Part shown: in pieces, positions 1 through 64,000 of the stretch
Layout of the letters: each line of letters opens with the position of its first letter
Position numbering within the stretch: the first letter of the stretch is position 1
Source: Methanomassiliicoccales archaeon
Lineage (GTDB): Archaea > Thermoplasmatota > Thermoplasmata > Methanomassiliicoccales > JACIVX01
Reading direction: 5' to 3'
Assembly: GCA_014361295.1 (NCBI GenBank)
Contig: JACIVX010000001.1
Coordinates: forward strand, 1,522,359-1,586,358
DNA: 64,000 nt
The notes under the pieces: generated by a model
The model's input: the letters and a program-made list of their open reading frames with translations, nothing else
Told to the model about the DNA's origin: nothing
Databases searched by the model: none
Translations under genes and position numbers: made by a program

Positions 1-163
1 GGACTAGCAATAAGCATCCCAGGTTCGTAATTTCCTTAACCCCTATATTCTTGAGCCTTGATTCGAGGACTTCGAGATCAACTTCCAGTTTCTCTTTCGG
101 CGTCGCCTCAAATTCCTCAATTCCTGAACAAAGTTTTCTCATAACAAATTCAACTGTCGTCAT
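1..163 (-). CDS. hypothetical protein, N-terminal part only (gene runs off left edge)
   Basis: Absent from ORF track (no stop in window). Revcomp ATG at 163-161 opens MTTVEFVMRKLCSGIEEFEATPKEKLEVDLEVLESRLKNIGVKEITNLGCLLLV with no stop to position 1. Its ATG overlaps the TGA of the upstream gene (ATGA at 163-160). Confidence 0.4.
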   Translation of the reverse strand, partial: MTTVEFVMRKLCSGIEEFEATPKEKLEVDLEVLESRLKNIGVKEITNLGCLLLV

Positions 164-708
164 CGCTTATCCCTTTTCAATCCTGCCTGGATTAGCAGAG
201 AATCGATCTTTTCTCTTGCTGATTTGTTGCTTTCGTGGGATAGCGGTTGACAGCTCTCTATCTGTGCTCGACCCTCGAGAATCTCCACCGCAAATGCCAT
301 ACAAGTTGGGAAACCGCATTTGCCGCAGTTGCTCCGCGGCAGAAGTCTGAGAAGATCGACTATCCCGACCCTCCTTCGTTTTTTGTATTCTTCTGGGTCG
401 ATTTCGTTTTTCCTCTTTTCCACATCCTCTATCCAATCGACAACTTCTTTGATAACTCGTTCTGCCTCATCCAGATCGGTCAGCTGAGTAATCCCCACAT
501 TGCCGTCCCCATCGATTGAAATGATTCTTTGTTCCGACTTGTAGGACAAAACACGTGCTCCTTCGTTGTAATTAGAACTGGGGCGATCGCTTGCTAGATA
601 TGGTAAAAGAGATTGGACATCGCCTTCGAGTCTGTATATCGCTCTGATTTTCCTGCTGTCTGCAATACATGGCAGCGTTTCGACAAGCACCCATTTGAAA
701 CTACCCAT
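160..708 (-). CDS. Fe-S cluster-domain protein (RnfB/CODH-corrinoid-subunit N-terminal type Cys motif)
   Basis: 182-aa ORF. The C-terminal half has LPRSNCGKCGFPTCMAFAVEIL, which matches the LPxxNCGxCGxxxCxxFA putative Fe-S domain pattern. The N-terminal ~110 aa are unrecognised. Confidence 0.55.
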   Translation of the reverse strand: MGSFKWVLVETLPCIADSRKIRAIYRLEGDVQSLLPYLASDRPSSNYNEGARVLSYKSEQRIISIDGDGNVGITQLTDLDEAERVIKEVVDWIEDVEKRKNEIDPEEYKKRRRVGIVDLLRLLPRSNCGKCGFPTCMAFAVEILEGRAQIESCQPLSHESNKSAREKIDSLLIQAGLKRDKR

Positions 709-862
709 CAGATCTAACCATCCATATTCGATATTCGCAGAGATTCCATTCTTCTTGTGGGATTCGATTTGTCATCAGTATTAAATACTTCTAGGCTATT
801 TCAACTTTTTTGAAAATTCCTGTATGTGCATAATATTGAGAGGTGACTAGCTTAGTTTTGGA

Positions 863-1204
863 TTGGTGAAATTGATGACGTCAAGAGTGAAGGTCAACAT
901 GAGTGTGTGTGGAAAGACGACGATTATCAAAGTCACACAAAATGATGAAGGAGACTTCGAAATCGAGGCGGAGACAGATTGCGACAATGTTAAGGAATTC
1001 ATCGGTCTGCTCGGAAAATTGACACTGACAGATATTTCAGATAAGCCAAATAGTCGGATCTGGGAGTGCTTCAAGAAGGCAAAGATGAGCTCGACTTGCT
1101 TGACACCAGCTGCGGTCGTCAATGCCGCTTGGCTTGAGGCCGGAATGTTGTCGAAGAATCTTGCGCTTTCAAAAGGAAAAATCTGCGTGGAATATCTTGA
1201 ATGA
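863..1204 (+). CDS. hypothetical small Cys-containing protein
   Basis: 113-aa ORF with a TTG start at 863; the first ATG is at 875. No recognisable motif. Sits in a clean intergenic context, divergent from the Fe-S protein gene. Confidence 0.45.
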   Translation: MVKLMTSRVKVNMSVCGKTTIIKVTQNDEGDFEIEAETDCDNVKEFIGLLGKLTLTDISDKPNSRIWECFKKAKMSSTCLTPAAVVNAAWLEAGMLSKNLALSKGKICVEYLE

Positions 1205-1361
1205 AGCCTTGAATCTTTATCTATACCTAACTGGGTCAGAATGAATTGATCGATAAACTTTCAATGGAAACTTCATTATGAGAAAAGGTAATATTGTCTT
1301 CAGGAGCGCAATCTCCTCTGTACCAAATCTATATTTCTGCTGAGAATTAAATGGTTTATTC

Positions 1362-2147
1362 ATGAGAGATTTTGAAGAGACTCTCAACAACGAACTGAAC
1401 GGTAAAAGATCAGATCCGCCCTTCATCCTGTGCGCAGGGGGCGGGCCGTTTGGATTGAAAGCCGCAGAGATCGCTAAATCTTATGGTGCGGTATTGGTGG
1501 TCGATCGGGATCTCAAATGCCCTGCTGCGAGAAAAGCGGACATCGTCCTCGATCAAATTCACGATCTTGATCTTTATTCTCTTGGCAAAATTCAATTCCT
1601 TGTCGCGGATGCCGCGGGTGTTCTTTTAGACTTGATCGATCTCAACCAGCTTCCAGATTTTGTCATTCCCGTGGTAAAAGGACATTTTGCTGCAAGATTG
1701 GCTTTTGAATTTCTCGTCAGGAATGGGTATCAGGTGATGCCGAATCCAGATCTAATGGCTAAAATGATCCCAAAATTGCCTGACATTCTCAGCTCGCAAA
1801 CGGATGAGAACAGTGCGGTTCTCTCAGTGAGTTACATGCCTTTTCAAGAACAATGCGATGAGATGTGCGAACGCCCTTTAATATGTCCGATAACGGGACT
1901 GAAGAGGGAAATCCCGATGCACGAGATCATTACCAGGTCTCTCTTAGAGGTGACTCGCAGTTTTGCGGTTCTGGTGACACAGAATTTCGGCGGAATAGGT
2001 GCGCTACGGATTTCTGATATCCAGCGTTTAATAAAATGTCTTTCATCTCTCAAATCTAGCGATTCTCTCTGCGTGGCCACATCCTGTGAGTGCCATGGTA
2101 TTGTCAACTTTCTAGTCGTTGGAAGTCTAAGGGAGAACACTCTATGA
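1362..2147 (+). CDS. hypothetical Rossmann-like protein with C-terminal Cys-rich region
   Basis: 261-aa ORF. N-terminus has a glycine-rich loop followed by an acidic residue (ILCAGGGPFGLKAAEIAKSYGAVLVVDRD), as in dinucleotide-binding folds. C-terminal Cys clusters: CDEMCERPLICP and CVATSCECHG. Confidence 0.5.
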   Translation: MRDFEETLNNELNGKRSDPPFILCAGGGPFGLKAAEIAKSYGAVLVVDRDLKCPAARKADIVLDQIHDLDLYSLGKIQFLVADAAGVLLDLIDLNQLPDFVIPVVKGHFAARLAFEFLVRNGYQVMPNPDLMAKMIPKLPDILSSQTDENSAVLSVSYMPFQEQCDEMCERPLICPITGLKREIPMHEIITRSLLEVTRSFAVLVTQNFGGIGALRISDIQRLIKCLSSLKSSDSLCVATSCECHGIVNFLVVGSLRENTL

Positions 2148-2303
2148 TAATGATTTATCGCGTGGACAAGAATCTTTTCAATGGCATGTTTGAACGCACT
2201 TTGTAAAGAACAAAGAGTGAACGGAAGAATAGATTGAAACGCGTTTGAATCTGTATTTATCTTCCCTCGTTTTTTCATTTCCCAACGTGGCATTTGAGGA
2301 GGC

Positions 2304-3005
2304 GTGAGAAAAAGAGCTTTATTTGTCCAATTTCTAACACCGTATATGCTCGCCTGTTCGTGGAGCGGTGGAAAGGATAGTTGTTTCGCTTTTTGGAAAA
2401 TGGCTTGCGCTGGATACGAGATCAAATATTTATTGAACACTTGTCGGAAAGAAAGTGGAAGAGTCGCTTTTCACGGCGTGAGGGCGTCATTGATTGAAGA
2501 GCAGGCAAGGTCGATCGGGGTCGAGCTTCTCCAGAAAGAAGTGGTCGGCAATGACTACGAGAAGCAATTCCTAGAAGCTCTTTTTGAACTCAAATCTTTC
2601 GGCGTTGATGGGATTGTTTTCGGCGATATCGATGTAGAACAGAACAGACAGTGGTGTGAAAACGTATGCAAGAAAGCTGGTGTCCGATCATATTTCCCTC
2701 TTTGGAATCTCGATCAGGCGCGTATTCTTAATGATTTTCTAGCTGAGGGTTTCAAAGCGATTGTCGTTGCCCTGAATTCGAAATTCCTCGATGAGGAATG
2801 GCTTGGAAAAGTAATTGGCCCGGATTTGTTAAATCAAATCGAAACGCTCAATGTTTACAGATTAACGACAAAGATAACGCCCTGTGGTGAGATGGGAGAG
2901 TATCATACATTCGTTTTTGACGGTCCTCTTTTCCGATTTCCTATCCGTTATAAATTGGGAGAGAAAGTTTTCAAAGAGGGGTATTGGTTGATTGATCTTC
3001 TATAA
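2304..3005 (+). CDS. dph6: diphthine-ammonia ligase-like PP-loop ATPase (MJ0570/DUF71 family)
   Basis: PP-loop motif SWSGGKDS near the N-terminus and GEYHTFVFDGP near the C-terminus. GTG start preceded by GGAGG 5 nt upstream; an alternative Met lies 14 codons in. Confidence 0.75.
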   Translation: MRKRALFVQFLTPYMLACSWSGGKDSCFAFWKMACAGYEIKYLLNTCRKESGRVAFHGVRASLIEEQARSIGVELLQKEVVGNDYEKQFLEALFELKSFGVDGIVFGDIDVEQNRQWCENVCKKAGVRSYFPLWNLDQARILNDFLAEGFKAIVVALNSKFLDEEWLGKVIGPDLLNQIETLNVYRLTTKITPCGEMGEYHTFVFDGPLFRFPIRYKLGEKVFKEGYWLIDLL

Positions 3006-3181
3006 TGAAAATTCATATCGAGCTCTCTGCCGTTAACTGACAAGCTTTCTAGCCGAGGCACGAGTAGTAGAGTTCCGACTCGACAAAAATCTTATATAGG
3101 ATTCCGTTTTTACGAAAAACTGCCCTATCCGTTATACAATTAATCACTTCTAGAATAGGGCATTTCCGAAAGAATTCGACG

Positions 3182-3604
3182 ATGACGGGGGTGTTCGATA
3201 TGGGCATTCACGTTATCGCCGAATTGCTCGGCGTTGACCCTCGAAAGATCTCTCGCGTCGAGATTATCCGCCCGATCTTGAATAGAGTTATTTCTAAATC
3301 TGGATTGAACTGCATTTCCTCTCATTATCATCAATTCGAAGAATATGGCGTCTCTGCTGTATATCTATTGAGTGAGTCCCACCTGAGCGTACATACATGG
3401 CCCGAATATGGTTACATCGCTCTCGACATTTTTACCTGCGGTCCTGATGAGTCAGCCCTGAAAGCTTTTCGTTTGCTCATTGAAGAATTCAGACCCAAGA
3501 TCGTCAAGAAAAAGATCATCAGGAGGGTTCCCTATGCAAAAGGTGGATGCACAGATCTTGAAGATTCTTTCGGAATCGAAGAAGTCCATTTGGGAGCTGC
3601 TTGA
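3182..3604 (+). CDS. speH: S-adenosylmethionine decarboxylase proenzyme (pyruvoyl type)
   Basis: Self-cleavage motif LLSESHLSVHTWPEYGY and the size are typical of archaeal/bacterial class 1 AdoMetDC. The true start may be Met7 at 3200. Confidence 0.85.
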   Translation: MTGVFDMGIHVIAELLGVDPRKISRVEIIRPILNRVISKSGLNCISSHYHQFEEYGVSAVYLLSESHLSVHTWPEYGYIALDIFTCGPDESALKAFRLLIEEFRPKIVKKKIIRRVPYAKGGCTDLEDSFGIEEVHLGAA

Positions 3605-4592
3605 TGCCTTCGATTTCAATTTAAGGGAATTTATTTGCGGACTGAGGCGACTTCACGATGCTGGGTTAATTTCTGCGGATGAGGAAGGATTCGCTCTCAC
3701 TGAAAGAGGGAAGAATGTTCTCGATCCTCATATTACAGCATTCAAACTCGTGAAATGCAGGGAATGTCTCGGCAAGAAATTTCTATTGACTGATAGATTA
3801 AAAGAAATTCTCGAGGAATTCAAGGAGATCACGAAAACCAGACCTCAGCCAACTTTTGACTATTTCCAGGGATACATGGATGAGATCGATGTTATATCAA
3901 GGGTAGCTCTCATGCACTACTACAACGATCTCCACAATAAGGATTTCGTTCTTATCGGTGATGATGACCTTCTAAGCATTGCCCTCTCTCTGACGAATCT
4001 GCCTTCGAGAATCTGTGTTTTGGATATCGACGAACGGATCGGTAGTTATCTTACTCAATTGAACAAGGAGCGCGGATTTGACATCGAGTTCCGTAGGTAT
4101 AATGTCGCGGAGCCTTTACCGGATGATCTCATTCGCAAATTCGACGTCTTCTCTTCTGAGCCTCTCGAAACGATCAGCGGATTGAAGGCATTCATTGGGA
4201 GGGGAGTAAGTTGTCTTGGAGCCGGTGGTGTCGGTTATTTCGGTCTGACGGTCGCCGAGGCATCCCATGAAAAATGGCTTAAAATTGAAAAAATGCTTGC
4301 GAATGGAAATTGTGTGATTACCGATCTAATAAGGGGTTTTTCGAGATATCCGATGAGATACGATGATGTGAACTATGAAACATTTATCGCAAACCTAAAA
4401 TTCCCCGCGAAGGAAAACCCAGGAATCCACTGGTATAAGTCAGCTCTCATCCGATTTGAAATTTTAGGAGAACCAAAGCACATCATCGATCCGAAAAGAA
4501 AGCTTAAGCTCGAATTCATTGACCGAGCGGAGGACATCACTCACATCAGCGTCAATCAATGTATTGAGAATAGGGATGAAAATGGGAAGTGA
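3534..4592 (+). CDS. bpsA: N4-bis(aminopropyl)spermidine synthase-like (DUF43/BpsA family) with N-terminal wHTH
   Basis: Track ORF 3480..4592; start placed at Met19. Has FVLIGDDDLLSIAL, VLDIDERI and a methyltransferase-fold core following a wHTH-like N-terminus, as in the branched-chain polyamine synthase family. Lies directly after speH. Confidence 0.7.
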   Translation: MQKVDAQILKILSESKKSIWELLDAFDFNLREFICGLRRLHDAGLISADEEGFALTERGKNVLDPHITAFKLVKCRECLGKKFLLTDRLKEILEEFKEITKTRPQPTFDYFQGYMDEIDVISRVALMHYYNDLHNKDFVLIGDDDLLSIALSLTNLPSRICVLDIDERIGSYLTQLNKERGFDIEFRRYNVAEPLPDDLIRKFDVFSSEPLETISGLKAFIGRGVSCLGAGGVGYFGLTVAEASHEKWLKIEKMLANGNCVITDLIRGFSRYPMRYDDVNYETFIANLKFPAKENPGIHWYKSALIRFEILGEPKHIIDPKRKLKLEFIDRAEDITHISVNQCIENRDENGK

Positions 4593-4618
4593 CCATCGAA
4601 ACTGCAAGTTTCGATGGA

Positions 4619-5034
4619 ATGACCAGAAGAAAGGCGACACAGCAAGATCTTTAGATCATCATCGAGTTCCCGAAAAAAACTGTCAGCAAAGGAAAGCGCA
4701 GCGGATTCTATGGTCATGCCTGCGAGTAGATTCCAGAACCGCGATTGACTGATGAGAGACATTCTCAGTGAAAATTCAATCGTTTTCGTAGCTGAGCGAG
4801 GAAGCTCTCTCGTCAGATACGTTCTAGGATGGAACGACAGACCTTGCAATTGTAGGGGAAAAGGGGATATGATTGCGATTGCTTCGTGCTGGGAGATTAC
4901 TGACACACGGGTATAATGTATGGTTATGCAACGCGATTCTTGAGTGGTTTAGAGAAAAAGGCGTCTCGTGCGTCGAATCGGACGTCCATTACGAGAATCG
5001 TGAATCGATCTGCCCGTTCGAAGGTTTGGTCTAA
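4619..5034 (+). pseudogene. GNAT-family N-acetyltransferase pseudogene (in-frame stops plus two frameshifts)
   Basis: GNAT-like pieces lie in three successive frames. First MTRRKATQQDL-TAG-IIIEFPKK.., then ..SIVFVAERGSSLVRYVLGW.. (4752..4916), then ..AILEWFREKGVSCVESDVHYENRESICPFEGLV-stop (ends 5034). The total span, about 138 codons, fits a GNAT. Confidence 0.55.
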
Positions 5035-5220
5035 AGAAGTATGTAAAACGTTTCAGATTGCCGTGAGTATTAAGTCGGGGGTTATAGAGAAAATATGTTG
5101 ATTTTGTCTCAGGGATTTCATTTCTATTGTTGAAGTTGCTGGGGTGCTTATTTTCGTACGATTCTCTTTTGGCTCGCATGAGCCAACAACGGACCCTATC
5201 GAGCTTCAAGGCGAGTACTT

Positions 5221-5248
5221 AATCGAGTAAAGAGAATCGAGTAAAGAG
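5221..5248. repeat. perfect 14-bp tandem direct repeat x2 (aatcgagtaaagag), partial third copy follows
   Basis: Read directly: aatcgagtaaagag|aatcgagtaaagag|aaagaatcga. Sits in non-coding DNA between the GNAT remnant and the GC-rich cassette. Confidence 0.9.
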
Positions 5249-5344
5249 AAAGAATCGACTTCTCCGTTGTCACATCCTTCTCTAACGGATTCTTTTGTCA
5301 ACGCAGAATACCCGTCGCCTACGTGCTGTGATCCAGCAACCCTT

Positions 5345-6235
5345 TCAAGTGGTTGCCGTCATGTCCCCATCATTTGAATCGTAGTCGGATAGCTCTGTTT
5401 GACCCTTACGCTCGCCTACCCATTCCTTTAGTAGTCTTACTATTTTTGATCTTGTATTTTTGTTTTCTATGTTAACGCCTTCCTTGAACCTGAAGACAAT
5501 ATTAGGCGAGCTGTCATCATACTCCATATAATCCTTCATTTTTCCCTCTACCAACTGGACCAATTGCTGTTCTACGGACTTAACAAGTTTGCCTTTGCTG
5601 GTCTCAGAAACATTTTCAGCAATCCTCTCCAGGCCTGAGGTGACTATCTGATCGGCGGTCCTGCCTCTGCATCCCGGTTCGGCCAGCTTTAGGACCAAGT
5701 TCACGAGCCCCCTCCTCAATTCGTACGATTTCGATGCCATTTCCGGAATCAACTGGATTTGAATATCGGGCGATCGGCTTATATCCGTTCCATTGAATTT
5801 CCTAAGGTACTCCGCCAGTTCTGTGTCGCTGAGCTTCTCCGTGTTCTTCGAGTCGAAGCGGTCTCTCACGAATATCTGGCAGTAACCGCCGTCGTCGACG
5901 TCATTTTCGAGCCGACTGCATATCACGTTTGGCTTCCCCGCGATGGTGTCGCCGAGCCACTGCTGGAACAGCCTCGGGTTCATATCCCGATAGGAATCCA
6001 GCTGGCATTTCTTGGGCTTGTCGTTGAGGGTGACCTCTATTATCGCCCATTTTGAATCGCTCGAGCAGACGATATCCGGCACGCCGCCCGCGCCGGTTGG
6101 ATCCGCCACAGGCTCAATGACGCCTATCTTGTATCCAGCGCTCTTAAAGGGTCCCTTGAGTCCGATGGTCTTGAGCTCGTAGAAAAGGGCGACGGTGTTC
6201 CTCCAAAGACGGATTCTGTCGTCGACTTCACGCAA
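5345..6235 (-). CDS. hypothetical protein (downstream gene of GC-rich cassette)
   Basis: 296-aa ORF overlapping the upstream ORF by 8 nt. GC-rich coding sequence. No family recognised. VPDIVCSSDSKWAIIEVT only weakly resembles a PD-(D/E)xK core (the Lys is missing). Confidence 0.6.
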   Translation of the reverse strand: MREVDDRIRLWRNTVALFYELKTIGLKGPFKSAGYKIGVIEPVADPTGAGGVPDIVCSSDSKWAIIEVTLNDKPKKCQLDSYRDMNPRLFQQWLGDTIAGKPNVICSRLENDVDDGGYCQIFVRDRFDSKNTEKLSDTELAEYLRKFNGTDISRSPDIQIQLIPEMASKSYELRRGLVNLVLKLAEPGCRGRTADQIVTSGLERIAENVSETSKGKLVKSVEQQLVQLVEGKMKDYMEYDDSSPNIVFRFKEGVNIENKNTRSKIVRLLKEWVGERKGQTELSDYDSNDGDMTATT

Positions 6236-7277
6236 ATACTTCTACCCCGTCGATCGAGATCGATGTCTTTCCCGCGCTCTCCTCGCCGTGGACAGTCGCG
6301 ATCCTCGGCGCCGCGTTCACGCATCCGTCCATCGGGATCACCAAGTGCGCGTAACTGGGGGCAACACCCATCAGGACGCGGTCCCACGTGTGGAGGTCGA
6401 CGCCCGAGTACCTCCTGTAGTCGTCTTCGCGCTCGAGTTCGACCAGCCACAGCTTCAGCTCGCCGACCCCCTTCGATGTTACATTGGAGAACCCGTCTAC
6501 GTCGATGCTTCTGGTAAATTCGATCTCGAACGGGGCGTAGACGCTGTCCCTTATCTTTGTGGCTTCCCGGAGTTCGTCCTCGTAGACGAGGGCCATGTAT
6601 ATGACGCACTGCAGGGCCTCCTCTACTTCCGTCGCCCTGTTGATGGTGACCTTTCCGTTTGAATACCACTCCGACGATATCACTACGTCGTTGCCGCTGA
6701 TCTTCTGCCACCTCATGCTGTTGATGGCATACTTTTCCCTGAGTGTTCGGAGGACCCCCTCTATCTCGGGGTCTATTCCCTGGGCCCCGTACCACGCTTT
6801 CATGCTGAGATAGCTCCTGTGCTCCTCTGGTCTCAGGCCGTCCTCGAACTTGATGCCGACTCCTCTTTCCATCCAGTTTTCCTTATCGGACCAGTACTTC
6901 ATGAGACTCCGGGTCAGCCAGCAGTAGTCGATGCCGTGCGTTTCTCCGACCATCTTTTCGATCGAATAGTCAGAGATCCTGGCCTCCGCGAGACTGAATA
7001 TCGTGCAGACGCGCTCTCCTGTTCTGTTTAGGACGAAGCTCTCGTCGGTCCTACGGTCGTCCGCCGCCGAGTTGATGTACCATCCAGAAACATCCAGCGG
7101 CCGCCAAGAACCGGACGGACAGGGTATATGCGGAACGAGCTTCGGGTTGACCTCGATGAGGTAGGCTTTAAGCTGTGCCCAGTGGTACTTGCCGTGTTCC
7201 TCGAGGGCCTCCTCGTTCTTATTGAACAGGAACTGCACGCACCTCTTGAAATCGCCGAGAGACTTTATCCCGTCCAT
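6228..7277 (-). CDS. hypothetical protein (upstream gene of GC-rich cassette)
   Basis: Track ORF 6228..7307 starts at TTG. The only ATG is 10 codons in (7277) and lies about 32 nt downstream of a TTATATA box, so the ATG start is preferred. Trp-rich, with no recognised family. Confidence 0.6.
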   Translation of the reverse strand: MDGIKSLGDFKRCVQFLFNKNEEALEEHGKYHWAQLKAYLIEVNPKLVPHIPCPSGSWRPLDVSGWYINSAADDRRTDESFVLNRTGERVCTIFSLAEARISDYSIEKMVGETHGIDYCWLTRSLMKYWSDKENWMERGVGIKFEDGLRPEEHRSYLSMKAWYGAQGIDPEIEGVLRTLREKYAINSMRWQKISGNDVVISSEWYSNGKVTINRATEVEEALQCVIYMALVYEDELREATKIRDSVYAPFEIEFTRSIDVDGFSNVTSKGVGELKLWLVELEREDDYRRYSGVDLHTWDRVLMGVAPSYAHLVIPMDGCVNAAPRIATVHGEESAGKTSISIDGVEVFA

Positions 7278-7308
7278 CGCCTTTTTCCCCCTGCTTGCAT
7301 AATCCAAC

Positions 7309-7315
7309 TATATAA
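7309..7315 (-). promoter_or_regulatory. candidate TATA box for the GC-rich cassette
   Basis: Minus-strand TTATATA about 32 nt upstream of ATG 7277. This spacing fits an archaeal short-leader or leaderless mRNA. Confidence 0.35.
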
Positions 7316-7454
7316 CTATCTTTGCATCCTCTGCACAGAGAATATGAGATTATTCCGATATATATGGTTAAGCTTTTGAAGTGCAGACAAGAGAAAACCC
7401 GCTCCGTCACCACTCCTTTGGTATCTCCTCTATTTCCGTAATCTTCTCAGAGAT

Positions 7455-7466
7455 GGGGGGGGGGGG
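7455..7466. repeat. G12 homopolymer tract
   Basis: Read directly: agat gggggggggggg agaa. It is immediately followed by a 9-bp-arm inverted repeat (7469-7477 / 7494-7502, AAAAGTTCT..AGAACTTTT) and T-rich sequence. Confidence 0.95.
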
Positions 7467-7606
7467 AGAAAAGTTCTCTAGTTGTGTGTGAACAGAACTT
7501 TTGTTATGACTTTCAATTCCTTTTATTGGTTTTTGGCATCTAACGCAGCGAATTGTTTTAGGCGAAGATTATTTGTCTTAGGTTTAGTAGTCCTTTGTAG
7601 TCCTTC

Positions 7607-7825
7607 TTAAGCATTTTCAATTTCTTTTGGTGTTAGGAGGACGAGTTTTCCTGCGAAGGGGTATGTTTGCGCAGCTTCTATTATTTCGTCATGGTATTCT
7701 TGTTCTGCGACTACAACCATTTTGAGGGACCATTGATGCACCAAGTTAAGCCTGTATATTGGGTCGGGAATGCTTCCATGCACTTGGACTTCGAATGGCA
7801 CATATGTTAGTCCGAAGATTTTCAT
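7607..7825 (-). CDS. hypothetical small protein
   Basis: 72-aa ORF in AT-rich DNA between the EVE-like gene and the G12 tract. No motif recognised; coding status uncertain. Confidence 0.3.
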   Translation of the reverse strand: MKIFGLTYVPFEVQVHGSIPDPIYRLNLVHQWSLKMVVVAEQEYHDEIIEAAQTYPFAGKLVLLTPKEIENA

Positions 7826-7996
7826 GCGAGATCGAGTGATTTGCCTTTTGCTTTGAAGGGTTTATCTGTTGGCCTAAGGTCATTTACCGTTGGCTTTTTT
7901 AGTGATTCGTACCCAAAGATTTGACCGATGATATGTAAAGATTCGACAATTGCGTTGTGTGGTGATGCTTCTTCTATTGACGTTTCCCTTTCAGGT

Positions 7997-8494
7997 TTAG
8001 TTTTTCTTGTGCCATTCTGTCTCTACGACTTTCACTTTGTCTATTCCAATAAGGTATTCTGGATTGGTAAGGTTGTCCTTGATTATTTGGTAATCGTGTT
8101 CTGTGAGCTTTCTGCAAGTTTTTCCTTGTAGGTAATTATACCATTTCTCGCTGTCTGGAAAAAGGTCAAATTTCACGGTTTTCGAAAGGACCAGCTTCTT
8201 AAAGTTGAGATAGTAACCTGATGGAGGCATTTCTGATGGCTTTATAGAGTAAACCATGATTTCGTTCCAAAAGGGATCCCTTTCAAGATGAGTTATATCT
8301 GAAGTGATCTCAAAAATTCCCACTACAACATTGTTTTTACTGGCATAATAAATGATTTTATCCCCCTTCCTAATTTCGGCGAATTGCTTAAACCGAGGTT
8401 CTCGCAGACCATGACTTTTAACTCTGCAACCTATCAAATCGCTATGTTGTGCATACGCTTTCAAATCATGAACTACAAACCAGTGATTCATCAT
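7997..8494 (-). CDS. EVE/PUA-like domain protein
   Basis: Track ORF 7997..8599; Met36 (8494) is preferred because the upstream 105 nt are A/T-rich and promoter-like. NHWFVVHDL...IRKGDKIIYYASKNNVVVGIFEITSDITHLERDPFW follows the EVE pattern (W-hydrophobic start, GD..hYhS, hhGhhEh, DP..W). Confidence 0.5.
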   Translation of the reverse strand: MMNHWFVVHDLKAYAQHSDLIGCRVKSHGLREPRFKQFAEIRKGDKIIYYASKNNVVVGIFEITSDITHLERDPFWNEIMVYSIKPSEMPPSGYYLNFKKLVLSKTVKFDLFPDSEKWYNYLQGKTCRKLTEHDYQIIKDNLTNPEYLIGIDKVKVVETEWHKKN

Positions 8495-8690
8495 TATTTC
8501 CCTACAAGGACTTGAGATTATGTAGTTTTTTCTTTTCTTAATTTTATTTTTAATCTTAAGTTCTGTGTTCCATATTTTGTTAAGATGAACCTCGTGCACT
8601 GCTGTTCCAGTAGATGGACATGAAAAGAGCGAAACGGGCTCGAAAAGATAAATTAATCCAGTTAGAAAAATGATATTCCAGACATGAAAG

Positions 8691-8783
8691 TGGGCTCACC
8701 CGGATTCGAACCGGGGAACTTCGCCGTTCTGACCTCCAAATGAGGATGTCAAGGCGACGTCATAACCACTAGACCATGAGCCC
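8691..8783 (-). tRNA. tRNA-Val(GAC) with a 20-nt intron at 37/38
   Basis: Revcomp folds as a cloverleaf: acceptor GGGCTCA/TGAGCCC, D arm GTCT-AGTGGTTA-TGAC, anticodon stem TCGCC/GGCGA, loop TTGACA[intron]C, T arm CCCGG-TTCGAAT-CCGGG, discriminator A. The intron forms TGAC/GTCA and CTC/GAG helices with 3-nt bulges (BHB-like). No encoded CCA. Confidence 0.9.
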
Positions 8784-9029
8784 TTTTGGCCTTCGAAAAT
8801 ACGCTTTCCTGTCTATATTCCTTTCGCTGTGGCAACGCTGAGTTTTCTAAATCAGATCGATATAAATCGACTCTCAAATTGCAACTTGAAATTAGCATGA
8901 TTCTTTCAGTTCACCAGAGAATGAAAGCCTCGAGCGAAACTCGAGCGAGATCGCTCGGTATGAGAAACGGAATTTTCGCTTTATCCGTAAGCTATTAATT
9001 CGCTAACACATTTCGGTTGCCCGATCAAA

Positions 9030-9278
9030 ATGCCAGAGATTTTACTCTTCACTAAACCGGGTTGCCAGAAATGTGAATTCGTGAAGGAAAGGATTCCGAG
9101 CGATTTGAACGTGAATATCATTGATACGTCATCGGCCGAAGGTCTCGCAGAAGCCGCTTACTTCGAAATTTTGAACAAGAATGTCCCGATTCTTGTTGTT
9201 GACGATGAGATCATCGAAGGCGCGATCCCGATTCTCAACAAACTCAATGCTTTAAAGCAAGAATTGAAGAAATCTTAA
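9030..9278 (+). CDS. glutaredoxin/thioredoxin-fold small protein
   Basis: 82 aa with an N-terminal redox motif, FTKPGCQKCEFVK (CxxC), and a typical glutaredoxin-like size. Confidence 0.6.
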   Translation: MPEILLFTKPGCQKCEFVKERIPSDLNVNIIDTSSAEGLAEAAYFEILNKNVPILVVDDEIIEGAIPILNKLNALKQELKKS

Positions 9279-11655
<2,377 letters not shown>

Positions 11656-11659
<4 letters not shown>

Positions 11660-12111
11660 TCAATCTGGAGTTCCGCCGTCTTCAGGGAATACGTCCAATC
11701 GGCGGGAATGACGCCCTGTCTTTTGTAGTATTTCACGAGTCTCCTGATTTTCGATTCAATCAGTTGGAGGCCTCTTTTCGCCGCAACATCTTTCTTGTTT
11801 TCGAGAAGGTGCATATCGACATTGATCGCCTTTCTCATTAAAGCGGCAAGATCTTCTGGAATTTCAGGTTTCAGCCCGTTCTCTCTCAATATCTGCGTGA
11901 TGCTCTTTCCTGTGGCGAGTTTGACGCTCGGTACTGCGTAATTGTCTCGAAGAACGAGACCGATTCTCGCACTCGTCAACCCATCCCTTCCAAGCTTTAC
12001 GACGAGCTTTTCAATTTCCTCTTTATTCAACGGAACCCACTCGGGATTCTTAGTGATGAGCGGTCTCTTTGAGCCTGACCTGCCTCTTCTCCTGGCATGA
12101 ATTCGAGCCAT
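11656..12111 (-). CDS. rps15: 30S ribosomal protein S15 (uS15, S13e type)
   Basis: [17 protein letters not shown]...[16 protein letters not shown] is a typical archaeal S15. Start moved to Met6 of track ORF 11656..12126. Confidence 0.9.
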
Positions 12112-12408
12112 TTCTATCCTCCGCACGATCCATCATGTCGAACGTGAAGCGGTCGCCAATTTGTATAATAGTATATAAGGTTGACCGTTGCTCTTTTTCA
12201 AAGTAATCCCGAATCAAATACAGTGTGTCTTTGTTAAAAGGCTGAATTTGATGATTTTTGCGTTTAGTGAGAATTGATTGGTTCGTGATCGGTTATGATG
12301 CATTGTAATTCACTGAAATCATTTTTATCCAGTTGCGTCTTATCGGGCTGCAACGGAGAATCATCAAATACATTTTTGGATTCGGTCGGCATGCAATGCC
12401 CCGTCATC

Positions 12409-12759
12409 CTACATTGAACAGGATTCGCTGAGGCTTCTGACTTTTTTCAAGACCTCCGCATATTCTTCCGCAGGGAATGAGAGCTCATCTGGCAAAGAGT
12501 CAAAAAAGCGCCAGCTCATCTCCGCATCGGCAACGCGCTTGCCGATTTTTCCAACAAAAATGGAATACAGTTCTGTGCGAATTTTGCATCGTGGAATGAA
12601 CTCGAATCCTACTTCTTCGACAAATTCACGAACGCACGCTTCCTCCTCTTCCTCATCCTCTTCCACTCTTCCGCCTGGAAATTCCCATCCTTTCCTTTTT
12701 GGATTATAAACCATGAGGAATTTTGAATTCTCGACAGCGACAGCAACAACGACACTCAT
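12409..12759 (-). CDS. NUDIX hydrolase
   Basis: Nudix box GGRVEEDEEEEEACVREFVEEVG (Gx5Ex7REUxEExGU). 4-nt overlap with the fibrillarin gene. Confidence 0.8.
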   Translation of the reverse strand: MSVVVAVAVENSKFLMVYNPKRKGWEFPGGRVEEDEEEEEACVREFVEEVGFEFIPRCKIRTELYSIFVGKIGKRVADAEMSWRFFDSLPDELSFPAEEYAEVLKKVRSLSESCSM

Positions 12760-13439
12760 TTTCCCTTCACCGCGATCATTGCGTGATCCTTTTCGATTGG
12801 ATCGAGGGCGATTACATCAGCAACCTCGTATCCCTCGCTTTCAAGCTTCCTGATGGACTCGCTGTAGATCTCTTTTGGATTCCTTGTGACATCTTCAGAC
12901 CTCGCTTTGATCGCGATCATCCCCGCTTTTGCATTGAATGCTCGCATATTTTTCACAAAAATTAAGGTCTGCTTCCGCTGCGCGATGTCTTGATAGACAA
13001 TATCTACCCTATCGATCATAGTCACGTAGTTTTCTGGTTTACTTGCATCTGCGAGCAGGGGAATCATATTCTTCCGACTTGAGCAGACGAAGAGCAAATC
13101 GCGGAAGGAGCGGGGAGATATTTCCACACAGTACACTTTTCCCTCAGTAACAATATCTGACACGTGTGAAGCAGTCGTCCCGCTCGCCGCCCCCAAATAG
13201 AGCACTCTCGTTGTCCTTTCAAAAGGAAAAAAGGTTCCGCCAAGCTTGAGGTAGGCAGCCAATTTGCTTCTACTGGCCACCCACTCCCTGTATTCCTCGT
13301 TATTAATGCGGATCAATCGTTCGCCGTAAACCCTGATTCCCGGCGTCAAATTCCTTGTATAAATTCTTTGAGAATCGCTGAAAACACCGGCAAATTTTGT
13401 TTCACGGATCGCGATGCCGGATTCCATGATTTTCGTCAC
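12756..13439 (-). CDS. flpA: fibrillarin-like rRNA/tRNA 2'-O-methyltransferase
   Basis: EEYREWVASRSKLAAYL, VLYLGAASGTTASHVSDIV and VDIVYQDIAQ are typical fibrillarin SAM-MTase motifs. 227 aa. Confidence 0.9.
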   Translation of the reverse strand: MTKIMESGIAIRETKFAGVFSDSQRIYTRNLTPGIRVYGERLIRINNEEYREWVASRSKLAAYLKLGGTFFPFERTTRVLYLGAASGTTASHVSDIVTEGKVYCVEISPRSFRDLLFVCSSRKNMIPLLADASKPENYVTMIDRVDIVYQDIAQRKQTLIFVKNMRAFNAKAGMIAIKARSEDVTRNPKEIYSESIRKLESEGYEVADVIALDPIEKDHAMIAVKGK

Positions 13440-13481
13440 GATATCGGCGCACTTAAATTCTGCTATGAGGTTATTTCATCG

Positions 13482-13937
13482 GTGTCAAAGGATCACGAAT
13501 CAGATAAAATCGAAGAGCTTACGCAGCGGATCAAGCAACTCGAGGAAACGCTCAGCGAAATCATTCAGCCTTATCGGGAACTTGTTGACAGACTTTCCCA
13601 TTTTCAAAATCTTGTGGTTCAGTATTTTCAATTGCTCAACATTTATCGAAAATTCGGAATGATTTCGATTGACGTGATTTTGCCAGAAATCAAAGATGAG
13701 ATTTCGAAAGAGATTTTGAGGATTCTTGCGGAAAAACAGGGTCTCAATGTCTCCCAGATCACAGCTGAACTTCGCATGAGAAGGGGAACGGCTTCGAGAA
13801 GGATTGTCAGCGGTCGACTTCAAACTCTGGTTTCAAGAGGTTATGTCACTGAAAAATCTCAGAGACGGCAGAAACGCTATGAAATTTCGGATGAAGTGAT
13901 CAAAAAGTGGTCACACGTGCTCGGTTTATCAAAATAA
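13482..13937 (+). CDS. winged-helix transcriptional regulator with N-terminal coiled-coil segment
   Basis: C-terminus ILRILAEKQGLNVSQITAELRMRRGTASRRIVSGRLQTLVSRGYVTE is wHTH-like. The track start 13368 would overlap the fibrillarin gene on the opposite strand, so in-frame GTG 13482 is used. Confidence 0.5.
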   Translation: MSKDHESDKIEELTQRIKQLEETLSEIIQPYRELVDRLSHFQNLVVQYFQLLNIYRKFGMISIDVILPEIKDEISKEILRILAEKQGLNVSQITAELRMRRGTASRRIVSGRLQTLVSRGYVTEKSQRRQKRYEISDEVIKKWSHVLGLSK

Positions 13938-14117
13938 TGTGATCAAGATAATACACAAGGAGAAGCAAAGATGAGGAGGTCGTCGATCAATGCAAATCGA
14001 TACAGTATTCGAATCCTTGTTTCAGCGAAAAAATCGACAGGGTTTTGAATGTGAAGGGGACAGCAAACGCGAATATCTTTGTCTTCGGGATGATTAGATA
14101 ACGAGGTAAACAGGAGA

Positions 14118-14480
14118 TTGAGTTGTATGGATGAAAGAAAACATGAGGAATTTGATGCAGAAAAGGTCCGTGAGATCTTCAGAGTCCTTTCAGAAAGCGT
14201 ACCGCAGCTTTTGGAAAAGTTGACGAAGGTTCTTTATGGAGCTGAGGAGAGCCGGGAATATGCAAAAGCGGTTGCGACATTCTACAAAGCGCTCAAAGAC
14301 GCGGGGATGACCGATCAGCAAGCGTTCGAATTGACGAGGGAATATATGTCTAATCTCAGTCTGAGCAGTCTGATCGGAAGTGCAGCGGGAAAGCGCACGG
14401 GGCGTGGCGCGGGCGGCGAGGAAAATCTCGGAAAGGCGATCAAGGAACAGATCGAGAAGGAGCTGCGAGATGAAGATTGA
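14118..14480 (+). CDS. hypothetical helical protein
   Basis: 120-aa ORF with charged helical composition and no motif recognised. Overlaps the next small ORF by 11 nt. Confidence 0.4.
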   Translation: MSCMDERKHEEFDAEKVREIFRVLSESVPQLLEKLTKVLYGAEESREYAKAVATFYKALKDAGMTDQQAFELTREYMSNLSLSSLIGSAAGKRTGRGAGGEENLGKAIKEQIEKELRDED

Positions 14481-14730
14481 AGAAATCACGCGAGCGGCGG
14501 ATCGCAGAGAATCAGTTTTCATCGTGGGTGTCGTATCCTCACCGCGATTTATCGTCAAACTCTTTCTTTCGTATTTTTCATTTTTAAAGATGCGGAAAAA
14601 GGCAGGAAGGGTTTTTTACAATACACTCAAGGAGGTTGGCATTTCAGAAAGAGAAGCGAGGTTGCTGATGCTTGAATATGTTGAGATGGTCGGATTGAAG
14701 CGCATTTTATCGATGATGCGACGTACCTGA
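14470..14730 (+). CDS. hypothetical small protein
   Basis: Met31 of track ORF 14380..14730 (MKIEEITRAADRR...). 86 aa, with one hydrophobic segment. Coupled to the preceding ORF. Confidence 0.35.
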   Translation: MKIEEITRAADRRESVFIVGVVSSPRFIVKLFLSYFSFLKMRKKAGRVFYNTLKEVGISEREARLLMLEYVEMVGLKRILSMMRRT

Positions 14731-14901
14731 CACTCTATTGTTCACTTTTTCCAGCGAATTCCTATCAATGGTTTTCGAAAACGATCATCCGATTGATTGA
14801 TCGGCGGTGATTACAATATTATTTTCCAGCTGGAATTATATTTGGATCATTTGGATCGATTCAATAAAGCTATAAGGATTTGATGACGTTCTCTGCGGAC
14901 G

Positions 14902-15675
14902 ATGCGCGAAATCCTTGAGAGCATTGCGCGAGAGGTCCGCTTTGATATCTCATCGCTTCCGTCGACATTCGAAAAGGGAAAGGAATTGGGAATCGGGGCG
15001 GATGGTACCCCGACTTGCGGTGTCGACAGGGTTGCTGAAGAAAGAATCCTGAGATGTGTCGATGAAATGAAACTTCCATTCAATGTGTTGAGCGAGGAAA
15101 TCGGATATATTGAAAGAGGGTACGAGCGGACCCTCGTGATCGATCCTATCGATGGCACGCACAACGCGATTCTGGGAATTCCACTCTACAGCGTGTCACT
15201 CGCGATTGGTAAGTCTTCTCTCAATGATGTTGAATTTGGACTCGTCAAGAATATCGTGACTGGTGATACATATTATGCGGAGAAGGGAAAGGGCGCGTTT
15301 TTGAATGGGAATAGGATCGTGGTTAGAAAATTCAATCGAAGGCAGTCAACATTCCTCGTTTATGTGGGCATGTATTCGCATCCCGATACGTTTCATGTCG
15401 CACGCAAATCAACGAAAACGCGTTCCCTTGGTTGCGCTTCGCTCGAAATGTGCATGGTCGCTGAGGGAAAGGTCGATGCTTATTACATGAATTGCGAGGT
15501 GCACGAAAAATCGATTCGGGTTATCGATATCGCGGCGAGTGCATTAATACTGAGGGAAGCAGGAGGGGAAATCGTGACGCTCAGCGGCGAACCCCTCGAT
15601 ATGCCATTCGATTTGGCGGCGAGAAGTAATTTCCTCGCCTACGGTGATCACTCGGTCAAAGAGGTGATTTTGTGA
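14902..15675 (+). CDS. inositol monophosphatase / FBPase family phosphatase (possible NADP phosphatase)
   Basis: Motifs LSEEIG, LVIDPIDGTHNA and GCASLEMCMVAEGKVDAYY. 4-nt overlap with the NAD kinase gene. Confidence 0.8.
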   Translation: MREILESIAREVRFDISSLPSTFEKGKELGIGADGTPTCGVDRVAEERILRCVDEMKLPFNVLSEEIGYIERGYERTLVIDPIDGTHNAILGIPLYSVSLAIGKSSLNDVEFGLVKNIVTGDTYYAEKGKGAFLNGNRIVVRKFNRRQSTFLVYVGMYSHPDTFHVARKSTKTRSLGCASLEMCMVAEGKVDAYYMNCEVHEKSIRVIDIAASALILREAGGEIVTLSGEPLDMPFDLAARSNFLAYGDHSVKEVIL

Positions 15676-16478
15676 AATTTGGAATTACTGCAAATGTTGA
15701 CGTTCCTGACGCGGTAAGCATTTGCAGAAAAGTCATTGATTTATTATCTGGACACGAGATTATTTTGGAAAAAGAAATTGCGCAGAAGCTGGGATATGAG
15801 GGATATCGTATTGAAGATATGAAGGTCGACATACTCATCACCGTCGGTGGCGACGGGACGATATTGCGCTCCCTGCAGCGCAACAACTCCCCGATTTTTG
15901 GGATCAATGCTGGTGTTCTCGGATTTCTGACAGAGATCAGCGCTGATGCTGTCGAAGATGGCATCAAAAGGATTCTCAACGGGGAGTACGTGATCGAAGA
16001 AAGGCTGAAACTCAAGACCGTCGTCGGCGGTAAGAGACTTTACGACTCGATGAATGAAACGGTCGTGCACACGGCGAACATCGCGAAGATCAGGCAGTTT
16101 GAAGTTTACGTGGACAACCAACTGGTCATCGACGTGAGGGCCGATGGCATCATCGTCGCAACGCCGACAGGTTCAACCTGTTACGCGATGAGCGTTGGAG
16201 CGCCGATCATCGATCCTCGCGTCGACGCTTTTGTCATCGCGCCAATGGCGCCTTTCAAGTTTGCAGCGAAACCGCTTGTCGTACCCTCGACCAGTTGCAT
16301 CAAGCTCAAGCTTGTCAGGCCGAAGCCCTGTGTGTGCGTCGTTGATGGGCAGGAGTCGCATGAGATGAGCGGCGACGAGATCGTCGAGTTGTCTGTTTCA
16401 GAAAAAAAGGCAAGATTTGTTGGCTTTGGTCGAGGTTTCTATTCGAAGATACGGGAGAAGCTTCTGGGCTCGTTATGA
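15672..16478 (+). CDS. nadK: NAD kinase
   Basis: Motifs ITVGGDGTILRS, NETVV and ATPTGSTCYAMSVGAPI. Confidence 0.9.
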   Translation: MKFGITANVDVPDAVSICRKVIDLLSGHEIILEKEIAQKLGYEGYRIEDMKVDILITVGGDGTILRSLQRNNSPIFGINAGVLGFLTEISADAVEDGIKRILNGEYVIEERLKLKTVVGGKRLYDSMNETVVHTANIAKIRQFEVYVDNQLVIDVRADGIIVATPTGSTCYAMSVGAPIIDPRVDAFVIAPMAPFKFAAKPLVVPSTSCIKLKLVRPKPCVCVVDGQESHEMSGDEIVELSVSEKKARFVGFGRGFYSKIREKLLGSL

Positions 16479-16861
16479 CTGGGGAACGGCGAAGGCGCGT
16501 GTGGGGGATTGAGGAAGCAGTTATCGAAACGATCAACGAAGCAGCGAAAAGCAGCTTTCCGAATGAATTCGTCGCAGCTCTGCGTGCCGAGAAGGGTGTG
16601 ATCACTGAGATTCTGCTTTTGCCCGGAACGATTTCAGGAGAACGATCTGGTCTTCTCCAATTACATATGCTTCCAATCGATTTTTCGGTTGTTGGAACGG
16701 TTCACTCGCATCCTTCATTCAGCAATGAACCGTCCGATGCGGATCTTGCACTGTTTGGTCGATTCGGGTATATTCATATCATCACTTGCGTGCCCTTTGA
16801 TGAGAAAAGCTGGAAGGCGTACGATTATAGAGGAAATGAGGTAGAACTCGAAGTCATTTAG
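16475..16861 (+). CDS. JAB1/MPN/Mov34 (JAMM) metalloprotease
   Basis: JAMM motif GTVHSHPSFSNEPSDADL (HxHx7Sx2D) with an upstream Glu. 128 aa. 4-nt overlap with nadK. Confidence 0.8.
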   Translation: MTGERRRRVWGIEEAVIETINEAAKSSFPNEFVAALRAEKGVITEILLLPGTISGERSGLLQLHMLPIDFSVVGTVHSHPSFSNEPSDADLALFGRFGYIHIITCVPFDEKSWKAYDYRGNEVELEVI

Positions 16862-18084
16862 AACACCTTGCTCCGTGGACCGATACTCCCTTTCGCGAGA
16901 GCACCAGGACCAATGACTGAAGACTCCCAGATCACCGTACCCGCGTCAATCATGCTGTTGATGCCAGTTTTCACGTCATCTCCCATAATCACACCGAGTT
17001 TTCTTCGACCCGAATCGATCAAAACACCGTTCATCGCGAGTTTGATCGACTTTCCGTCAAAACGAAGATTGGCCACTTTCGTCCCCGCACCGAGATTGCA
17101 CCGCTCCCCGATGATGCTGTCACCGACATAATTGTGATGTGCGATGTGTGTTTCTGCCATAATAATCGAGTTCTTTATTTCCACAGCGCTCCCGACCCTA
17201 ACGCCCCTGCCGAGACAAGTCGCGGGCCTGATGTAACAGTTCGGTCCGATGTCACATTCCTTCGAGATGAACACAGGCCCCTCGATATAACAGCCGCTTC
17301 TCACCCTCGCACCTTTTTCAACGACCACATCGCCGATCAATGTCGCACCATTCTCCACAACACCTTCGATTTGTCTTTTGATCTTACTCATCAGAATCTC
17401 GTTTGCTCGAAGAAGATCCCATGGTCTTCCAACATCGATCCAACCTTCTTTCAAAGGGTAAACGATCACGTCATGCGATGCGGCAATCATATTGAGGCTG
17501 TCGGTGATTTCATACTCCCCCCTCGGCGATCGGTTTGTCTTCCTGATCCATTCGAAAATTTCCGGCGTGAAGATAAACACACCAGCGTTGACAAGCTTCG
17601 ACGCTGGAACCTTTGGCTTTTCAACAATTCTCAGAAGTTTTTCTCCCGATGTCTCGATGACACCAAACCTCGACGGATCCTCGACCGTCACAGCTCCCAT
17701 GACAATCGATCCGTATTTGCGATGGATATCGATCATCTCTTTGAGGTCCGATGCGGAGACGACGATATCGCCGTTGACGCAGAGAAATGAATCTTTCATG
17801 ATGTTCTCAGCGATGCCGATTGCGTGCGCTGTGCCCATTCTCTCTTTCTGTTCAAGATATTCGATAATGACGCCTTCCTCTGAACCATCACGATAAAATT
17901 CCTTGATTCTGTTGCTCTTCCAGCCGACCAGAAGACTGATTTCTTTGATACCAGCGTCTTTCAAAGCGGTGATCAAATGACTGAGAAATGGTTTTCCAGC
18001 AACGAGGAGAAGCGGTTTCGGAATGTTTGATGTCAAAGGTCTGAGTCTTGTTCCCTCGCCTGCGGCTAAAATGAGCGCTTTCAT
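16858..18084 (-). CDS. bifunctional sugar-1-phosphate nucleotidylyltransferase/acetyltransferase (archaeal GlmU-like)
   Basis: Start moved to MKALILAAGEGTRLRPLT (Met42 of the track ORF), which gives a 4-nt overlap with glmM. The C-terminal half is left-handed beta-helix hexapeptide repeats. Confidence 0.8.
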   Translation of the reverse strand: MKALILAAGEGTRLRPLTSNIPKPLLLVAGKPFLSHLITALKDAGIKEISLLVGWKSNRIKEFYRDGSEEGVIIEYLEQKERMGTAHAIGIAENIMKDSFLCVNGDIVVSASDLKEMIDIHRKYGSIVMGAVTVEDPSRFGVIETSGEKLLRIVEKPKVPASKLVNAGVFIFTPEIFEWIRKTNRSPRGEYEITDSLNMIAASHDVIVYPLKEGWIDVGRPWDLLRANEILMSKIKRQIEGVVENGATLIGDVVVEKGARVRSGCYIEGPVFISKECDIGPNCYIRPATCLGRGVRVGSAVEIKNSIIMAETHIAHHNYVGDSIIGERCNLGAGTKVANLRFDGKSIKLAMNGVLIDSGRRKLGVIMGDDVKTGINSMIDAGTVIWESSVIGPGALAKGSIGPRSKVF

Positions 18085-19388
18085 GAAATACACCTTCTTG
18101 CGATTTCCATCGAAATGGTCTTGAGCCTTGTAAGCGCCTCTTCCGTACGCGCTTCGACTGTAATCCTTATTTTTGGCTCCGTTCCAGATAATCGAATGAG
18201 GAACCAACCATCTGAGAATTCGGCTCTGAATCCATCCACCGTTAACAGATTATCGCACTTCACCTTTTCAATTTCTTGCGCGAGCGTTCTTTCGATTTCC
18301 TTTCTTCTCGTACGATCGAAATTGAAAGAACCTCTAAATGAGGGGTAGTTTGGCAACGAGTCAACGATCTCAGAAATCCTGTTTTCAGAGGCGATTTTAA
18401 CCAGTAGAGCAGCGGCATAGATCCCGTCGGGACAGAGCGAATTCTTCGCGAAAATGAATGTTCCCGAGGGTTCTCCGCCAAACTCGATCCCCGTTCGCTT
18501 CATCATGTTCGAGACATACGCATCGCCAACCCTTGTCCTCACGACTTTACCTTCAACCAATTCGTCGATGACCATCGAGGAATCGATCGTCGTCACCACT
18601 TCCTTTTCTCCGAACATCGCGGTCAGGAGAGCAAGCAATTTGTCGCCCCCGATGAATCGTCCTTTCTCGTCGATCATCACAACCCGATCGCCATCACCGT
18701 CGTGAGCGATGCCGATATCGGCATTCTCGCTGAGCACGATATCTTTCAATCGTACCAATTGATCTTCGGTCGGTTCGGGTGATCTTCCGGGGAAAAAACC
18801 ATCCGGGTGTGAATTGATTGAAACGACACTGCAACCGAGTTCCCTCAGAAGGCGGGGTGTGATGGTAGAGGTGGCGCCGCATCCGCAATCAACGACAACT
18901 TTTGCCGTAATCGGACCGACAAGTTTTGAAATGATTTCAATGTGAGATTCGACCGCGCCCTCATGTGTGTACTTCGTTCCAACACTTCTCCAGTCGGCTC
19001 TTTTGAACTTCAGCTCTCTAACCGCGTTTTCGATGTCCTCCATCTGATCATCATCGAATGAAGATCCATCTGGATTCCACATCTTGATTCCGTTGTATTC
19101 TGGTGGGTTGTGAGATGCGGTGATCATTAAACCGCAATCGTAATTCTTTGTCGCATGTGCAAGTGTAGGCGTTGGTATCATACCGACATCGTAAACATCG
19201 CCGCCACATGACATGATTCCAGATGAGAGAGCACAAGCGATCATGTCCCCGCTTGTTCGAACATCCTTCCCGATGACGACTCTGCGATACTGACCGCCGA
19301 TGGCAGCTCCCACCGCCCGTGCCAAATCGATTGTCATTTCATGATTGACAATCCCGCGGATACCTGAAGAGCCGAAAAGTGATGTCAC
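18081..19388 (-). CDS. glmM: phosphoglucosamine mutase / phosphohexomutase
   Basis: LFGSSGIRGIV, the active-site loop TASHNPPEYNGIK and the metal loop AHDGDGDR. Confidence 0.85.
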   Translation of the reverse strand: MTSLFGSSGIRGIVNHEMTIDLARAVGAAIGGQYRRVVIGKDVRTSGDMIACALSSGIMSCGGDVYDVGMIPTPTLAHATKNYDCGLMITASHNPPEYNGIKMWNPDGSSFDDDQMEDIENAVRELKFKRADWRSVGTKYTHEGAVESHIEIISKLVGPITAKVVVDCGCGATSTITPRLLRELGCSVVSINSHPDGFFPGRSPEPTEDQLVRLKDIVLSENADIGIAHDGDGDRVVMIDEKGRFIGGDKLLALLTAMFGEKEVVTTIDSSMVIDELVEGKVVRTRVGDAYVSNMMKRTGIEFGGEPSGTFIFAKNSLCPDGIYAAALLVKIASENRISEIVDSLPNYPSFRGSFNFDRTRRKEIERTLAQEIEKVKCDNLLTVDGFRAEFSDGWFLIRLSGTEPKIRITVEARTEEALTRLKTISMEIARRCIS

Positions 19389-19663
19389 GTCAGATCGCCA
19401 TGAAAAGGAAAATCGCCGGAAATAAAACTTTTCAATCGCAATTCTTGTTATTAGGAGTGTCGTGAAAACGAATGAGGTTGTTTGCCAGTATTATCCATAT
19501 ATCTGGATTTTTGATTCGGCGAGAGATAGATTTTTAAAAGGAATAGGTACTGGATAAAGAGCATTATAGGAAAAATTTTATATATGAGCATAAAGCATTA
19601 CATACCAGTCATGTGGCCATTTACTGGCCGAAACTGACTCACGAAACATAGGAGGGAAAAGAA

Positions 19664-19888
19664 TTGGTAATGGAACAAATAAGCCTGGATAAGGCAAAAG
19701 AAATTGCAAAGAAGAAAGGATTGAAGCCCGGACGTGTCAAGGGAACAAATGGTGTCCAATTCACAAAAGGAAGCAATCCCCGCCTCGAGATCATCTCATG
19801 GGAAGAATTTGAAAAGACGCTCGCGAAGAGAGGACTTGCCGTATACGAGAGCGGCGGCTGGATGAAAATCATGAAGAAATCCAAGTAA
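19664..19888 (+). CDS. hypothetical small basic protein
   Basis: 74-aa ORF preceded by GGAGGG and followed by T-rich terminator-like sequence. No motif recognised. Confidence 0.45.
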   Translation: MVMEQISLDKAKEIAKKKGLKPGRVKGTNGVQFTKGSNPRLEIISWEEFEKTLAKRGLAVYESGGWMKIMKKSK

Positions 19889-20001
19889 TTTTTCTTTTCT
19901 TTGTTTTTCTCTTATCTTGGTCTTTCTTGATAATTTTGTTTTGAGTTATTTTTCCGAAAAATGAGTTCACATTTCATCTCGAATCAGATCGTTTTTGGTT
20001 A

Positions 20002-20451
20002 TTATGCCATCTTGATGAGGAGCCAGTTCTTCCCTTCTTTTTCTTTTCCCTTAAATCTGATCAGCGCGTATTGCCCTTTCAGTTTCGCCCCCTCAATATT
20101 AATAACGATTCTGTCAGGGGTTCTCTCGATAAGATCAAATTCTCCTCTATCCCAGATCTTCACTTCCCCAGAACCATACTGACCCTCGGGAATCACACCT
20201 TCGAAATCAAGATATTCAATCGGATGATCTTCTGTCTCGACGGCGAGACGCCTGACGCCTTTTTCCAAAGGTACACCTTTTGGAACGGCCCAACTCTTCA
20301 GGACGCCGTCAAGGGAAAGACGAAAATCGAAATGCAGATGAGAGGCATGATGTTCTTGAACGACAAACTCACCCTCAATCCCTTGAACGCTTCCCTCTGG
20401 CTCTGGGGTTATGATGAAATCTCTCTTTTTCTTGTATTCGTCGAGCGCCAT
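20002..20451 (-). CDS. stand-alone LigD-type 3'-phosphoesterase (PE) domain protein
   Basis: FVVQEHHASHLHFDFRL, SWAVPKG and GEVKIWDRG match the LigD PE domain. 149 aa with no ligase or polymerase domain attached. Confidence 0.8.
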   Translation of the reverse strand: MALDEYKKKRDFIITPEPEGSVQGIEGEFVVQEHHASHLHFDFRLSLDGVLKSWAVPKGVPLEKGVRRLAVETEDHPIEYLDFEGVIPEGQYGSGEVKIWDRGEFDLIERTPDRIVINIEGAKLKGQYALIRFKGKEKEGKNWLLIKMA

Positions 20452-20488
20452 CTATCTCAATATGTTGAATTTGACGAACTCCTATAAA

Positions 20489-23400
20489 TCAAGCGTCCTC
20501 GTTTGTTGCTTTGCCTTTGTTCATCTTCTCGGCGGTGATCTTGTTAACCGCGTCGATCAATTCCTTCATCGAATAGGGTTTCGGCAGTACACCCGAAAAC
20601 CCGAAGCGCCCATATTCAGCCATTACCGGGTCGTTGGAATACCCACTCGACACGATCGCCTTCACATTTGGATCAATCTCGAGGAGCTCCTTCATCGCCT
20701 CCTTCCCACTCATCCCCTCCCTGACGATAAGATCCATGATGACGATATCGAAGGGTTTCCCCTCTTTTATCGCCCGTTTATACTTTTCAATCGTCTCTCT
20801 GCCCTCTTTGCTACAATCGACCTCGTACCCCGCCTGCTTGAGCATTTCGCTTATGACTTCTAAAATATCCTCTTCATCATCCATCAATAGAATCCTGAGG
20901 GCTTTCGTTGAAGCTGGAGTTTCAACTTGCTCCATGGTCTTCGTTTCAATCTTCTTATTGTTTGCTGCTGGGAGATAAATACGAAAAACAGTGCCTTTGC
21001 CGATTTCCGATTCAACTTCGATGTGTCCACCGTGCTTTTTGACAACGGAGTGGGCAACTGAAAGGCCGAGCCCCTTACCATGTGTCTTTGTCGTGAAGAA
21101 GGGATCGAAGATCCGCGACAAGTTCTCTGGTGGTATGCCGATTCCACTGTCCACGACTGATACGATAACGTATTGAGATTGAATCGCGAATGTTGAATTG
21201 TCTAGATTATAATCGCTGTTCCTCGCGGTGATCGTGATCTTCCCTCCACCAGGCATCGCTTCATGTGCATTCATGATAATGTTCGCGAGAACCTGCATCA
21301 TCTGGCCTTTATCGACATCGACGGGACTGACATTATCATCGATGGCGAGATCATATTCGACACTTGGGTTCACAGGGACGAGTTTCAGTGCGCCTTCGAT
21401 AATTTCCTTAACCTCGGTGACCTCCTTGATCGGCTCGCCGCCCTTCGAGAAAGTGAGTAGTTGCTGCGTGAGATTTCTGGCTGTCCAGATACTTCTTTCA
21501 GTCGCTGTAAGTCTCTGGTATGCGACTGTATTCTCTGGCATATTCAATTTTGCCAGTGCAATATTGCTCAAGATCGCTGTGAAGAGATTGTTAAATTCGT
21601 GGGCGATACCGCCCGCAAGCATGCCGATCGACTCCAGTTTCTGGATTTTGATGACCTCGTTCATTAACTTGATCCGATCCGTAATATTGAGACCCACACT
21701 CTGGATCTCTATCAAACGGCCATCATCATCGAATATCCCTCTGTGTGTCCACAGTATCCAAGCTCTTTCACCTCTGTGATCGAGAACTTCGACTTCACTC
21801 GAAGTCACGGGAAGGCTCGGCGAGAGCTTGCCGATTGAATTTCCAAGCAATTCTCTGTCCTTATTAGCGATTCTTTGAAGAAATGGAGTTCCGATGAGCT
21901 CTCTTTCCTCTTTTCCGAAAAACTTGCAGAAAGCTGGATTCACAAAAGCGATCGTGCCATCGGGTCGATGTCGAACAATGAGCTCAGTCTGGTCTTCCAC
22001 AACGCTTCGATAACGTTTTTCGCTTTCGACCAGGTCTTTCTCAATTCTTTTCCTTTCAGCAATTTCCGACTGTAGCTCCTTGTTGATTATTTCGAGTTCT
22101 TTTGTTCTTTCTCTCACTAAATCTTCGAGATGTTCGCGATATTTCTGCAATTCTGATTCGATTCTCTTCTCCTCCGTAACGTCTCTGCCAACGAGCTGAT
22201 ATTCGACCACCACGCCATTTTGGTCAAAAATGCCCGTCTGTGCCGATCGCATCCATCTTATACCGTTTGGGGTAGTGACAGGATGATCATAAGCAACGGT
22301 TGGATGATCAGGTGAAAGAGATCTGGAAGATGTGATCAGGGTCTGCTTGTAATCATCAGGTATGAGCGAAAGAAATGATTCCCCTATAATAGCCTCCCGG
22401 TTCCTATTCAAATATCTGCAAAATGCGTCGTTTGCGAAAGTGATTACAAAGTCTGGTGTGAACCGGCAGATGTTTTCAGTCTGTTGTTCAACAATCGCCC
22501 TGTATCGTTGCTCACTTTCTTCGAGATAAGCGCGTGCGTGTTCAAGAGATTCGATCATTCGATTGATGTTCGTCGCAAGCGAGGAAATCTCGTCGTCACC
22601 ATTCACGGAGACGCGCCCAGACGGATTCTTTGATGATGCGATGCCAACAACTTCCTTTTCTAAATTATTCAATCTCGAAATAATACGGCTTTCGAGCAGA
22701 TCGATCGTCAAGATCCCAAGCATTAGGCTGACAACGGCAAAGGAGCTGAGTATATATAATAGGGTGATTTGTCCCTGTTGGAATATGTGTCGAGGAAGTT
22801 CCGCTCTGAATATGAGTGCGTTGTTCCCGTAAATGTCCTTTACGGAAAGATAGCCCGCGACGATTTCTCCGCTCAGCGGCAAAATCGTCATACCTGTACT
22901 GTTCAATTCAGAAAACTCCGTTTCGCCGAGTTCTAGATACCCTTGCAATTCTTCTGAAGTGCGATATGAAAGCGTGAGGGATGTGGCATTTTCCATGAAG
23001 CGTAACATCGCATCGTCAAGCCAGCGCCCCATCAATAAAGTTCCCATTGGAGGTCCTTCCCCATTGCTTTTGAGGATCGGGCACGCGGCAATCAAAAGCG
23101 TTCCAGATTCTAAGTTGAGAAAGCCAGTAACCCTATTCTCCTCTTGATTTGATCTGAAGATCAACCCCTCTGGAGCCAGATGTGCCATAATGTCCTCGGG
23201 AAATTGAATATCATCGTAAGTATCGGTGGAATAAACATTGGTGTAGACAGCGCTCCCCGAGAGATTGAGAAAAACTATAATGTTAATGTCAAGTGACACA
23301 AAGGTCTCAGCCAACAAGTTTGAGGCGACATATTCCTCGTTCCGATCCTGAATGAATCGGTACGTGTCATTCCACATCGACCAGTCGATCGCTATCGATT

Positions 23401-23590
23401 CAAGGTTTGATTGCTCTCTAGAAATGACATTTTCTAGTCGCTCAAGACTCTCGGTCACTTCCCTTCTTTCAAGGTGCGCGAAGCTCTGGGTTAAAATTGC
23501 TGAGGACACTGCATAAAGGACGAGAAAGAAGCCCGAAATGACCGCGATTGTCAAAATCAGCGTTCTTTTTCTGATCTTTCCCAATTTCAT
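20489..23590 (-). CDS. hybrid sensor histidine kinase (TM-CHASE4-like-TM-HAMP-PAS-PAS-HisKA-HATPase-REC)
   Basis: N-terminal TM then a periplasmic-type domain with WSMWNDTYRFIQD (CHASE4-like). Two PAS-like repeats, the H-box GGIAHEFNNL, ATPase G-boxes (DSGIGI, GKGLGL) and a C-terminal receiver (LLMDDEE...IVIMDL...KP). Confidence 0.85.
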   Translation of the reverse strand: MKLGKIRKRTLILTIAVISGFFLVLYAVSSAILTQSFAHLERREVTESLERLENVISREQSNLESIAIDWSMWNDTYRFIQDRNEEYVASNLLAETFVSLDINIIVFLNLSGSAVYTNVYSTDTYDDIQFPEDIMAHLAPEGLIFRSNQEENRVTGFLNLESGTLLIAACPILKSNGEGPPMGTLLMGRWLDDAMLRFMENATSLTLSYRTSEELQGYLELGETEFSELNSTGMTILPLSGEIVAGYLSVKDIYGNNALIFRAELPRHIFQQGQITLLYILSSFAVVSLMLGILTIDLLESRIISRLNNLEKEVVGIASSKNPSGRVSVNGDDEISSLATNINRMIESLEHARAYLEESEQRYRAIVEQQTENICRFTPDFVITFANDAFCRYLNRNREAIIGESFLSLIPDDYKQTLITSSRSLSPDHPTVAYDHPVTTPNGIRWMRSAQTGIFDQNGVVVEYQLVGRDVTEEKRIESELQKYREHLEDLVRERTKELEIINKELQSEIAERKRIEKDLVESEKRYRSVVEDQTELIVRHRPDGTIAFVNPAFCKFFGKEERELIGTPFLQRIANKDRELLGNSIGKLSPSLPVTSSEVEVLDHRGERAWILWTHRGIFDDDGRLIEIQSVGLNITDRIKLMNEVIKIQKLESIGMLAGGIAHEFNNLFTAILSNIALAKLNMPENTVAYQRLTATERSIWTARNLTQQLLTFSKGGEPIKEVTEVKEIIEGALKLVPVNPSVEYDLAIDDNVSPVDVDKGQMMQVLANIIMNAHEAMPGGGKITITARNSDYNLDNSTFAIQSQYVIVSVVDSGIGIPPENLSRIFDPFFTTKTHGKGLGLSVAHSVVKKHGGHIEVESEIGKGTVFRIYLPAANNKKIETKTMEQVETPASTKALRILLMDDEEDILEVISEMLKQAGYEVDCSKEGRETIEKYKRAIKEGKPFDIVIMDLIVREGMSGKEAMKELLEIDPNVKAIVSSGYSNDPVMAEYGRFGFSGVLPKPYSMKELIDAVNKITAEKMNKGKATNEDA

Positions 23591-23922
23591 CTGGATCCCC
23601 TCATTTCTGGGAACTCCATTTCCTCAGCGCTCCAGCATGTCTCTCGCAATCACAAAAATCGAGCGTTGATATTTATTCGTTCACTTCTCATTACCAATTT
23701 TGATACCCATCTGGCTATTCATGATTCTCATATAGAATTAGCGCCTGTCGCCAGAGAATCGTTGGTGATTTAAGATCGATCCCAAATGCTCAATAAGGTC
23801 GTTTAAATGAAATGTCCGGATTACAAAATGAAGCGGCGTGAACTTGAGCCCTAGGTACTCATGGGTTGAGTATTCGGTAAGGTTTTAGTATCGCGACGAT
23901 ATCTCTCTTTCTTAATTTGGCT

Positions 23923-24007
23923 GCAGGGATAACCAAGCCTGGCCAACGGTGCGAGATTCAGGGTCTCGTCGCGTAGGCGTTCGGGGGTTCAAATCCTCCT
24001 CCCTGCA
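23923..24007 (+). tRNA. tRNA-Leu(CAG), long variable arm
   Basis: Acceptor GCAGGGA/TCCCTGC, anticodon stem CGAGA/TCTCG with loop TTCAGGG, 14-nt variable arm (CGC-GTAG-GCG), T arm GGGGG-TTCAAAT-CCTCC, discriminator A. Confidence 0.9.
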
Positions 24008-24233
24008 CTGTCTTTATTCTCATTTAATCTGCTAGAATGATTCTTTGATCGCGCGATTTTGGTGTTTTTTGGCACTAAAGGAACTCAGGTGGTAGGCCAC
24101 GCATCTGGTTATAGAATCGGCCGTGAACGCCTTTTAAAGTCCAATGGTGATTTCAGATTCCTTTCGATGTTCCACCCCAAAAATACGCAAATTGTATAAG
24201 GGGAGGTATCAATGATCGATTATTGGTGATATC

Positions 24234-24689
24234 ATGAAAGTCCTGGTCGTTTATGATACGTCGTATGGGAATACAGAAAAGATTGCTTTGTCCATATGCG
24301 CTGGCATGAAGGAAGTGGGCCTTAACGATGTAACTTGCAAGAAAGCGGACTCAGTCGTCATCGATGACTTCAAATCTGCAGATGTTTGGGTTTTAGGAAG
24401 CCCCACTCATGTTGGAAGTGCGACTGGAACGATCAAGAAAGTTTTGAAATCTGCGATTAAGACTGGCGCGTCCGGAAAGATCGGAGTGGCATTTGATACG
24501 AGATTCGACAAGGCCACGAAAGGCGGCACTCAGAAGATTCAGAAAATGATGGAACGTGCTGGAATGAAAATTGCCGTTCCAGGGGAATGGTTCATCGTCG
24601 AGAACATGAAAGGACCTCTTGCACCTGGAGAAGAGGCCAAAGCGGTTACTTTCGGACGAAAAATCGCAGGTGCGATCAGACAGAAATGA
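24234..24689 (+). CDS. flavodoxin-family protein
   Basis: MKVLVVYDTSYGNTEKIA FMN-phosphate loop pattern. 151 aa. Confidence 0.7.
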   Translation: MKVLVVYDTSYGNTEKIALSICAGMKEVGLNDVTCKKADSVVIDDFKSADVWVLGSPTHVGSATGTIKKVLKSAIKTGASGKIGVAFDTRFDKATKGGTQKIQKMMERAGMKIAVPGEWFIVENMKGPLAPGEEAKAVTFGRKIAGAIRQK

Positions 24690-24703
24690 TTCGTCATTCT
24701 CAT

Positions 24704-26026
24704 TCATAGATAAGTAGCATGGGGACCTTCTTGTTCTGACGGTCCCTTTTCCACATCGAGGATCAGCAGAATGATGACAGCACACAGCACGAAAAGTGAT
24801 GCGATGACGAATGTCGCAAAGAAACCGAAATACTCAGCTACGATACCCCCGATGAACGATCCCGTGATCGATCCAAGACCTTGGATTGCATTGTAGATAC
24901 CGAGAGATTCTGTTCGAAATTCCGAGTACGACATGTTTGAGACGAGCGCGTTTCCCGCGACGCTGAGGTTTGCCCAGCAAAAACCGATGAGTCCGTGAAG
25001 GATGCAAAGAGCGATGATTAGCCATTCTTTGGTGAGAGGAAGGAAGGTGACAGCGAAGAAAGACGGAAAAAGCACGATCCTTCCGGCAAAGGCGGCCGCT
25101 TGCATCTTCTTCCCGCCATAACGTGCAACCCATTTCCCGGCAATCGAGTAGGTGATTGCTGAGACCGCCGAACTTGCGAGAAAAACGACGAAAACCTCTG
25201 AGTTAGAAATACCAACATAGTTTCTCAGATAAATTGGAAGACCCACATAGAACGTGAGAAAACCCGTGAATGCAAGAAATGTCATGATGTAATACTTTCT
25301 CAGATTTGAAGGGAAATTTCGTATGTTGAGATTTTTTGTACTGATTCTCAGAACATGAAGAAGCCTGTGAGGAAAATATCTGACTTTCTCGAAGACGATG
25401 ATTGGCTGTTCCGAAATACTTCTATCGATGTGTTCTCTTCTGAGTTTCTCTTCAGGCTCAGGAACCCATTTCAACGCGAGGAATAACGATGCGAGGGCGA
25501 GCAAGCTCGCGACGAGGAAGAGCGCTCGTAAGGAAAAAACTGATTCTTTTGCCCCTGGCATGAATTCCAGCCATAAAGAACCTAGTATGAGACCGGCGAC
25601 CCATCCGATACCGCCAACCTTGCTGAAATCTCCTAGTCTTCTTGCCCATTCATGCTTTCCAAACGATTCAAGAACGAGGACAGTGCCAACAGGTGCTGCG
25701 GCACTTGCAAGGAGACCGAAGAAGAAGTTGGCGAGATAATATGACGGAATGGTCGTGGAAATCGCCATCATGAACAATGCAAACGCCATACCTCCGAATC
25801 CGATGAGGACGAAGGGGCGACGTTTTTTCGTTGTATCGGACAAATTTCCCCAGAGAATATTGGCCGGAACAGAGGCGATCGATGAAATAGCACTGACAAT
25901 GCCCACCTGAGTTAGACTACCCTTGAGCCCCTCAGTAACAAAGAGGGGAATAAGTGGAGAGGTGCTTCCACCTGCAATGTTGTATGGCAAGAATGTGTAG
26001 TACCAGCTCTCTTCGTTCTTCTTCAT
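24704..26026 (-). CDS. MFS transporter
   Basis: About 12 hydrophobic segments with an MFS-like loop (LSDTTKKRRPF). Start moved to Met21 of the track ORF. Confidence 0.7.
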   Translation of the reverse strand: MKKNEESWYYTFLPYNIAGGSTSPLIPLFVTEGLKGSLTQVGIVSAISSIASVPANILWGNLSDTTKKRRPFVLIGFGGMAFALFMMAISTTIPSYYLANFFFGLLASAAAPVGTVLVLESFGKHEWARRLGDFSKVGGIGWVAGLILGSLWLEFMPGAKESVFSLRALFLVASLLALASLFLALKWVPEPEEKLRREHIDRSISEQPIIVFEKVRYFPHRLLHVLRISTKNLNIRNFPSNLRKYYIMTFLAFTGFLTFYVGLPIYLRNYVGISNSEVFVVFLASSAVSAITYSIAGKWVARYGGKKMQAAAFAGRIVLFPSFFAVTFLPLTKEWLIIALCILHGLIGFCWANLSVAGNALVSNMSYSEFRTESLGIYNAIQGLGSITGSFIGGIVAEYFGFFATFVIASLFVLCAVIILLILDVEKGPSEQEGPHATYL

Positions 26027-26589
26027 CGCACCCCATCCTGCATTTTTCCTAAGAGATTGAAGCCGAGTATAATGAGATCCCTTCAATAATCTTTCCTAAG
26101 GTGCCGTTGGCTTCATCGAGTTCCAGAAAATAAATTATCCAGACATCTGACCTTCTGTATCTCAGACTCGTATCTCTTGAAAAAATATGATGCCATGAGG
26201 AATCATGAATCTGCTGGGTGATTTGCTTTCATGCGAAGACTTCATTAAAGCTGAAAAATAAGCCCTTAAAATTGCCTTCTGCAATCGGGCCTTGCGCGAT
26301 ATCGAATATCGCGTTTTGAAACAAAGAATCAATCCTTCGTTTGATACTCTTTATATTCATTGTCTGTGATAGAAAACCTACCAATTTGTCGCTTGCTATT
26401 GCATCATAGTGGTTTTCTTAAAAATAGCCAATACCTTTTCATAATATGAGAAGATTTACCTAACATTTAAATATCAAAGAATAAATAACAAAATTGTCCG
26501 ACAACCGTCGGACTAATGGGATGGGATGTGAAAGTGCTTGTTAATTCATCGAGCAGAGTCTTTTTGTCGCCTCTTAGCGGGGGAATCAT

Positions 26590-29500
26590 ATGTTCTTGAA
26601 GCAAATTGAACTGGAAAATTTCAAGTCTTTCGGTAAGAAGATGACGATCCCCCTCCTTGAAGGGTACACTGCCGTGACGGGACCAAATGGATCTGGAAAG
26701 TCGAATATCTCGGATGCGATTCTTTTTGTGCTAGGTCCGAAAAGTTCAAGGGCGATTCGGGCTGGTAAACTCACAGATCTCATTTTCAACGGCGGCAATT
26801 CAAAACAGCCAGCAACATATACAAAAGTCTCGCTCATTTTTGACAACAAAGACAGGCTCATCCCAATCGATTCTGATACTGTCAAGCTGACAAGACTCGT
26901 CAAACTCTCAGATGCTGGAGATGGTTACAATTCGTATTTCTATGTCAATGATCGAAAGTCAACACTGACAGAGTTTGAATCGCTGTTATCGCACGCAAGA
27001 ATTAGCGCTGATGGATACAACTTTGTTCAGCAAGGCGATGTGACGAAGATCGTTGAAATGTCAAATGTTGAGAGAAGAAGGATCCTCGATGATATTTCTG
27101 GTATCAGCAGGTATGATGAAGAAATAGCAAAGGCAGAAAATGAAAGAAAGGAAGCGGAGCAGAATATTGAGAGAATCACCATCATCATGAATGAGCTTGA
27201 AAAGCAGATCGAGCAACTTAAGGGGGAAAGGGAATCGGCGCTCAAATATCTCGAAATCAAAAACACACTCAGTCTTTCAAAAGCGCAGCTCGCGCACAAG
27301 AGGAGAGAAAGTGTTCTCACTGAGATCGATTCGATAAAAAACCAGATCGAACAATATAATCGGGAACTCAACGATCATCAGTTGAGAAAGGACGAAATAT
27401 CAAAAAAGATCAGTGAAATGGAACTTAGAATAAAAGAAATCGAAGACGAAGCGTCGAAAAAAGGCGGAGAAAGCTTCAAAGAACTCAAGGAAAAGATCGA
27501 CTTTGCGAAGATCCAAATCGCCAGGTTGCGCGATCAAGCCGAAAGAGCTCTGGAAAGTGCAAAAGAAATTGAAGAATCTCTGCAAAGTAAGAAAGAGGAA
27601 AGAGAACAGCTTTCTCCCGAAGTCGAACGACTGGAAAGCGAGTTGAAGAATCTGGATTTGCAGTTGCAGAGCAAGTCTGAATTACTCTCGTCAAAGAAAC
27701 AAGCTCTTGAAGAGATTCAAAACAGAGTTGGCGCGTTCGACGAAGAACTTCAATCGTTGCAGCAGAGGATCTCCTCTCTCGAAGAGGAGATCAAAGTAAA
27801 AGAGGAGAATCTCCACGCGCTTTCGATGGAACGGGAAAGGCTGGAGGAGAAAAAGGGCAGGATTGAATCAGAGATTTCCCTCCTCGAGGAATCGAGAAAG
27901 AGCCTCGAGTTTGAAATCAACGACGCTGAATGGAATATCAGGGCTCTCAGGAGCGCTGATAAAGATTCAATGAAAGAAGTCAAAGCGCTCCAGGAGCAGT
28001 ATCTTTCGAAGAAGAATCTCGAGTCGAAATTGAGCCGTCAGGCGGATGAGCTTGAGCAGGCAATTCAGCGTCTTACTCGAGAATACAATCATTTGAAAGC
28101 TGAGCAGGAAGCTGTCGAGAATGTCGCGAAGGGCTACACACGCGCGGTTCGCAGCATCCTTGAAGCGCGTGATCGAAGGGAGCTCAAGGGAATTCACGGG
28201 ACGATTGCAGAGCTCGCTGAGGTCGACGAAAAATACCAAACGGCGCTGAATGTCGCCGCAGGCGCGAGAATGCAGTCAATTGTTGTTGACGATGATGAGG
28301 TGGCCGCACAGGCGATCGAATATTTGAAAAAGAATAATCTTGGCAGGGCGATCTTTTTACCGCTCAACAAGATGCTCGATGGAAAGCCAAGGGGTAAGGC
28401 GATTCTTGCAGAAAAGGAATCCCTCGGTTACGCGATTGATCTTGTGAAATTCGACGAAAAGTACAGGCCCGCATTCTGGTACGTCTTCGGCGACACGGTT
28501 GTTATGGAAACGCTCGAAAAGGCAAGAAAGTTCATGGGAGGAGTACGCCTCGTGACGCTCGAGGGTGAGCTGCTGGAGGCCTCCGGTGCGATGATCGGGG
28601 GAACGATCGAGGGAACTCAGCTCAAATTCGGGTCTGCCTCAAAGAGCAAGCTTGACGAAATCGGTGAAGAGTTGAGAAAGGCAACCGACGAGGCTGAGAA
28701 AGTCGGGGAGGAGTTAAGAAAGGTCAGGGCTGAACTCATTGAAATCGAAAATAGGATCCGCGAATTGAATAGTGCGGGTGGCGCAAACGATGTGCGGCTG
28801 AAAGCCCTCGAGTCAAGAAAAGAAGAGGTCAAGGCAAGGTTGCTCAAAGTCAAGAGCGATCTCGAGACGAGAAGGAAGGAGAAGGAAGAAGTTGAGAAAT
28901 CCCTTACATCTATTGCAGAGAAAATAGATCTGCTGACGAAGGAAATCGTCGAGGCTGTTGAACTCAAAGAACAGGAAAAGAAAAGGATGTGCGATCTCGC
29001 ACCGATGGATCTTTCGAAAAAGCTTAAGATTCTTCAGGGGGAAGTCGTCGAACTTATCAACGAAGTCTCTGAGCTAAAATCCCAGAGAGAAGCGATCTCA
29101 GGGAAGTTACATCTGGTCAGGAGAAGACTCGAAGATCTTGACGCCATGGAGGCAGAGGCGAAAGAAAAAATCGAAAAATTGACGAGCGAAGCGAAGGAAG
29201 CAACGGAGAAAGAACAGCGGTTCAGGGTCGAGCTCACGGCGTTACTCAAGATCGAAGAGTCGATGGGCAAGGAGATCAACGAGCTGAGAGAGAAGAGAGA
29301 TGCGCTGTTCAAGGAGAAAACGAATCTCGAGGCAGAGAAAGATAAATTGCAATCGAAGATCGAAACGATCAAAGATTTCTCCGTCGGATTGACGACAAAA
29401 CTGGCTGTCGCGGAGGATAAACTCAAGGAGATCGACGAGGAAATCAAACAATACAATGTCCAAATCGTCTATCCCTTACCTTCATCAGAATCGTTAAAGG

Positions 29501-30195
29501 AAAAGATCAGTTCATGCGAGAGGCAACTTGCCTCGATGGGTGCTGTCAATCTCAAGGCAATTGAAGACTACGATGCGAAGAAGGCAAGGTACGATGAACT
29601 GAAATCGGAAATGCAAAGGCTCGCGGACCAAAGAAAGGATCTGCTGAAACTCATGGCAGATCTAAACGAAAAAAAGAAGATGGGTCTTCTCAAGGTCTAC
29701 GAAGCTGTCAATGAGAATTTCAAGAGGACGTACGCAGAATTGTCTGGTGGCGGAGAGGCGGAACTTGTTCTTGAAAATCCGGAGGAGCCTTTTCAGGGAG
29801 GCCTGATCATCAGGGCGAAGCCAAAGAATGGAAAGACGCTGAGGCTGGAGGCTCTCAGCGGAGGTGAGAAGAGTCTAACCGCACTCGCATTCATCTTCGC
29901 CATTCAGGAATATCAGCCGTCGCCATTTTATCTGCTCGATGAGGTGGACATGTTTCTCGATGCGGTCAATGCAGACACAGTAGCTCACAGGATACAGCGT
30001 GCGTCGAAGACCGCCCAGTTCATACAAATATCGCTGAGGAAGGTCACGTTAAATAAGGCTGATCACATCATCGGCGTCACAAAGCAAGAGGGAGGTATCA
30101 GTACGGTCATCATGAGACCAAACATCGGCGATATAGCGGACTTCCATGAGGATGCTGCTAAATCGAATGGCAACACCGCGGAGGGGGTAGCATGA
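26590..30195 (+). CDS. smc: chromosome segregation protein SMC
   Basis: Walker A GPNGSGKSN, long coiled coils flanking a hinge, signature LSGGEKSLTALAF and Walker B FYLLDEVD. 1201 aa. Confidence 0.95.
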   Translation: MFLKQIELENFKSFGKKMTIPLLEGYTAVTGPNGSGKSNISDAILFVLGPKSSRAIRAGKLTDLIFNGGNSKQPATYTKVSLIFDNKDRLIPIDSDTVKLTRLVKLSDAGDGYNSYFYVNDRKSTLTEFESLLSHARISADGYNFVQQGDVTKIVEMSNVERRRILDDISGISRYDEEIAKAENERKEAEQNIERITIIMNELEKQIEQLKGERESALKYLEIKNTLSLSKAQLAHKRRESVLTEIDSIKNQIEQYNRELNDHQLRKDEISKKISEMELRIKEIEDEASKKGGESFKELKEKIDFAKIQIARLRDQAERALESAKEIEESLQSKKEEREQLSPEVERLESELKNLDLQLQSKSELLSSKKQALEEIQNRVGAFDEELQSLQQRISSLEEEIKVKEENLHALSMERERLEEKKGRIESEISLLEESRKSLEFEINDAEWNIRALRSADKDSMKEVKALQEQYLSKKNLESKLSRQADELEQAIQRLTREYNHLKAEQEAVENVAKGYTRAVRSILEARDRRELKGIHGTIAELAEVDEKYQTALNVAAGARMQSIVVDDDEVAAQAIEYLKKNNLGRAIFLPLNKMLDGKPRGKAILAEKESLGYAIDLVKFDEKYRPAFWYVFGDTVVMETLEKARKFMGGVRLVTLEGELLEASGAMIGGTIEGTQLKFGSASKSKLDEIGEELRKATDEAEKVGEELRKVRAELIEIENRIRELNSAGGANDVRLKALESRKEEVKARLLKVKSDLETRRKEKEEVEKSLTSIAEKIDLLTKEIVEAVELKEQEKKRMCDLAPMDLSKKLKILQGEVVELINEVSELKSQREAISGKLHLVRRRLEDLDAMEAEAKEKIEKLTSEAKEATEKEQRFRVELTALLKIEESMGKEINELREKRDALFKEKTNLEAEKDKLQSKIETIKDFSVGLTTKLAVAEDKLKEIDEEIKQYNVQIVYPLPSSESLKEKISSCERQLASMGAVNLKAIEDYDAKKARYDELKSEMQRLADQRKDLLKLMADLNEKKKMGLLKVYEAVNENFKRTYAELSGGGEAELVLENPEEPFQGGLIIRAKPKNGKTLRLEALSGGEKSLTALAFIFAIQEYQPSPFYLLDEVDMFLDAVNADTVAHRIQRASKTAQFIQISLRKVTLNKADHIIGVTKQEGGISTVIMRPNIGDIADFHEDAAKSNGNTAEGVA

Positions 30196-31109
30196 CCACA
30201 TGTGAAAACGCAGCATCGATTCTCGATCATCTTCTCTTTCATAAGGCGATTATCGATGACGGCGATCGCGCAAGAAGAATTGATCATTACCTTGAGCTTT
30301 TGCATCAAGCCGAGTCTCAAACCCAGCCGATCACGATGAATCCTCTTGACAGAGCGATACAATTGGTCTTCGAACTCGTTATCTCGAATAATCTCGATCC
30401 TTGGGATATTGATCTCGTGCAGTTCACGAAGCTTTACACTGAAAAGATGCAGGACGAGGAAATCAATTTCATTGTCGCAGGCAAACTCATGTTCATGGCA
30501 TGGATGATCCTCCGGCTGCAGAGCGAAAAAGTCCTCGAGATGCACCGCAGGGCAGAGGCTTATGACTTGTTCTGCAGCGATTGGGATTTCGATCATCTTG
30601 ACATGCTGACGAACTCCACCGATTCGGTGCCGTTCGAATGTGATATCTTGGATCATGTCGAACTTGCAGAAGCTATCAGACGGGGTAGCTCGCGCCCGGT
30701 CTCATTGGTCGAGCTCCTCGACGCTTTCGATGAGGCGCGTAAGGAAGCTGAAGCGAATCTTAGGAGGGCAGCAATTAGGGAGGAGATGAAAAAAGCTGGG
30801 ATCAAGTTCGATGAGAAAACGCATCCTGAGGACGTCGAAAAGGACGTCGAGATCGTCTGGCAAAGGATTCAGCGTTGCGGTCCTGGTGTGATCAGCATCG
30901 AGGACCTCTGGGAAGAATCGAAAGAAGACCGAGTCATGGTCTTCGTTTCACTTCTCTTCCTTGCAAAAATGGGAAAGATCTCTCTCACACAGGATGATCT
31001 GCCGTATGGCCAAATCTTCGTCGAGGCCAGGGTGCCGTGGGATATCGGTGCGATTGAGGATGCAGCAACGCCAGAAACCACGTATTCGAATGGTGAAGCG
31101 GTGATGTGA
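30192..31109 (+). CDS. scpA: segregation and condensation protein A (kleisin)
   Basis: Follows smc with a 4-nt overlap. Size, acidic helical composition and position are typical of ScpA. Confidence 0.75.
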   Translation: MTTCENAASILDHLLFHKAIIDDGDRARRIDHYLELLHQAESQTQPITMNPLDRAIQLVFELVISNNLDPWDIDLVQFTKLYTEKMQDEEINFIVAGKLMFMAWMILRLQSEKVLEMHRRAEAYDLFCSDWDFDHLDMLTNSTDSVPFECDILDHVELAEAIRRGSSRPVSLVELLDAFDEARKEAEANLRRAAIREEMKKAGIKFDEKTHPEDVEKDVEIVWQRIQRCGPGVISIEDLWEESKEDRVMVFVSLLFLAKMGKISLTQDDLPYGQIFVEARVPWDIGAIEDAATPETTYSNGEAVM

Positions 31110-31110
31110 T

Positions 31111-31620
31111 GTGGATCCTGTGAGGGTTGTTGAAGCAGTCCTCTACTCCTCTTCGAAGCCAATCAGCATCTCCGAAATTGTCGCAGCGACACAGCTGGAT
31201 CCTTCACAAGTTCGAAAGGCGCTGAAAACGCTCATTGCCGAGTATGATGAACGGGAATCGGCGATCGAAATCGTCAAGATACGCAGTCGTTATTCGATGC
31301 AGCTCAGGAAGGAATATCACGATTATGCGACACCGTTCGCTGAGCGAGAATTGCCGGATAGCGTGCTCAGGGTCGCCGCCATGATCGCGTATCATCAACC
31401 GTTATTACAGAGTGACCTTGCGAAGATGCTAGGTACAGATGTGTATGAGAGCGTTAGGACGCTCAGGTCTATGGGTCTGATTGCGGCGAGAAAGAAAGGT
31501 CAGACGCTTGAATTGAGAACAACGAGACGTTTCCTCGAATACTTTGGCATCGCAGGCTCGACGCAAGAGGATATTAAGAAATGGATGGAGAGCCAGGTAA
31601 ATAAATCTGAACAGAAATAA
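31111..31620 (+). CDS. scpB: segregation and condensation protein B
   Basis: GTG start 1 nt after the scpA stop. VEAVLYSSSKPISISEI... and tandem wHTH-like halves are typical of ScpB. Confidence 0.75.
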   Translation: MDPVRVVEAVLYSSSKPISISEIVAATQLDPSQVRKALKTLIAEYDERESAIEIVKIRSRYSMQLRKEYHDYATPFAERELPDSVLRVAAMIAYHQPLLQSDLAKMLGTDVYESVRTLRSMGLIAARKKGQTLELRTTRRFLEYFGIAGSTQEDIKKWMESQVNKSEQK

Positions 31621-31906
31621 TCATCTGGGTTGAAGATATTAAACTGCAGTGCCTGGCCAGTAGAATTTGCTTAAACATCTCCATTGATTCTCATGTGTTG
31701 GGGTTTTTGATATCGTGATATCATCCTGAATCATATCTTAATGAATTAAAGCAAGATATTTTCCTGTTTACCAATGATTTTCCTCATAGGCAAATGAGAC
31801 TTGATCAACGCATGAAAAGCTCAGCCAATCTCTGAATGCACGCAAATGTACGTCCAGAGAATATTTCAAAGCTTTCAAAAAGAAAGGTTTAAATTCTTTA
31901 CCTACG

Positions 31907-32143
31907 ATGACTGGATATAGGGATATTATGGTAATGCCACTTGCGCTGTTAGAGAAGTCGATGAACAAGAAAATATCGCTCTTGTTAAAAGACAACAGGA
32001 TATTGGAAGGGAGACTCGCGGGATACGACGATTACATGAATATGGTTCTCGAAGACACCGAAGAGCGCACGGCCGATCAGACGCGGCGCTTGGGCACTGT
32101 TATATTGAGAGGAAATAACGTCGTCAGCATCGCTCCGCTGTGA
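31907..32143 (+). CDS. Sm-like archaeal protein (SmAP/LSm)
   Basis: Sm1 ISLLLKDNRILEGRLAGYDDYMNMVLEDTEE and Sm2 LGTVILRGNNVVSI. Confidence 0.85.
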   Translation: MTGYRDIMVMPLALLEKSMNKKISLLLKDNRILEGRLAGYDDYMNMVLEDTEERTADQTRRLGTVILRGNNVVSIAPL

Positions 32144-32196
32144 AATTTGATGGTAGCGTTAAGACAGCAACTCCCGATGATAACTACTTGCAGACT

Positions 32197-33153
32197 ATGA
32201 AGGCAGTAATCCTGGCCGGAGGGATGGGTACACGTCTCAGACCATTGACCAATCTGATGCCGAAACCGCTCATTCCGCTTCTCGATAAGCCGTTGATCTC
32301 GCATATCATCGACTCTCTTCCCGAATCGATCGATACAGTTTTTCTTGCTGTCAATTATATGAGGGATGTTTTGGAAGATTACTTCAAAAAAAATTCAGGG
32401 AAAAAAGTTATCCTTGTCGAGGAGCGAGAGCCGCTGGGAACTGGTGGTGCTTTGAAGAACGTTGGTCGCTATCTCGACGATACATTTGTCGCGTGCAATG
32501 GCGACATCATCTCATCGATCGATATCGCATCGATGGTCGAGGAACACCGCCTGAAAGGTGGAATCGGCACGATCGCCCTCTGGCATGTAGACGATCCAAG
32601 TGCCTTTGGCGTTGTTAGCTTATCGAAGGACAAAAGGATTGAACTTTTCCAGGAAAAGCCCAAACCGGGTGAGGCATGTTCGAATCTCATCAACGCAGGG
32701 ATTTACGTTTTTGAACCAGAGATTCTCGATTGCATCGGGGATGGTTTTGTGTCACTGGAGCGTGAGGTTTTTCCGAAAATTCTCGATCGCGGTCTCTACG
32801 GTTATTCGTTCGATGGTTACTGGGTTGACTGCGGTGTGAGGGAAAATCTCCTTGAGGCGCAGAGAATACTTCTCAGTAAAAGAGGTGAGGTCCGCTTGGA
32901 CTCGAAAATCGATGCTCAGGCAAAAATCATTCCCCCGAATTTTATGACTAATGCTGAGATCGGTTCTGCGACTGTCGGTCCCGGTGTCTGCATTTGCGGT
33001 CGTTCAGTGGTTCATGATGGGGCGCAAATCTCGAATAGTCTGCTGATGGAAAACAGTGTCATTGGAAGGGGAGCTGTCGTGAGGAATTCGATCATTGGGC
33101 CGAACGCAAGAGTGGATGATGGAGAGACCGTGGAGAATTCAATCTTGGTCTGA
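32197..33153 (+). CDS. sugar-phosphate nucleotidylyltransferase with C-terminal hexapeptide-repeat domain
   Basis: MKAVILAGGMGTRLRPLTNLMPKPLIP (start moved to Met20 of track ORF 32140). Sugar specificity cannot be read from the sequence. Confidence 0.75.
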   Translation: MKAVILAGGMGTRLRPLTNLMPKPLIPLLDKPLISHIIDSLPESIDTVFLAVNYMRDVLEDYFKKNSGKKVILVEEREPLGTGGALKNVGRYLDDTFVACNGDIISSIDIASMVEEHRLKGGIGTIALWHVDDPSAFGVVSLSKDKRIELFQEKPKPGEACSNLINAGIYVFEPEILDCIGDGFVSLEREVFPKILDRGLYGYSFDGYWVDCGVRENLLEAQRILLSKRGEVRLDSKIDAQAKIIPPNFMTNAEIGSATVGPGVCICGRSVVHDGAQISNSLLMENSVIGRGAVVRNSIIGPNARVDDGETVENSILV

Positions 33154-33315
33154 CTTCGAATCTGATGGTGGATTGTTTGCATAGACCACATTCGCATCGG
33201 CGCGGATTTTCCCTGGCAGGATCTTATACAGATAGTCCAGATATTATACAAATTTCGAAACAAGTTACATATTTATCTTGAAAACCGTTTCAGGTAACGC
33301 GTACCAGGGACCGAA

Positions 33316-34968
33316 ATGAGTTACATCGACACAATACTCAACATTATCAGCAAAAAGTCGTTTCGGAAGGGCTGGAACGCTTTCATTATTTTCTTTTTCC
33401 TCGTCTTTGTCATACTTCCAACCGTCTATATTCTTTCATATGTCTTCACACACTGGAGCGCGATTGAAACCAATGTACTCAGCGACCGTGAGACGATCAA
33501 TATCATCCTCAGTTCGATTGCCGCCTCGTTTGAAATCGCAACGATCGTGACCGTTGTCGATTTCATTGTCGGCCTTCCGCTCGCATGGCTCCTCGTGCGC
33601 AAGGAGTTCAGAGGTAAGAGGTTTCTTGACACGCTGATTGATATGCCGCTTGCTGTTCCGACCGCCGCGCTCGGTTTCTCGAGCGCCATCTTCTGGGCAA
33701 CGACGCCCCCCTCGATCGAGGCACCGCCTTTTGCACTCGGAGCAGTCTCATCGCCGATGCTCCTTGTCATCCTCCTGCATATCGTTTTCTCTTATCCCTA
33801 CATGGTAAGATCCCTTGCAGCGATTCTCGAACAGATTGATGTCACATACGAAATCGCAGGCCAGACACTCGGTGCAAGCAAGCTAACCGCGGCAAGGACG
33901 ATCACCCTTCCGCTTTTCAGGGCTGGTCTCGTGACGGGTATCATTCTTTGTTTTTCGCGCAGTCTTAGCGAAACAGGCGGAACGATGATTGCCCTCGCGA
34001 CGATGGCGAATGCGGCTGGGTTTAACACAGGACCAACTCTCATAGGTGAATGGAAGAAACTATCGGTGACTCATCCTGAACTGATTCCGCAGCTATCGTT
34101 CGTCAGCATTTTGCTCATCATTATCGCACTCATTCTTCTTGCGATATTGAAGGTCATCGTGATGAAAGTAAGATTGCCTTTCGGGAAGGTCTGGCCGCGA
34201 CCAGAAAAAATTTTGAGTCGGGGCTTCGCCCCGAAATTGAAAGACGCTCTTTCTCTCATTTTTCTTCTTTTCTTTGTTTTGCTTCCTTCTTTTTTCATTT
34301 TTTCATATGTTGCAACGGCTTCACCATCGGGTGGTGACTGGGGTGGATTCTGGAGCAGTCTCTTTTATTCCTTTGGAATCGCATTTGTCGTGACCCTTAT
34401 CGACCTCTCCTTCGGCATTCCGCTTGCGTTTTTCATCGTGAGAAGTGAATCAAGAAAAATATCAAGCGTGCTCGACGTCCTTGTTAATGTGCCGTTGATC
34501 GTTCCAACGGCAGCACTAGGGTTTTCCCTTGGCCAATTTTATAGCGATCAACCTTTCATTCCCGCCGTTCCAACTTTGCTGATTATCATGGCCCACGTTG
34601 CTTTCACTTATCCGCTCGTCGTCAGGAATGTTGCTGGTGCGATTGAAGAGATTGACCCCTCGTATGAAGAAACGGCGAGAACGCTCGGCGCCAAACCGAT
34701 CCAGGCATTCCGTCGCGTGCTTTATCCAATGATCAAGAGCTCCATTCTCGCAGGTTCGATTATGGCCTTCACGAGAAGCCTTGGTGAGACTGGGGCTACG
34801 CAGGCGGTTGTTAGCGAGGCGTTGACAGCGCCTGTTTATATCGTTGAGCTTGTGAAAGGCCAGGAATACTACCTTGCCGGTCTAGCTTGCATCGCACTCA
34901 TTTCCGTATCTTATGCTGCGATGCTCCTGCTGCGGTATCTGACGAGAAAGAAAGGGAGGAGCGTCTAA
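33316..34968 (+). CDS. ABC importer permease, fused double transmembrane domain (FbpB/ThiP-like architecture)
   Basis: 550 aa with two permease repeats, each carrying an EAA-type loop (SRSLSETGGTMIAL; TRSLGETGATQAV). Confidence 0.75.
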   Translation: MSYIDTILNIISKKSFRKGWNAFIIFFFLVFVILPTVYILSYVFTHWSAIETNVLSDRETINIILSSIAASFEIATIVTVVDFIVGLPLAWLLVRKEFRGKRFLDTLIDMPLAVPTAALGFSSAIFWATTPPSIEAPPFALGAVSSPMLLVILLHIVFSYPYMVRSLAAILEQIDVTYEIAGQTLGASKLTAARTITLPLFRAGLVTGIILCFSRSLSETGGTMIALATMANAAGFNTGPTLIGEWKKLSVTHPELIPQLSFVSILLIIIALILLAILKVIVMKVRLPFGKVWPRPEKILSRGFAPKLKDALSLIFLLFFVLLPSFFIFSYVATASPSGGDWGGFWSSLFYSFGIAFVVTLIDLSFGIPLAFFIVRSESRKISSVLDVLVNVPLIVPTAALGFSLGQFYSDQPFIPAVPTLLIIMAHVAFTYPLVVRNVAGAIEEIDPSYEETARTLGAKPIQAFRRVLYPMIKSSILAGSIMAFTRSLGETGATQAVVSEALTAPVYIVELVKGQEYYLAGLACIALISVSYAAMLLLRYLTRKKGRSV

Positions 34969-36060
34969 ATGCCAGAGATACGACTAGAATGTATCAAGAA
35001 ATCGTATAGTTCAACTCAGGCTCTTGATAATCTCGATCTCACCGTTCATAACGGTGAGTATCTGTGTCTTCTTGGACCCACGGGAGCTGGCAAAACGACG
35101 ACATTGAGGATTATCGCTGGTCTTACTACTCCTGATTCTGGGAAAATTTATTTCGATGACAGAGAAGTGACGCATGTCGAACCAGAGGAACGCAAGGCGG
35201 TCTTTTTATCTCAGACATACTCACTTTTCCCTCATATGACGGTCGCAGAGAATATCGTTTTTGGGCCGAATATCAGAGATTGGCCAGATGAAGTAAAAAA
35301 GCGGACACTGGCTGAGATGCTTGACCTCGTTCGTCTCTCGCGCCGAGCCGATGCTTACCCGAGAGAATTAAGTGGGGGGATGCAGCAGCGCACAGCACTC
35401 GCGAGGGCACTCGCATCGGGTGCGGAAGTTCTCCTCTTAGATGAACCACTTCGGGCTCTCGACGCGCGGCTGCGATTGGGTCTGCGACGAGAGCTTCGTT
35501 CCCTTGCAAAGTCTCTCGGCATCACGACGATTCATGTGACTCATGATCAAGAAGAAGCCCTGGTCATGGCCGATCGAATCGCAGTGATCAGGAAAGGAAA
35601 GATCGCACAGATCGGAACCCCCGAGGAGGTTTTTGATTATCCCAATTCGCCATTTGTGGCGAATTTTGTCGGCCAGTCGAATTTCTTTAGAGGTGTTGTC
35701 GTCAGCAGCAATGATGTGACTCTTGTTAAAGATAAGCAGGGAAGGACGATGCCAGCTCGACACTCGCATTATAAAGCGGGCGAATGTGTTGTCATCGCGG
35801 TTAAGGTTGGCAACACCGAGATCGTGAAATCTGAGGATGGTTATTTGACTGGCGCGGTCGAGCGAATTCTGTTCGAAGGGCGCAATCTTTTTGTGGATAT
35901 CTCGATCAAGGGAATGGGACGATGCTCGTCAAAGATACCGGCGAAGTTCCTCGACAGAATCAAGGTGGGAGACGAGGTCGGTATACGCTGGGATGCCGAA
36001 AAGGCCTCTATCTTTTCACTCGAGAAATGCAACCTTGATGAGGAGTTGAAGGTGGAATGA
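34969..36060 (+). CDS. ABC transporter ATP-binding protein with C-terminal TOBE-like extension
   Basis: Walker A GPTGAGKTT, signature LSGGMQQR and Walker B LLLDEP, with a C-terminal ~120-aa regulatory-type extension. Starts 1 nt after the permease stop. Confidence 0.85.
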   Translation: MPEIRLECIKKSYSSTQALDNLDLTVHNGEYLCLLGPTGAGKTTTLRIIAGLTTPDSGKIYFDDREVTHVEPEERKAVFLSQTYSLFPHMTVAENIVFGPNIRDWPDEVKKRTLAEMLDLVRLSRRADAYPRELSGGMQQRTALARALASGAEVLLLDEPLRALDARLRLGLRRELRSLAKSLGITTIHVTHDQEEALVMADRIAVIRKGKIAQIGTPEEVFDYPNSPFVANFVGQSNFFRGVVVSSNDVTLVKDKQGRTMPARHSHYKAGECVVIAVKVGNTEIVKSEDGYLTGAVERILFEGRNLFVDISIKGMGRCSSKIPAKFLDRIKVGDEVGIRWDAEKASIFSLEKCNLDEELKVE

Positions 36061-36061
36061 G

Positions 36062-37147
36062 ATGCCGACGGTGGAATTGAGGAACGTCACGATGAAATGG
36101 GGACGCGTCATTGCAGCAGAAAACGTTAATCTGAGAATTGAGGACAGGGAATATGTGACGATCCTCGGCCCTTCTGGGTGTGGTAAGACAACGCTCGTAA
36201 AAATCATCGCCGGCATTCTCGAACCCAGTTCTGGCGAGGTGTTCATTGATGGCAAGAATATGAGGGGTGTGCCAATAGAAGAACGCGATATCGGTTACGT
36301 TTTTCAAAACATCGCGCTTTTCCCGCATCTCGATGTTTATGAGAATGTCGCTTATAGTCTCCGGGTCAAGGGCGCTGATCGAAACGAATTGGAAAAAATC
36401 CCGCATCAGTATCTCGATCTTGTCAAATTGCTCGACAAGATGAAGATGTTCCCTTCTTCCCTTTGTGGTGGCGAGCAACAAAAAGTTTCGCTTGCGCGCG
36501 CTTTATCGACAGGGGCTAAACTGCTTCTTCTTGATGAACCGCTTTCGGCGCTCGATGCGAGGGTCAGGGTTGACCTCAGATATGAACTTAGAAGACTCGT
36601 TAAGTCCCTTGGTCTCACAGCACTTCATGTCACACATGACCAAGAAGAGGCGATGAGTGTTTCAGACAGAATTGTCGTAATGAGAAGCGGGAAAATCGTT
36701 GAAATCGGGACGCCGATGAAAATTTATACAAGGCCTGAAAATATTTTCACGGCGAATTTCATCGGCGAAACGAATCTGCTTGAGGGTTGGGTAACACGTG
36801 CTTGTGAAAACGAGACGGAGGTTGAACTGAGAGACGGAACGGTGATCGCTGCCTCCCCTTCAAATTTCAGGGAGGGCGATGCCGTCGTTGTCTCAGTCAG
36901 GCCAGAAAATCTCTTTTCCTCTGAACACGGAATCCAGGCAGTCGTTACCGATATGAGGTATATCGGCACATTCATTCGTGTGATTGCCAAGGCAAAAACA
37001 GAGGAAACCATTGAATTTGACATTCCAACGTCAAAAAAACGTGAATATAATATTGGGGATGAAATTCATTTATCATTCGAAAAGGACTCGGCGCTCGTGT
37101 TCGCAAGGGGTCCGGGCGGAATCGAGGAGGCGATAAGTCTTGAGTGA
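36062..37147 (+). CDS. ABC transporter ATP-binding protein (second, paralogous NBD)
   Basis: Walker A GPSGCGKTT, a degenerate signature LCGGEQQK and Walker B LLLDEP, plus a TOBE-like C-terminus. Confidence 0.85.
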   Translation: MPTVELRNVTMKWGRVIAAENVNLRIEDREYVTILGPSGCGKTTLVKIIAGILEPSSGEVFIDGKNMRGVPIEERDIGYVFQNIALFPHLDVYENVAYSLRVKGADRNELEKIPHQYLDLVKLLDKMKMFPSSLCGGEQQKVSLARALSTGAKLLLLDEPLSALDARVRVDLRYELRRLVKSLGLTALHVTHDQEEAMSVSDRIVVMRSGKIVEIGTPMKIYTRPENIFTANFIGETNLLEGWVTRACENETEVELRDGTVIAASPSNFREGDAVVVSVRPENLFSSEHGIQAVVTDMRYIGTFIRVIAKAKTEETIEFDIPTSKKREYNIGDEIHLSFEKDSALVFARGPGGIEEAISLE

Positions 37148-37826
37148 AAAGAGATCACTGTTGGATTGGTTCAGTAGGCGTCGTGAGTCTGTGGTGATGA
37201 ACGGAATCAGAAATCATGCGCTTCGCGTGAGCGACACGATCGCGGAGCTCAACAGGGCGATTGCGGCAATCGGCAATGGTGAAAGGACGAAGGCGCTTGA
37301 GGCGATACAGAGACTTCTCGTCTCCGAAAAAGAAGCAGATTTTTATGAGTCGACGATCAGCGAAGAGCTCAGCAAGGGCGATCTCGATGCGAGGGAAAGG
37401 GAAGATTTGATGCATCTTGTGCGCAGGATGGACTATGTGGCGGATTGGGGCAAAGAGGCGGCATTGAATCTACAGATGATTATCGAAGCAGGCGTGGAAG
37501 TGCCGAAGTCTCTTTGGGAGAAGTACCATGCGATGACGGCCGAACTCGAGCGGGCCACACGGATGCTGAAAATGAGTATCGACAACCTTGGCGTCAACGA
37601 GGAGGAGGTTGTTAAACACGAGCGTGAGGTTGAGACTGCAGAACATAATCTTGATGAGATGTATTTCGACACAAAGAAGCAGATTCTTTTTGCGCAAATG
37701 GATCCAAGAGCGATCTTTCTTATGAGGGACATTCTGCATGGAATCGAGAATTCGGCTGACAGCTGCAAAGATACAGCGGATATCATACATATTCTTCTAA
37801 CGGCCGAACAGCACCGGGCAAGGTAA
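37140..37826 (+). CDS. DUF47 / PhoU-like helical protein
   Basis: 228-aa all-helical protein with the DUF47-like layout (EADFYESTISEEL...RRMDYVADW...ETAEHNLDEMY...ENSADSCKD). 8-nt overlap with the preceding NBD gene. Confidence 0.55.
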   Translation: MSEKRSLLDWFSRRRESVVMNGIRNHALRVSDTIAELNRAIAAIGNGERTKALEAIQRLLVSEKEADFYESTISEELSKGDLDAREREDLMHLVRRMDYVADWGKEAALNLQMIIEAGVEVPKSLWEKYHAMTAELERATRMLKMSIDNLGVNEEEVVKHEREVETAEHNLDEMYFDTKKQILFAQMDPRAIFLMRDILHGIENSADSCKDTADIIHILLTAEQHRAR

Positions 37827-37839
37827 GGGATCATCGGTG

Positions 37840-39198
37840 ATGCGTAGACTCTTCGGGACAAACGGCGTACGGGGAATTGTCAACTCGGAAATGAGTATCG
37901 AGCTCGCAATGGATCTAGGTAGGGCAATAGGCACTGCGCTTGGAGGAAAGTTAGCGATCGGAATGGATTCGCGCATCTCGGGAGAAATGCTCAAATGTGC
38001 AGTATCTGCAGGGTTGATGTCAACAGGGGTGAGGGTGTTCGATCTTGGCATTCTCCCGACGCCAGCACTCCAGTACTATGTTAAAGCAAGAAAACTCGAT
38101 GGTGGCGTTGTGATAACGGCTTCTCATAATCCACCGGAATTCAACGGAATCAAGTGTATCGCGGCAGATGGCACAGAAATGGCAAGAGAGGATGAAGAGA
38201 GAATCGAGAAGATCTTTTTTGACCGCTCCTTCGCCGTCAAAGAATGGGACACGGTTGGATCATTACACCATCAATCAAACGCCCCCAATCTATATCTTGA
38301 CTCGATTGCAGGACATGTTGATCGGGATGCGATTCGAAAGGCGTCGATGACGGTTGTCGTCGATTGCGCAAATGGCGCGGGCTCCATCACAACACCCCGG
38401 CTTCTCGAATCACTCGGGGTTCGAGCTATCACACTCAACTGCAACCCACAGGGCACTTTTCCAGGTCGACCGAGTGAACCAACGGAAGAGAATCTTTCGG
38501 ATTTGATTGCGCTTGTGAAGAAGACCTCTGCAGATCTTGGAATTGCACATGACGGCGATGCTGATCGAACCATTTTCATCGACGAGAACGGGAAATTTGT
38601 GCATGGCGATCGAAGTCTTGCGCTGATCGCGCGAAGTATTGTTAGGTCAAGAGGAGGAGGGCTCGTCGTCACACCTGTGAGTACTTCGCGGTGCGTTGAG
38701 GACGTGGTGATTGCTGCAGGCGGACAAATAAAATACACGAAAGTCGGCGCTCCAATCGTCGCGAGGGAAATGAAGAGCACTGGTGCGGTCTTCGGTGGCG
38801 AAGAGAATGGTGGCTTGATATTCCCTGAGCATCAGTATTGTCGTGACGGTCTCATGACCGTTGCAAAGATGCTAGAGATAGTATCGAAGGAAGGGAAATT
38901 ATCAAGCCTCTTGGATGAAATACCACGGTACTCTCTGATCAAGGGGAAGGTCGAATGCAGAAATGAGATTAAGCAGGATGTTATGGCACAACTATGCAAT
39001 CGCTTTCGCGAAAAGACGATCGACACGACGGATGGCATCAAAATTTTCTTCGACGATGGCTGGGTGCTGATCAGACCGTCCGGTACCGAGCCGATTTTTC
39101 GTTTGATCGTCGAGGGTATGACTGAGGCAGATGCGAAGCACTATTTCGCGGAATTCAAAACGATGCTTCGTGAGATCATTCAAAGAGTCAATGATTGA
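37840..39198 (+). CDS. phosphohexomutase (second GlmM/ManB-type paralog)
   Basis: LFGTNGVRGIV, TASHNPPEFNGIK and AHDGDADR. A paralog of the gene at 18081..19388. Confidence 0.85.
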   Translation: MRRLFGTNGVRGIVNSEMSIELAMDLGRAIGTALGGKLAIGMDSRISGEMLKCAVSAGLMSTGVRVFDLGILPTPALQYYVKARKLDGGVVITASHNPPEFNGIKCIAADGTEMAREDEERIEKIFFDRSFAVKEWDTVGSLHHQSNAPNLYLDSIAGHVDRDAIRKASMTVVVDCANGAGSITTPRLLESLGVRAITLNCNPQGTFPGRPSEPTEENLSDLIALVKKTSADLGIAHDGDADRTIFIDENGKFVHGDRSLALIARSIVRSRGGGLVVTPVSTSRCVEDVVIAAGGQIKYTKVGAPIVAREMKSTGAVFGGEENGGLIFPEHQYCRDGLMTVAKMLEIVSKEGKLSSLLDEIPRYSLIKGKVECRNEIKQDVMAQLCNRFREKTIDTTDGIKIFFDDGWVLIRPSGTEPIFRLIVEGMTEADAKHYFAEFKTMLREIIQRVND

Positions 39199-39219
39199 GT
39201 TCTAGCCCTTGACCTACGC

Positions 39220-39792
39220 CTATATCAATGCCTGAATGATGAAAATGAGGCCGAAGACCAAGAAGACAGCACCGCTGGCGATTTTTATGTATTTTCGATC
39301 GACCCTCTTGCCGATCTCGCCGCCAAAAAAGACCTCGATGAGCGTGATGAGGGCGAATGCCGCCATCGCACCAGTAAACACAAAGAAGCCTGCACCAGAC
39401 TCAGCAGACAGAGCGATGATAGAAAGCTGTGTCTTGTCTCCGAGCTCCATTAGTGTCACGAAAATGAATGAGCCAAGAAGACCGCCCATCCGCTCGTATT
39501 TCACCTTTTCAATCCTCTCCTCTTTTTCAGGTAGGAGTAGCATTAAGAGGCCCGCAAGAATAAACAAGGCGCCTGCCGCGATCTCGATGATTTCTCTCGA
39601 AATAATTTCGAAAAGGGCATCTCCGATCAAAACGCCGATAGCGGAGACGGTTCCCAGAGCGAGCATTGCCCCGATAAAGACCGACTGGCGGGAATGTTTT
39701 GAGGAGAGGGTAATGACGGCGATCATCGTCTTGTCGCCGATCTCCGTCAGTGCGATCAGAATGAAGGCGGAGATAAGCGGTGCAAGATCCAT
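39220..39792 (-). CDS. UPF0016/GDT1-family cation (Ca2+/Mn2+) transporter
   Basis: Two copies of the E-x-G-D-K-T motif (TEIGDKT; MELGDKTQ) in a 6-TM, 190-aa protein. Confidence 0.75.
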   Translation of the reverse strand: MDLAPLISAFILIALTEIGDKTMIAVITLSSKHSRQSVFIGAMLALGTVSAIGVLIGDALFEIISREIIEIAAGALFILAGLLMLLLPEKEERIEKVKYERMGGLLGSFIFVTLMELGDKTQLSIIALSAESGAGFFVFTGAMAAFALITLIEVFFGGEIGKRVDRKYIKIASGAVFLVFGLIFIIQALI

Positions 39793-39796
39793 TTGA

Positions 39797-40654
39797 TCAC
39801 CGCAACGATCGTTGTTTCCACACGACCGCGATCACTTCTCTCATCATCCTGGCCGCGAGAGCAGCGGTGTTCCCGTTATCATATGGTGGCGAAACTTCGC
39901 TCACATCAAAGCCGACGAGTTTGGGGGCAACGATGTTAAGGCATTTCTTCACATCATAAGGGGAAAGACCGAAAGGTTCTGGCGTTCCAGTCCCAGGAGC
40001 GTAGGCCGGATCGATGCCGTCGATGTCCAGAGAGAAGAAAATCCTATCTTTTTTTATCAGGCTCAATGCCTTCCTGAACGCCTCTTCGACCCCCATCTCC
40101 CTGATCGTGAAGGCATCGAAGTATTTTGGCATCCTATCTCCTATTTCATCGGAAGAAATCGAACGGACGCCAAAAACTACAACATTATCTAATCCAACAT
40201 GTTCAGAAATTCTTCTGGTGACGCAGGCGTGGCTGTTTTTTAGGCCTAGATAGCTTTCCCGATAGTCGAGGTGTGCGTCAATTGTGATGACACCGATGTC
40301 GTCAAATGACCTGACCGTCGGTATTGTCACTGAGTGCTCTCCGCCTATGAAGAGAGGGAATTTCCCAGCCTTTACAATCTTCTTTGCAACTTCGAGAACA
40401 CCGTCGACCATATCGTCAACAGTTCCCACTTCCTCGAAGTCGCCAGCATCGTGTATAGGGATATCAACGAGGTCAATCCCATGCTCGAAAAGTAGCGTCT
40501 CGAAGTTGTAAGAGGAGATTCTTATTGCGTTCGGAGCATACCGAGCGCCTGGGCGGAATGAGGTTGTCCGGTCGAATGGGATGCCCATGATGACAAATGA
40601 TGCGTCATCAAAGGAAGCGTTCGCATCCGCGAACCGCAGATTTGAAATATTCAT
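39797..40654 (-). CDS. speB: agmatinase (ureohydrolase family)
   Basis: GGEHSVT, IDAHLDYRE and SLDIDGIDP are Mn-binding motifs. ATG 40654 lies 1 nt after the aIF5A stop (start moved from 40690). Confidence 0.85.
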   Translation of the reverse strand: MNISNLRFADANASFDDASFVIMGIPFDRTTSFRPGARYAPNAIRISSYNFETLLFEHGIDLVDIPIHDAGDFEEVGTVDDMVDGVLEVAKKIVKAGKFPLFIGGEHSVTIPTVRSFDDIGVITIDAHLDYRESYLGLKNSHACVTRRISEHVGLDNVVVFGVRSISSDEIGDRMPKYFDAFTIREMGVEEAFRKALSLIKKDRIFFSLDIDGIDPAYAPGTGTPEPFGLSPYDVKKCLNIVAPKLVGFDVSEVSPPYDNGNTAALAARMMREVIAVVWKQRSLR

Positions 40655-40655
40655 A

Positions 40656-41042
40656 TCAGACCCTGGTGATCTTTCTCTTACCCATTGCAACGAGGTACAT
40701 GACCTCCTCGCCAGGTTTCAATTGTCCCTTAAGTTCTTCTGGAATATGTAACTGAAAATTCTCGTATGTCTCAAGGTCCATGAGCTGTGCCTCATCGCCG
40801 ACGATCGCTAGAACCTGCGCTTTTCTCTTGTCAATAATAGGCACCTGGACTTTGTGTTTCACAGGATGAACAATACTTCTCTTTTGTTCATCAAATATCC
40901 CGATCGCATCGATTCGAGCTTTCGCTTCGCCATGCTTCCCTGGCTTTGATGTCGTGATTGAAATGATCTTGCATGGTTCATCATCGATGAGGATGTACCT
41001 TCCTTCTTTGAGTTCCCTTACTTCAGCCTGCGTCCATGTCAT
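40656..41042 (-). CDS. translation initiation factor 5A (aIF5A)
   Basis: Hypusination loop [13 protein letters not shown]. 128 aa. Confidence 0.95.
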
Positions 41043-41090
41043 GTCTATCAGCCATTGGTAACAGAATGCGATTTAAATAGTTTGCTCATG

Positions 41091-42122
41091 TCAGCGTTTG
41101 CCGTGCGGTTTCTTCGGCGGTGCCGGATATTTATCTTCAATTTCCTTTTTCCTTCTATCCAGCTCTTCAACAAGTCGATCGCCGATGAATTCTCCTCGCC
41201 AGTAATCGACTCTTGCCGCAATCGTGATTTTCGATGCGAGGGAGCGCGCGATCTTTCCCCTATGCCAGTAGGGAGCTCTGTGAACGGCAGGATGCTGATA
41301 TATAATCCCATGTTTCGGCGGCTTCTTATGATTTTTCAAATGAAGAAACATTGCTTTTTCCGCACCGAGCAGTTGAACAGTGCTGGACGGAAGTTTCGAC
41401 AGCCTTTCAAGACTTCCTGCAAGAGAGATCAGTCTGGCAGCAAGGTTGGCGGAGAGCAGTGTTGTCAGATTCGGTGCGATTTCTTCCATTTTGCGGGAAA
41501 TGTAGTTTTCAAAGTGTTCTTTTGTGTCGTAAAGTTTGAGAATTGAGGAGGCGAGCATTCTGATCGCATCGAGATCTTCATCTAGCATTTCTCCTCCAAT
41601 TGATTCGATTTCGACGCCAATTTCCTCTATTATGCTCTCACGCCTGCCGTGCCTGGCAATGAGATCAGTGTATTTCTTCTCTTTCGCATAATCGTTGAGC
41701 TCAGGGAAATGAAGGCCATACCATTCGTGCAGCCTTTCGCTCATCACGTTGATTGATTCATTGATGTCGTCGATCGCCCTGATTGCCTGCACGATTAACC
41801 GATCAGGTTGAACTGATTCTCTCGTTCTCAATTTGCCCAATTCAACCATCGCTTCATGCATCAGTGTCTCTGAAAATGAGAAATCTTCTGGCTTGATGAA
41901 GGAAGTGTCAACATACACCGGCTTTCCCAGCTCAGCGAGTCGAATATCAGCGACCTGCACTCTTTTTTGAGCGAGTTCTCTCTCTTCCGGTAAAATTTCA
42001 CCCTTCTGGATAGAGGCGAGCTTCTGTGCGATGGTCTTCGGATTTTTTTCGAAGAGGATGTATTTCTTGATTTTCTGTCCGTCGCAAAGAAAAACCCCGA
42101 ACCATTTCGTAACGAGAATCAT
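41091..42122 (-). CDS. nop5: C/D box sRNP core protein Nop5 (Nop56/58)
   Basis: NOP domain GAEKAMFLHLKNHKKPPKHGIIYQHP and a basic C-terminal tail KKPHGKR. Confidence 0.85.
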   Translation of the reverse strand: MILVTKWFGVFLCDGQKIKKYILFEKNPKTIAQKLASIQKGEILPEERELAQKRVQVADIRLAELGKPVYVDTSFIKPEDFSFSETLMHEAMVELGKLRTRESVQPDRLIVQAIRAIDDINESINVMSERLHEWYGLHFPELNDYAKEKKYTDLIARHGRRESIIEEIGVEIESIGGEMLDEDLDAIRMLASSILKLYDTKEHFENYISRKMEEIAPNLTTLLSANLAARLISLAGSLERLSKLPSSTVQLLGAEKAMFLHLKNHKKPPKHGIIYQHPAVHRAPYWHRGKIARSLASKITIAARVDYWRGEFIGDRLVEELDRRKKEIEDKYPAPPKKPHGKR

Positions 42123-42159
42123 TGGTAGTGAATATCCACGCTCCCTATTCTTTTTGTTG

Positions 42160-42786
42160 TCACTTTTTCGTATTGATCGCCTTCAACGCCTCTTCCGGCA
42201 GTTCTTCGACTTCACCGAAATGCGTCAGGTGAACCTGAATCGTTGCGAGGAATTCGAGTGTTTCAAGGCGCAAGAAAGCTTCCTCAAGATTCGAACCAAC
42301 GGACAAAGCGCCGTGTTTTTCCAGCAGACAGGCATTGTTGTCGCCGATCATTGCCGCGACGCACTCACCGAGATCATGTGTGCCCGGCACTCTGTATGGG
42401 ATGAGCGGCACTTTTCCGAGTACAAGAGGACCCTCAGGTGTCAATGCGGTTTTCAGAGGTACGCCAGCAACTGCGAGTACAGTTGAGTATATGGGATGGG
42501 TGTGGATCACCGCTCCAACATCTTTCCTTCTCTCGTAAATCGCGATATGCATGGGGGTTTCGATGGACGGTTTTCCCTTTCCAGACGCCTTTCCATCTTT
42601 TATCGTTACGATCAGAATTTCATTTTCTTTCAGAAAACCCTTGCATCGACCAGAGGGTGTGATGAGTATGCGATCATCGTCAACTCTCGCGCTGATATTG
42701 CCTGCCATGCCCGTGTTCAAACCTCTTTCGTAAAGCAATCTTCCGTACCTGACTATCTCTTTTCTCAGCTTTTCTTCGATGGTCAT
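42160..42786 (-). CDS. class II aldolase/adducin-family protein (MtnB-like dehydratase or fuculose-P aldolase-like)
   Basis: Zn motif VIHTHPIYSTVLA and 208 aa. Lies adjacent to the MtnA-like gene, which favours methylthioribulose-1-P dehydratase. Confidence 0.65.
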   Translation of the reverse strand: MTIEEKLRKEIVRYGRLLYERGLNTGMAGNISARVDDDRILITPSGRCKGFLKENEILIVTIKDGKASGKGKPSIETPMHIAIYERRKDVGAVIHTHPIYSTVLAVAGVPLKTALTPEGPLVLGKVPLIPYRVPGTHDLGECVAAMIGDNNACLLEKHGALSVGSNLEEAFLRLETLEFLATIQVHLTHFGEVEELPEEALKAINTKK

Positions 42787-42791
42787 TCATC

Positions 42792-43880
42792 TCATCTCTT
42801 TATTTTCATTTTAGAGATCTCAGACGGCTTGAGAATGCCGATCTCTGTGATGAATCCGGTCACATACTTGTTCGGGGTCACATCGAATGCTGGGTTGAGC
42901 GCGCTTGCACCCTCAGGTGCAATTCTTCGTCCTTCTATTTCCATTACTTCATCCTCGCTTCTGCTCTCAATAGGTATCTCGTCCCCGCTTTCGATGGAGA
43001 AATCGAATGTTGAAACGGGTGCTGCGACATAGAAAGGTATTCCGAGCTCTTTGGCAAGGACCGCTTTTTCGAATGTTCCAATTTTATTCGCAAAATCCCC
43101 ATTTGACGCGATTCTGTCGGCGCCGACGATGATAACATCAACATCTTTTTTCATGTAATGTCCAGAAGCGGCATCGGCGATGATCGCGTGGGGAATTCCC
43201 TCATTCAGCAGCTCCCATGAGGTGAGTCTCATACCTTGGAGACGAGGTCTTGTTTCCGAAACATAGACAAAAAAATTTTTTCCTTCGTCGCGTGCAATGC
43301 GGAGCGGTGCGAGGGCCGTACCAACATCGACAGAAGCGAGAGCCCCTGCGTTGCAGTGGGTCATCACCTTAGAATTGTTTTTTATGAGCGATGAGCCGTG
43401 TTTTCCAATTCTTTTGCATTTTTCAACGATCGCATCGGCATAAGCATTTGCGGCCGTGATAGGATCTTTGCCGGATGCGATGGCGTTGAGCATGTAGTCG
43501 ATCGCGTAAAAAAGATCGTTTGCAGTCGGACGAGTTCGTCTCAACATATTCGTTGCTGTTTCCAAATTGTCACCACGAAGAGCACCAAGAGTTAGACCGT
43601 AGGCAGCTGCCGCACCGATTGAGGGAGCGCCTCTGATCGTCATATTCCTTATCGCCTCGGCCACTTCGCTGCATTTGTAAAATGACAAAATTTTGAATTC
43701 GAGGGGAAGTATTCGCTGGTCGATCATCTTTACCTTATTATTCTCGAACCATACCGCTCTCACTTCAGTCAGCTTTCCTTCAACAATGACCCTCAAGCTC
43801 TCACATCCTGAAATTGACCTCGACTTAGAAAAAATATTGGTTTCATCAAGGTGGATATATGCTCCACCCGGAGACAACAT
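42792..43880 (-). CDS. mtnA: methylthioribose-1-phosphate isomerase-like (eIF-2B alpha/beta/delta family)
   Basis: VWFENNKVKMIDQRILP N-terminal signature, RGAPSIGAAAAYGL and GADRIASNGDFANKIGT. The true start is probably downstream of the track start. Confidence 0.75.
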   Translation of the reverse strand: MLSPGGAYIHLDETNIFSKSRSISGCESLRVIVEGKLTEVRAVWFENNKVKMIDQRILPLEFKILSFYKCSEVAEAIRNMTIRGAPSIGAAAAYGLTLGALRGDNLETATNMLRRTRPTANDLFYAIDYMLNAIASGKDPITAANAYADAIVEKCKRIGKHGSSLIKNNSKVMTHCNAGALASVDVGTALAPLRIARDEGKNFFVYVSETRPRLQGMRLTSWELLNEGIPHAIIADAASGHYMKKDVDVIIVGADRIASNGDFANKIGTFEKAVLAKELGIPFYVAAPVSTFDFSIESGDEIPIESRSEDEVMEIEGRRIAPEGASALNPAFDVTPNKYVTGFITEIGILKPSEISKMKIKR

Positions 43881-44003
43881 TCTTTCTGGATATATTTTGT
43901 CAAAAATAGTAAATACCCAGCATCTTCAAATTTATCGATTGTTTAATGTGGATGTACCATCCAGCGAGGGAATGATTCTTATACTCCTTCAGGAGTGTAA
44001 AAT

Positions 44004-44810
44004 ATGAATTTCCTCATGTCAGATTCATCCATAATGCAGAACACTGGTGATGTAGTAATGGATCGTTTCTTCCAGGTCTATTTGACTTCAAACGGTCTGA
44101 AGCAAATCTCAAATCCTCTGCGTCAAAGGATTCTGAGCGAATTGCAAGATAAAGAGCTGAGCCTTAGCGACATCGCGAACATCACAGGTAAAGCGCAGTC
44201 AACGATTTCTGGACATCTGGAAGAACTGGTCAGAGAAAAACTGATTGCATGTAGGGAGGATCCGACCGACAGTAGAAGGAAAATTTATCATTTGATATCA
44301 AAACCCATCGGCTCCTCGACTAGCCCGAGAGACGATTTAAAAGATGCTATCGGAAAAACGATCGCAGGATCAATCGGCATGCCGAGCACTTTTCTCAAAG
44401 GGGTTATCAGGTCGATCATTCTTGGCATGGAGTCAATAGGACTTAGAATGGAGCCGATGCTCAAAGACATCGGAAAGATGATTGGGACGGAGATTTCGAA
44501 ACGGATGAAATCGAATTCTCTTGAAGAACTTATCAAAGAAATTCAGGAGTTTTACGAAACACACGAGCTTGGTGAGGTCTGCGTTTACTCAGTTAGACCT
44601 CTTGTATTGATCATCAGAGATGAATACAATTGTCATCGAATGCCTGAGACCGGAAGGAGCTTTTGCATTCTTAATGAGGGAATCATTGGAGCAATCCTCG
44701 AGAACCGCACGGGCATGTGTTTAAACATCGTGGTCGATGCGGAGTGCCTTGCGAGTGGCTACAGCCATTGTAAATATTTAGTCGAACCAGCATCAAAAAG
44801 CCATGCCTGA
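44004..44810 (+). CDS. ArsR-type wHTH regulator fused to a V4R-like ligand-binding domain
   Basis: ISNPLRQRILSELQDKELSLSDIANITGKAQSTISGHLEELV (ArsR HTH). The C-terminal ~130 aa contain conserved Cys (CILNEG...CLASGYSHC), as in V4R domains. Confidence 0.6.
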   Translation: MNFLMSDSSIMQNTGDVVMDRFFQVYLTSNGLKQISNPLRQRILSELQDKELSLSDIANITGKAQSTISGHLEELVREKLIACREDPTDSRRKIYHLISKPIGSSTSPRDDLKDAIGKTIAGSIGMPSTFLKGVIRSIILGMESIGLRMEPMLKDIGKMIGTEISKRMKSNSLEELIKEIQEFYETHELGEVCVYSVRPLVLIIRDEYNCHRMPETGRSFCILNEGIIGAILENRTGMCLNIVVDAECLASGYSHCKYLVEPASKSHA

Positions 44811-44927
44811 TCTGCCGATCGAAATAGATTCAACAGCTCAAAGTGACGCAAGTTCGAGAATGACCGATGACCTTTTAGTATCGCTGAAGTAAATCTTTCG
44901 AGTTTTTGTAAAAAATAAATAGATATC

Positions 44928-44951
44928 GGGGCGCGAAGCCCCTGCATTTTT
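44928..44951. terminator. GC hairpin plus T-tract between convergent genes (bidirectional terminator candidate)
   Basis: GGGGC-gcgaa-GCCCC at 44928-44942 followed by TTTTT (44947-44951) on the plus strand. On the minus strand the same hairpin is followed by an oligo-T run. Lies between the ArsR/V4R gene and the DapA-Fae gene. Confidence 0.5.
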
Positions 44952-44968
44952 CTGAGTCCACAATCCGA

Positions 44969-46435
44969 TTATGGCGTGTATTTGAATGGATGCCTCACTG
45001 ATTCTTTCTGATAGAAGATCTCGTCGAGCGTCGGTCTTCCCTCGATTGCTTTTCTGATCGCATATCTCGCCGCCTTGTAATTGTTGACCTTCACCCTGTG
45101 CCTGTTGGCAGCTGCGGGGTGAACAAAAACATTCGCGAGGAGAACGATGTCGTCGAGGATCTCCTTCGGCAGGAAACCGTCCTGGATGCTCGCCTCGATG
45201 GCCCATTTGAGTCCAGCGACGGCGTGAACATACAGCAGCTCTTCCTGTTTCTTCGTTCTCGGCGTGACTGTCGGGACAAGTAAGGTTTTAGGCAGATCGT
45301 GAACGATTCTCATCTTTCCCTGGCCTGCGTCGGCTTGGAGTGCTCTCTCGATCGCAATGTCGACCGGTCCTCCTTTGATACCGATCAACAGGTCTGTGTG
45401 GGCAATTTCGTGATAAGGCGGCCCAGCATAACCTTCGCCGACTTTAAGCGAGAAATTCTCAACGACCGTGGGTGTTTGAGGTGTCGCGGGAACTCTTGTG
45501 ATTATTTTTTTGTCTCCGAGAATGTAAGTGGTCTCCCTCGGCTTGATCTTACCTAGGATTTCCAGTTCGATTCTCATCTCCTCTCTATCCTCGTGCCTGA
45601 ATGCGTCTCCAGGCATCGTCGGTCTTCGCGAATATCCGACATCGATGCCCATCATCCACAGCCCTTCCTTGACTGCTTGATTTCCGCTGGTCCTCGCGAT
45701 GATCCTGACGAGTTTCTGGATCTTCTGTTGAAGCTGTCTCGCCTCTTCGATTTCACCCCTTTGGACATGCTGATAGATTTTCTGCCAGATATCAGGAATG
45801 AGATTGGCACTTGCGAGTATCAGTCCGTCCGCACCGCTGAGCAGTGCAGCAGTTCCCACCTCGTCGTAACCGCAGAGAATATTGATTTTTCCTCGTATCT
45901 TCTCGAAGAGCGCGGTCATGTAAGGCAGATCGCCACTCGAGTCCTTGACACCGATAACATGATCCAGGTACGCAAGTCCTTCTGTTGTCCACCACTGCTG
46001 GTGCATGCCGGCGCATTGTGGAATGTTGTACAGGATAATCGGAAGGCCAACCTCGTTGACCGCGTCAAAATGCTCGTAGATCTCCTTCCACGTTGGGTTG
46101 AAATAATAAGGAGTGACAACGAGCGCCGCATCCGCCCCCATATCCTTTGCTCTCTGCGTTAACTCGACGGTCGCCTTCGTGCTGCTCGCACCTGTACCAG
46201 CAATCACAGGGACTCTCTTGTTGACCTGATCAATGACGATCTCAAGTGTCCTTAGTCTCTCTTCATCCGTCAGATAAACGAATTCCCCTGTCGTTCCAGC
46301 AACGACGAAACCGTTGACATCCTTGATGAGAAAATCAACGAGATTCCTCAGTGCTTCCTCGTCGATCGTTTCATCCTTCTTGAAAGGTGTCACGATCGCT
46401 GGATAGATCCCCTTTAACCATTCAGCCCTGGGCAT
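44969..46435 (-). CDS. DapA-family (class I, Schiff-base) aldolase fused to Fae-like formaldehyde-activating domain, paralog 1
   Basis: N-terminus: AGTTGEF, ILYNIPQ and IGVKDSSG (DHDPS/NAL-family catalytic motifs). C-terminal ~160 aa, KVGEGYAGPPYHEIAHTDLLIGIKGGP...VLLANVFVHPAAAN...NNYKAARYAIRKAIEGRP...VRHPF, align along the whole Fae sequence as I recall it. Confidence 0.75.
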   Translation of the reverse strand: MPRAEWLKGIYPAIVTPFKKDETIDEEALRNLVDFLIKDVNGFVVAGTTGEFVYLTDEERLRTLEIVIDQVNKRVPVIAGTGASSTKATVELTQRAKDMGADAALVVTPYYFNPTWKEIYEHFDAVNEVGLPIILYNIPQCAGMHQQWWTTEGLAYLDHVIGVKDSSGDLPYMTALFEKIRGKINILCGYDEVGTAALLSGADGLILASANLIPDIWQKIYQHVQRGEIEEARQLQQKIQKLVRIIARTSGNQAVKEGLWMMGIDVGYSRRPTMPGDAFRHEDREEMRIELEILGKIKPRETTYILGDKKIITRVPATPQTPTVVENFSLKVGEGYAGPPYHEIAHTDLLIGIKGGPVDIAIERALQADAGQGKMRIVHDLPKTLLVPTVTPRTKKQEELLYVHAVAGLKWAIEASIQDGFLPKEILDDIVLLANVFVHPAAANRHRVKVNNYKAARYAIRKAIEGRPTLDEIFYQKESVRHPFKYTP

Positions 46436-47863
46436 TCACATCACCCCCCTTCCGAACGCCATATCAATCGCGCGCACCGTCGCATCGTAGAAGTTTTTGT
46501 AAAGGATCCCCCGTTCGAGAGCATTTGGATGCACGAAAGCTTTAACGAGCATTACATGCGTGTCGATGATATCTTTCGGGATCACATTCATCTCTACCTT
46601 ATCTGCAATCGCTTTCGCGATTCCTGCCTGGGCTGGACCGTACATGATGTTTGCCTGACGGAGGTTCTTGAGTTCGACCGTTGGAACAATTAGGCAACTC
46701 GGCTTCGCGGATAGATTCGGTTCAAGGATCGCTGGCAGTGCTTCATATCCCCTTCTGAGATACACGAGTTGGCTTGCGAATGCGACGCCGACAGCCCCGT
46801 CTTTCGGACCGGCAACGAGGTCGACGCGCACCTTGTTGATGCCAGTACCAGCGGACGCACTTCCAATGTAGATCATATTATTGCTGAGTTCAGCTGCAGA
46901 AATTCCGATATCTTCGAATCTCTTCTCGAGGGGGAGTTCAGGGGCTTCGACTGGCGGCTCAGACACTGGAATCTTGCCGATTTTCTCGAGCTCGAGCCTG
47001 ATTTCCTCTCGATCCTCGTGGAGAATCACACCGCCCTCCTTCAGGGGGCTCCTCGTCTTCCCCATATCGAGTCCCATGTACTTGAGCGCGATTTTGATTG
47101 GTACTGGCCCGCCGTACCTACAGAAAATTCTCGAGAGCTTTTGGACCTTCAACTGCTGTTTCCTCGCCTCCACGAGATTCCCCTCTCTGACGGCCCTGTA
47201 AACCTTCTGCCAGATATCAGGATAAATCTGTGCGCTCGCGAGAATCATCCCGGTGCATCCTCCTGCGAGCGCTGGAAGCACGACCTCATCATGACCGACG
47301 ACGATATCGATCTTATCGCCAACCTTTTCGAGGACCTCCATTGTGTAAGTTAGATTCCCTGACGAATCCTTCAAACCGACGATGTTGTCGATCTCGGCGA
47401 GGTCCTCGATAACTCTCCTTGGAAGATAGCCACCGACTGTCTGCGGGATGTTGTACATGATGATTGGAATGTCAACTGCACGTGATAGCTGGTAAAAGTG
47501 TTCATAGATTCCTTTGTCGGAGGGATGAAGGAAATAAGGTGTGACGACAAGGCAAGCGTCAGCACCAGCGTCTTCGGCATACTTTGACAATTCGATGACG
47601 TTCCGGGTGCAAGGATCACCGGTTCCAGCAATGACCGGTTTCTTGCCATTCGCCTCGTCAATGCAGATGTCGAAAATTCGTTTCCTCTCTTCGTATTTCA
47701 TGTATTCAAATTCACCGGTTGTACCGCATGGGACGAATCCGTCTACGTGGTCGAAAACACTTCTGATGAGAGCGCGAAAAGCCTCCTCGTTGACCTCCTC
47801 CTTTTTGTCAAAAGGCGTTACGAGAGCGGGATAAACTCCCTGGAGCCTGAATTTCTTGCTCAT
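46436..47863 (-). CDS. DapA-family aldolase fused to Fae-like domain, paralog 2
   Basis: CGTTGEF, IMYNIPQ and VGLKDSSG, then IGSASAGTGINKVRVDLVAGPKDG...MYGPAQAGIAKAI...VMLVKAFVHPNA (Fae-like). Its stop TGA abuts the ATG of paralog 1 (TGAATG). Start moved to Met9 on the basis of the upstream TATA. Confidence 0.75.
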   Translation of the reverse strand: MSKKFRLQGVYPALVTPFDKKEEVNEEAFRALIRSVFDHVDGFVPCGTTGEFEYMKYEERKRIFDICIDEANGKKPVIAGTGDPCTRNVIELSKYAEDAGADACLVVTPYFLHPSDKGIYEHFYQLSRAVDIPIIMYNIPQTVGGYLPRRVIEDLAEIDNIVGLKDSSGNLTYTMEVLEKVGDKIDIVVGHDEVVLPALAGGCTGMILASAQIYPDIWQKVYRAVREGNLVEARKQQLKVQKLSRIFCRYGGPVPIKIALKYMGLDMGKTRSPLKEGGVILHEDREEIRLELEKIGKIPVSEPPVEAPELPLEKRFEDIGISAAELSNNMIYIGSASAGTGINKVRVDLVAGPKDGAVGVAFASQLVYLRRGYEALPAILEPNLSAKPSCLIVPTVELKNLRQANIMYGPAQAGIAKAIADKVEMNVIPKDIIDTHVMLVKAFVHPNALERGILYKNFYDATVRAIDMAFGRGVM

Positions 47864-47900
47864 GAATTCAATCCTCTGCCTCTGCATGGGGAACGAGGGA

Positions 47901-47910
47901 TATTAAATTA
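47901..47910 (-). promoter_or_regulatory. candidate TATA box of the DapA-Fae operon
   Basis: Minus-strand TAATTTAATA about 40 nt upstream of ATG 47863 and only about 14 nt from the longer ORF start. This supports the shorter start. Confidence 0.35.
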
Positions 47911-47986
47911 AGGTCTGTTGAGACAATCGAGCGATGATTTCCGAGTCGAATGAATCGAAGATGCTAGATAATAGAAAAAGCCAGGA

Positions 47987-48001
47987 AATTCGATTCGAAT
48001 T
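47987..48001. promoter_or_regulatory. 15-bp palindrome AATTCGA-T-TCGAATT (candidate operator)
   Basis: Read directly. A second perfect palindrome, GATTCGAATC, lies at 48076-48085, and further TCGAAT/ATTCGA half-sites occur at about 47944-47958 and about 48008 in the same intergenic region. Confidence 0.35.
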
Positions 48002-48161
48002 CACTGTCGATTCATATAATTCTTGTTGCTGAAAGTGATCGGGTTTCTTATTCTTTTGATCATAAGATGGTGATGTGATTCGAATCGTCGATTCTCTGTG
48101 AAGCGAATGTACGCGCAGGCTAAGCTCGGTCGTGCTTCGTACTCGTGTTCGAAGGGATGCG

Positions 48162-49748
48162 TCAGACGACGGTGATCTTGCCATAGAGGGTTCTGCGTAT
48201 CTCTTCATAATGGGTTCGATAGTATCTGACCGCTGCTGGCATGAAGTTGAGGACATCCTGGGCCGTCATCCCATCCTGTCCGATCACTTCTGCGGCCATA
48301 TCGCCAGCGAGTCCGTGTATGAAAACGCCAGCTTTCACAGCTTCCTCGATCGGCAATCCAAGTCCGTACATCGCCGCGATGCTTCCCGTTAAAACATCGC
48401 CGCTGCCAGCTGTGGACATGCCTGAGTTGCCAGTCATGTTGATATAGACTCTGCCGTCCGGATAGCCTATAAATGAGATTCCTTCCTTCAGGACGATGAT
48501 CGCATTCAGATCCTTCGTCGTCCTCTGGACAATGCCTATCCTGTCTTTCCTGATTTCGGAAGTCTTTATGCCAGTGATTCTTGACATCTCGCCTGTATGA
48601 GGGGTAAGAATTGTTGTTGTTTTCCTCTTTCTAACGCAGTCGAGATTCTTTGTGACGGCCGTGATACCGTCGCCGTCGATGAGAAGGGGTTTTTCGATTC
48701 TTTCAGTTAGCCATCTTACCAGCTCCTGTGTCTCCTCGTTCAGCGAAAGACCTGGTCCGACGATCACCATATCCATCCTGTTTGCGAGCTCAAGTAATGA
48801 TTCCTTGTTCTCGAGTGCGATACTGCCGGTTTCGGTCTCTTTTTGAGGAATGATAACGATCTCGCTTCCCTTGCTGGCGATGAAGAATGATACGGAGATC
48901 GGTGTCGCGAGTCTTGAGTACCCTCCGCCAGCCTTGAGAAAGCTCATTGCTGAGAAATAAGGAGCACCGAGATACGCTCTGGCACCAGCAATGAACAGCA
49001 TCTCACCGAAAGTTCCTTTGTGCGCATCCTGTTTTCTCGATGGGATCTCTTGAGGGATGCTGATCTCGACCTTTATTGAATCGTCATTATAAAGTGCTGG
49101 AGGAAATGAAATATGCGAAACGAACAGCTTTCCTGAGTGTTCGTATCCCGGGTGAACGACATTGCCGATCTTCGGAAGACCGAATGTAATCGTGTAATTT
49201 GCTTTCACTGCAACCCCCATGACGAGTCCGCTATCCCCACTTATGCCAGATGGAATGTCAACGCTGAAAATCGGCTTCTTGCAGCGATTGATGAGTTCGA
49301 TGACTTCTTTGAAAATCCCCGTAACCTCTTTCGTAATACCGGTGCCGAGGATTGCATCGATGACTGCATCGCATTGTGCAATTGCCGAGGCAGCATCTTC
49401 AGCGGAGTTGATCACAACAATTTCCAAATTCCTTCGTTCGACCATTTCGAGGTTCTTTTTCGCAATCCCCTTGAATTCGTCTTTCTGGCGCAGCAGAAAT
49501 ACTTTGACTCTGCCTCCGCTTGAATCGATTTTTCTGGCAACAGCAAGACCGTCGCCACCGTTGTTGCCTGGACCGCAAAACACGACGAAATTCTTTCCCG
49601 CGACGCCATTCAATTCTCTCATAATGACTTCATAAACAGCAAGAGCTGCGTTCTCCATAAGTAGAAGCTCGTCAATCCCATATTTTTCAACGGCTTGTCG
49701 ATCCATTTCTCTCATTTGAGCCACGGTGGTTACTTTCATCCTTTCCAC
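48162..49748 (-). CDS. nnr: bifunctional NAD(P)H-hydrate repair enzyme (epimerase + ADP-dependent dehydratase)
   Basis: YjeF-N motif CGPGNNGGDGLAVAR and a C-terminal carbohydrate-kinase motif, GSGDVLTGSIAAM. 528 aa. Confidence 0.85.
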   Translation of the reverse strand: MERMKVTTVAQMREMDRQAVEKYGIDELLLMENAALAVYEVIMRELNGVAGKNFVVFCGPGNNGGDGLAVARKIDSSGGRVKVFLLRQKDEFKGIAKKNLEMVERRNLEIVVINSAEDAASAIAQCDAVIDAILGTGITKEVTGIFKEVIELINRCKKPIFSVDIPSGISGDSGLVMGVAVKANYTITFGLPKIGNVVHPGYEHSGKLFVSHISFPPALYNDDSIKVEISIPQEIPSRKQDAHKGTFGEMLFIAGARAYLGAPYFSAMSFLKAGGGYSRLATPISVSFFIASKGSEIVIIPQKETETGSIALENKESLLELANRMDMVIVGPGLSLNEETQELVRWLTERIEKPLLIDGDGITAVTKNLDCVRKRKTTTILTPHTGEMSRITGIKTSEIRKDRIGIVQRTTKDLNAIIVLKEGISFIGYPDGRVYINMTGNSGMSTAGSGDVLTGSIAAMYGLGLPIEEAVKAGVFIHGLAGDMAAEVIGQDGMTAQDVLNFMPAAVRYYRTHYEEIRRTLYGKITVV

Positions 49749-50117
49749 CCGCTAAAGTCATGTCTTTCTTACCTTAAGTAGAAACTGCTCCTCTCTTTTA
49801 GAATTCAAGAATTATTGAAAAAAATCATTTATCTCATCACAGCGTTCGACAACAAATTATTTTTAAATGAGCTAAGGAGATGCTCTCAGGATTTGCTTTC
49901 CTGGATTCGAGTAATTATTATCCCGATGTGGATAAAGATTTTCGTTTCGTAGTTATGAAGGCTCGAATTGTCGATTTAGAAAACTTATCCAACGAAATGG
50001 AATTCTGGGGATTGCAAATGTCATCATCCAATTGAAAAGGTGAAGGTCAACAACTGCAAATGAGAAAGATTCAACGAGGAGAGTGTGCATGATGATTCTA
50101 AAAGAGGAGGACTCGAG

Positions 50118-51224
50118 ATGAGTTCGATGCCCAATGAAGGTCTGCGTCGTCTTTCGGACAAGGAGATCGAACGGTACTCGCGCCAGATCGTTTTGGACAA
50201 GATCGGTTATCGCGGGCAGCGGCGGCTTATCGAAGCGAAGGTCTGCGTTGTGGGCCTAGGCGGTCTGGGATCCCCCGTCGTTTTTCAGTTAGCGGCGATG
50301 GGCATCGGTCATCTTCGTTTAGTCGACTGTGATGTCGTCGAGCTGTCGAACCTTCACCGGCAATACCTCTATGATGTTAACAACTTGGGTTATCCTAAAG
50401 TAGAAGTTGCGGCAAAAAAACTCCATGAGTTAAACCCAGAGATTAAGATTGAACCATTGACGGTTGCGGTGAATTCTGGCACGGCGGAAGACGTCATTAA
50501 AGGCATGGATGTTGTCGTAGACGGCTTGGATCGGATAACGCCGCGATATGCGATTAACAGAGCATGTATGAAAGCATCAGTTCCATATGTCTTCGGAGCG
50601 GCGATCATGACGTATGGCACCGTGAAGACTATAATTCCCCACGAGAGCGCATGTCTTGAATGCTTCCAGGGAGGTATCGAGGAGGAAAATGTTGAGAAAT
50701 GCGCAGTCGTCGGTGTTCACCCATCGGTGTTAGGAATCATTGCGAGTGTCGAAGTCTCAGAAGTTGTTAGGATTGCACTTGGAGAAAAGCCTCAGCTGGC
50801 TGACAAGCTGTTCTGTTGTGATATTTGGGACATGAAATTCGACGAGATAGAGATCCAAAGGTCTGAGGACTGTCGAGTCTGTGGATCCAAGTCATCTTCG
50901 CCGCCAGTGCTGTTGAAAGAGCCTATGGTTACGGAGCTCTGCGCAAGGGATGGGAAGAGAAGTCTCCTCATCGCACCGAGACACGATCTCAACCTCAACA
51001 TGAGGGAACTAAAGTCATACTTATTAGAAAAGAAAGCGGTGATCCAGATAAACGCAGAACTCGGTGTGACTTTCAGTCTTGATCCAGGCATAAAAGTCAG
51101 TTTTCTGAAGAGTGGGGTAGCGGTGATCGAAGGTATGGATGAGGTCGATAGTGCACTGGCCTTTTACGAGAAGATCATCATCGATGGGTTAGCGATTCCG
51201 AGGTCGCAAGTCTTTTATGATTGA
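50118..51224 (+). CDS. ThiF/MoeB/UbaA-type E1-like adenylyltransferase with extra C-terminal domain
   Basis: RYSRQI, GLGGLGSPVVFQLAAMGIGHLRLVDCDVVELSNLHRQ and Zn-type CLEC...CRVC, plus an unassigned C-terminal extension of about 110 aa. ATG 50118 is preceded by GGAGG; the track start at 50085 is a GTG. Confidence 0.8.
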   Translation: MSSMPNEGLRRLSDKEIERYSRQIVLDKIGYRGQRRLIEAKVCVVGLGGLGSPVVFQLAAMGIGHLRLVDCDVVELSNLHRQYLYDVNNLGYPKVEVAAKKLHELNPEIKIEPLTVAVNSGTAEDVIKGMDVVVDGLDRITPRYAINRACMKASVPYVFGAAIMTYGTVKTIIPHESACLECFQGGIEEENVEKCAVVGVHPSVLGIIASVEVSEVVRIALGEKPQLADKLFCCDIWDMKFDEIEIQRSEDCRVCGSKSSSPPVLLKEPMVTELCARDGKRSLLIAPRHDLNLNMRELKSYLLEKKAVIQINAELGVTFSLDPGIKVSFLKSGVAVIEGMDEVDSALAFYEKIIIDGLAIPRSQVFYD

Positions 51225-51385
51225 TCTGGCTGTTCGAATTTCGTTTGGAGCTTCAATGAGATTAACTGTTGGTTACGGTTGTCTACCATCTTGGATTAAG
51301 TGCAAGAATACTTGGCATGTTTTAATTTTGGCGAAATATCCGATCGAACTTCGAAATACCAATTGTCTAGAAGAAGACGGAAAAA

Positions 51386-51478
51386 TGGGCTCACCCGGAT
51401 TCGAACCGGGGAACTTCGCCGCTCTCAGTCATCAGATGACATGTGAGGGCGACGTCATAACCACTAGACCATGAGCCC
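51386..51478 (-). tRNA. tRNA-Val(CAC) with a 20-nt intron at 37/38
   Basis: Exons are identical to tRNA-Val(GAC) at 8691..8783 except positions 32 and 34 (loop CTCACA[intron]C). The intron TGTCATCTGATGACTGAGAG forms CTCA/TGAG and GTCA/TGAC helices (BHB-like). Confidence 0.9.
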
Positions 51479-51536
51479 AGAATCCGAAAAAGATCAATCT
51501 TCTATTAATGTTTGACGGTCTGCTTTATGCTGGCCA

Positions 51537-52253
51537 TCATTCAGTAATAACCTGAGTCGCCCTGAACACACCATCGCTAAAGAGCAGAGAGAAGTACCCT
51601 GTCTTATGGTTCGTACTTCTGATCTTAACCGCCCTAATCCTGCGCTGAATGTCAGTCTCGCCAATTTCCTGCAGTTTCAAGCTAATGACGCCATCCGCAA
51701 GATATCCCTCGTCATATTTGTTTTCAAGCATCTTCTCTGGAGAGGTCTCGGATATGAGGAATGAAGTTACACCAAGATTCCTCAGCCATTCGAAGAGATA
51801 GAAGAGCTCTGTACGCCGGTTTTCACCCATCTGGGCAGCCATTTCCAACACATCGAGGGAGTCCACCACAAGTAACTCGTACCCGATGCTCCGTTTGAGG
51901 CTATCCGCATACATTTTGAAGACTTGCAGCCAAGTCCCCTTCGCGCTCAACTGGGTTAGACTTTTCCTGATGAGTCCGAGGTCTAATATATGAATAAACT
52001 CTTTTGCCCTCTCGTCATCCATTCCCATACTTGTCATCTGCTGCATCAGATTGTCTTTCGATTGCTCAAGTGTCATATAGACGCTTTTGATTCCGTTTTG
52101 CAATGCGTTGTGATAAAGGATGCTATAGGCAAGGGAGGACTTCATCGTTCCGGGTGTGCCTGTGATCAAAACAACCTGCCCCTTTGGAATACCTCCCTGA
52201 AGATTCTCATCAAAATTGTGGATGAAAGTCCGGACCCTTTCAATATGCACCAT
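51537..52253 (-). CDS. single-domain KaiC-like/RecA-superfamily ATPase
   Basis: Walker A GTPGTMKSS, TLEQS and Walker B LLVVDSLD. 238 aa. A close paralog of the gene at 53868..54581. Confidence 0.8.
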   Translation of the reverse strand: MVHIERVRTFIHNFDENLQGGIPKGQVVLITGTPGTMKSSLAYSILYHNALQNGIKSVYMTLEQSKDNLMQQMTSMGMDDERAKEFIHILDLGLIRKSLTQLSAKGTWLQVFKMYADSLKRSIGYELLVVDSLDVLEMAAQMGENRRTELFYLFEWLRNLGVTSFLISETSPEKMLENKYDEGYLADGVISLKLQEIGETDIQRRIRAVKIRSTNHKTGYFSLLFSDGVFRATQVITE

Positions 52254-52332
52254 ACTTTTCCATCCCGCAGATAGCGATTACGACATCTGGAATATTTAAT
52301 CTTTCGTCACTATCTCACTCGCATCATTTATT

Positions 52333-53871
52333 TTAAGGGGAATCATGGCTGTTTACAATCGGCACAGATATGTTGAACCGCGACCCGTCATGCGAGAACG
52401 AAAAGAAGCGCGGATCGATGTTCGCGCCTCTCATCTTCATCACCCTTAACCAGCGCTGCATTCGTCCATGATCGAGTTCCTTCATATGGAGTTCGATCAC
52501 CCCATCAGCTAGATAAACCTCGCTCTCCACGTTTTCAAGCAGTGAAGTGATCGGTTTTTCGGAAATTACGAAGACGGTAATGTTTAGCGATTTGAACCAG
52601 TCGAAAAGATCCTTCAAATCCTGCCTTGTGAATTGATAATCAGCTAGCGACTTGAAAGACTCTAGTGAATCGAGCACAAATAGCTGAAAGTCCCATTCCT
52701 TCTTGACATTGCTTACATATCTCATAAGGATACTGCGCCAGTCACCTCTCTCCTTGGCCATCCGCTTGCGTAAATCAATCATATCCACAACCATCAGCCT
52801 GTCTCTCGATTGCTCTCTCGGCATCCCTAATCGTTCCATCTGTCGAATCAGCGATTCTCGGCTTTGTTCAAGTGAAAAATACATGCTGTTAATGTTATCC
52901 AGGACGGCGCAGTTGTGAAGGATCGCATAAGTGAGTGTCGATTTCATCGTGCCTGCCGAGCCGTTAACAAGGACAACACTGCCCTTCGGTATTCCCCCAT
53001 CGAGGGCCGCATCGAGCCTTTCGATATGCGTGCGGATTCTCACGTCGTCAGGCTTTTCTGGAAATCCGGCCCCGATCTGAACGTCGATTTCTTTCTTAAG
53101 CTCATCAATTATTTTACTAACATCCACAGTGCCAGCGACAATTTCTTTCGGCTCTTCGGTAATTCCTTTTTCAGCGGTTTTTGTCTCGCATGTAACCCTC
53201 CTTTCAAAAGAAGCCTCTGCTGCCCTCAGCTGTTGTTCAAGCTGCGAAAGCTTCTCAAACCTCTCTCGTAACTCCTCCTCCACCTGTTTTTTCATTCTGG
53301 CTAGTCCTTCTTCCAGCGCTTTTTGATAATCTTCTCTCAATGCGAGGAGTTTTTCAAATTCCTCTGTGCTGATTCTCATCTTCCTGCCAGAATCCGTCGA
53401 GATCTCGAGTTCCCTCATGCTTTTCTCAAGTTTTTCTGCAAGTGCATCGAGTTCCTTTTCCCTATCCCTTAGCACTTTTTCACGAGCGCGAAGCTCCGCT
53501 TCAAATTCCGTGCACCGCTTCATCGCTTCTTCCAGCGCACGATTATCTTTTTCGAGGGATTCGATCGCCTCCATCAATCGATTCTCTCTTTCCATCAGTT
53601 CCTTTTCCTTTTTGGTGATCTCCTTTTCCTTTTGGATCAACAGCTGCTTTTGTCTTGAAAGTGAAAGATATTCCGACTGTCCGAAGACAACAGGTATCTC
53701 TTCCTCACTGATGACCTTCTCAACAGTCACCGAAATTGGCAAAGTTTCTGATTGCGGCTCGATCGGCTTTAAAATCTCGCCGCATCGATCACATTGGATA
53801 TCATCAGGTTTGATGCCTGCACCGCATCTCGGGCATTCGTAGCGCTTTTTCATTGATTCACCAGGCCTCAT
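52333..53871 (-). CDS. zinc-ribbon + long coiled-coil + KaiC-like ATPase fusion protein
   Basis: N-terminal CPRCGAGIKPDDIQCDRCGE (CxxC-x10-CxxC), then about 200 aa of E/K/R/L-rich heptad-like sequence. The C-terminal ATPase has NGSAGTMKST, SLEQS and LFVLDSLE. ATGA overlap with the upstream gene. Confidence 0.8.
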   Translation of the reverse strand: MRPGESMKKRYECPRCGAGIKPDDIQCDRCGEILKPIEPQSETLPISVTVEKVISEEEIPVVFGQSEYLSLSRQKQLLIQKEKEITKKEKELMERENRLMEAIESLEKDNRALEEAMKRCTEFEAELRAREKVLRDREKELDALAEKLEKSMRELEISTDSGRKMRISTEEFEKLLALREDYQKALEEGLARMKKQVEEELRERFEKLSQLEQQLRAAEASFERRVTCETKTAEKGITEEPKEIVAGTVDVSKIIDELKKEIDVQIGAGFPEKPDDVRIRTHIERLDAALDGGIPKGSVVLVNGSAGTMKSTLTYAILHNCAVLDNINSMYFSLEQSRESLIRQMERLGMPREQSRDRLMVVDMIDLRKRMAKERGDWRSILMRYVSNVKKEWDFQLFVLDSLESFKSLADYQFTRQDLKDLFDWFKSLNITVFVISEKPITSLLENVESEVYLADGVIELHMKELDHGRMQRWLRVMKMRGANIDPRFFSFSHDGSRFNISVPIVNSHDSP

Positions 53872-54581
53872 TCGCTGATGACTTTTGTTACCTGGAATTT
53901 GTTACCGCTAAACAGCAAGGTGTAGTATGAAGGATCGTGATTCGTCTCTCTCATTTTAACGCATCGAATGCGCCTTTGAGTCTCTACATCTCTGACAACT
54001 TGCATTTTCAGGGTGATAACCCCATCAGAGAGATATCCTTCGCCAAATGTACCCTCGAGAATCTTCTCAGGCGAAGCCTCAGAAATCAGGAAAACGGTGG
54101 CGTTGAGTTCCTTCAGCCACTGGAACAAGTAGAAAAGCTCCGTCCTCCTGTTTGATATTTCCGACATCGTTTCAAGCACATCGAGCGAATCGATCGCTAG
54201 CAACTCGTATTTCAGATTTTCGCTCAAATTCTGCAGGTAAGCTTTGAAAACCTGAAGCCACGAACCGGCACCAGAGATTTGTCTTAATTTCTTTCTGATC
54301 AAGCTGAGGTCAAGAACATGCAACTTGTCCTTGACGGGCTCTGTTGGCATTCCCATTTTTTCCATCTGTCGAAGGAGGCTTTCCCGCGATTGCTCCAAGG
54401 TTACGTAAACGCCAGTTTTCCCATTTTCAAGCGCGTGATGATAAAGAATGTAATATGTGAGAGAGGACTTCATGGTTCCAGGGGTGCCAGCAATGAGAAC
54501 AATGTGTCCAGCGGGTATCCCACCCTCCAATATTTTGTCAAATCCGTCGACAAAGGTTCTGATCCTTTCGTTTGAACTCAA
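53868..54581 (-). CDS. single-domain KaiC-like/RecA-superfamily ATPase
   Basis: GTPGTMKSS, TLEQS and LLAIDSLD. 237 aa. First gene of the three-gene set. Confidence 0.8.
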   Translation of the reverse strand: MSSNERIRTFVDGFDKILEGGIPAGHIVLIAGTPGTMKSSLTYYILYHHALENGKTGVYVTLEQSRESLLRQMEKMGMPTEPVKDKLHVLDLSLIRKKLRQISGAGSWLQVFKAYLQNLSENLKYELLAIDSLDVLETMSEISNRRTELFYLFQWLKELNATVFLISEASPEKILEGTFGEGYLSDGVITLKMQVVRDVETQRRIRCVKMRETNHDPSYYTLLFSGNKFQVTKVISE

Positions 54582-54694
54582 TTGAACCCCTCCGAGCCGG
54601 CTCTCCGAACACCGTTCGGGCCGATCTATTTTCTTTCATACAGTGAATGATACTAAAAGATATTGGAACTTAGTATCACTCCTGATAACTCTCT

Positions 54695-55396
54695 TTAAAC
54701 CTCCCCCCTGATGACAACCCTTTTCACGTATGATTTCGCGACCTCGGCCATTTTTCTGATTTTCTCCGTAGAATATGGATTGAGTACCCTCAATCGCTCA
54801 TCAATCGTGTTCTTCGGGCGGAACTGCTGGAGTGCATACTTCTTTGCTCCACCGATGAACGCTGCGATCAATTCAATATCATTCTCATTAAGAAAAATTG
54901 GCACAACGGTCGTTCTGAATTCGTAATCGATCCCAGATTCCATAATCAGGGAGATCGATCTCTTTATCTCTTCGAGCGGTGCTTCGACACCGGAAACGTC
55001 ATTGTATTTATCGTTGAGCGGGGCTTTAATATCCATTGCAATGAAATCGAGAAGTTCGTCTTCAATCAACTCCTTGATCACCTCAGGTCGGCTCCCATTG
55101 GTGTCAAGCTTGATTTTCATTCCCAGACGGCGGAGCCATGTGATCAGTTCTCTCAGATCTTTGTGAATCGTTGGCTCGCCGCCAGTGATAACCACACCGT
55201 CGATAAAATCCTCGTTCGCTCTGATATACGATTCGATTTCCCCCCGAGAAATCTCCTCGAGGCTATCGGGATTGATAACGAGGTCCCTGTTGTGACAGGC
55301 AGGACAACGGAAATTACAGCCTGGAAGATAAATCGTTGAGGCGACGCAACCGTCCCAGTCGATCAACGACGTTTTTGAAAAGCCCACGATTTTCAT
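54695..55396 (-). CDS. radical SAM activase-like protein (NrdG/PflA-type)
   Basis: CNFRCPACHN (CxxxCxxC) near the N-terminus, GVVITGGEPT and 233 aa, typical of glycyl-radical-enzyme activase-like proteins. No NrdD or PFL gene in the window. Confidence 0.7.
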   Translation of the reverse strand: MKIVGFSKTSLIDWDGCVASTIYLPGCNFRCPACHNRDLVINPDSLEEISRGEIESYIRANEDFIDGVVITGGEPTIHKDLRELITWLRRLGMKIKLDTNGSRPEVIKELIEDELLDFIAMDIKAPLNDKYNDVSGVEAPLEEIKRSISLIMESGIDYEFRTTVVPIFLNENDIELIAAFIGGAKKYALQQFRPKNTIDERLRVLNPYSTEKIRKMAEVAKSYVKRVVIRGEV

Positions 55397-55510
55397 TGCC
55401 GATCTGAAATGAACATCAGGGATAAATTATTCTTGCCGTGGCATATCGCAGGAAAGATGAAAAATTGATAAAGAACTTTATTTTGCGTTGATATCTTCAT
55501 CTTGAAATCG

Positions 55511-56704
55511 ATGAAACTCCTGTCGGCCAAAGAGTGCATCGAGCGAAATTTGCGTGGACTGATCGATGGGAAATCGTCACGAATCGCGATTTACACTGGC
55601 GATGGGGCGTCACATTCATGGATTTGGCTCGTTGATTCGCTCGAAAATCTGGGTTATTACAATTTGAAATTTATCCAGAAGGAGGACATTTGTTCGGACA
55701 TCCCAGCGGATGTCCTCTTTATTTCTGGCGGAGATACTTTCGGCCTTGCGAATGCAATTGGATCAACTCGTCTACGCAGTCTGGAAGAATGGATCGTTCG
55801 TGGAGGACAATACATTGGGATCTGCGCCGGTGCCTATCTTCCTCTTCATTCTTCACTCGAGCCATTAAATCATTTCAATCTCGTTAAGGGAAGGATAACG
55901 AATCTAACTAGTAGCCTCGATAGCCGATTTTGTAACGGCGAAAGATTCGTGACGAAGTATGGCTGCTCGTACGTCTTTCAACCGGTGCGCGGACCATTAG
56001 TCGTCGAATGCCTTGGCACCGAGTTCACGGCACCTCTTTACGGTGGACCATGTTGGTATGATGTTTCAGACGCCGAGGTTCTAGCGTATTATCGATCTTT
56101 TACTGAGAAGACGATTTTTCTAGTTCCTGAAGAGATGGCTAGCCAGATCGTCATCGACAAGATTGCAGCATTAAGGAAATCCTATGGTAGAGGTACTCTC
56201 TACCTTTTTGGCCCGCATTTCGAATACCCTGGTAATCCGATGGGCGCCTCGGTGATCGGGAGCGCGATTAATAATGAAGAGGAATTCCGTAATCATCGAT
56301 ATTCTCTATCACAAAATATTGAGGTGGCCGGGATGCAGCCGATTTCAAGAGAACTCCGATCCGTCGTTTCATCGGCTAGGTTAATGTGCCTCGGAATGGG
56401 GGGGATGGAATGGAGAATCGGGAGGAAAATTTGGGACAATGAGCGTTTTGGCTACTTTCTTGATGGTGTATGGAAGCGATTGAGAAAAGCAACGGAAATC
56501 GATCTGCGAATTGAACAGCAGAATAAATTAATTGAAAGATTCAAGGAATGTATCTCTTTGATGCGCCAGATGAGGATAGAACGAGGAGGTACTCAAGGCA
56601 TGATGACCGCCGAGCAACTTCTGAGGGCTCTTTCATCTTCGTCTGCACAGTTCTTCAATTGCTATTTCGCATCGTTAAGACATCATTTAATAAAAAAAGG
56701 CTAA
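55511..56704 (+). CDS. class I glutamine-amidotransferase-like (BPL_N-like) domain protein with helical C-terminal domain
   Basis: RIAIYTGDGASHSW...DVLFISGGDTFG...GGQYIGICAGAYLP resembles the BPL_N/GATase1-like nucleophile-elbow pattern. The C-terminal ~170 aa are unassigned. Lies 108 nt upstream of hdrA on the same strand. Confidence 0.5.
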   Translation: MKLLSAKECIERNLRGLIDGKSSRIAIYTGDGASHSWIWLVDSLENLGYYNLKFIQKEDICSDIPADVLFISGGDTFGLANAIGSTRLRSLEEWIVRGGQYIGICAGAYLPLHSSLEPLNHFNLVKGRITNLTSSLDSRFCNGERFVTKYGCSYVFQPVRGPLVVECLGTEFTAPLYGGPCWYDVSDAEVLAYYRSFTEKTIFLVPEEMASQIVIDKIAALRKSYGRGTLYLFGPHFEYPGNPMGASVIGSAINNEEEFRNHRYSLSQNIEVAGMQPISRELRSVVSSARLMCLGMGGMEWRIGRKIWDNERFGYFLDGVWKRLRKATEIDLRIEQQNKLIERFKECISLMRQMRIERGGTQGMMTAEQLLRALSSSSAQFFNCYFASLRHHLIKKG

Positions 56705-56812
56705 AGGGACACATTGGGCTCAGTTGAAATCTATCATTTGATGGTGATCTCATTCGAATCAAAAAATTTTTCATCGATCGGCGCCTAACACGAGAGGTCG
56801 CGGGGTGCTGAT

Positions 56813-59794
56813 TTGTCGGGTAAACCAGTCGCGGTCATCGGGGGTGGCATTTCCGGCGTTCAGGCCGCACTTGATGTCGCGAATGCTGGGGTACGAGTGT
56901 TGTTGATCGAAAAAGGTCCTGCACTCGGCGGTCATATGGCCAAACTCGACAAAACTTTCCCAACGAACGACTGTTCCGCCTGCATTCTTTCTCCGAAATT
57001 GGTCGAGGCGAGCAGACATCCGCTGATTACAATCATGACGATGTCGGAGGTGATCGCCTTAGATGGTGAAGCACCAAATTTTAAATTGACGATACGCAAA
57101 GCGCCTCGATATGTGCGTGAGGATCGATGCGTGGCATGCGGGATCTGTGCAGAAAAATGTCCCGTAAAAGTACCAAATGAATTCGACGAAGGTCTTGGCG
57201 AAAGAAAGGCGATTTATCTTCCTTACCCACAGGCCGTCCCCTTCAAGTACCTTATTGATTCGTCGCACTGTCTCTTCTTAAACAAAGAGAGATGTGGCGT
57301 TTGCAGTAAAGTTTGTCCTGCAAATGCGGTCGATTTTGATGCGAAGCCGGTGACTGAGGTGCTGGAGGTCTCATCAATCATTGTTGCTGCTGGTTTTGAG
57401 CTCTTAAACCCTTGCAAGCTTCTTCCTTTGCAAGGCTTACAACATCCCCGCATACTCACGTCGCTTGAGTTCGAACGTCTTCTTAGCGCATCGGGGCCGA
57501 CGGGCGGGAAATTGATCATCCCGCGGATAAACACGGCGCCGAAACGCATTGTTTTCGCCCAATGTGTCGGCTCGAGGGATTCGAGATTTCGCCCTTATTG
57601 CTCAAGATTTTGCTGTATGACCTCCATTAAACAGGGACTTGTTGCGCTCGAGCACGAACCGTCGATCGAGGACATCTGGATTTGCCATATGGGTCTTCGA
57701 ACTTACGGTAAGGGATTTGATCGCTATCTGGCAAGGGCAAGAAAAGAGGGCATCAAATTCGTTAAGGGAAAGGTTGCGGAGATTCTGGAAGATGGCGAGA
57801 GGCTTCAAGTCAGAGTCGAGGATGTGAGAACTGGAATGATTGAGTTACTTGAGGCCGACATGGTCGTCCTCGCCATCGCAGCATCTCCGCCAAAGGGACT
57901 TTCAGATCTCGCGAAGGTCCTTGGCATCAAAATCGCCAGGGACGGCTTTATCGCAACCGAGAAACCGTTTTCTGTCAAAACGACAAGGGAAGGCATTTTC
58001 GCGGCGGGATGTTGCACAGGTCCGAAGGATATCTCAGACAGTGTCGCCACAGCGTCTGCTGCTGCATCCCATGCCCTTATGGTCTCACAAGAATTAAGGA
58101 AGTTGGAGAGCGGAACAGCGGAAAAAAGTATCGCTGGAGAAAAGAAAATCGAATCTCCGAAATCAGAAGAATCTAGAATTGGCGTCTTCGTCTGCAGATG
58201 CGGCACAAATATCGCGTCAGTCGTTGATATCGGGAAAGTCGTTGAAGCTGTGAGGAGAATCCCTGGCGTTGTATATGTTGGTGAGCATCTTTTCATGTGT
58301 TCTGACAGCGCTTTGACGATGCTGTCAGAAATGATTCGGCAGGAGAGGCTCAACAGAATCGTCGTCGCGTCATGCACACCACGGACGCATGAATCGCTGT
58401 TCCGCGCGACGATCGAAAAAGGCGGGCTTAATCCATACCTTTTCGAAATGGTCAATATCAGGGAACACTGCGCGTGGGTTCATCGGTATGAACGCGACCA
58501 GGCGACGAGAAAAGCGATCGCGTTGATCAAGGCTGCGATTGCTAAGGCATCGCTGCTTGAGCCGCTGGAGCCTGGTGCAATCGAAGTGACAAATCGGGCG
58601 CTGATCGTTGGGGGAGGACCCGCTGGTCTGAAGGCCGCATCGGATCTCCTGCGGCAGGGATTCGACGTAGTGATTGTGGAAAAATCCAACAAACTCGGCG
58701 GTTCACTACTTTCGATCGAAAATCTCGATATCGATTTTGACGATAGCGAAGCGCTTCGAGCGCTTCTTTCACTGGTCGATGAAGAGAGGCTCACGGTATG
58801 GACGAACTGTACCATTAAGGCAGTTAACGGTGCGGTCGGTGATTTCAGCATCGTCCTATCTAATGGCGCTGAGATTCACGCCGGTGTGATCATTCTGGCG
58901 CCTGGTGCATCACTTCGATGCAATGGCCAGAAAATCATCAGGGATTCAATCACAAGTGTGGAACTCGATCAAAAAATTAAACAGAATGATGTACTCCCAG
59001 AACATATCACATTCATCCAATGTCTCGGTGCAAGAAATGAAAAACGCGGTTGCTCGAGATTCTGTTGTTATAAAACTCTGCTCCAAGCAATCGAATTACG
59101 TAGGCAGGGAAAGGAAGTCAACATTTTATACACCGACCTTATGTTTTACGAACGGGGCGCGGAGGAATTATATTATGAGGCATGCCTCGAAGGCGTGCGC
59201 TTTTTTGAATATGACAAGATCATTGAGTTTCAAAATAACCGTCTCGTTTTTAACTCCGTTCTTGACGGGCTGATTTCATTGGAAACGGATCTCGTTGTTG
59301 AAGTTGATATTCTTGTCCCCGGTGATTCGATCGCGGATCTCCGCACAATTTTGAAGGTTCCGACAGACGAAGAGGGATTTTTTCTGGAAAAACATCCAAA
59401 ACTCGCTCCAGTTGAATTTGCAACCGAAGGAATCTTCGTTGCCGGTTGTGCCCAATACCCGAAGAATCTCGGCGAAGCGATGATCCAGGGTTCCGCGGTC
59501 GCGGCGAAAGCCGCTGCCATACTCTCGAAAAAGAAAATTCTGACGTCTCCGATGATCTGTGTTGTAGATGAGAATAGATGCAGGGGATGTGGTGAGTGCG
59601 AAGCAATCTGCAAATTCGGGGCCGCCCGACTGATCACCGAAGGGTCGATTAGAAAATCAAAAATCAACGGGACGATTTGCAAAGGCTGTGGCACATGCGC
59701 AGCTTCCTGCCCCACCAACGCAATTGATGTCAAGGGTTTTTCGCACGATCATATGAAAAGGATGATCACCGCATTGCTAGGAGGATGCGAATGA
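56813..59794 (+). CDS. hdrA: HdrA-like flavoprotein, enlarged (two FAD/TrxR-like modules, 993 aa)
   Basis: Module 1: VAVIGGGISGVQAALD, DCSACILSP, an inserted 2x CxxCxxCxxxCP and CVGSRD...YCSRFCC. Then an HdrA N-domain-like segment (VFVCRCGTNIA...NIREHCAWVH). Module 2: LIVGGGPAGLKAA and CLGARNE..GCSRFCC, with a C-terminal 2x[4Fe-4S] ferredoxin. Confidence 0.8.
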   Translation: MSGKPVAVIGGGISGVQAALDVANAGVRVLLIEKGPALGGHMAKLDKTFPTNDCSACILSPKLVEASRHPLITIMTMSEVIALDGEAPNFKLTIRKAPRYVREDRCVACGICAEKCPVKVPNEFDEGLGERKAIYLPYPQAVPFKYLIDSSHCLFLNKERCGVCSKVCPANAVDFDAKPVTEVLEVSSIIVAAGFELLNPCKLLPLQGLQHPRILTSLEFERLLSASGPTGGKLIIPRINTAPKRIVFAQCVGSRDSRFRPYCSRFCCMTSIKQGLVALEHEPSIEDIWICHMGLRTYGKGFDRYLARARKEGIKFVKGKVAEILEDGERLQVRVEDVRTGMIELLEADMVVLAIAASPPKGLSDLAKVLGIKIARDGFIATEKPFSVKTTREGIFAAGCCTGPKDISDSVATASAAASHALMVSQELRKLESGTAEKSIAGEKKIESPKSEESRIGVFVCRCGTNIASVVDIGKVVEAVRRIPGVVYVGEHLFMCSDSALTMLSEMIRQERLNRIVVASCTPRTHESLFRATIEKGGLNPYLFEMVNIREHCAWVHRYERDQATRKAIALIKAAIAKASLLEPLEPGAIEVTNRALIVGGGPAGLKAASDLLRQGFDVVIVEKSNKLGGSLLSIENLDIDFDDSEALRALLSLVDEERLTVWTNCTIKAVNGAVGDFSIVLSNGAEIHAGVIILAPGASLRCNGQKIIRDSITSVELDQKIKQNDVLPEHITFIQCLGARNEKRGCSRFCCYKTLLQAIELRRQGKEVNILYTDLMFYERGAEELYYEACLEGVRFFEYDKIIEFQNNRLVFNSVLDGLISLETDLVVEVDILVPGDSIADLRTILKVPTDEEGFFLEKHPKLAPVEFATEGIFVAGCAQYPKNLGEAMIQGSAVAAKAAAILSKKKILTSPMICVVDENRCRGCGECEAICKFGAARLITEGSIRKSKINGTICKGCGTCAASCPTNAIDVKGFSHDHMKRMITALLGGCE

Positions 59795-60213
59795 CCTGGC
59801 TTCCAAAAATCATCGCATTCTGCTGCAATTGGTGCGCGTATGCGGGTGCGGACACAGCAGGTCTGTCGAGATTTCAATATCCTCCGAGTATCAGCATCCT
59901 CCGCGTCATGTGCACAGGTCGGATTGAACCGTCAATGATTCTCAAGTGCTTTGAGCAAGGTGCCGATGGTGTCATGGTTCTGGGATGTCATCCAGGTGAT
60001 TGTCATTACATTTCTGGCAATGAATGCGCAAGAAGCAGAATTGAAACGACCTTGGAGATTATGGAGATTCTTGGCATTGATAAAAGAAGGCTGTTATTGA
60101 AATGGATATCTGCATCTGAAGGTGCTCTTTTTGCTGAGACAGCAAAGGATTTCACAGAGACGATACGATCGCTCGGTCCTTTCAGGGGTGAATCTCAAGA
60201 TGATCAGAGATAA
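59791..60213 (+). CDS. mvhD: MvhD-type [2Fe-2S] protein (F420-non-reducing hydrogenase delta-subunit family)
   Basis: IIAFCCNWCAYAGADTAG...ILRVMCTGRIEP...GADGVMVLGCHPGDCHY. ATGA overlap with the hdrA stop. Confidence 0.85.
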   Translation: MTWLPKIIAFCCNWCAYAGADTAGLSRFQYPPSISILRVMCTGRIEPSMILKCFEQGADGVMVLGCHPGDCHYISGNECARSRIETTLEIMEILGIDKRRLLLKWISASEGALFAETAKDFTETIRSLGPFRGESQDDQR

Positions 60214-61381
60214 AATTGAAGAATATGGGATAAGACAATGTATCGATTGCGGAAAGTGTTCGTGGGCTTGTCCAGTATCCCACCGCCAAAACGATTTTTC
60301 GCCGCGAACGGTCGTTGAACATCTCCTGCTTTACGATGAGCATCTGTCAAGCAGAGAGATGTGGGATTGCGTCACGTGCGGGACATGTAGTGCTCTCTGT
60401 AACTCTCGTGTTAAATTCCATGAAATCATGAGAACGATCAGAAAACTGTCTGTCGAGCGCGCATCGCCGATGATGACCCACGGTGATACATTCGACCTCA
60501 TCGCACGCCTTTCTTCAAAGCCTTATCTCCACCCAAAAACATCGAGCTGGTTGACTTCTGATTTAAGGATAAGCAAAAACTCGAAAGTATTGTTATTCGT
60601 CGGCTGCACGCCTTATTTAAATATCATTTTCAAACACCTCAATATCGATTTCCTTCAAATCCCGAGAGCTGCGGTGAAGCTCCTTAATGCGATGGGAATC
60701 GAGCCGAATGTCTTGGAGTCGGAAAGGTGTTGTGGACACGATCAGTACTGGCTTGGGGATGACGAGTTATTTCTCCAGCTCGCCGAATTGAATTTGAAAG
60801 CGATTGGATCATCAGGCGCAGAAGAGGTCATCGCATTCTGCCCAGAGTGTTACTCGACGCTCAAGTTCGTTTATCCTCAGTTCTTCGGTCCGCTCGATTT
60901 CGAGGTCAAGAATCTGACCGCGATGATGGGCGACGCAGTTGCTGGCGGAATTCTCACTTTGAAGAAAGATAACACTTTGTCGACAACTTTTCACGATCCT
61001 TGCAGGTTAGCTAAGCATTCAAATATTATCGACGAACCGAGAAAGATCTTGCACTCGATCAGCAATTTTTTCGAAATGCCAAGGTCTGGGCATACCAGTG
61101 TGTGTTGCGGCGTCGCATCTTGGGTGAACTGTGACTCATGGACAAAATATTGGCAGCTTGAGAGAATTGAGGAGGCGAGAGCAACCGGAGCCGGAACACT
61201 CGTTACGGCCTGCCCGAAATGTCTAGCGCATCTTTCTTGCGCTCAGTATGAAAAGAACAACTATGACGAATCCTATCGCTTTGACATCGTTGATATCCAC
61301 GTGCTTGCGGCCTCCCGGATGTCGTCAAACGAGCGAGGTAAAGCGGAGCTGCAAGACTCAAAGCGAGAAAAGTTGAATTAG
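60200..61381 (+). CDS. HdrD-like Fe-S oxidoreductase (HdrC-type 2x[4Fe-4S] N-terminus + two HdrB-type CCG domains)
   Basis: CIDCGKCSWACP and CVTCGTCSALC; CCG motifs ERCCGHD with CPEC, and SVCCGVAS with CPKC. Start at Met27 of the track ORF (14-nt overlap with mvhD). Confidence 0.75.
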   Translation: MIRDKIEEYGIRQCIDCGKCSWACPVSHRQNDFSPRTVVEHLLLYDEHLSSREMWDCVTCGTCSALCNSRVKFHEIMRTIRKLSVERASPMMTHGDTFDLIARLSSKPYLHPKTSSWLTSDLRISKNSKVLLFVGCTPYLNIIFKHLNIDFLQIPRAAVKLLNAMGIEPNVLESERCCGHDQYWLGDDELFLQLAELNLKAIGSSGAEEVIAFCPECYSTLKFVYPQFFGPLDFEVKNLTAMMGDAVAGGILTLKKDNTLSTTFHDPCRLAKHSNIIDEPRKILHSISNFFEMPRSGHTSVCCGVASWVNCDSWTKYWQLERIEEARATGAGTLVTACPKCLAHLSCAQYEKNNYDESYRFDIVDIHVLAASRMSSNERGKAELQDSKREKLN

Positions 61382-61549
61382 ATTGGAATTCTCTCTCGAC
61401 TTTGATATTATGATGCCTAGGGGCTCTTTGTTCTCTCGCGCGTTGCGAGAATCGCCTTCAGCATTTGAGGCTTGGTCTTCAATAACTCTGAACATCAGAG
61501 TGTTGGTTCGTGAAGGTAAATCTCGGAGGTATGAATAGAGGGAAAAGTA

Positions 61550-64000
61550 ATGATCGGTCTCTTCATCTGTCATTGCGGAACAAATATCGCCGGTGTTGTT
61601 GACATAGAATCGCTGAAGAAACATTTCTCCTCCGAGAACACCTACGTGGTGGATCATCTTTTTCTTTGCTCGAAAGCTGGCCAGGAGATGATTATCAACG
61701 CAGCGAGGGAAAATCATCTCGAGAGGGTCGTCATCGCCGCCTGTTCGCCAAAGCATCACGGCGAGATTTTCAGGGAATGTGTTGGTCAGGTCATCAACCC
61801 CTATCTCTGGGAAATGGTCAATATCAGAGAACAATGCGCTTGGACAACGAGTGATCGAAGTCTTGCGACTGAGAAAGCGAAAGCGCTCATCCACGGTGCA
61901 ATTAAAAGGGTGAAATTTCATGAGCCGATTGCCTCCATCAGAGTGCCTCTTAAAAGGAGCGTCGCTGTGATTGGAGCGGGCATCGCGGGGATTCATGCGG
62001 CCCTCGAACTCGCGGATAAGGGCATCGATGTTGAGCTCATCGAAAAGGAACCTGTCATCGGCGGGAATATGGTTAAACTTAACCGCACTTTTCCAACGGA
62101 CGACTGCGCGATGTGTACGATCTCGCCGATTTTAAACAGGGTGTTGGCGCATCGAAAAATCAGATTGTGGACGATGACAGATGTGGAGGAGGTGCGCGGT
62201 CGGCCTGGTGAGTATCGTATTCGATTGAAAAAGAGAGCGAGATTCGTCGATTACGACAGGTGCACGGGCTGTGGCAACTGTTCGAAAGGAAATCTTGAAG
62301 CCAGGTGGCCTCCCATCACGGAACCGTATATGGTTGATCGAATTCGCATCGACCTCGAAAAATGCACCGGTTGCGGCGCTTGTGTGAAAAAATGCAGGAC
62401 GTATGCGCTCATCCAACCAGCACCGAAGGAAAAACCGAAGTATGATACCTTGAAATGTGTCGGATGCTGGGATTGCGTCAGAGCGTGTCGGTTTGGCGCC
62501 ATATCAATCATCAATGTCTGTCCTGTGGTCATTCCAAATGAATTCGATTTTGGTCTTGGTTTGAGAAAAGCAATTTACATACCGAATGCCCAATCCGTCC
62601 CTTTGAAGTATCTGCGCGACGCGGATCACTGCCTGAGATTGAAGGGATTGATGGACTGCAGGGGTTGCATCGAGGTCTGCGGACCCGGGGCAATTCTCGA
62701 TGAGGATACGGAACAGGTTTTTGAAATCACTGTAGGGGCGGTCATTGTTGCAACGGGATACAGGGAGTATGATCTGAGCGGGAGCGAGTACCGAACCGAA
62801 CATCCAAATGTCATCACGGGGTTGCAACTCGAGCGAATGCTGAGTCCCGCGGGACCGACGCAGGGCAAGTTGGTGAAGCCCAGCGATGGAACGGCGCCAA
62901 AGAGTGTGACGTTCGTACAATGCGCTGGATCGAGGGATATGAAACGAAGAGAGTACTGCTCGAAAATCTGTTGCATGTATGCGGTGAAGAATGCGAGCCT
63001 CATTAAGAGAGATCATCCCGAAATCGACGTGAAAGTCTGCTACATCGATCTTCGAGCTTCTGGCAGAGGATATGAGGAATACTTCGACAGAGCGAGGGAG
63101 ATCGGTGTTGAGTTTATACGTGGGAACGTTGGCGAGATCGTTCCAATCGGCCATCAGCTGGTCGTCAAGTGTGAAGATACCTTCCTCGGTCGGCCACGTG
63201 AGATCGTTAGTGATCTCGTTGTGCTTTCAGTTGCAATGGAACCCTCTGAAGGTACGCAGCAGATTGCGAAGATCGCTTCGCTGGTCACAGGGAAGGATGG
63301 TTTTATCGCGCCAGTTCACGTGAAAATCGCACCTGTTGACACCGCACTGTCTGGTATTTTCGTTTGTGGAACAGCCGAAGCCCCGAAGCCGATACAGGAA
63401 TGCATCACTGACGCTGGCACCGCTGCATCTCGAACTTCAAGCTTCCTAAAGGAAGATGAACTTATCGTTGATCTGATCACCGCGGTAATCGACCAGGCGC
63501 GTTGCATCCGGTGTGGAAAGTGTGCTGAGATATGTTCATATGACGCCATCAAAAAGGATGAAGGCAAATACGAAGTGATCGAAATTGCGTGCAAGGCATG
63601 CGGCAAATGTGCAGCGGACTGCCCTTCAAACGCGATCGACCTCAGATTCAACAACGATCTTCAACTGGAATCTGCAGCTGCCGGCATCATTGAATACGAT
63701 ATCGATTCGATCATCGCCTACGCATGCGAACAATGTGGATATAATGCGGCGGATCTCGCGGGTGCGGCAAAGTATCATTATTCGACAGCAATCAAAGTCG
63801 TTAAGGTGCCGTGCAGCGGAAGGATCTCGCTCGCGCAAATGTTACTTCCTTTTGAATATGGTGCGAAAGGTGTCATGATCGCCGCGTGTCTCGATGGTCA
63901 ATGTCACTTCATCGATGGAAATAGACACGCGGCTAAGAGGGTGGAGATGGCAAAGAGAGCGCTCGATTTTATGGGTATTGGCAGCCACCGACTTCAATTT
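61550..64000 (+). CDS. hdrA: HdrA::MvhD fusion protein, C-terminally truncated by window edge
   Basis: Not in the ORF track (no stop before 64000). My hand translation from ATG 61550 reads MIGLFICHCGTNIAGVVD...NIREQCAWTT...VAVIGAGIAGIHAALE...DCAMCTISP...several CxxCxxC ferredoxin motifs...CAGSRD..YCSKICC...GIFVCGTA..., ending in an MvhD-like IIAYACEQCGYNAADLAG...VPCSGRIS...AACLDGQCHF. At least 817 codons. Confidence 0.8.
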   Translation, partial: MIGLFICHCGTNIAGVVDIESLKKHFSSENTYVVDHLFLCSKAGQEMIINAARENHLERVVIAACSPKHHGEIFRECVGQVINPYLWEMVNIREQCAWTTSDRSLATEKAKALIHGAIKRVKFHEPIASIRVPLKRSVAVIGAGIAGIHAALELADKGIDVELIEKEPVIGGNMVKLNRTFPTDDCAMCTISPILNRVLAHRKIRLWTMTDVEEVRGRPGEYRIRLKKRARFVDYDRCTGCGNCSKGNLEARWPPITEPYMVDRIRIDLEKCTGCGACVKKCRTYALIQPAPKEKPKYDTLKCVGCWDCVRACRFGAISIINVCPVVIPNEFDFGLGLRKAIYIPNAQSVPLKYLRDADHCLRLKGLMDCRGCIEVCGPGAILDEDTEQVFEITVGAVIVATGYREYDLSGSEYRTEHPNVITGLQLERMLSPAGPTQGKLVKPSDGTAPKSVTFVQCAGSRDMKRREYCSKICCMYAVKNASLIKRDHPEIDVKVCYIDLRASGRGYEEYFDRAREIGVEFIRGNVGEIVPIGHQLVVKCEDTFLGRPREIVSDLVVLSVAMEPSEGTQQIAKIASLVTGKDGFIAPVHVKIAPVDTALSGIFVCGTAEAPKPIQECITDAGTAASRTSSFLKEDELIVDLITAVIDQARCIRCGKCAEICSYDAIKKDEGKYEVIEIACKACGKCAADCPSNAIDLRFNNDLQLESAAAGIIEYDIDSIIAYACEQCGYNAADLAGAAKYHYSTAIKVVKVPCSGRISLAQMLLPFEYGAKGVMIAACLDGQCHFIDGNRHAAKRVEMAKRALDFMGIGSHRLQF

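Follow-up and report, generated by a model that had tools for sequence, protein, structure and literature searches.

Defence islands in the E. coli pan-genome occupy hotspots of chromosomal integration, each flanked by conserved core genes (PMC10121019), and fusions of an EVE domain to a PD(D/E)XK domain have been described as putative type IV restriction enzymes (PMC7641849). The region described here is a patch of ~4.1 kb (4593-8690), flanked by bpsA and by a tRNA-Val(GAC) gene with an intron, in a window of 64,000 nt, the window being the whole stretch of DNA that was analysed. The patch very probably represents what now fills a hypervariable accessory slot, as a small island of the defence type in a Methanomassiliicoccales host, and the preferred reading is a defence-type island hotspot, not an intact integrative element. 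The host is assigned from proteins that match MBC7108633 to MBC7108640 exactly, entries of an NCBI Methanomassiliicoccales MAG whose contig measures 1.78 Mb. Re-examination of the window sequence recovered every feature that a first-pass annotation had listed, at the same positions; the features are given below, where L001 is a conspecific contig with 95-99% nucleotide identity.

3182-3604, plus strand: speH, left flank (PF02675 AdoMet_dc on the L001 orthologue)
3534-4592, plus strand: bpsA, left flank (BpsA_C, 7.5e-69)
~4589-5075, plus strand: GNAT acetyltransferase pseudogene (tblastn with the intact L001 orthologue)
5169-5186, no strand: hairpin/palindrome TTGGCTC-GCAT-GAGCCAA, 3' of the GNAT pseudogene (read from the sequence)
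5221-5248, no strand: perfect 14-nt tandem duplication, AATCGAGTAAAGAG x2 (repeat search)
5266-5300, plus strand: 35-nt repeat GTTGTCACATCCTTCTCTAACGGATTCTTTTGTCA, just beyond the operon 3' end, at the L001 indel junction
5345-6235, minus strand: partner gene, 296 aa, intact, overlapping the upstream MJECL33 gene by 8 nt
6228-7277, minus strand: MJECL33-family gene (PF25924), 349 aa, intact, 198 homologues
7455-7466, no strand: G12 tract, spacer between EVE311 and MJECL33 (sequence)
7469-7502, no strand: hairpin with a 9-bp stem, directly after the G12 tract (sequence)
7558-8494, minus strand: EVE311 pseudogene, N-terminal EVE domain and C-terminal nuclease-like domain (alignment to the intact L001 orthologue)
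8691-8783, minus strand: tRNA-Val(GAC) with intron, right flank (Rfam RF00005, 58.3 bits)

The borders of the slot are the host speH-bpsA-GNAT operon and, at the opposite end, tRNA-Val(GAC)/kae1. Seven related Methanomassiliicoccales contigs were compared with the window (L001, L003, L009, L010, L011, L078 and L080); speH and bpsA are syntenic at 85-99% nucleotide identity in L001, L003, L078 and L080, and the tRNA is 100% identical in L001 and kept in L003, L009, L011 and L078. This tRNA, which was missed by an ARAGORN run, has the anticodon loop UUGAC and an intron of ~22 nt. The GTG start of GNAT overlaps the stop of bpsA (GTGA), and GNAT is therefore the third gene in the host operon and translationally coupled. 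The copy has stops and frameshifts and is decayed, as the first-pass annotation said; that annotation had placed it within the patch, but it is not island cargo.

Between flanks that are 85-99% identical between relatives there are five different cargo sets, including that of the window; the others, at least four in close relatives, are mostly antiviral. Gene order matches only in conspecific L001, which has the window's cargo plus 1.4 kb and in which GNAT and EVE311 are both intact, and it differs in the other strains and in the sister species, as the variable island proposed at first pass would have it. The left flank of L078 is 99.4% identical to that of L001, but the contig carries 6.1 kb of different cargo, with matches to MTase_II (2.6e-118) and PDC-S11 (2.4e-42) and a weaker PDC-M19A-like match (3e-8). 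L080, 99.3% identical to L001, has a third cargo with no recognisable defence gene. In the sister species L003 and L011 share a cargo of DUF996, a split helicase and TauE, L009 and L010 share an Hma system (HmaB 5.7e-66, HmaC 1.4e-92), and between these two variants the right flank is 99% identical. The slot is not exclusively one for defence genes, since L080 has none that is recognisable and L003/L011 have TauE and DUF996.

The cargo of the window has two parts, an older AT-rich and inactivated EVE311 gene by the tRNA and a recently acquired GC3-rich MJECL33 operon, and the neighbouring host gene GNAT has been eroded. The sharp swing in composition that was reported at first pass was borne out by a GC scan with a window size of 500 nt, in which the sequence outside the patch has a mean of 0.473 (sd 0.033): positions 6001-6500 are the highest of all windows (GC 0.590, z=+3.6) and positions 8001-8500 the second lowest (GC 0.374, z=-3.0). 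The lower coding density noted at the same time holds when intact genes are counted (~47% of the patch) and disappears once pseudogenes are included (~82%).

Two of the four genes of the patch, GNAT and EVE311, are decayed. The intact GNAT of L001 has 162 aa (Acetyltransf_1, 8.7e-22), and as a tblastn query it matches the window in three frames with in-frame stops; nucleotide identity is 78% with 7 gaps, as against 0 gaps in the neighbouring genes. A 72-aa ORF at 7607-7825 and an EVE-like gene at 7997-8599 (Pfam EVE, 1.9e-5), which had been annotated as separate, are pieces of one frameshifted gene of 311 aa, as the intact L001 orthologue aligns over its full length and the window copy differs from it by three 1-nt indels that break the frame (~8005, 7824 and 7610). 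Decay is specific to the island edges: intragenic indels against L001 are found only in GNAT and EVE311 (7 and 3). The EVE311 family consists of 56 proteins, mostly of ~310 aa, in which K218, D221, E235 and Q237 are invariant; the EVE part matches the PDB entries PH1033 and MJECL36 at ~1e-10, and the C-terminal domain had no profile match. EVE311 homologues adjoin a type IIG-like restriction-modification gene with DUF4145, with TGT/DUF6884 nearby, and EVE311 may formerly have been a modification-dependent (type IV-like) restriction enzyme. The sister species retains only GNAT residues 1-33 and EVE311 residues 241-311, and there the EVE311 remnant beside the tRNA is the oldest, shared part, with the variable cargo distal to it.

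The junctions of the patch differ in detail between the two conspecific sequences. The hairpin at 5169-5186 is mostly kept in L001, with two substitutions in its stem arms, and the 14-nt unit is there in single copy. The 35-nt repeat, for which 0 copies are expected by chance, occurs once in the window and three times in L001, one copy lying at the operon-side edge of the extra 1.4-kb segment and two within it. At the G12 tract L001 has G10 and a 4-nt deletion, and it is at this G12/hairpin junction (~7468-7485) that homology with L003, L009 and L011 starts.

The GC-rich cassette is an operon of two intact genes. The MJECL33 gene starts at an ATG at 7277, the mechanical ORF running to 7307, and all the listed ones of its 198 homologues carry a precomputed PF25924 (MJECL33) match, with 49 invariant columns over an alignment of 52 sequences. 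The partner has 118 cluster representatives in a library of 1.84 billion representatives and matched nothing in Pfam or PADLOC, nor was any PADLOC model matched by the pair. The AF2 models have pLDDT values of 92.2 (MJECL33) and 93.2 (partner), and the partner is predicted to have a PD-(D/E)xK-like N-terminal domain and a C-terminal winged helix. In an alignment of 53 partner sequences D47 never varies, position 60 holds E or D and position 62 T or S throughout (53/53 each) and K68 is kept in 51/53, so that T or S replaces the K of the canonical motif and a conserved K follows six residues later. Foldseek matches of the partner are weak (Hjc, McrC, MGME1, AF1548, the R2 restriction-like endonuclease (RLE) domain and SmtB/Cdt1 winged helices), with E ~0.1 and TM ~0.2-0.4, all below significance. 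The nuclease assignments rest on motifs and weak Foldseek matches.

The partner lies directly downstream of MJECL33 in 51 of 53 informative archaeal loci, and the pair has a patchy distribution, with 61 loci among GTDB species representatives. Its GC differs from that of the flanks nearly everywhere and is below it in 44 of the 45 other loci. Among the neighbours of the pair are type IIG restriction-modification genes (7-10 loci), Cas3, BrxC, pAgo-SIR2 and ApeA, these being raw counts; many genomes have it amid housekeeping genes (AlaRS, ABCE1, CPSase, pelota). The operon of the window is intact and horizontally acquired, its GC3 (0.77 in MJECL33, 0.71 in codons 1-200 of the partner) being far from the 0.43-0.57 of host genes. 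We consider it a reasonable new defence candidate, as a widespread and uncharacterised two-gene operon. It may be a self-contained mobile module around a nuclease, most likely for defence or addiction, in which the MJECL33 protein, with TBP-like alpha+beta domains and many invariant polar residues, would serve as sensor or regulator and the partner as DNA-directed effector. The island itself is ordinary, and the MJECL33 operon is its sole intact cargo in this genome.

The first-pass annotation had taken the patch for either a variable island or an integrated element, mosaic and degraded, and linked it to integration at the tRNA 3' end; swapped cargos, composition and decay sustain the variable island and do not demonstrate the part on integration. 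It is improbable that the patch is the degraded remnant of a single provirus or integrated plasmid, put at the tRNA-Val 3' end by a tyrosine integrase that was later lost together with the att sites. The island does abut the tRNA 3' end, which faces it, and the divergent stretch of L078 comes as close as 178 bp to the tRNA, homology to the window picking up again at 8513. Furthermore tyrosine integrases occur near the MJECL33 operon in L002, L004/L035 and L005, within a few kb in L002 and L005, and in L035/L004, another Methanomassiliicoccales genome, the operon is on an element whose integrase in L035 abuts tRNA-Ile. However, a six-frame search of the window, L001, L003, L009 and L011 gave no integrase fragment, and a search for a partial repeat of the tRNA-Val 3' end found none, which upholds the absence of both that was already reported; no cargo has an att repeat, a terminal inverted repeat or a target-site duplication to mark its arrival. 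The two foreign compositions are opposite, with GC3 of 0.77 in MJECL33 and 0.40 in EVE, and a single patch with both must have at least two origins. Repeated integration at the tRNA would moreover place the newest DNA beside it, which is where the oldest piece is found. For the hypervariable slot, we suggest that recombination within the conserved flanks or close to them would be the main route of cargo turnover, with integrative elements delivering cargo occasionally and a resident integrase not being the agent; as no empty site was found among the compared contigs, insertion and replacement are inseparable here.

Two further readings are each very improbable. In one the patch is ancestral and vertically inherited, changed by lineage-specific deletions only, and its composition reflects amino-acid content or expression level. 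The GC excess is located at third codon positions, the closest MJECL33 homologues outside the species are 68-75% identical and in other contexts, and the alternative cargos (Hma, the MTase with PDC-S11, TauE, an FAD enzyme) have no homology to the window cargo and are therefore gains, not residues of a common ancestor; all of this argues against vertical descent, which would account for the GNAT and EVE311 remnants common to both species and for the housekeeping neighbours conserved in several methanogen lineages, such as AlaRS in 8-9 Methanoperedens-type loci. In the other the genes are in fact intact, and the split EVE gene, the broken GNAT and the G12 tract come from errors in assembling or sequencing a MAG. 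Short homopolymer runs are the site of two of the three EVE311 indels (A5 for A4, G for GG), and all three could in principle be assembly errors; the length of the G tract also varies by assembly (G12 vs G10). Yet eleven other genes (~9 kb) have zero gaps against L001, GNAT has a 22% nucleotide difference and several in-frame stops, unlike indel noise, and junctions and gene order recur in L001, an independent metagenome assembly.

As a hypervariable slot the locus resembles E. coli-type hotspots in its conserved flanks, strain-specific cargo, atypical composition and adjoining tRNA, and in the predominance of restriction-type and other antiviral systems in the cargo, here Hma, a type II methylase with PDC-S11 and an EVE-nuclease gene. 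It differs in its uncultured Methanomassiliicoccales host and very small size (4.1 kb), in the lack of an integrase or mobile-element backbone in any variant examined here, and in that half of the patch genes are pseudogenes and the adjacent host GNAT is eroded. With archaeal integrative elements that target tRNAs by a tyrosine integrase it shares a site at a tRNA 3' end and, in L035, the MJECL33 operon as cargo; unlike them it is without integrase, att duplication or a block of small element-type ORFs, and its composition is mosaic with the oldest piece beside the tRNA.

At the level of single genes, EVE311 is like the EVE-nuclease systems (2020, PMC7641849; Lutz et al. 2019, PMC6765204) in its N-terminal EVE domain, its invariant C-terminal K218, D221 and E235-x-Q237 and the restriction-modification contexts of its homologues; it differs in a motif that ends in Q and not K, in the lack of a profile match for its C-terminal domain and in the frameshifted state of the window copy. 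MJECL33 recalls the RnlA-RnlB and LsoA-LsoB antiphage toxin-antitoxin modules in size (~350 aa), in its two-gene operon and in its occurrence on mobile elements, and its best consistent folds are RnlA, viral RNaseLS-like proteins and TBP; however, these matches are weak (TM ~0.19), both a HEPN domain and the Rx4-6H motif are absent, and the second gene encodes a nuclease-like/wHTH protein of ~290 aa and not a small antitoxin. Finally, the partner shares with Hjc-type and other PD-(D/E)xK nucleases the order of strands and helices and the P-D ... (E/D)-x-(T/S) ... K pattern, and differs from them in having T or S in place of K at position 62 and a C-terminal winged helix.

Alignment of relatives, a check that the first-pass annotation had itself proposed, has revealed five cargo sets in the same slot between conserved flanks, across two sister species, which bears out its suggestion that the patch is a variable island. 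The elements it had listed there are likewise all present, as judged by checks of sequence, ORFs and repeats, and are arranged with their flanks as follows.

Upstream of the patch: speH and bpsA (bpsA at 3534-4592)
Left end of the patch (4593-8690): broken GNAT gene
5169-5186: hairpin with a 7-bp stem
5221-5248: 14-nt tandem duplication
5345-6235 and 6228-7277, minus strand: two intact genes in GC-rich DNA
7455-7466: G12 tract, followed by a 9-bp hairpin
tRNA side of the patch: AT-rich DNA with a 72-aa ORF and an EVE-domain ORF
8691-8783, minus strand: intron-containing tRNA-Val(GAC), found with Rfam

The end of the patch at 8690 directly abuts the tRNA-Val 3' end at 8691, and exact protein matches at NCBI exist for BpsA (MBC7108633), the MJECL33-family protein encoded at 6228-7277 (MBC7108636) and Kae1 of the right flank (MBC7108640). 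ARAGORN missed this tRNA in the window and miscalled its orthologues as tRNA-Gly(TCC) in the sister-species contigs L003 (20114-20208), L009 and L011 (both 9380-9474); the Rfam tRNA model detects the window copy and the orthologues. A second intron-containing tRNA (51386-51478, minus strand) is 88% identical to tRNA-Val(GAC) and is probably another tRNA-Val isoacceptor; ARAGORN reports its anticodon as 'ca' and cannot type it. A tRNA-Leu(CAG) called by ARAGORN at 23923-24008 on the plus strand is not in the Rfam gathering-threshold list.

The swing in composition from GC-rich to AT-rich that the first-pass annotation had described is real and significant when measured against the 64-kb window, with 6001-6500 the most GC-rich 500-nt window of the 64 kb (GC 0.590, z=+3.6) and 8001-8500 the second most AT-rich (GC 0.374, z=-3.0). 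The GC excess of the cassette sits at synonymous sites, GC3 being 0.77 in the MJECL33-family gene and 0.71 in codons 1-200 of its partner (5345-6235), as against 0.43-0.57 in host genes and 0.40 in the EVE fragment; two opposite foreign compositions within one patch imply at least two origins. Across the last third of the intact partner gene GC3 changes from ~0.8 to ~0.35, with the switch at ~5650 (5345-5650 compared with 5650-7277), and this compositional junction within a gene may mark a recombination breakpoint or reflect a mosaic allele.

Seven related contigs were retrieved by anchoring on BpsA and Kae1, with flanks that are 85-99% identical. The conspecific metagenome contig L001 (JGI 3300038743) has the gene order of the window at 95-99% nucleotide identity, and L078 and L080, with left flanks 99.3-99.4% identical to L001, belong to the same species. 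In L078 the whole block of partner, MJECL33 and EVE genes is replaced by ~6.1 kb of other cargo, namely a type II DNA methylase (MTase_II, PADLOC 2.6e-118), a PDC-S11/NucS-like nuclease (2.4e-42) and a PDC-M19A-like protein, and homology to the window restarts at 8513, 178 bp from the tRNA. The set in L080 is different again and includes an FAD-dependent oxidoreductase and a membrane protein. In the sister species, where nucleotide identity is 85-88%, L003 and L011 carry 9 kb with DUF996, a split helicase and TauE, and L009 and L010 carry an Hma system (SNF2 helicase, HmaB 5.7e-66, HmaC 1.4e-92); the two variants are 99% identical rightwards of a sharp breakpoint (L009 8045). L010 derives from the same metagenome as L001. 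No relative turned up when GTDB-representative contigs were scanned with BpsA peptides (8-mers), and these representatives therefore apparently lack the species.

Recognised or architecture-predicted defence genes are thus found in three of the five cargo sets, with no recognised defence genes in those of L080 and L003. A defence-type hotspot beside a tRNA is a well-known kind of feature, and the added interest here lies in its occurrence in Methanomassiliicoccales, in the comparison of five variants and in the uncharacterised MJECL33 operon. On the tRNA side of the island in the sister species, non-coding DNA holds arrayed repeats of the (A/T)AGTGCAAGAG type, two of the copies being 65 nt long (L009 8540-8880, also in L003 and L011); the motif AGTGCAGACAAGAG at ~7382-7395 of the window is related to them. 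At the junction between the variable cargo and the conserved 3' flank of the EVE gene, the G tract is a homopolymer of polymorphic length: the window has G12, and L001 (~9820) has G10 together with a 4-nt deletion.

Two genes of the patch are decayed in the window genome, a Methanomassiliicoccales MAG. The 72-aa ORF and the EVE-like gene of the first-pass annotation do exist, but as fragments of one gene, intact in L001 and encoding 311 aa (EVE311), which is split in the window by three 1-nt indels (~8005, ~7824 and ~7610) and is dead in this genome. The NCBI annotation has here only a 200-aa EVE protein (P0291), and public annotation can be corrected accordingly, as this is a truncated two-domain gene. 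The GNAT gene had rightly been described as decayed; it is not cargo, however, but the third gene of the host operon, as its start overlaps the bpsA stop (GTGA) both in L001, where it is intact (162 aa), and in the window, where in-frame stops and frameshifts disrupt it and identity to the L001 copy is only 78%. Sequencing error or assembly noise was rejected as the cause of these defects, because the indels are confined to GNAT and EVE311 and there are zero gaps relative to L001 across the eleven other genes compared. A gene of the neighbouring host polyamine operon has been eroded by turnover of the island.

EVE311 belongs to a family of 56 proteins, most of ~310 aa. Its N-terminal domain matches Pfam EVE (1.9e-5), and the family profile matches PH1033 (7e-11) and MJECL36 (1e-10) in the PDB. 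The C-terminal domain, with neither profile nor PDB match, has K218, D221 and E235-x-Q237 invariant in 30 sequences and by this motif is a putative nuclease. For EVE-PD(D/E)XK fusions a role as type IV restriction enzymes has been put forward (PMC7641849). Homologues of EVE311 adjoin a type IIG-like restriction-modification gene with DUF4145 and also occur near TGT/DUF6884; PADLOC v2.0.0 returned 0 families at E<=0.1 for the two window fragments, intact EVE311 and three homologues.

How the cargo has been exchanged can be considered from the same alignments. The first-pass annotation had proposed, as the alternative to a variable island, a degraded, mosaic integrated element, and the island does abut the tRNA 3' end, the position that such an element would take. 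It had also found neither an integrase nor a copy of the tRNA 3' end, and both absences hold: Pfam searches of all patch ORFs found no integrase, a six-frame search of the window, L001, L003, L009 and L011 with an HMM made from three tyrosine integrases of neighbouring loci gave no match, and blastn-short with the tRNA and 40 nt of flank hit only the tRNA itself and its paralogue in the window, with no partial tRNA repeat in the patch, L001-L004 or L035. Neither terminal inverted repeats nor target-site duplications were seen in the sequence examined, and the cassette is flanked only by short, chance-like matches. Furthermore, GNAT residues 1-33 and EVE311 residues 241-311 are the only remnants in all sister-species contigs, and the EVE311 remnant beside the tRNA is the shared, oldest part, with the variable DNA distal to it, which is the opposite of the arrangement expected from repeated integration at the tRNA. 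No integration at this tRNA has been demonstrated, and part of the evidence speaks against it.

We infer that island alleles are exchanged through homologous recombination. At the left edge, identity to L001 falls to 78% in GNAT and 95.1% in bpsA, against 97-100% in most other genes compared (AF1314 96.7%); this raised divergence and the GC3 switch are consistent with recombination tracts ending within or close to the conserved flanks. The divergent tract may reach from the island into the host operon at bpsA, as most housekeeping genes nearby are 98-100% identical to L001. Mobile elements would then be occasional deliverers of cargo, and in another Methanomassiliicoccales genome (L035/L004) the MJECL33 operon does ride an element whose tyrosine integrase abuts a tRNA-Ile. 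On L035 this integrase (4218-5305) lies against the 3' end of tRNA-Ile(GAT); several small ORFs on one strand come next, and then the operon. The arrangement looks like a genuine integrated element, with no att repeat within the 21 kb examined.

A repeat of 35-49 nt (GTTGTCACATCC..AACGGATT..TTGTCA) is found once in the window (5266-5300) and three times in L001 (11965-12013, 12783-12831 and 12972-13020), where the copies bracket two modules (189 and 818 bp start-to-start) inside a 1.4-kb segment absent from the window. The window copy resembles a hybrid of the outer L001 copies, which suggests that the segment was lost by deletion between repeats. A cluster of iteron-like direct repeats (GGTGTGTCGG / GGTGTTTCGG, ~11-nt period) lies between two of the copies (L001 12843-12972). 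The repeat was considered as a viral att site or a CRISPR-like repeat and both were rejected, because its copies are irregularly spaced and neither viral contigs nor other loci gave a match.

The 349-aa protein of the GC-rich cassette is a member of Pfam PF25924 (MJECL33), from precomputed matches on the 99%-identical protein P0001 and on all 120 homologues listed, and the family takes its name from an ORF on the extrachromosomal element of Methanocaldococcus jannaschii. The 198 homologues found mostly share 45-50% identity; 49 columns are invariant, and many of these are polar. The partner gene, from a family of 118 cluster representatives, overlaps the MJECL33 gene by 8 nt and is directly downstream in 51/53 loci with enough sequence, from 61 loci in GTDB species representatives. 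The hosts are Methanoculleus, Methanocella, Methanothrix, Methanoregula, Methanoperedens, ANME archaea, Methanomassiliicoccales and one Halobacteria MAG, with a few further loci in MAGs binned as bacteria. One isolate genome, Methanoculleus formosensis Afa-1, has two MJECL33 copies (L045 and L060), the L060 copy being without a partner despite 10 kb of downstream sequence, and in L064, L065 and L068 the partners are fragmented.

GC content of the pair is below that of its flanks in 44/45 other loci and above it only in the window and L001, and a pair so unlike its flanks nearly everywhere behaves as foreign DNA. Integrases are near it in three loci, and defence-type neighbours include type IIG restriction-modification (7-10 loci), Cas3, BrxC, pAgo-SIR2 and ApeA; elsewhere the neighbours are housekeeping genes. 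A distant bacterial homologue of MJECL33 is found on a Metabacillus plasmid (hhalign probability 96%). On this plasmid, pB218 of Metabacillus sp. B2-18 (52005-54217), a 397-aa homologue is followed by an overlapping 340-aa gene with PE...ECK, and the pair adjoins a PemK/MazF toxin gene and a group II intron reverse transcriptase. No MJECL33 was found in viruses in IMG/VR or INPHARED, and the only match is a distant one to PHROG phrog_22469 (2.6e-9). MJECL36 (PDB 2p5d), the second-best PDB match of the EVE domain, comes from the same M. jannaschii element as MJECL33, and on that element, too, genes of the two types may lie side by side. The shared plasmid name might indicate that the pair and EVE proteins are functionally linked in general, but this was rejected on a neighbourhood scan: the window and L001 alone have an EVE domain close to the pair, and in two Methanoculleus loci one is ~8.5 kb away.

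Both proteins have confident AlphaFold models (pLDDT 92 for MJECL33, 93 for the partner). Foldseek against the PDB and BFVD gave no significant match for either, with TM-scores all low (one BFVD match at E 4e-4 has a TM of only 0.16); NCBIfam and PDB sequence searches returned nothing meaningful, PADLOC v2.0.0 gave 0 families at E<=0.1, and a literature search for MJECL33 or PF25924 found no paper. The partner is conserved at D47 (53/53), E or D at 60 (53/53), T or S at 62 (53/53) and K68 (51/53), and its N-terminal domain has weak Foldseek matches to Hjc (E 0.1, probability 0.54), McrC, MGME1 and R2 RLE; the R2 restriction-like endonuclease (RLE) domain is also a weak match of its profile in the PDB (E 0.8). 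The C-terminus weakly resembles winged helices of the SmtB/Cdt1 type.

We tentatively regard the operon as a mobile two-gene module around a putative nuclease, the role of which would most likely be defence or addiction. It is conceivable, at rather less than even odds, that the MJECL33 gene and its PD-(D/E)xK-like, winged-helix partner form a previously undescribed, self-contained immunity (or addiction) system, mainly archaeal, with a bacterial plasmid version that has the canonical PE...ECK; if so, such a system is found chiefly in methanogens, ANME archaea, Methanoperedens and Methanomassiliicoccales. To our knowledge antiviral immunity in archaea is poorly charted, and a hotspot that swaps defence cargo between strains, here in an uncultured Methanomassiliicoccales lineage, is a natural place to seek new archaeal systems by association. 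The candidate is strictly paired, occurs in species that include cultured Methanoculleus and Methanocella, and matches no known defence model.

In comparison with known systems, the MJECL33 model has a weak resemblance to RnlA, RNaseLS-like proteins and TBP, which share TBP-like alpha+beta domains; if the pair is an immunity system, a protein of such domains would control a DNA nuclease. The RnlA/LsoA toxins have a C-terminal HEPN RNase domain (Rx4-6H), whereas MJECL33 does not; its C-terminal domain is alpha/beta (strands 276-313), and the invariant H296-x3-R300 lies in strands in the AlphaFold model. The likeness of MJECL33 to RnlA is limited to the TBP-like domains.

Follow-up and report, generated by a model that had tools for sequence, protein, structure and literature searches.

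A ten-gene cluster of a Methanomassiliicoccales archaeon that most likely encodes two soluble HdrA-type electron-bifurcation cores

Introduction

Borrel et al. (2014, PMC4153887) reported that the normal HdrA of the order Methanomassiliicoccales is long and has two FAD sites, and fused two-FAD forms have also been described in Moorella (PMC5861303), in ANME archaea (PMC9012536) and in Asgard and TACK archaea (PMC11237513). One fused two-FAD HdrA, BamE, has been solved structurally as part of the BamDEF module of the class II benzoyl-CoA reductase of Geobacter metallireducens, and the cryo-EM preprint on this module (bioRxiv 10.64898/2026.04.10.717634) was our functional template. Among characterised proteins, BamD is the closest relative of the HdrD-like subunit described below; it does not reduce a disulfide and passes electrons to an electron-transferring flavoprotein (10.64898/2026.04.10.717634). 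In ANME archaea, HdrD-like as well as FdhAB/FrhB-like proteins accompany fused and tandem HdrA paralogues (Chadwick et al. 2022, PMC9012536). Another arrangement, an HdrA fused to MvhD, belongs to the Methanosarcina acetivorans HdrA2B2C2, which is F420H2-dependent according to the summary of Yan et al. 2017 in PMC5861303.

The locus analyzed here carries a fused double-flavin HdrA of this known type. The initial annotation counted it among the features of an atypical cluster, which was overstated for a protein that is normal in the order (PMC4153887). Its partners are what is unusual: a hydrogenase is missing, and additional disulfide-reductase-like subunits and an amidotransferase-like protein are present. 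The cluster most likely represents two soluble HdrA-type flavin-based electron-bifurcation cores with disulfide-type exits. Two bifurcating cores at a site conserved across Methanomassiliicoccales-related archaea are, on balance, a fairly probable explanation of the whole.

Results

The window, i.e., the whole stretch of 64,000 nucleotides that was analyzed, ends inside a ten-gene cluster of about 12.7 kb. The first half of the cluster was read in the window (55511-64000) as five co-oriented + strand genes, whose positions and motifs agreed with the initial annotation:

55511..56704, + strand: GATase1-fold/BPL_N-like protein, 397 aa (Pfam BPL_N, E = 5.9e-12)
56813..59794, + strand: BamE-type fused HdrA, 993 aa, whose single chain holds two thioredoxin-reductase-like (TrxR) FAD modules
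59791..60213, + strand: MvhD, 140 aa, [2Fe-2S] adaptor subunit (Pfam FlpD, E = 3.7e-52)
60200..61381, + strand: HdrD-like protein, 393 aa (Pfam Fer4_8 and two CCG domains)
61550..64000, + strand: HdrA::MvhD fusion, 842 aa in full on a near-identical contig, its last 26 codons lying beyond the window

The ATG of mvhD overlaps the HdrA stop codon as ATGA, the last 14 nt of mvhD are shared with the HdrD-like gene, and a gap of 168 nt (61382-61549) precedes the HdrA::MvhD gene. Just past base 64000, as read on the near-identical 368-kb contig, follow a gene for a 635-aa tandem HdrD-like protein with four CCG domains and two hdrC-hdrB pairs, HdrC1-HdrB1 and HdrC2-HdrB2. No mvhAG, fdh, mcr or separate hdrB/hdrC genes were found inside the 64-kb window; for hdrB/hdrC the reason is the window edge, since both pairs lie just beyond it. 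The earlier statement that separate hdrB and hdrC are missing thus holds up to the edge and fails past it. Likewise, of the canonical mvhAG/hdrBC set that it named as evidence against its reading if found directly downstream, hdrCB-like genes are there and mvhAG is not. Hydrogenase, formate dehydrogenase and FrhB genes were absent within 10 kb downstream on the near-identical contig, and no electron-donor module was detected in the readable 55 kb upstream or 10 kb downstream, which extends the absence of donor genes already noticed in the window. None of the Hdr proteins of the cluster reached the curated NCBIfam cut-offs:

HdrB1: 321.5 (cut-off 345)
HdrC1: 135 (cut-off 160)
HdrB2: 219 (cut-off 345)
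HdrC2: 91 (cut-off 160)
Fused HdrA: 871 (cut-off 1100)
HdrA::MvhD: 852 bits (cut-off 1100; best model, HdrA2)

Comparison of the site among related archaea revealed constant and variable parts. The identical ten-gene order was found at 84% identity in one locus (L088) and a matching order at 58% identity in another (L094), as far as its contig reaches. Four loci (L090-L093; 50-58% identity) have only the core I genes, described below, and HdrC2B2. One (L161) lacks the fused HdrA but has core II as well as MvhD and the HdrD-like gene, and in a Methanomassiliicoccus sp. MAG (L177) the locus holds MvhD and the HdrD-like gene together with HdrC and HdrB, but no HdrA at all. The site constantly keeps HdrC-HdrB and the MvhD/HdrD-like pair, whereas the presence of the GATase-like gene, the fused HdrA and the HdrA::MvhD block varies. 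This pattern indicates two separable cores and, besides them, a conserved pair of MvhD and HdrD-like genes, found with one HdrA, with the other or without any HdrA in the locus. The HdrA/MvhD-type electron-bifurcation modules recognized in the initial annotation are supported, while its single bifurcating/confurcating complex is disfavoured by the comparative data.

An unlikely explanation, but one that deserves weight, is that these genes serve the ordinary H2-dependent heterodisulfide reductase of Methanomassiliicoccales. Fused HdrA and HdrBC would work with MvhAG encoded elsewhere to pass electrons from H2 to CoM-S-S-CoB and ferredoxin, and the HdrD-like protein would be the 'HdrD' of the order, acting with an Fpo-like complex. 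The long two-FAD HdrA and HdrD homologues without HdrE that are reported for the order (Borrel et al. 2014, PMC4153887), the hdrCB-like genes directly downstream and the synteny with the mvhD, HdrD-like, hdrC, hdrB locus of the Methanomassiliicoccus sp. MAG all fit this explanation. So do another Methanomassiliicoccales locus (L010) in which the fused HdrA is followed by mvhD-mvhG-mvhA (Pfam-confirmed) and three loci (L011, L020, L024) with MvhG/MvhA by BLAST labelling. However, in a neighbour-joining (distance) tree with bootstrap, not a maximum-likelihood one, the fused HdrA of the window lineage grouped with HdrD-linked copies of another Thermoplasmata archaeon, Planctomycetota and Holophagae (98/100). 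This clade, widened by one hydrogenase-linked Natronoplasma copy (L013) and Asgard copies (100/100), lay apart from BamE and from the clade of Mvh-linked Methanomassiliicoccales copies. Moreover, the mvhGA position is taken by the HdrD-like gene, translationally coupled to mvhD, the readable 55 kb upstream and 10 kb downstream hold no mvhAG, and the HdrB and HdrC proteins miss their curated cut-offs.

The HdrD-like protein has two [4Fe-4S] motifs and two CCG domains with all ten cysteines, and belongs to a subfamily with the motif CCGVASWVNC. It has Cys214 where BamD has Ser. The second cysteine of its first CxxC is Gly in four loci (L091-L093, L042), and therefore the distal cluster is not strictly conserved. 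Its best NCBIfam match was TfrB (124.6 bits vs. a cut-off of 385), a subunit of the CoM/CoB-dependent fumarate reductase, a thiol-oxidising enzyme. This match would suit a rather improbable alternative in which the HdrD-like protein stands behind MvhD instead of MvhGA and feeds in electrons from the oxidation of a dithiol or another reduced substrate; HdrC2B2 (or HdrC1B1) would then be the high-potential exit, or the assembly would be a confurcating thiol/ferredoxin oxidase. The order HdrA, MvhD, HdrD-like mirrors HdrA, MvhD, MvhG, MvhA, the overlapping MvhD/HdrD-like pair is invariant at the site even without HdrA in the locus, and a separate HdrC-HdrB pair is always nearby. Against such an input stand the Asgard loci, where the HdrD-like subfamily lies upstream of the fused HdrA (the BamD position), FrhB-like genes are the obvious donors and HdrBC are absent, as well as the role of BamD as an exit module (10.64898/2026.04.10.717634). 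A thiol would presumably also be a thermodynamically poor donor for ferredoxin reduction.

The fused HdrA was mapped against M. wolfeii HdrA (PDB 5ODC_A), and its domain order is permuted:

56813..58102, + strand: module A (residues 1-430), TrxR1 FAD domain with an inserted 2x[4Fe-4S] ferredoxin domain at about 95-180
58166..58582, + strand: HdrA N-terminal-type Fe-S domain (residues 452-590) between the flavin modules (alignment, domain E = 1.9e-49)
58583..59557, + strand: module B (residues 591-915), TrxR2 FAD domain with the cluster motif at 737-752
59558..59791, + strand: C-terminal 2x[4Fe-4S] ferredoxin domain (residues 916-993; Pfam Fer4_9 at 922-971)

Residues 8-378 align with M. wolfeii HdrA 148-516 (TrxR domain and inserted ferredoxin domain), 452-618 with 2-168 (the N-terminal domain, here in mid-protein) and 854-979 with 515-640 (TrxR end and C-terminal ferredoxin domain). 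The glycine motifs are GGGISG (10-15) and GGGPAG (600-605), and the cluster motifs are CVGSRDSRFRPYCSRFCC (251-268) and CLGARNEKRGCSRFCC (737-752). Module A, which has no N-terminal domain of its own, contains the first cluster motif, Cys54/Cys57, aligned to HdrA Cys194/Cys197 and BamE Cys59/Cys62, and Lys273, aligned to HdrA Lys409 and BamE Lys280. The lysine and both cysteines are invariant in 18 full-length homologues. Module B has neither an inserted ferredoxin domain nor a CxxC pair and has Leu757 at the HdrA flavin-lysine position. A redox role for its flavin is possible, with Lys754 of the window lineage aligned to BamE Gln768. The C-terminal ferredoxin domain would be the expected entry point for electrons from MvhD, because of the BamE and HdrA structures.

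The 993-aa protein is genuine. It is matched over its full length (about 99% coverage) by homologues of 960-1040 aa, and it also aligns with BamE from end to end. That two neighbouring hdrA genes were joined in assembly, as the initial annotation had considered, or in annotation has nothing but the unusual length of the protein in its favour and can practically be dismissed, given these homologue lengths, the uninterrupted reading frame, the recurrence of the architecture in independent assemblies (98, 90, 84, 58 and 53% identity) and dozens of phyla, and a part order (flavin module, N-domain, flavin module, C-terminal ferredoxin) unlike a head-to-tail join of two complete hdrA genes.

The HdrA::MvhD protein is collinear with 5ODC_A residues 6-644. 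Behind its N-terminal domain comes a TrxR domain that has the CxxC pair as well as the flavin lysine, and its C-terminal part holds a ferredoxin domain and an MvhD domain (the latter at residues 720-835, from about nt 63698). Its inserted ferredoxin domain is enlarged by a 76-residue two-cluster insert (residues 247-322, nt 62288-62515). The gene is translationally coupled to those of the 635-aa tandem HdrD-like protein and HdrC1-HdrB1.

The GATase-like protein has a C-terminal helical domain. Its AlphaFold2 model has a mean pLDDT of 90, and the best PDB folds were class I glutamine amidotransferases (2a9v, 2abw, 1kxj). Cys105, His236 and Glu238, a predicted triad, are invariant in a 24-sequence alignment. 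Members of the family lie upstream of an HdrD/DsrK-type CCG protein in 28 of 30 unrelated metagenome loci. Because of this neighbourhood evidence for the whole family, the gene probably belongs to the cluster, as was initially suspected, as an accessory of HdrD-type chemistry rather than a chance neighbour.

Discussion

Gene content, domain order, conserved residues, synteny and phylogenetic placement were observed directly; from them we infer the direction of electron flow, the docking of subunits and all substrates, for core I by homology with the solved BamDEF module and HdrABC-MvhADG. Core I would consist of the BamE-type fused HdrA, the short MvhD and the HdrD-like subunit. The FAD that would bifurcate the electrons sits in the first flavin module, where Lys273 and Cys54/Cys57 are retained. 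The high-potential electron would leave through the [4Fe-4S] cluster of this module to the HdrD-like subunit, a candidate receiver with two cubane clusters and two non-cubane cluster sites, and the low-potential electron would reach ferredoxin by way of the cluster in the central N-domain and the inserted ferredoxin domain. With neither the lysine nor the cysteine pair nor an inserted ferredoxin domain, the second flavin module probably does not bifurcate but has a structural role, standing in for the second subunit of an HdrA homodimer. Core II would be formed by an HdrA of ordinary layout with the extra two-cluster insert and fused MvhD, the tandem HdrD-like protein and HdrC1-HdrB1. HdrC2-HdrB2 is a second pair and one of the constant parts of the site.

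Disulfide-type substrates are the most likely acceptors; should the organism be a methanogen, the HdrB proteins could plausibly act on CoM-S-S-CoB. The HdrD-like subfamily is also found in Asgard archaea and Planctomycetota, groups that are not known to make CoM or CoB. This argues against CoM-S-S-CoB as its substrate, and a different acceptor is likely. As no donor module was found in the readable flanks, the donor would have to be encoded elsewhere (e.g., MvhAG) or be a soluble cofactor, and the gene content does not distinguish bifurcation from confurcation.

Among the known systems, BamDEF shares with the two-core arrangement proposed here the permuted domain order of BamE (about 37% identity over residues 6-987 with the protein of Geobacter sp. 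locus L070), a first flavin module with the flavin lysine and the cysteine pair, and adjoining genes for an HdrD-like partner and an MvhD-type adaptor. Locus L070 has the order AOR-like (654 aa), 176 aa, HdrD-like (383 aa) and fused HdrA (1037 aa), i.e., BamBCDE. In contrast, the window cluster has no genes for BamBC (tungsten AOR) or BamGHI (NuoEFG-like), its MvhD is short (140 aa) with Cys whereas BamF is long and contains selenocysteine, and its HdrD-like protein keeps the cysteine that is Ser in BamD and has CCGVASWVNC instead of CCGGGGG. The gene order also differs (HdrA, MvhD, HdrD-like vs. BamD, BamE, BamF), and the fused HdrA falls in a different, well-supported clade.

The Methanomassiliicoccales MvhADG-HdrABC (PMC4153887) comes from the same order of archaea and has the same long two-FAD HdrA type, mvhD directly after hdrA, and hdrC-hdrB pairs; the window site is syntenic with the Methanomassiliicoccus mvhD, HdrD-like, hdrC, hdrB genes. 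Unlike it, the window has an HdrD-like gene in place of mvhG and mvhA, a fused HdrA of another clade, and in addition the HdrA::MvhD core, the tandem HdrD-like protein and the GATase-like gene. The second HdrA resembles that of M. acetivorans HdrA2B2C2 in being an HdrA::MvhD followed by HdrC and HdrB, with HdrA2 as its best NCBIfam model, although its 852 bits lie under the cut-off of 1100, its inserted ferredoxin domain has the extra two-cluster insert, and the 635-aa tandem HdrD-like protein stands between it and HdrCB.

ANME HdrA clusters (PMC9012536) likewise contain several paralogues of HdrA, lack MvhAG and occasionally include HdrD-like proteins. As in the ANME fused HdrA, the N-terminal domain and Cys197 are lost complementarily between the halves, which implies a built-in heterodimer. 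However, the half with the N-terminal domain comes first in the description given in that paper, whereas the half with the cysteine pair comes first in the window, where FdhAB and FrhB genes are absent. Finally, DsrMK, HdrED, Hmc and Tmc-type membrane modules combine a NarI-like cytochrome b with an HdrD/DsrK-like CCG protein. The GATase-like family lies directly upstream of such modules in bacteria, and a CCG-domain catalytic subunit is common to both, but the window cluster has no membrane subunit and its CCG proteins are found with soluble HdrA and MvhD.

Gene content of the cluster

Examination of the ORF list, the translations, Pfam and NCBIfam bore out the five co-oriented hdr-type genes that the initial annotation had described at the 3′ end of the window.

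Hdr-type genes inside the window
55511-56704, plus strand: GATase-like protein, 397 aa (ORF list; Pfam BPL_N, E = 5.9e-12)
56813-59794, plus strand: fused HdrA, 993 aa (ORF list; HdrA-type NCBIfam models)
59791-60213, plus strand: MvhD, 140 aa (FlpD/MvhD, E = 3.7e-52)
60200-61381, plus strand: HdrD-like protein, 393 aa (Fer4_8 and two CCG stretches)
from 61550, past the window end, plus strand: HdrA::MvhD fusion (ORF list; HdrA-type models)

The ATG of mvhD shares the tetranucleotide ATGA with the TGA of the fused hdrA gene, the HdrD-like gene overlaps the end of mvhD by 14 nt, and a gap of 168 nt separates it from the HdrA::MvhD gene. HdrA-type NCBIfam models matched both HdrAs at 650-870 bits, all below the NCBI curated cut-offs. 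The fused HdrA scored 870.8 of the required 1100 bits with NF041778, 651.4 of 1400 with NF041891 and 648 of 1300 with NF040770, and HdrA::MvhD scored 852 bits against a cut-off of 1100, so that neither protein reached an equivalog. As had been noted from the sequence alone, no mvhA/G or other hydrogenase gene, formate dehydrogenase gene or mcr gene was found within the window.

The downstream part of the cluster was read from L001, a near-identical 368-kb contig that was retrieved by an exact-sequence look-up of the HdrD-like protein and extends 10 kb downstream. The overlap that was read contains one amino-acid difference, and therefore the window and L001 are two very close strains or assemblies and not one record. 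This difference lies at about window position 63930 (residue ~794 of HdrA::MvhD), where the window has His and L001, a Logan contig, has Asp. In L001 the full HdrA::MvhD is 842 aa long and is followed, in overlapping or abutting frames, by a 635-aa protein, HdrC1 (160 aa) and HdrB1 (334 aa). Downstream of HdrB1 there are two small minus-strand genes, then HdrC2 (162 aa), HdrB2 (275 aa) and nadC on the minus strand. The statement that separate hdrB and hdrC genes are lacking thus holds inside the window and fails beyond position 64000, where the HdrC1-HdrB1 and HdrC2-HdrB2 pairs are found. No hydrogenase, Fdh or FrhB gene was found in the 10 kb downstream of the window, and no Mcr or CoM/CoB biosynthesis genes in the window and its 10-kb flanks. 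The donor and the acceptor are neither encoded nor recognisable at the locus.

The rest of the window carries archaeal housekeeping genes, including those for fibrillarin, Nop, eIF-5A, SMC/ScpAB, LSM, KaiC-like ATPases and an anaerobic radical-SAM activase-like protein. Two tandem genes on the minus strand, 44969-46435 and 46436-47887, encode fusions of a DHDPS-family aldolase to Fae (488 and 483 aa; Pfam DHDPS E = 1e-70 to 1e-76, Fae E = 1e-28 to 1e-37), and at least one such fusion gene is also present in L088, a relative at 84% identity. The Fae domain points to methanopterin-linked C1 chemistry, which has been reported absent from cultured Methanomassiliicoccales. ARAGORN detected a 95-nt tRNA at 51385-51479, minus strand, with an unassignable anticodon ('ca'), which may be an archaeal tRNA with an intron; a spurious 85-aa ORF, 51217-51474, overlaps with it.

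Architecture of the fused HdrA

Alignment of the fused HdrA with 5ODC_A, the sequence of the Methanothermobacter wolfeii HdrA structure, showed that residues 8-378 correspond to 148-516 (the TrxR domain with the inserted ferredoxin domain), residues 452-618 to 2-168 (the N-terminal Fe-S domain, which here lies in the middle of the protein) and residues 854-979 to 515-640 (the end of the flavin domain plus the ferredoxin domain at the C terminus). The second flavin half, module B (approximately 591-915), contains a dinucleotide motif and the cluster motif C737 ... C747-x3-C751-C752 and has no inserted ferredoxin domain. This mapping confirms the earlier reading of two dinucleotide-binding modules with cluster regions that flank a segment like the HdrA N-domain. 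The resulting order in the single chain, TrxR1 with inserted ferredoxin, N-domain, TrxR2 and C-terminal ferredoxin, is collinear with that of BamE, the fused HdrA of class II benzoyl-CoA reductase, and a match to the Geobacter BamE of locus L070 covers residues 6-987.

That the 993-aa protein could be an assembly fusion of two hdrA genes had been raised by the initial annotation. This is ruled out by the domain order on 5ODC_A, by the occurrence of the protein across GTDB and by full-length relatives with the same architecture in independent MAGs: the closest database proteins are 960-1040 aa long, with ~99% query coverage, and come from Methanomassiliicoccales/Thermoplasmata MAGs at 98, 90, 84, 58 and 53% identity.

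Both modules, as well as the 842-aa protein, have the TrxR FAD domain and its adjacent [4Fe-4S] motif (C-x-G-x-R ... C-S-x-x-C-C), whose residues are invariant in alignment A1. Module A, the first flavin half, keeps Cys54/Cys57 (Cys194/Cys197 of HdrA) and Lys273 (Lys409 of HdrA), the latter five residues past the CC pair and aligned with residue 280 of a Geobacter sp. BamE. Module B has no CxxC pair, and Leu757 aligns with the flavin-lysine position. Since the cysteine pair and the lysine are found in module A and neither is found in module B, the fused HdrA is an asymmetric 'heterodimer' within one chain, its two HdrA halves complementing each other. Within residues 754-757 (window 59072-59083) and at the aligned positions of L010, L024, L070 and L084, module B varies by clade where HdrA has the flavin lysine: BamE has Lys there, as do Methanosarcina and the Asgard copies, the Mvh-linked Methanomassiliicoccales have Arg, and the clade of the window has Leu, Glu or His. 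Gln768 of BamE aligns with Lys754 in the window lineage. The second flavin may be redox-active in some clades.

HdrD-like, HdrA::MvhD and HdrC/HdrB proteins

The 393-aa HdrD-like protein contains two [4Fe-4S] motifs (Cys14/17/20/24 and Cys57/60/63/67) and two complete CCG domains (Cys136/177/178/214/217 and Cys268/302/303/338/341) in which all ten cysteines are kept. In an alignment of 21 sequences, the position of Cys214 (FCPEC in the window) was occupied by Ser in all nine sequences of the clade of BamD, the HdrD-like subunit of class II benzoyl-CoA reductase, which agrees with the modified distal cluster reported in a preprint (10.64898/2026.04.10.717634). The subfamily of the window protein, found in Thermoplasmata, Asgard archaea and Planctomycetota, is marked by CCG-x3-W-x-N-C and by the additional conserved Cys311 and Cys347, and Gly replaces Cys217 in four members (L091-L093 and L042). 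Methanomassiliicoccus sp. MAGs contain homologues at 43-44% identity, and the family goes by the name 'heterodisulfide reductase subunit D' in some sources. CoM-S-S-CoB is unproven as the substrate of this subunit, because the subfamily is common to organisms not known to make CoM/CoB and because BamD donates to a flavoprotein and not to a disulfide. The locus has no NarI/HdrE-like gene, that is, no HdrE partner cytochrome b.

HdrA::MvhD is collinear with 5ODC_A; residues 247-322 form an additional two-cluster insert, and an MvhD domain lies at the C terminus. Because the N-terminal domain is retained together with the cysteine pair and the flavin lysine (TDDCAMC ... CCMYAVK), the protein resembles an ordinary HdrA of the homodimer type. 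The 635-aa protein consists of two HdrD-like halves in tandem, each with a single [4Fe-4S] motif and a complete pair of CCG domains, for a total of 20 CCG cysteines. Its first half shares 33% identity and the motif CCGVSAWVNC with the 393-aa protein, and its second half has the usual CCGGGGG. When tested with TIGR03288/TIGR03290, HdrB1 and HdrB2 scored 321.5 and 218.9 (cut-off 345.15) and HdrC1 and HdrC2 scored 135.4 and 91.2 (cut-off 160); none reached the cut-off, with HdrB1 and HdrC1 close to it and HdrB2 and HdrC2 far short of it. Curated NCBIfam cut-offs assigned no Hdr protein of the cluster to an equivalog.

Occurrence and phylogeny of the fused HdrA

When one genome per GTDB species was scanned, the full-length architecture turned up in Desulfobacterota, Geobacter, Syntrophorhabdus, Chloroflexota, Planctomycetota, Asgard archaea, Bathyarchaeia and a Methanosarcina. 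Partner genes, labelled by ORF and BLAST with Pfam checks, were MvhG/MvhA in Methanomassiliicoccales (L010, L011, L020, L024) and Natronoplasma (L013), FdhB/FdhA-like proteins in Methanosarcina sp. DH2 (L021), FrhB-like and HdrD-like proteins in Asgard-type loci (L008, L016), and BamBCD (tungsten-AOR-like, small ferredoxin and HdrD-like), e.g., in Geobacter L070, where the proteins are 654, 176, 383 and 1037 aa long. This shows that the fused HdrA and MvhD form a portable core joined to differing partners.

The fused HdrA itself is already known; what is new is the partner set and the GATase link. The Methanomassiliicoccales HdrA has been described as longer, with two FAD sites, and adjoining mvhDGA (Borrel et al. 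2014, PMC4153887), and the HdrA of the Moorella MetFV-HdrABC-MvhD complex binds two FAD (PMC5861303). In ANME, HdrAs that are fused or in tandem show complementary loss of domains and occasionally have HdrD-like partners (Chadwick et al. 2022, PMC9012536), and HdrA-HdrA fusions are common in Asgard and TACK archaea (2024 survey, PMC11237513). BamE has been solved as a fused HdrA dimer in which only the first flavin (Lys280) bifurcates and the second is structural, with BamD as the high-potential exit and the MvhD-like BamF as the entry adaptor (2026 preprint, 10.64898/2026.04.10.717634).

A neighbour-joining tree (a distance method only) was built from 62 full-length fused HdrAs with 100 bootstraps. 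The window lineage is monophyletic (bootstrap 100) and groups with L042 (a Thermoplasmata archaeon), L029 and L032 (Planctomycetota) and L041 (a Holophagae MAG) at bootstrap 98. An HdrD-like gene lies downstream of the fused HdrA gene in all four of these, and a second HdrA gene is adjacent in L042, L029 and L032. The clade is enlarged by Natronoplasma L013, where mvhDGA follows (bootstrap 93), and by three Asgard-type loci with the HdrD-like gene upstream (bootstrap 100). The Mvh-linked Methanomassiliicoccales HdrAs form a separate clade (bootstrap 78), and BamE is separate again. By this placement, the fused HdrA of the window is not the hydrogenase-linked HdrA of the order; it is a paralogue or a transferred copy, and its HdrD-like partner defines it. 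The same placement speaks against the main alternative, that the cluster is the ordinary H2-dependent heterodisulfide reductase of an order in which HdrA does adjoin mvhDGA, with Mvh encoded elsewhere; we consider this rather unlikely.

In L042 (885-3533) and L032 (86-1937), 2-oxoacid:ferredoxin oxidoreductase genes lie directly upstream of the cassette of fused HdrA, HdrD-like and second HdrA genes. The Thermoplasmata MAG has the alpha, beta and gamma subunits and the Planctomycetaceae MAG has beta and gamma, its contig beginning there. This hints that the low-potential branch may be wired to ferredoxin-dependent carbon metabolism in these organisms. No such genes were found beside the window cluster.

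Variation of the site among relatives

The flanks of the cluster are kept in all relatives examined and the content between them differs. The downstream flank consists of nadC and a beta-CASP nuclease gene. The upstream flank (window 51537-55396, minus strand) consists of three KaiC/RecA-like ATPase genes (238, 512 and 237 aa) and a radical-SAM activase-like gene (233 aa). This KaiC/radical-SAM block is present in every relative with enough upstream sequence, and the Methanomassiliicoccus sp. MAG shows two KaiC-like genes.

The ten-gene order is identical in L088 (84% identity), is the same up to the contig end in L094 (58%), and is represented by its first five genes in the shorter L099. Four relatives at 50-58% identity (L090-L093) have the fused HdrA, MvhD, HdrD-like and HdrC-HdrB genes and lack both the GATase-like gene and the second HdrA block. 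A metagenome contig with the same upstream flank (L161, 5962-13062) carries the GATase-like, MvhD, HdrD-like, HdrA::MvhD and tandem HdrD-like genes without the fused HdrA; therefore, the MvhD/HdrD-like pair is able to sit with either HdrA type. The Methanomassiliicoccus sp. MAG (L177) has only MvhD, HdrD-like and HdrC-HdrB genes, with no HdrA at the site. Neighbouring accession numbers suggest that this is the counterpart of the mvhD3 ... hdrC2-hdrB2 neighbourhood of M. luminyensis (Borrel et al., PMC4153887). This gene content identifies the overlapping MvhD/HdrD-like pair and one HdrC-HdrB pair as the constant elements, and the two HdrA genes are interchangeable additions.

Insertion of the second HdrA block as an unrelated element was considered and is weakened by the recurrence of the order elsewhere: fused HdrA, HdrD-like and second HdrA follow one another in L042 (Thermoplasmata), L029 and L032 (Planctomycetota). 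ORFs like the second HdrA also flank the HdrD-like/fused-HdrA pair in three Asgard loci.

The GATase-like protein

The AlphaFold2 model of the GATase-like protein (mean pLDDT 90) has a helical C-terminal domain after the GATase fold. In Foldseek searches its first ~250 residues matched class I glutamine amidotransferases, namely, GMP synthase subunit A (GuaA), Pdx2 and HisH, at target-normalised TM scores of 0.60-0.71. Cys105 (in Y-I-G-x-C-A-G-A-Y-L), His236 and Glu238 are invariant in an alignment of 24 homologues at 35-74% identity. The modelled protein thus has the class I glutamine amidotransferase fold, with a nucleophile-elbow Cys and a His-x-Glu pair; a glutaminase or amidotransferase activity is putative.

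Among the relatives examined, the GATase-like gene occurs exactly where the second HdrA block occurs, and it is absent from the four relatives with a conserved core (L090-L093). Two distant homologues (L095 and L096) lie directly upstream of membrane modules of NarI-like cytochrome b and HdrD-like protein. A metagenome scan for the family recovered at least 80 loci, and 30 of these, which form 19 clusters at 70% identity, extend 4 kb or more downstream. A CCG protein is encoded downstream on the same strand in 28 of these 30, almost always preceded by a NarI-like gene, and an AOR-N-domain-like ORF lies immediately upstream of the GATase-like gene in 33 of the 53 loci with enough upstream sequence. 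The gene is probably not a chance neighbour, because it co-varies with the second HdrA block and because the family is linked to CCG proteins; its inclusion in the cluster, advanced tentatively by the initial annotation, is supported on both counts.

The conserved bacterial operon (L095 7001-10477, L096 5323-12793 and ~28 more loci among L097-L176) contains genes for a small ferredoxin, an AOR-N-domain-like protein, the GATase-like protein, in some cases a multihaem cytochrome c and a cytochrome b, a NarI-like cytochrome b and an HdrD/DsrK-like CCG protein. An NMT1-type ABC transporter (Pfam NMT1/NMT1_2), of the sulfonate/nitrate-type family, comes next in the two Pfam-annotated loci, L095 and L096. 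A literature search found nothing linking BPL_N/GATase-like proteins with Hdr/Dsr, nor was a description of the bacterial operon found in the searchable literature. The GATase link is the most original point of this analysis.

Proposed function

HdrA-based electron bifurcation is a route to low-potential ferredoxin in many strict anaerobes. Apart from the complexes with hydrogenase, formate dehydrogenase or benzoyl-CoA reductase, few HdrA clusters have a known donor and acceptor. The locus probably encodes two HdrA-type bifurcation cores, one (fused HdrA, MvhD and HdrD-like protein) like BamDEF and the other (HdrA::MvhD, tandem HdrD-like protein and HdrC1-HdrB1) like an MvhD-fused HdrABC with additional CCG modules. 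In the first core, electron pairs would bifurcate at the Lys273 flavin; the high-potential electron would exit via the HdrD-like subunit, and the low-potential electron would reach ferredoxin by way of the N-domain cluster and the inserted ferredoxin domain. That the HdrD-like protein is instead an electron-input module is improbable; BamD, its counterpart in the BamE complex, is the exit.

We propose, tentatively, that the GATase-fold protein, with its predicted Cys-His-Glu triad, is an unrecognised and widespread partner of HdrD/DsrK-type CCG iron-sulfur reductases. These would be the membrane NarI-like/HdrD-like modules in bacteria and, here, the soluble HdrA/MvhD/HdrD-like proteins, where the gene is gained and lost with the second HdrA core. 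The protein could make, unmask or recycle their thiol/disulfide (or amide-linked) substrate, in which case the bifurcating reductase of the cluster would act on a new redox carrier and not on CoM-S-S-CoB.

The locus shows the BamE-type fused HdrA as a portable core, and at this one Methanomassiliicoccales site the fused HdrA and the second HdrA core come and go around a constant MvhD/HdrD-like pair. A GATase-fold protein tied to HdrD/DsrK-type subunits in many unrelated genomes provides a concrete handle on the reductase substrate. If the lineage is a methanogen, the energy model of the seventh methanogen order would gain, through this cluster, a heterodisulfide reductase route that is independent of hydrogenase.

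Comparison with known systems

Membership in class II benzoyl-CoA reductase (BamBCDEFGHI) was rejected, since the BamBC and BamGHI genes are missing (neither the window nor the 10 kb downstream showed an AOR or NuoEFG-like ORF) and the HdrD-like protein belongs to a different subfamily. BamD has Ser where the window protein has Cys214, and BamF is a long selenocysteine protein, whereas the 140-aa MvhD of the window has Cys. In the Methanomassiliicoccales MvhADG-HdrABC system, hdrA is followed by mvhD-mvhG-mvhA, an order found in L010 and L013 by Pfam and in L020 by BLAST labelling; in the window, mvhD is instead followed by the HdrD-like gene. The HdrA of that system falls in the Mvh-linked clade, whereas the fused HdrA of the window groups with the HdrD-linked copies (98-100 of 100 bootstraps, neighbour-joining). 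With HdrD of the HdrDE type, the HdrD-like protein shares two [4Fe-4S] motifs and two complete CCG domains, although the HdrE partner is absent at the locus. The TrxR FAD/[4Fe-4S] features of the M. wolfeii-type HdrA are present in both modules of the fused HdrA and in HdrA::MvhD, and its flavin lysine and cysteine pair are found in module A and HdrA::MvhD but not in module B. With BamE, the fused HdrA shares the entire single-chain domain order, and the two proteins are collinear.
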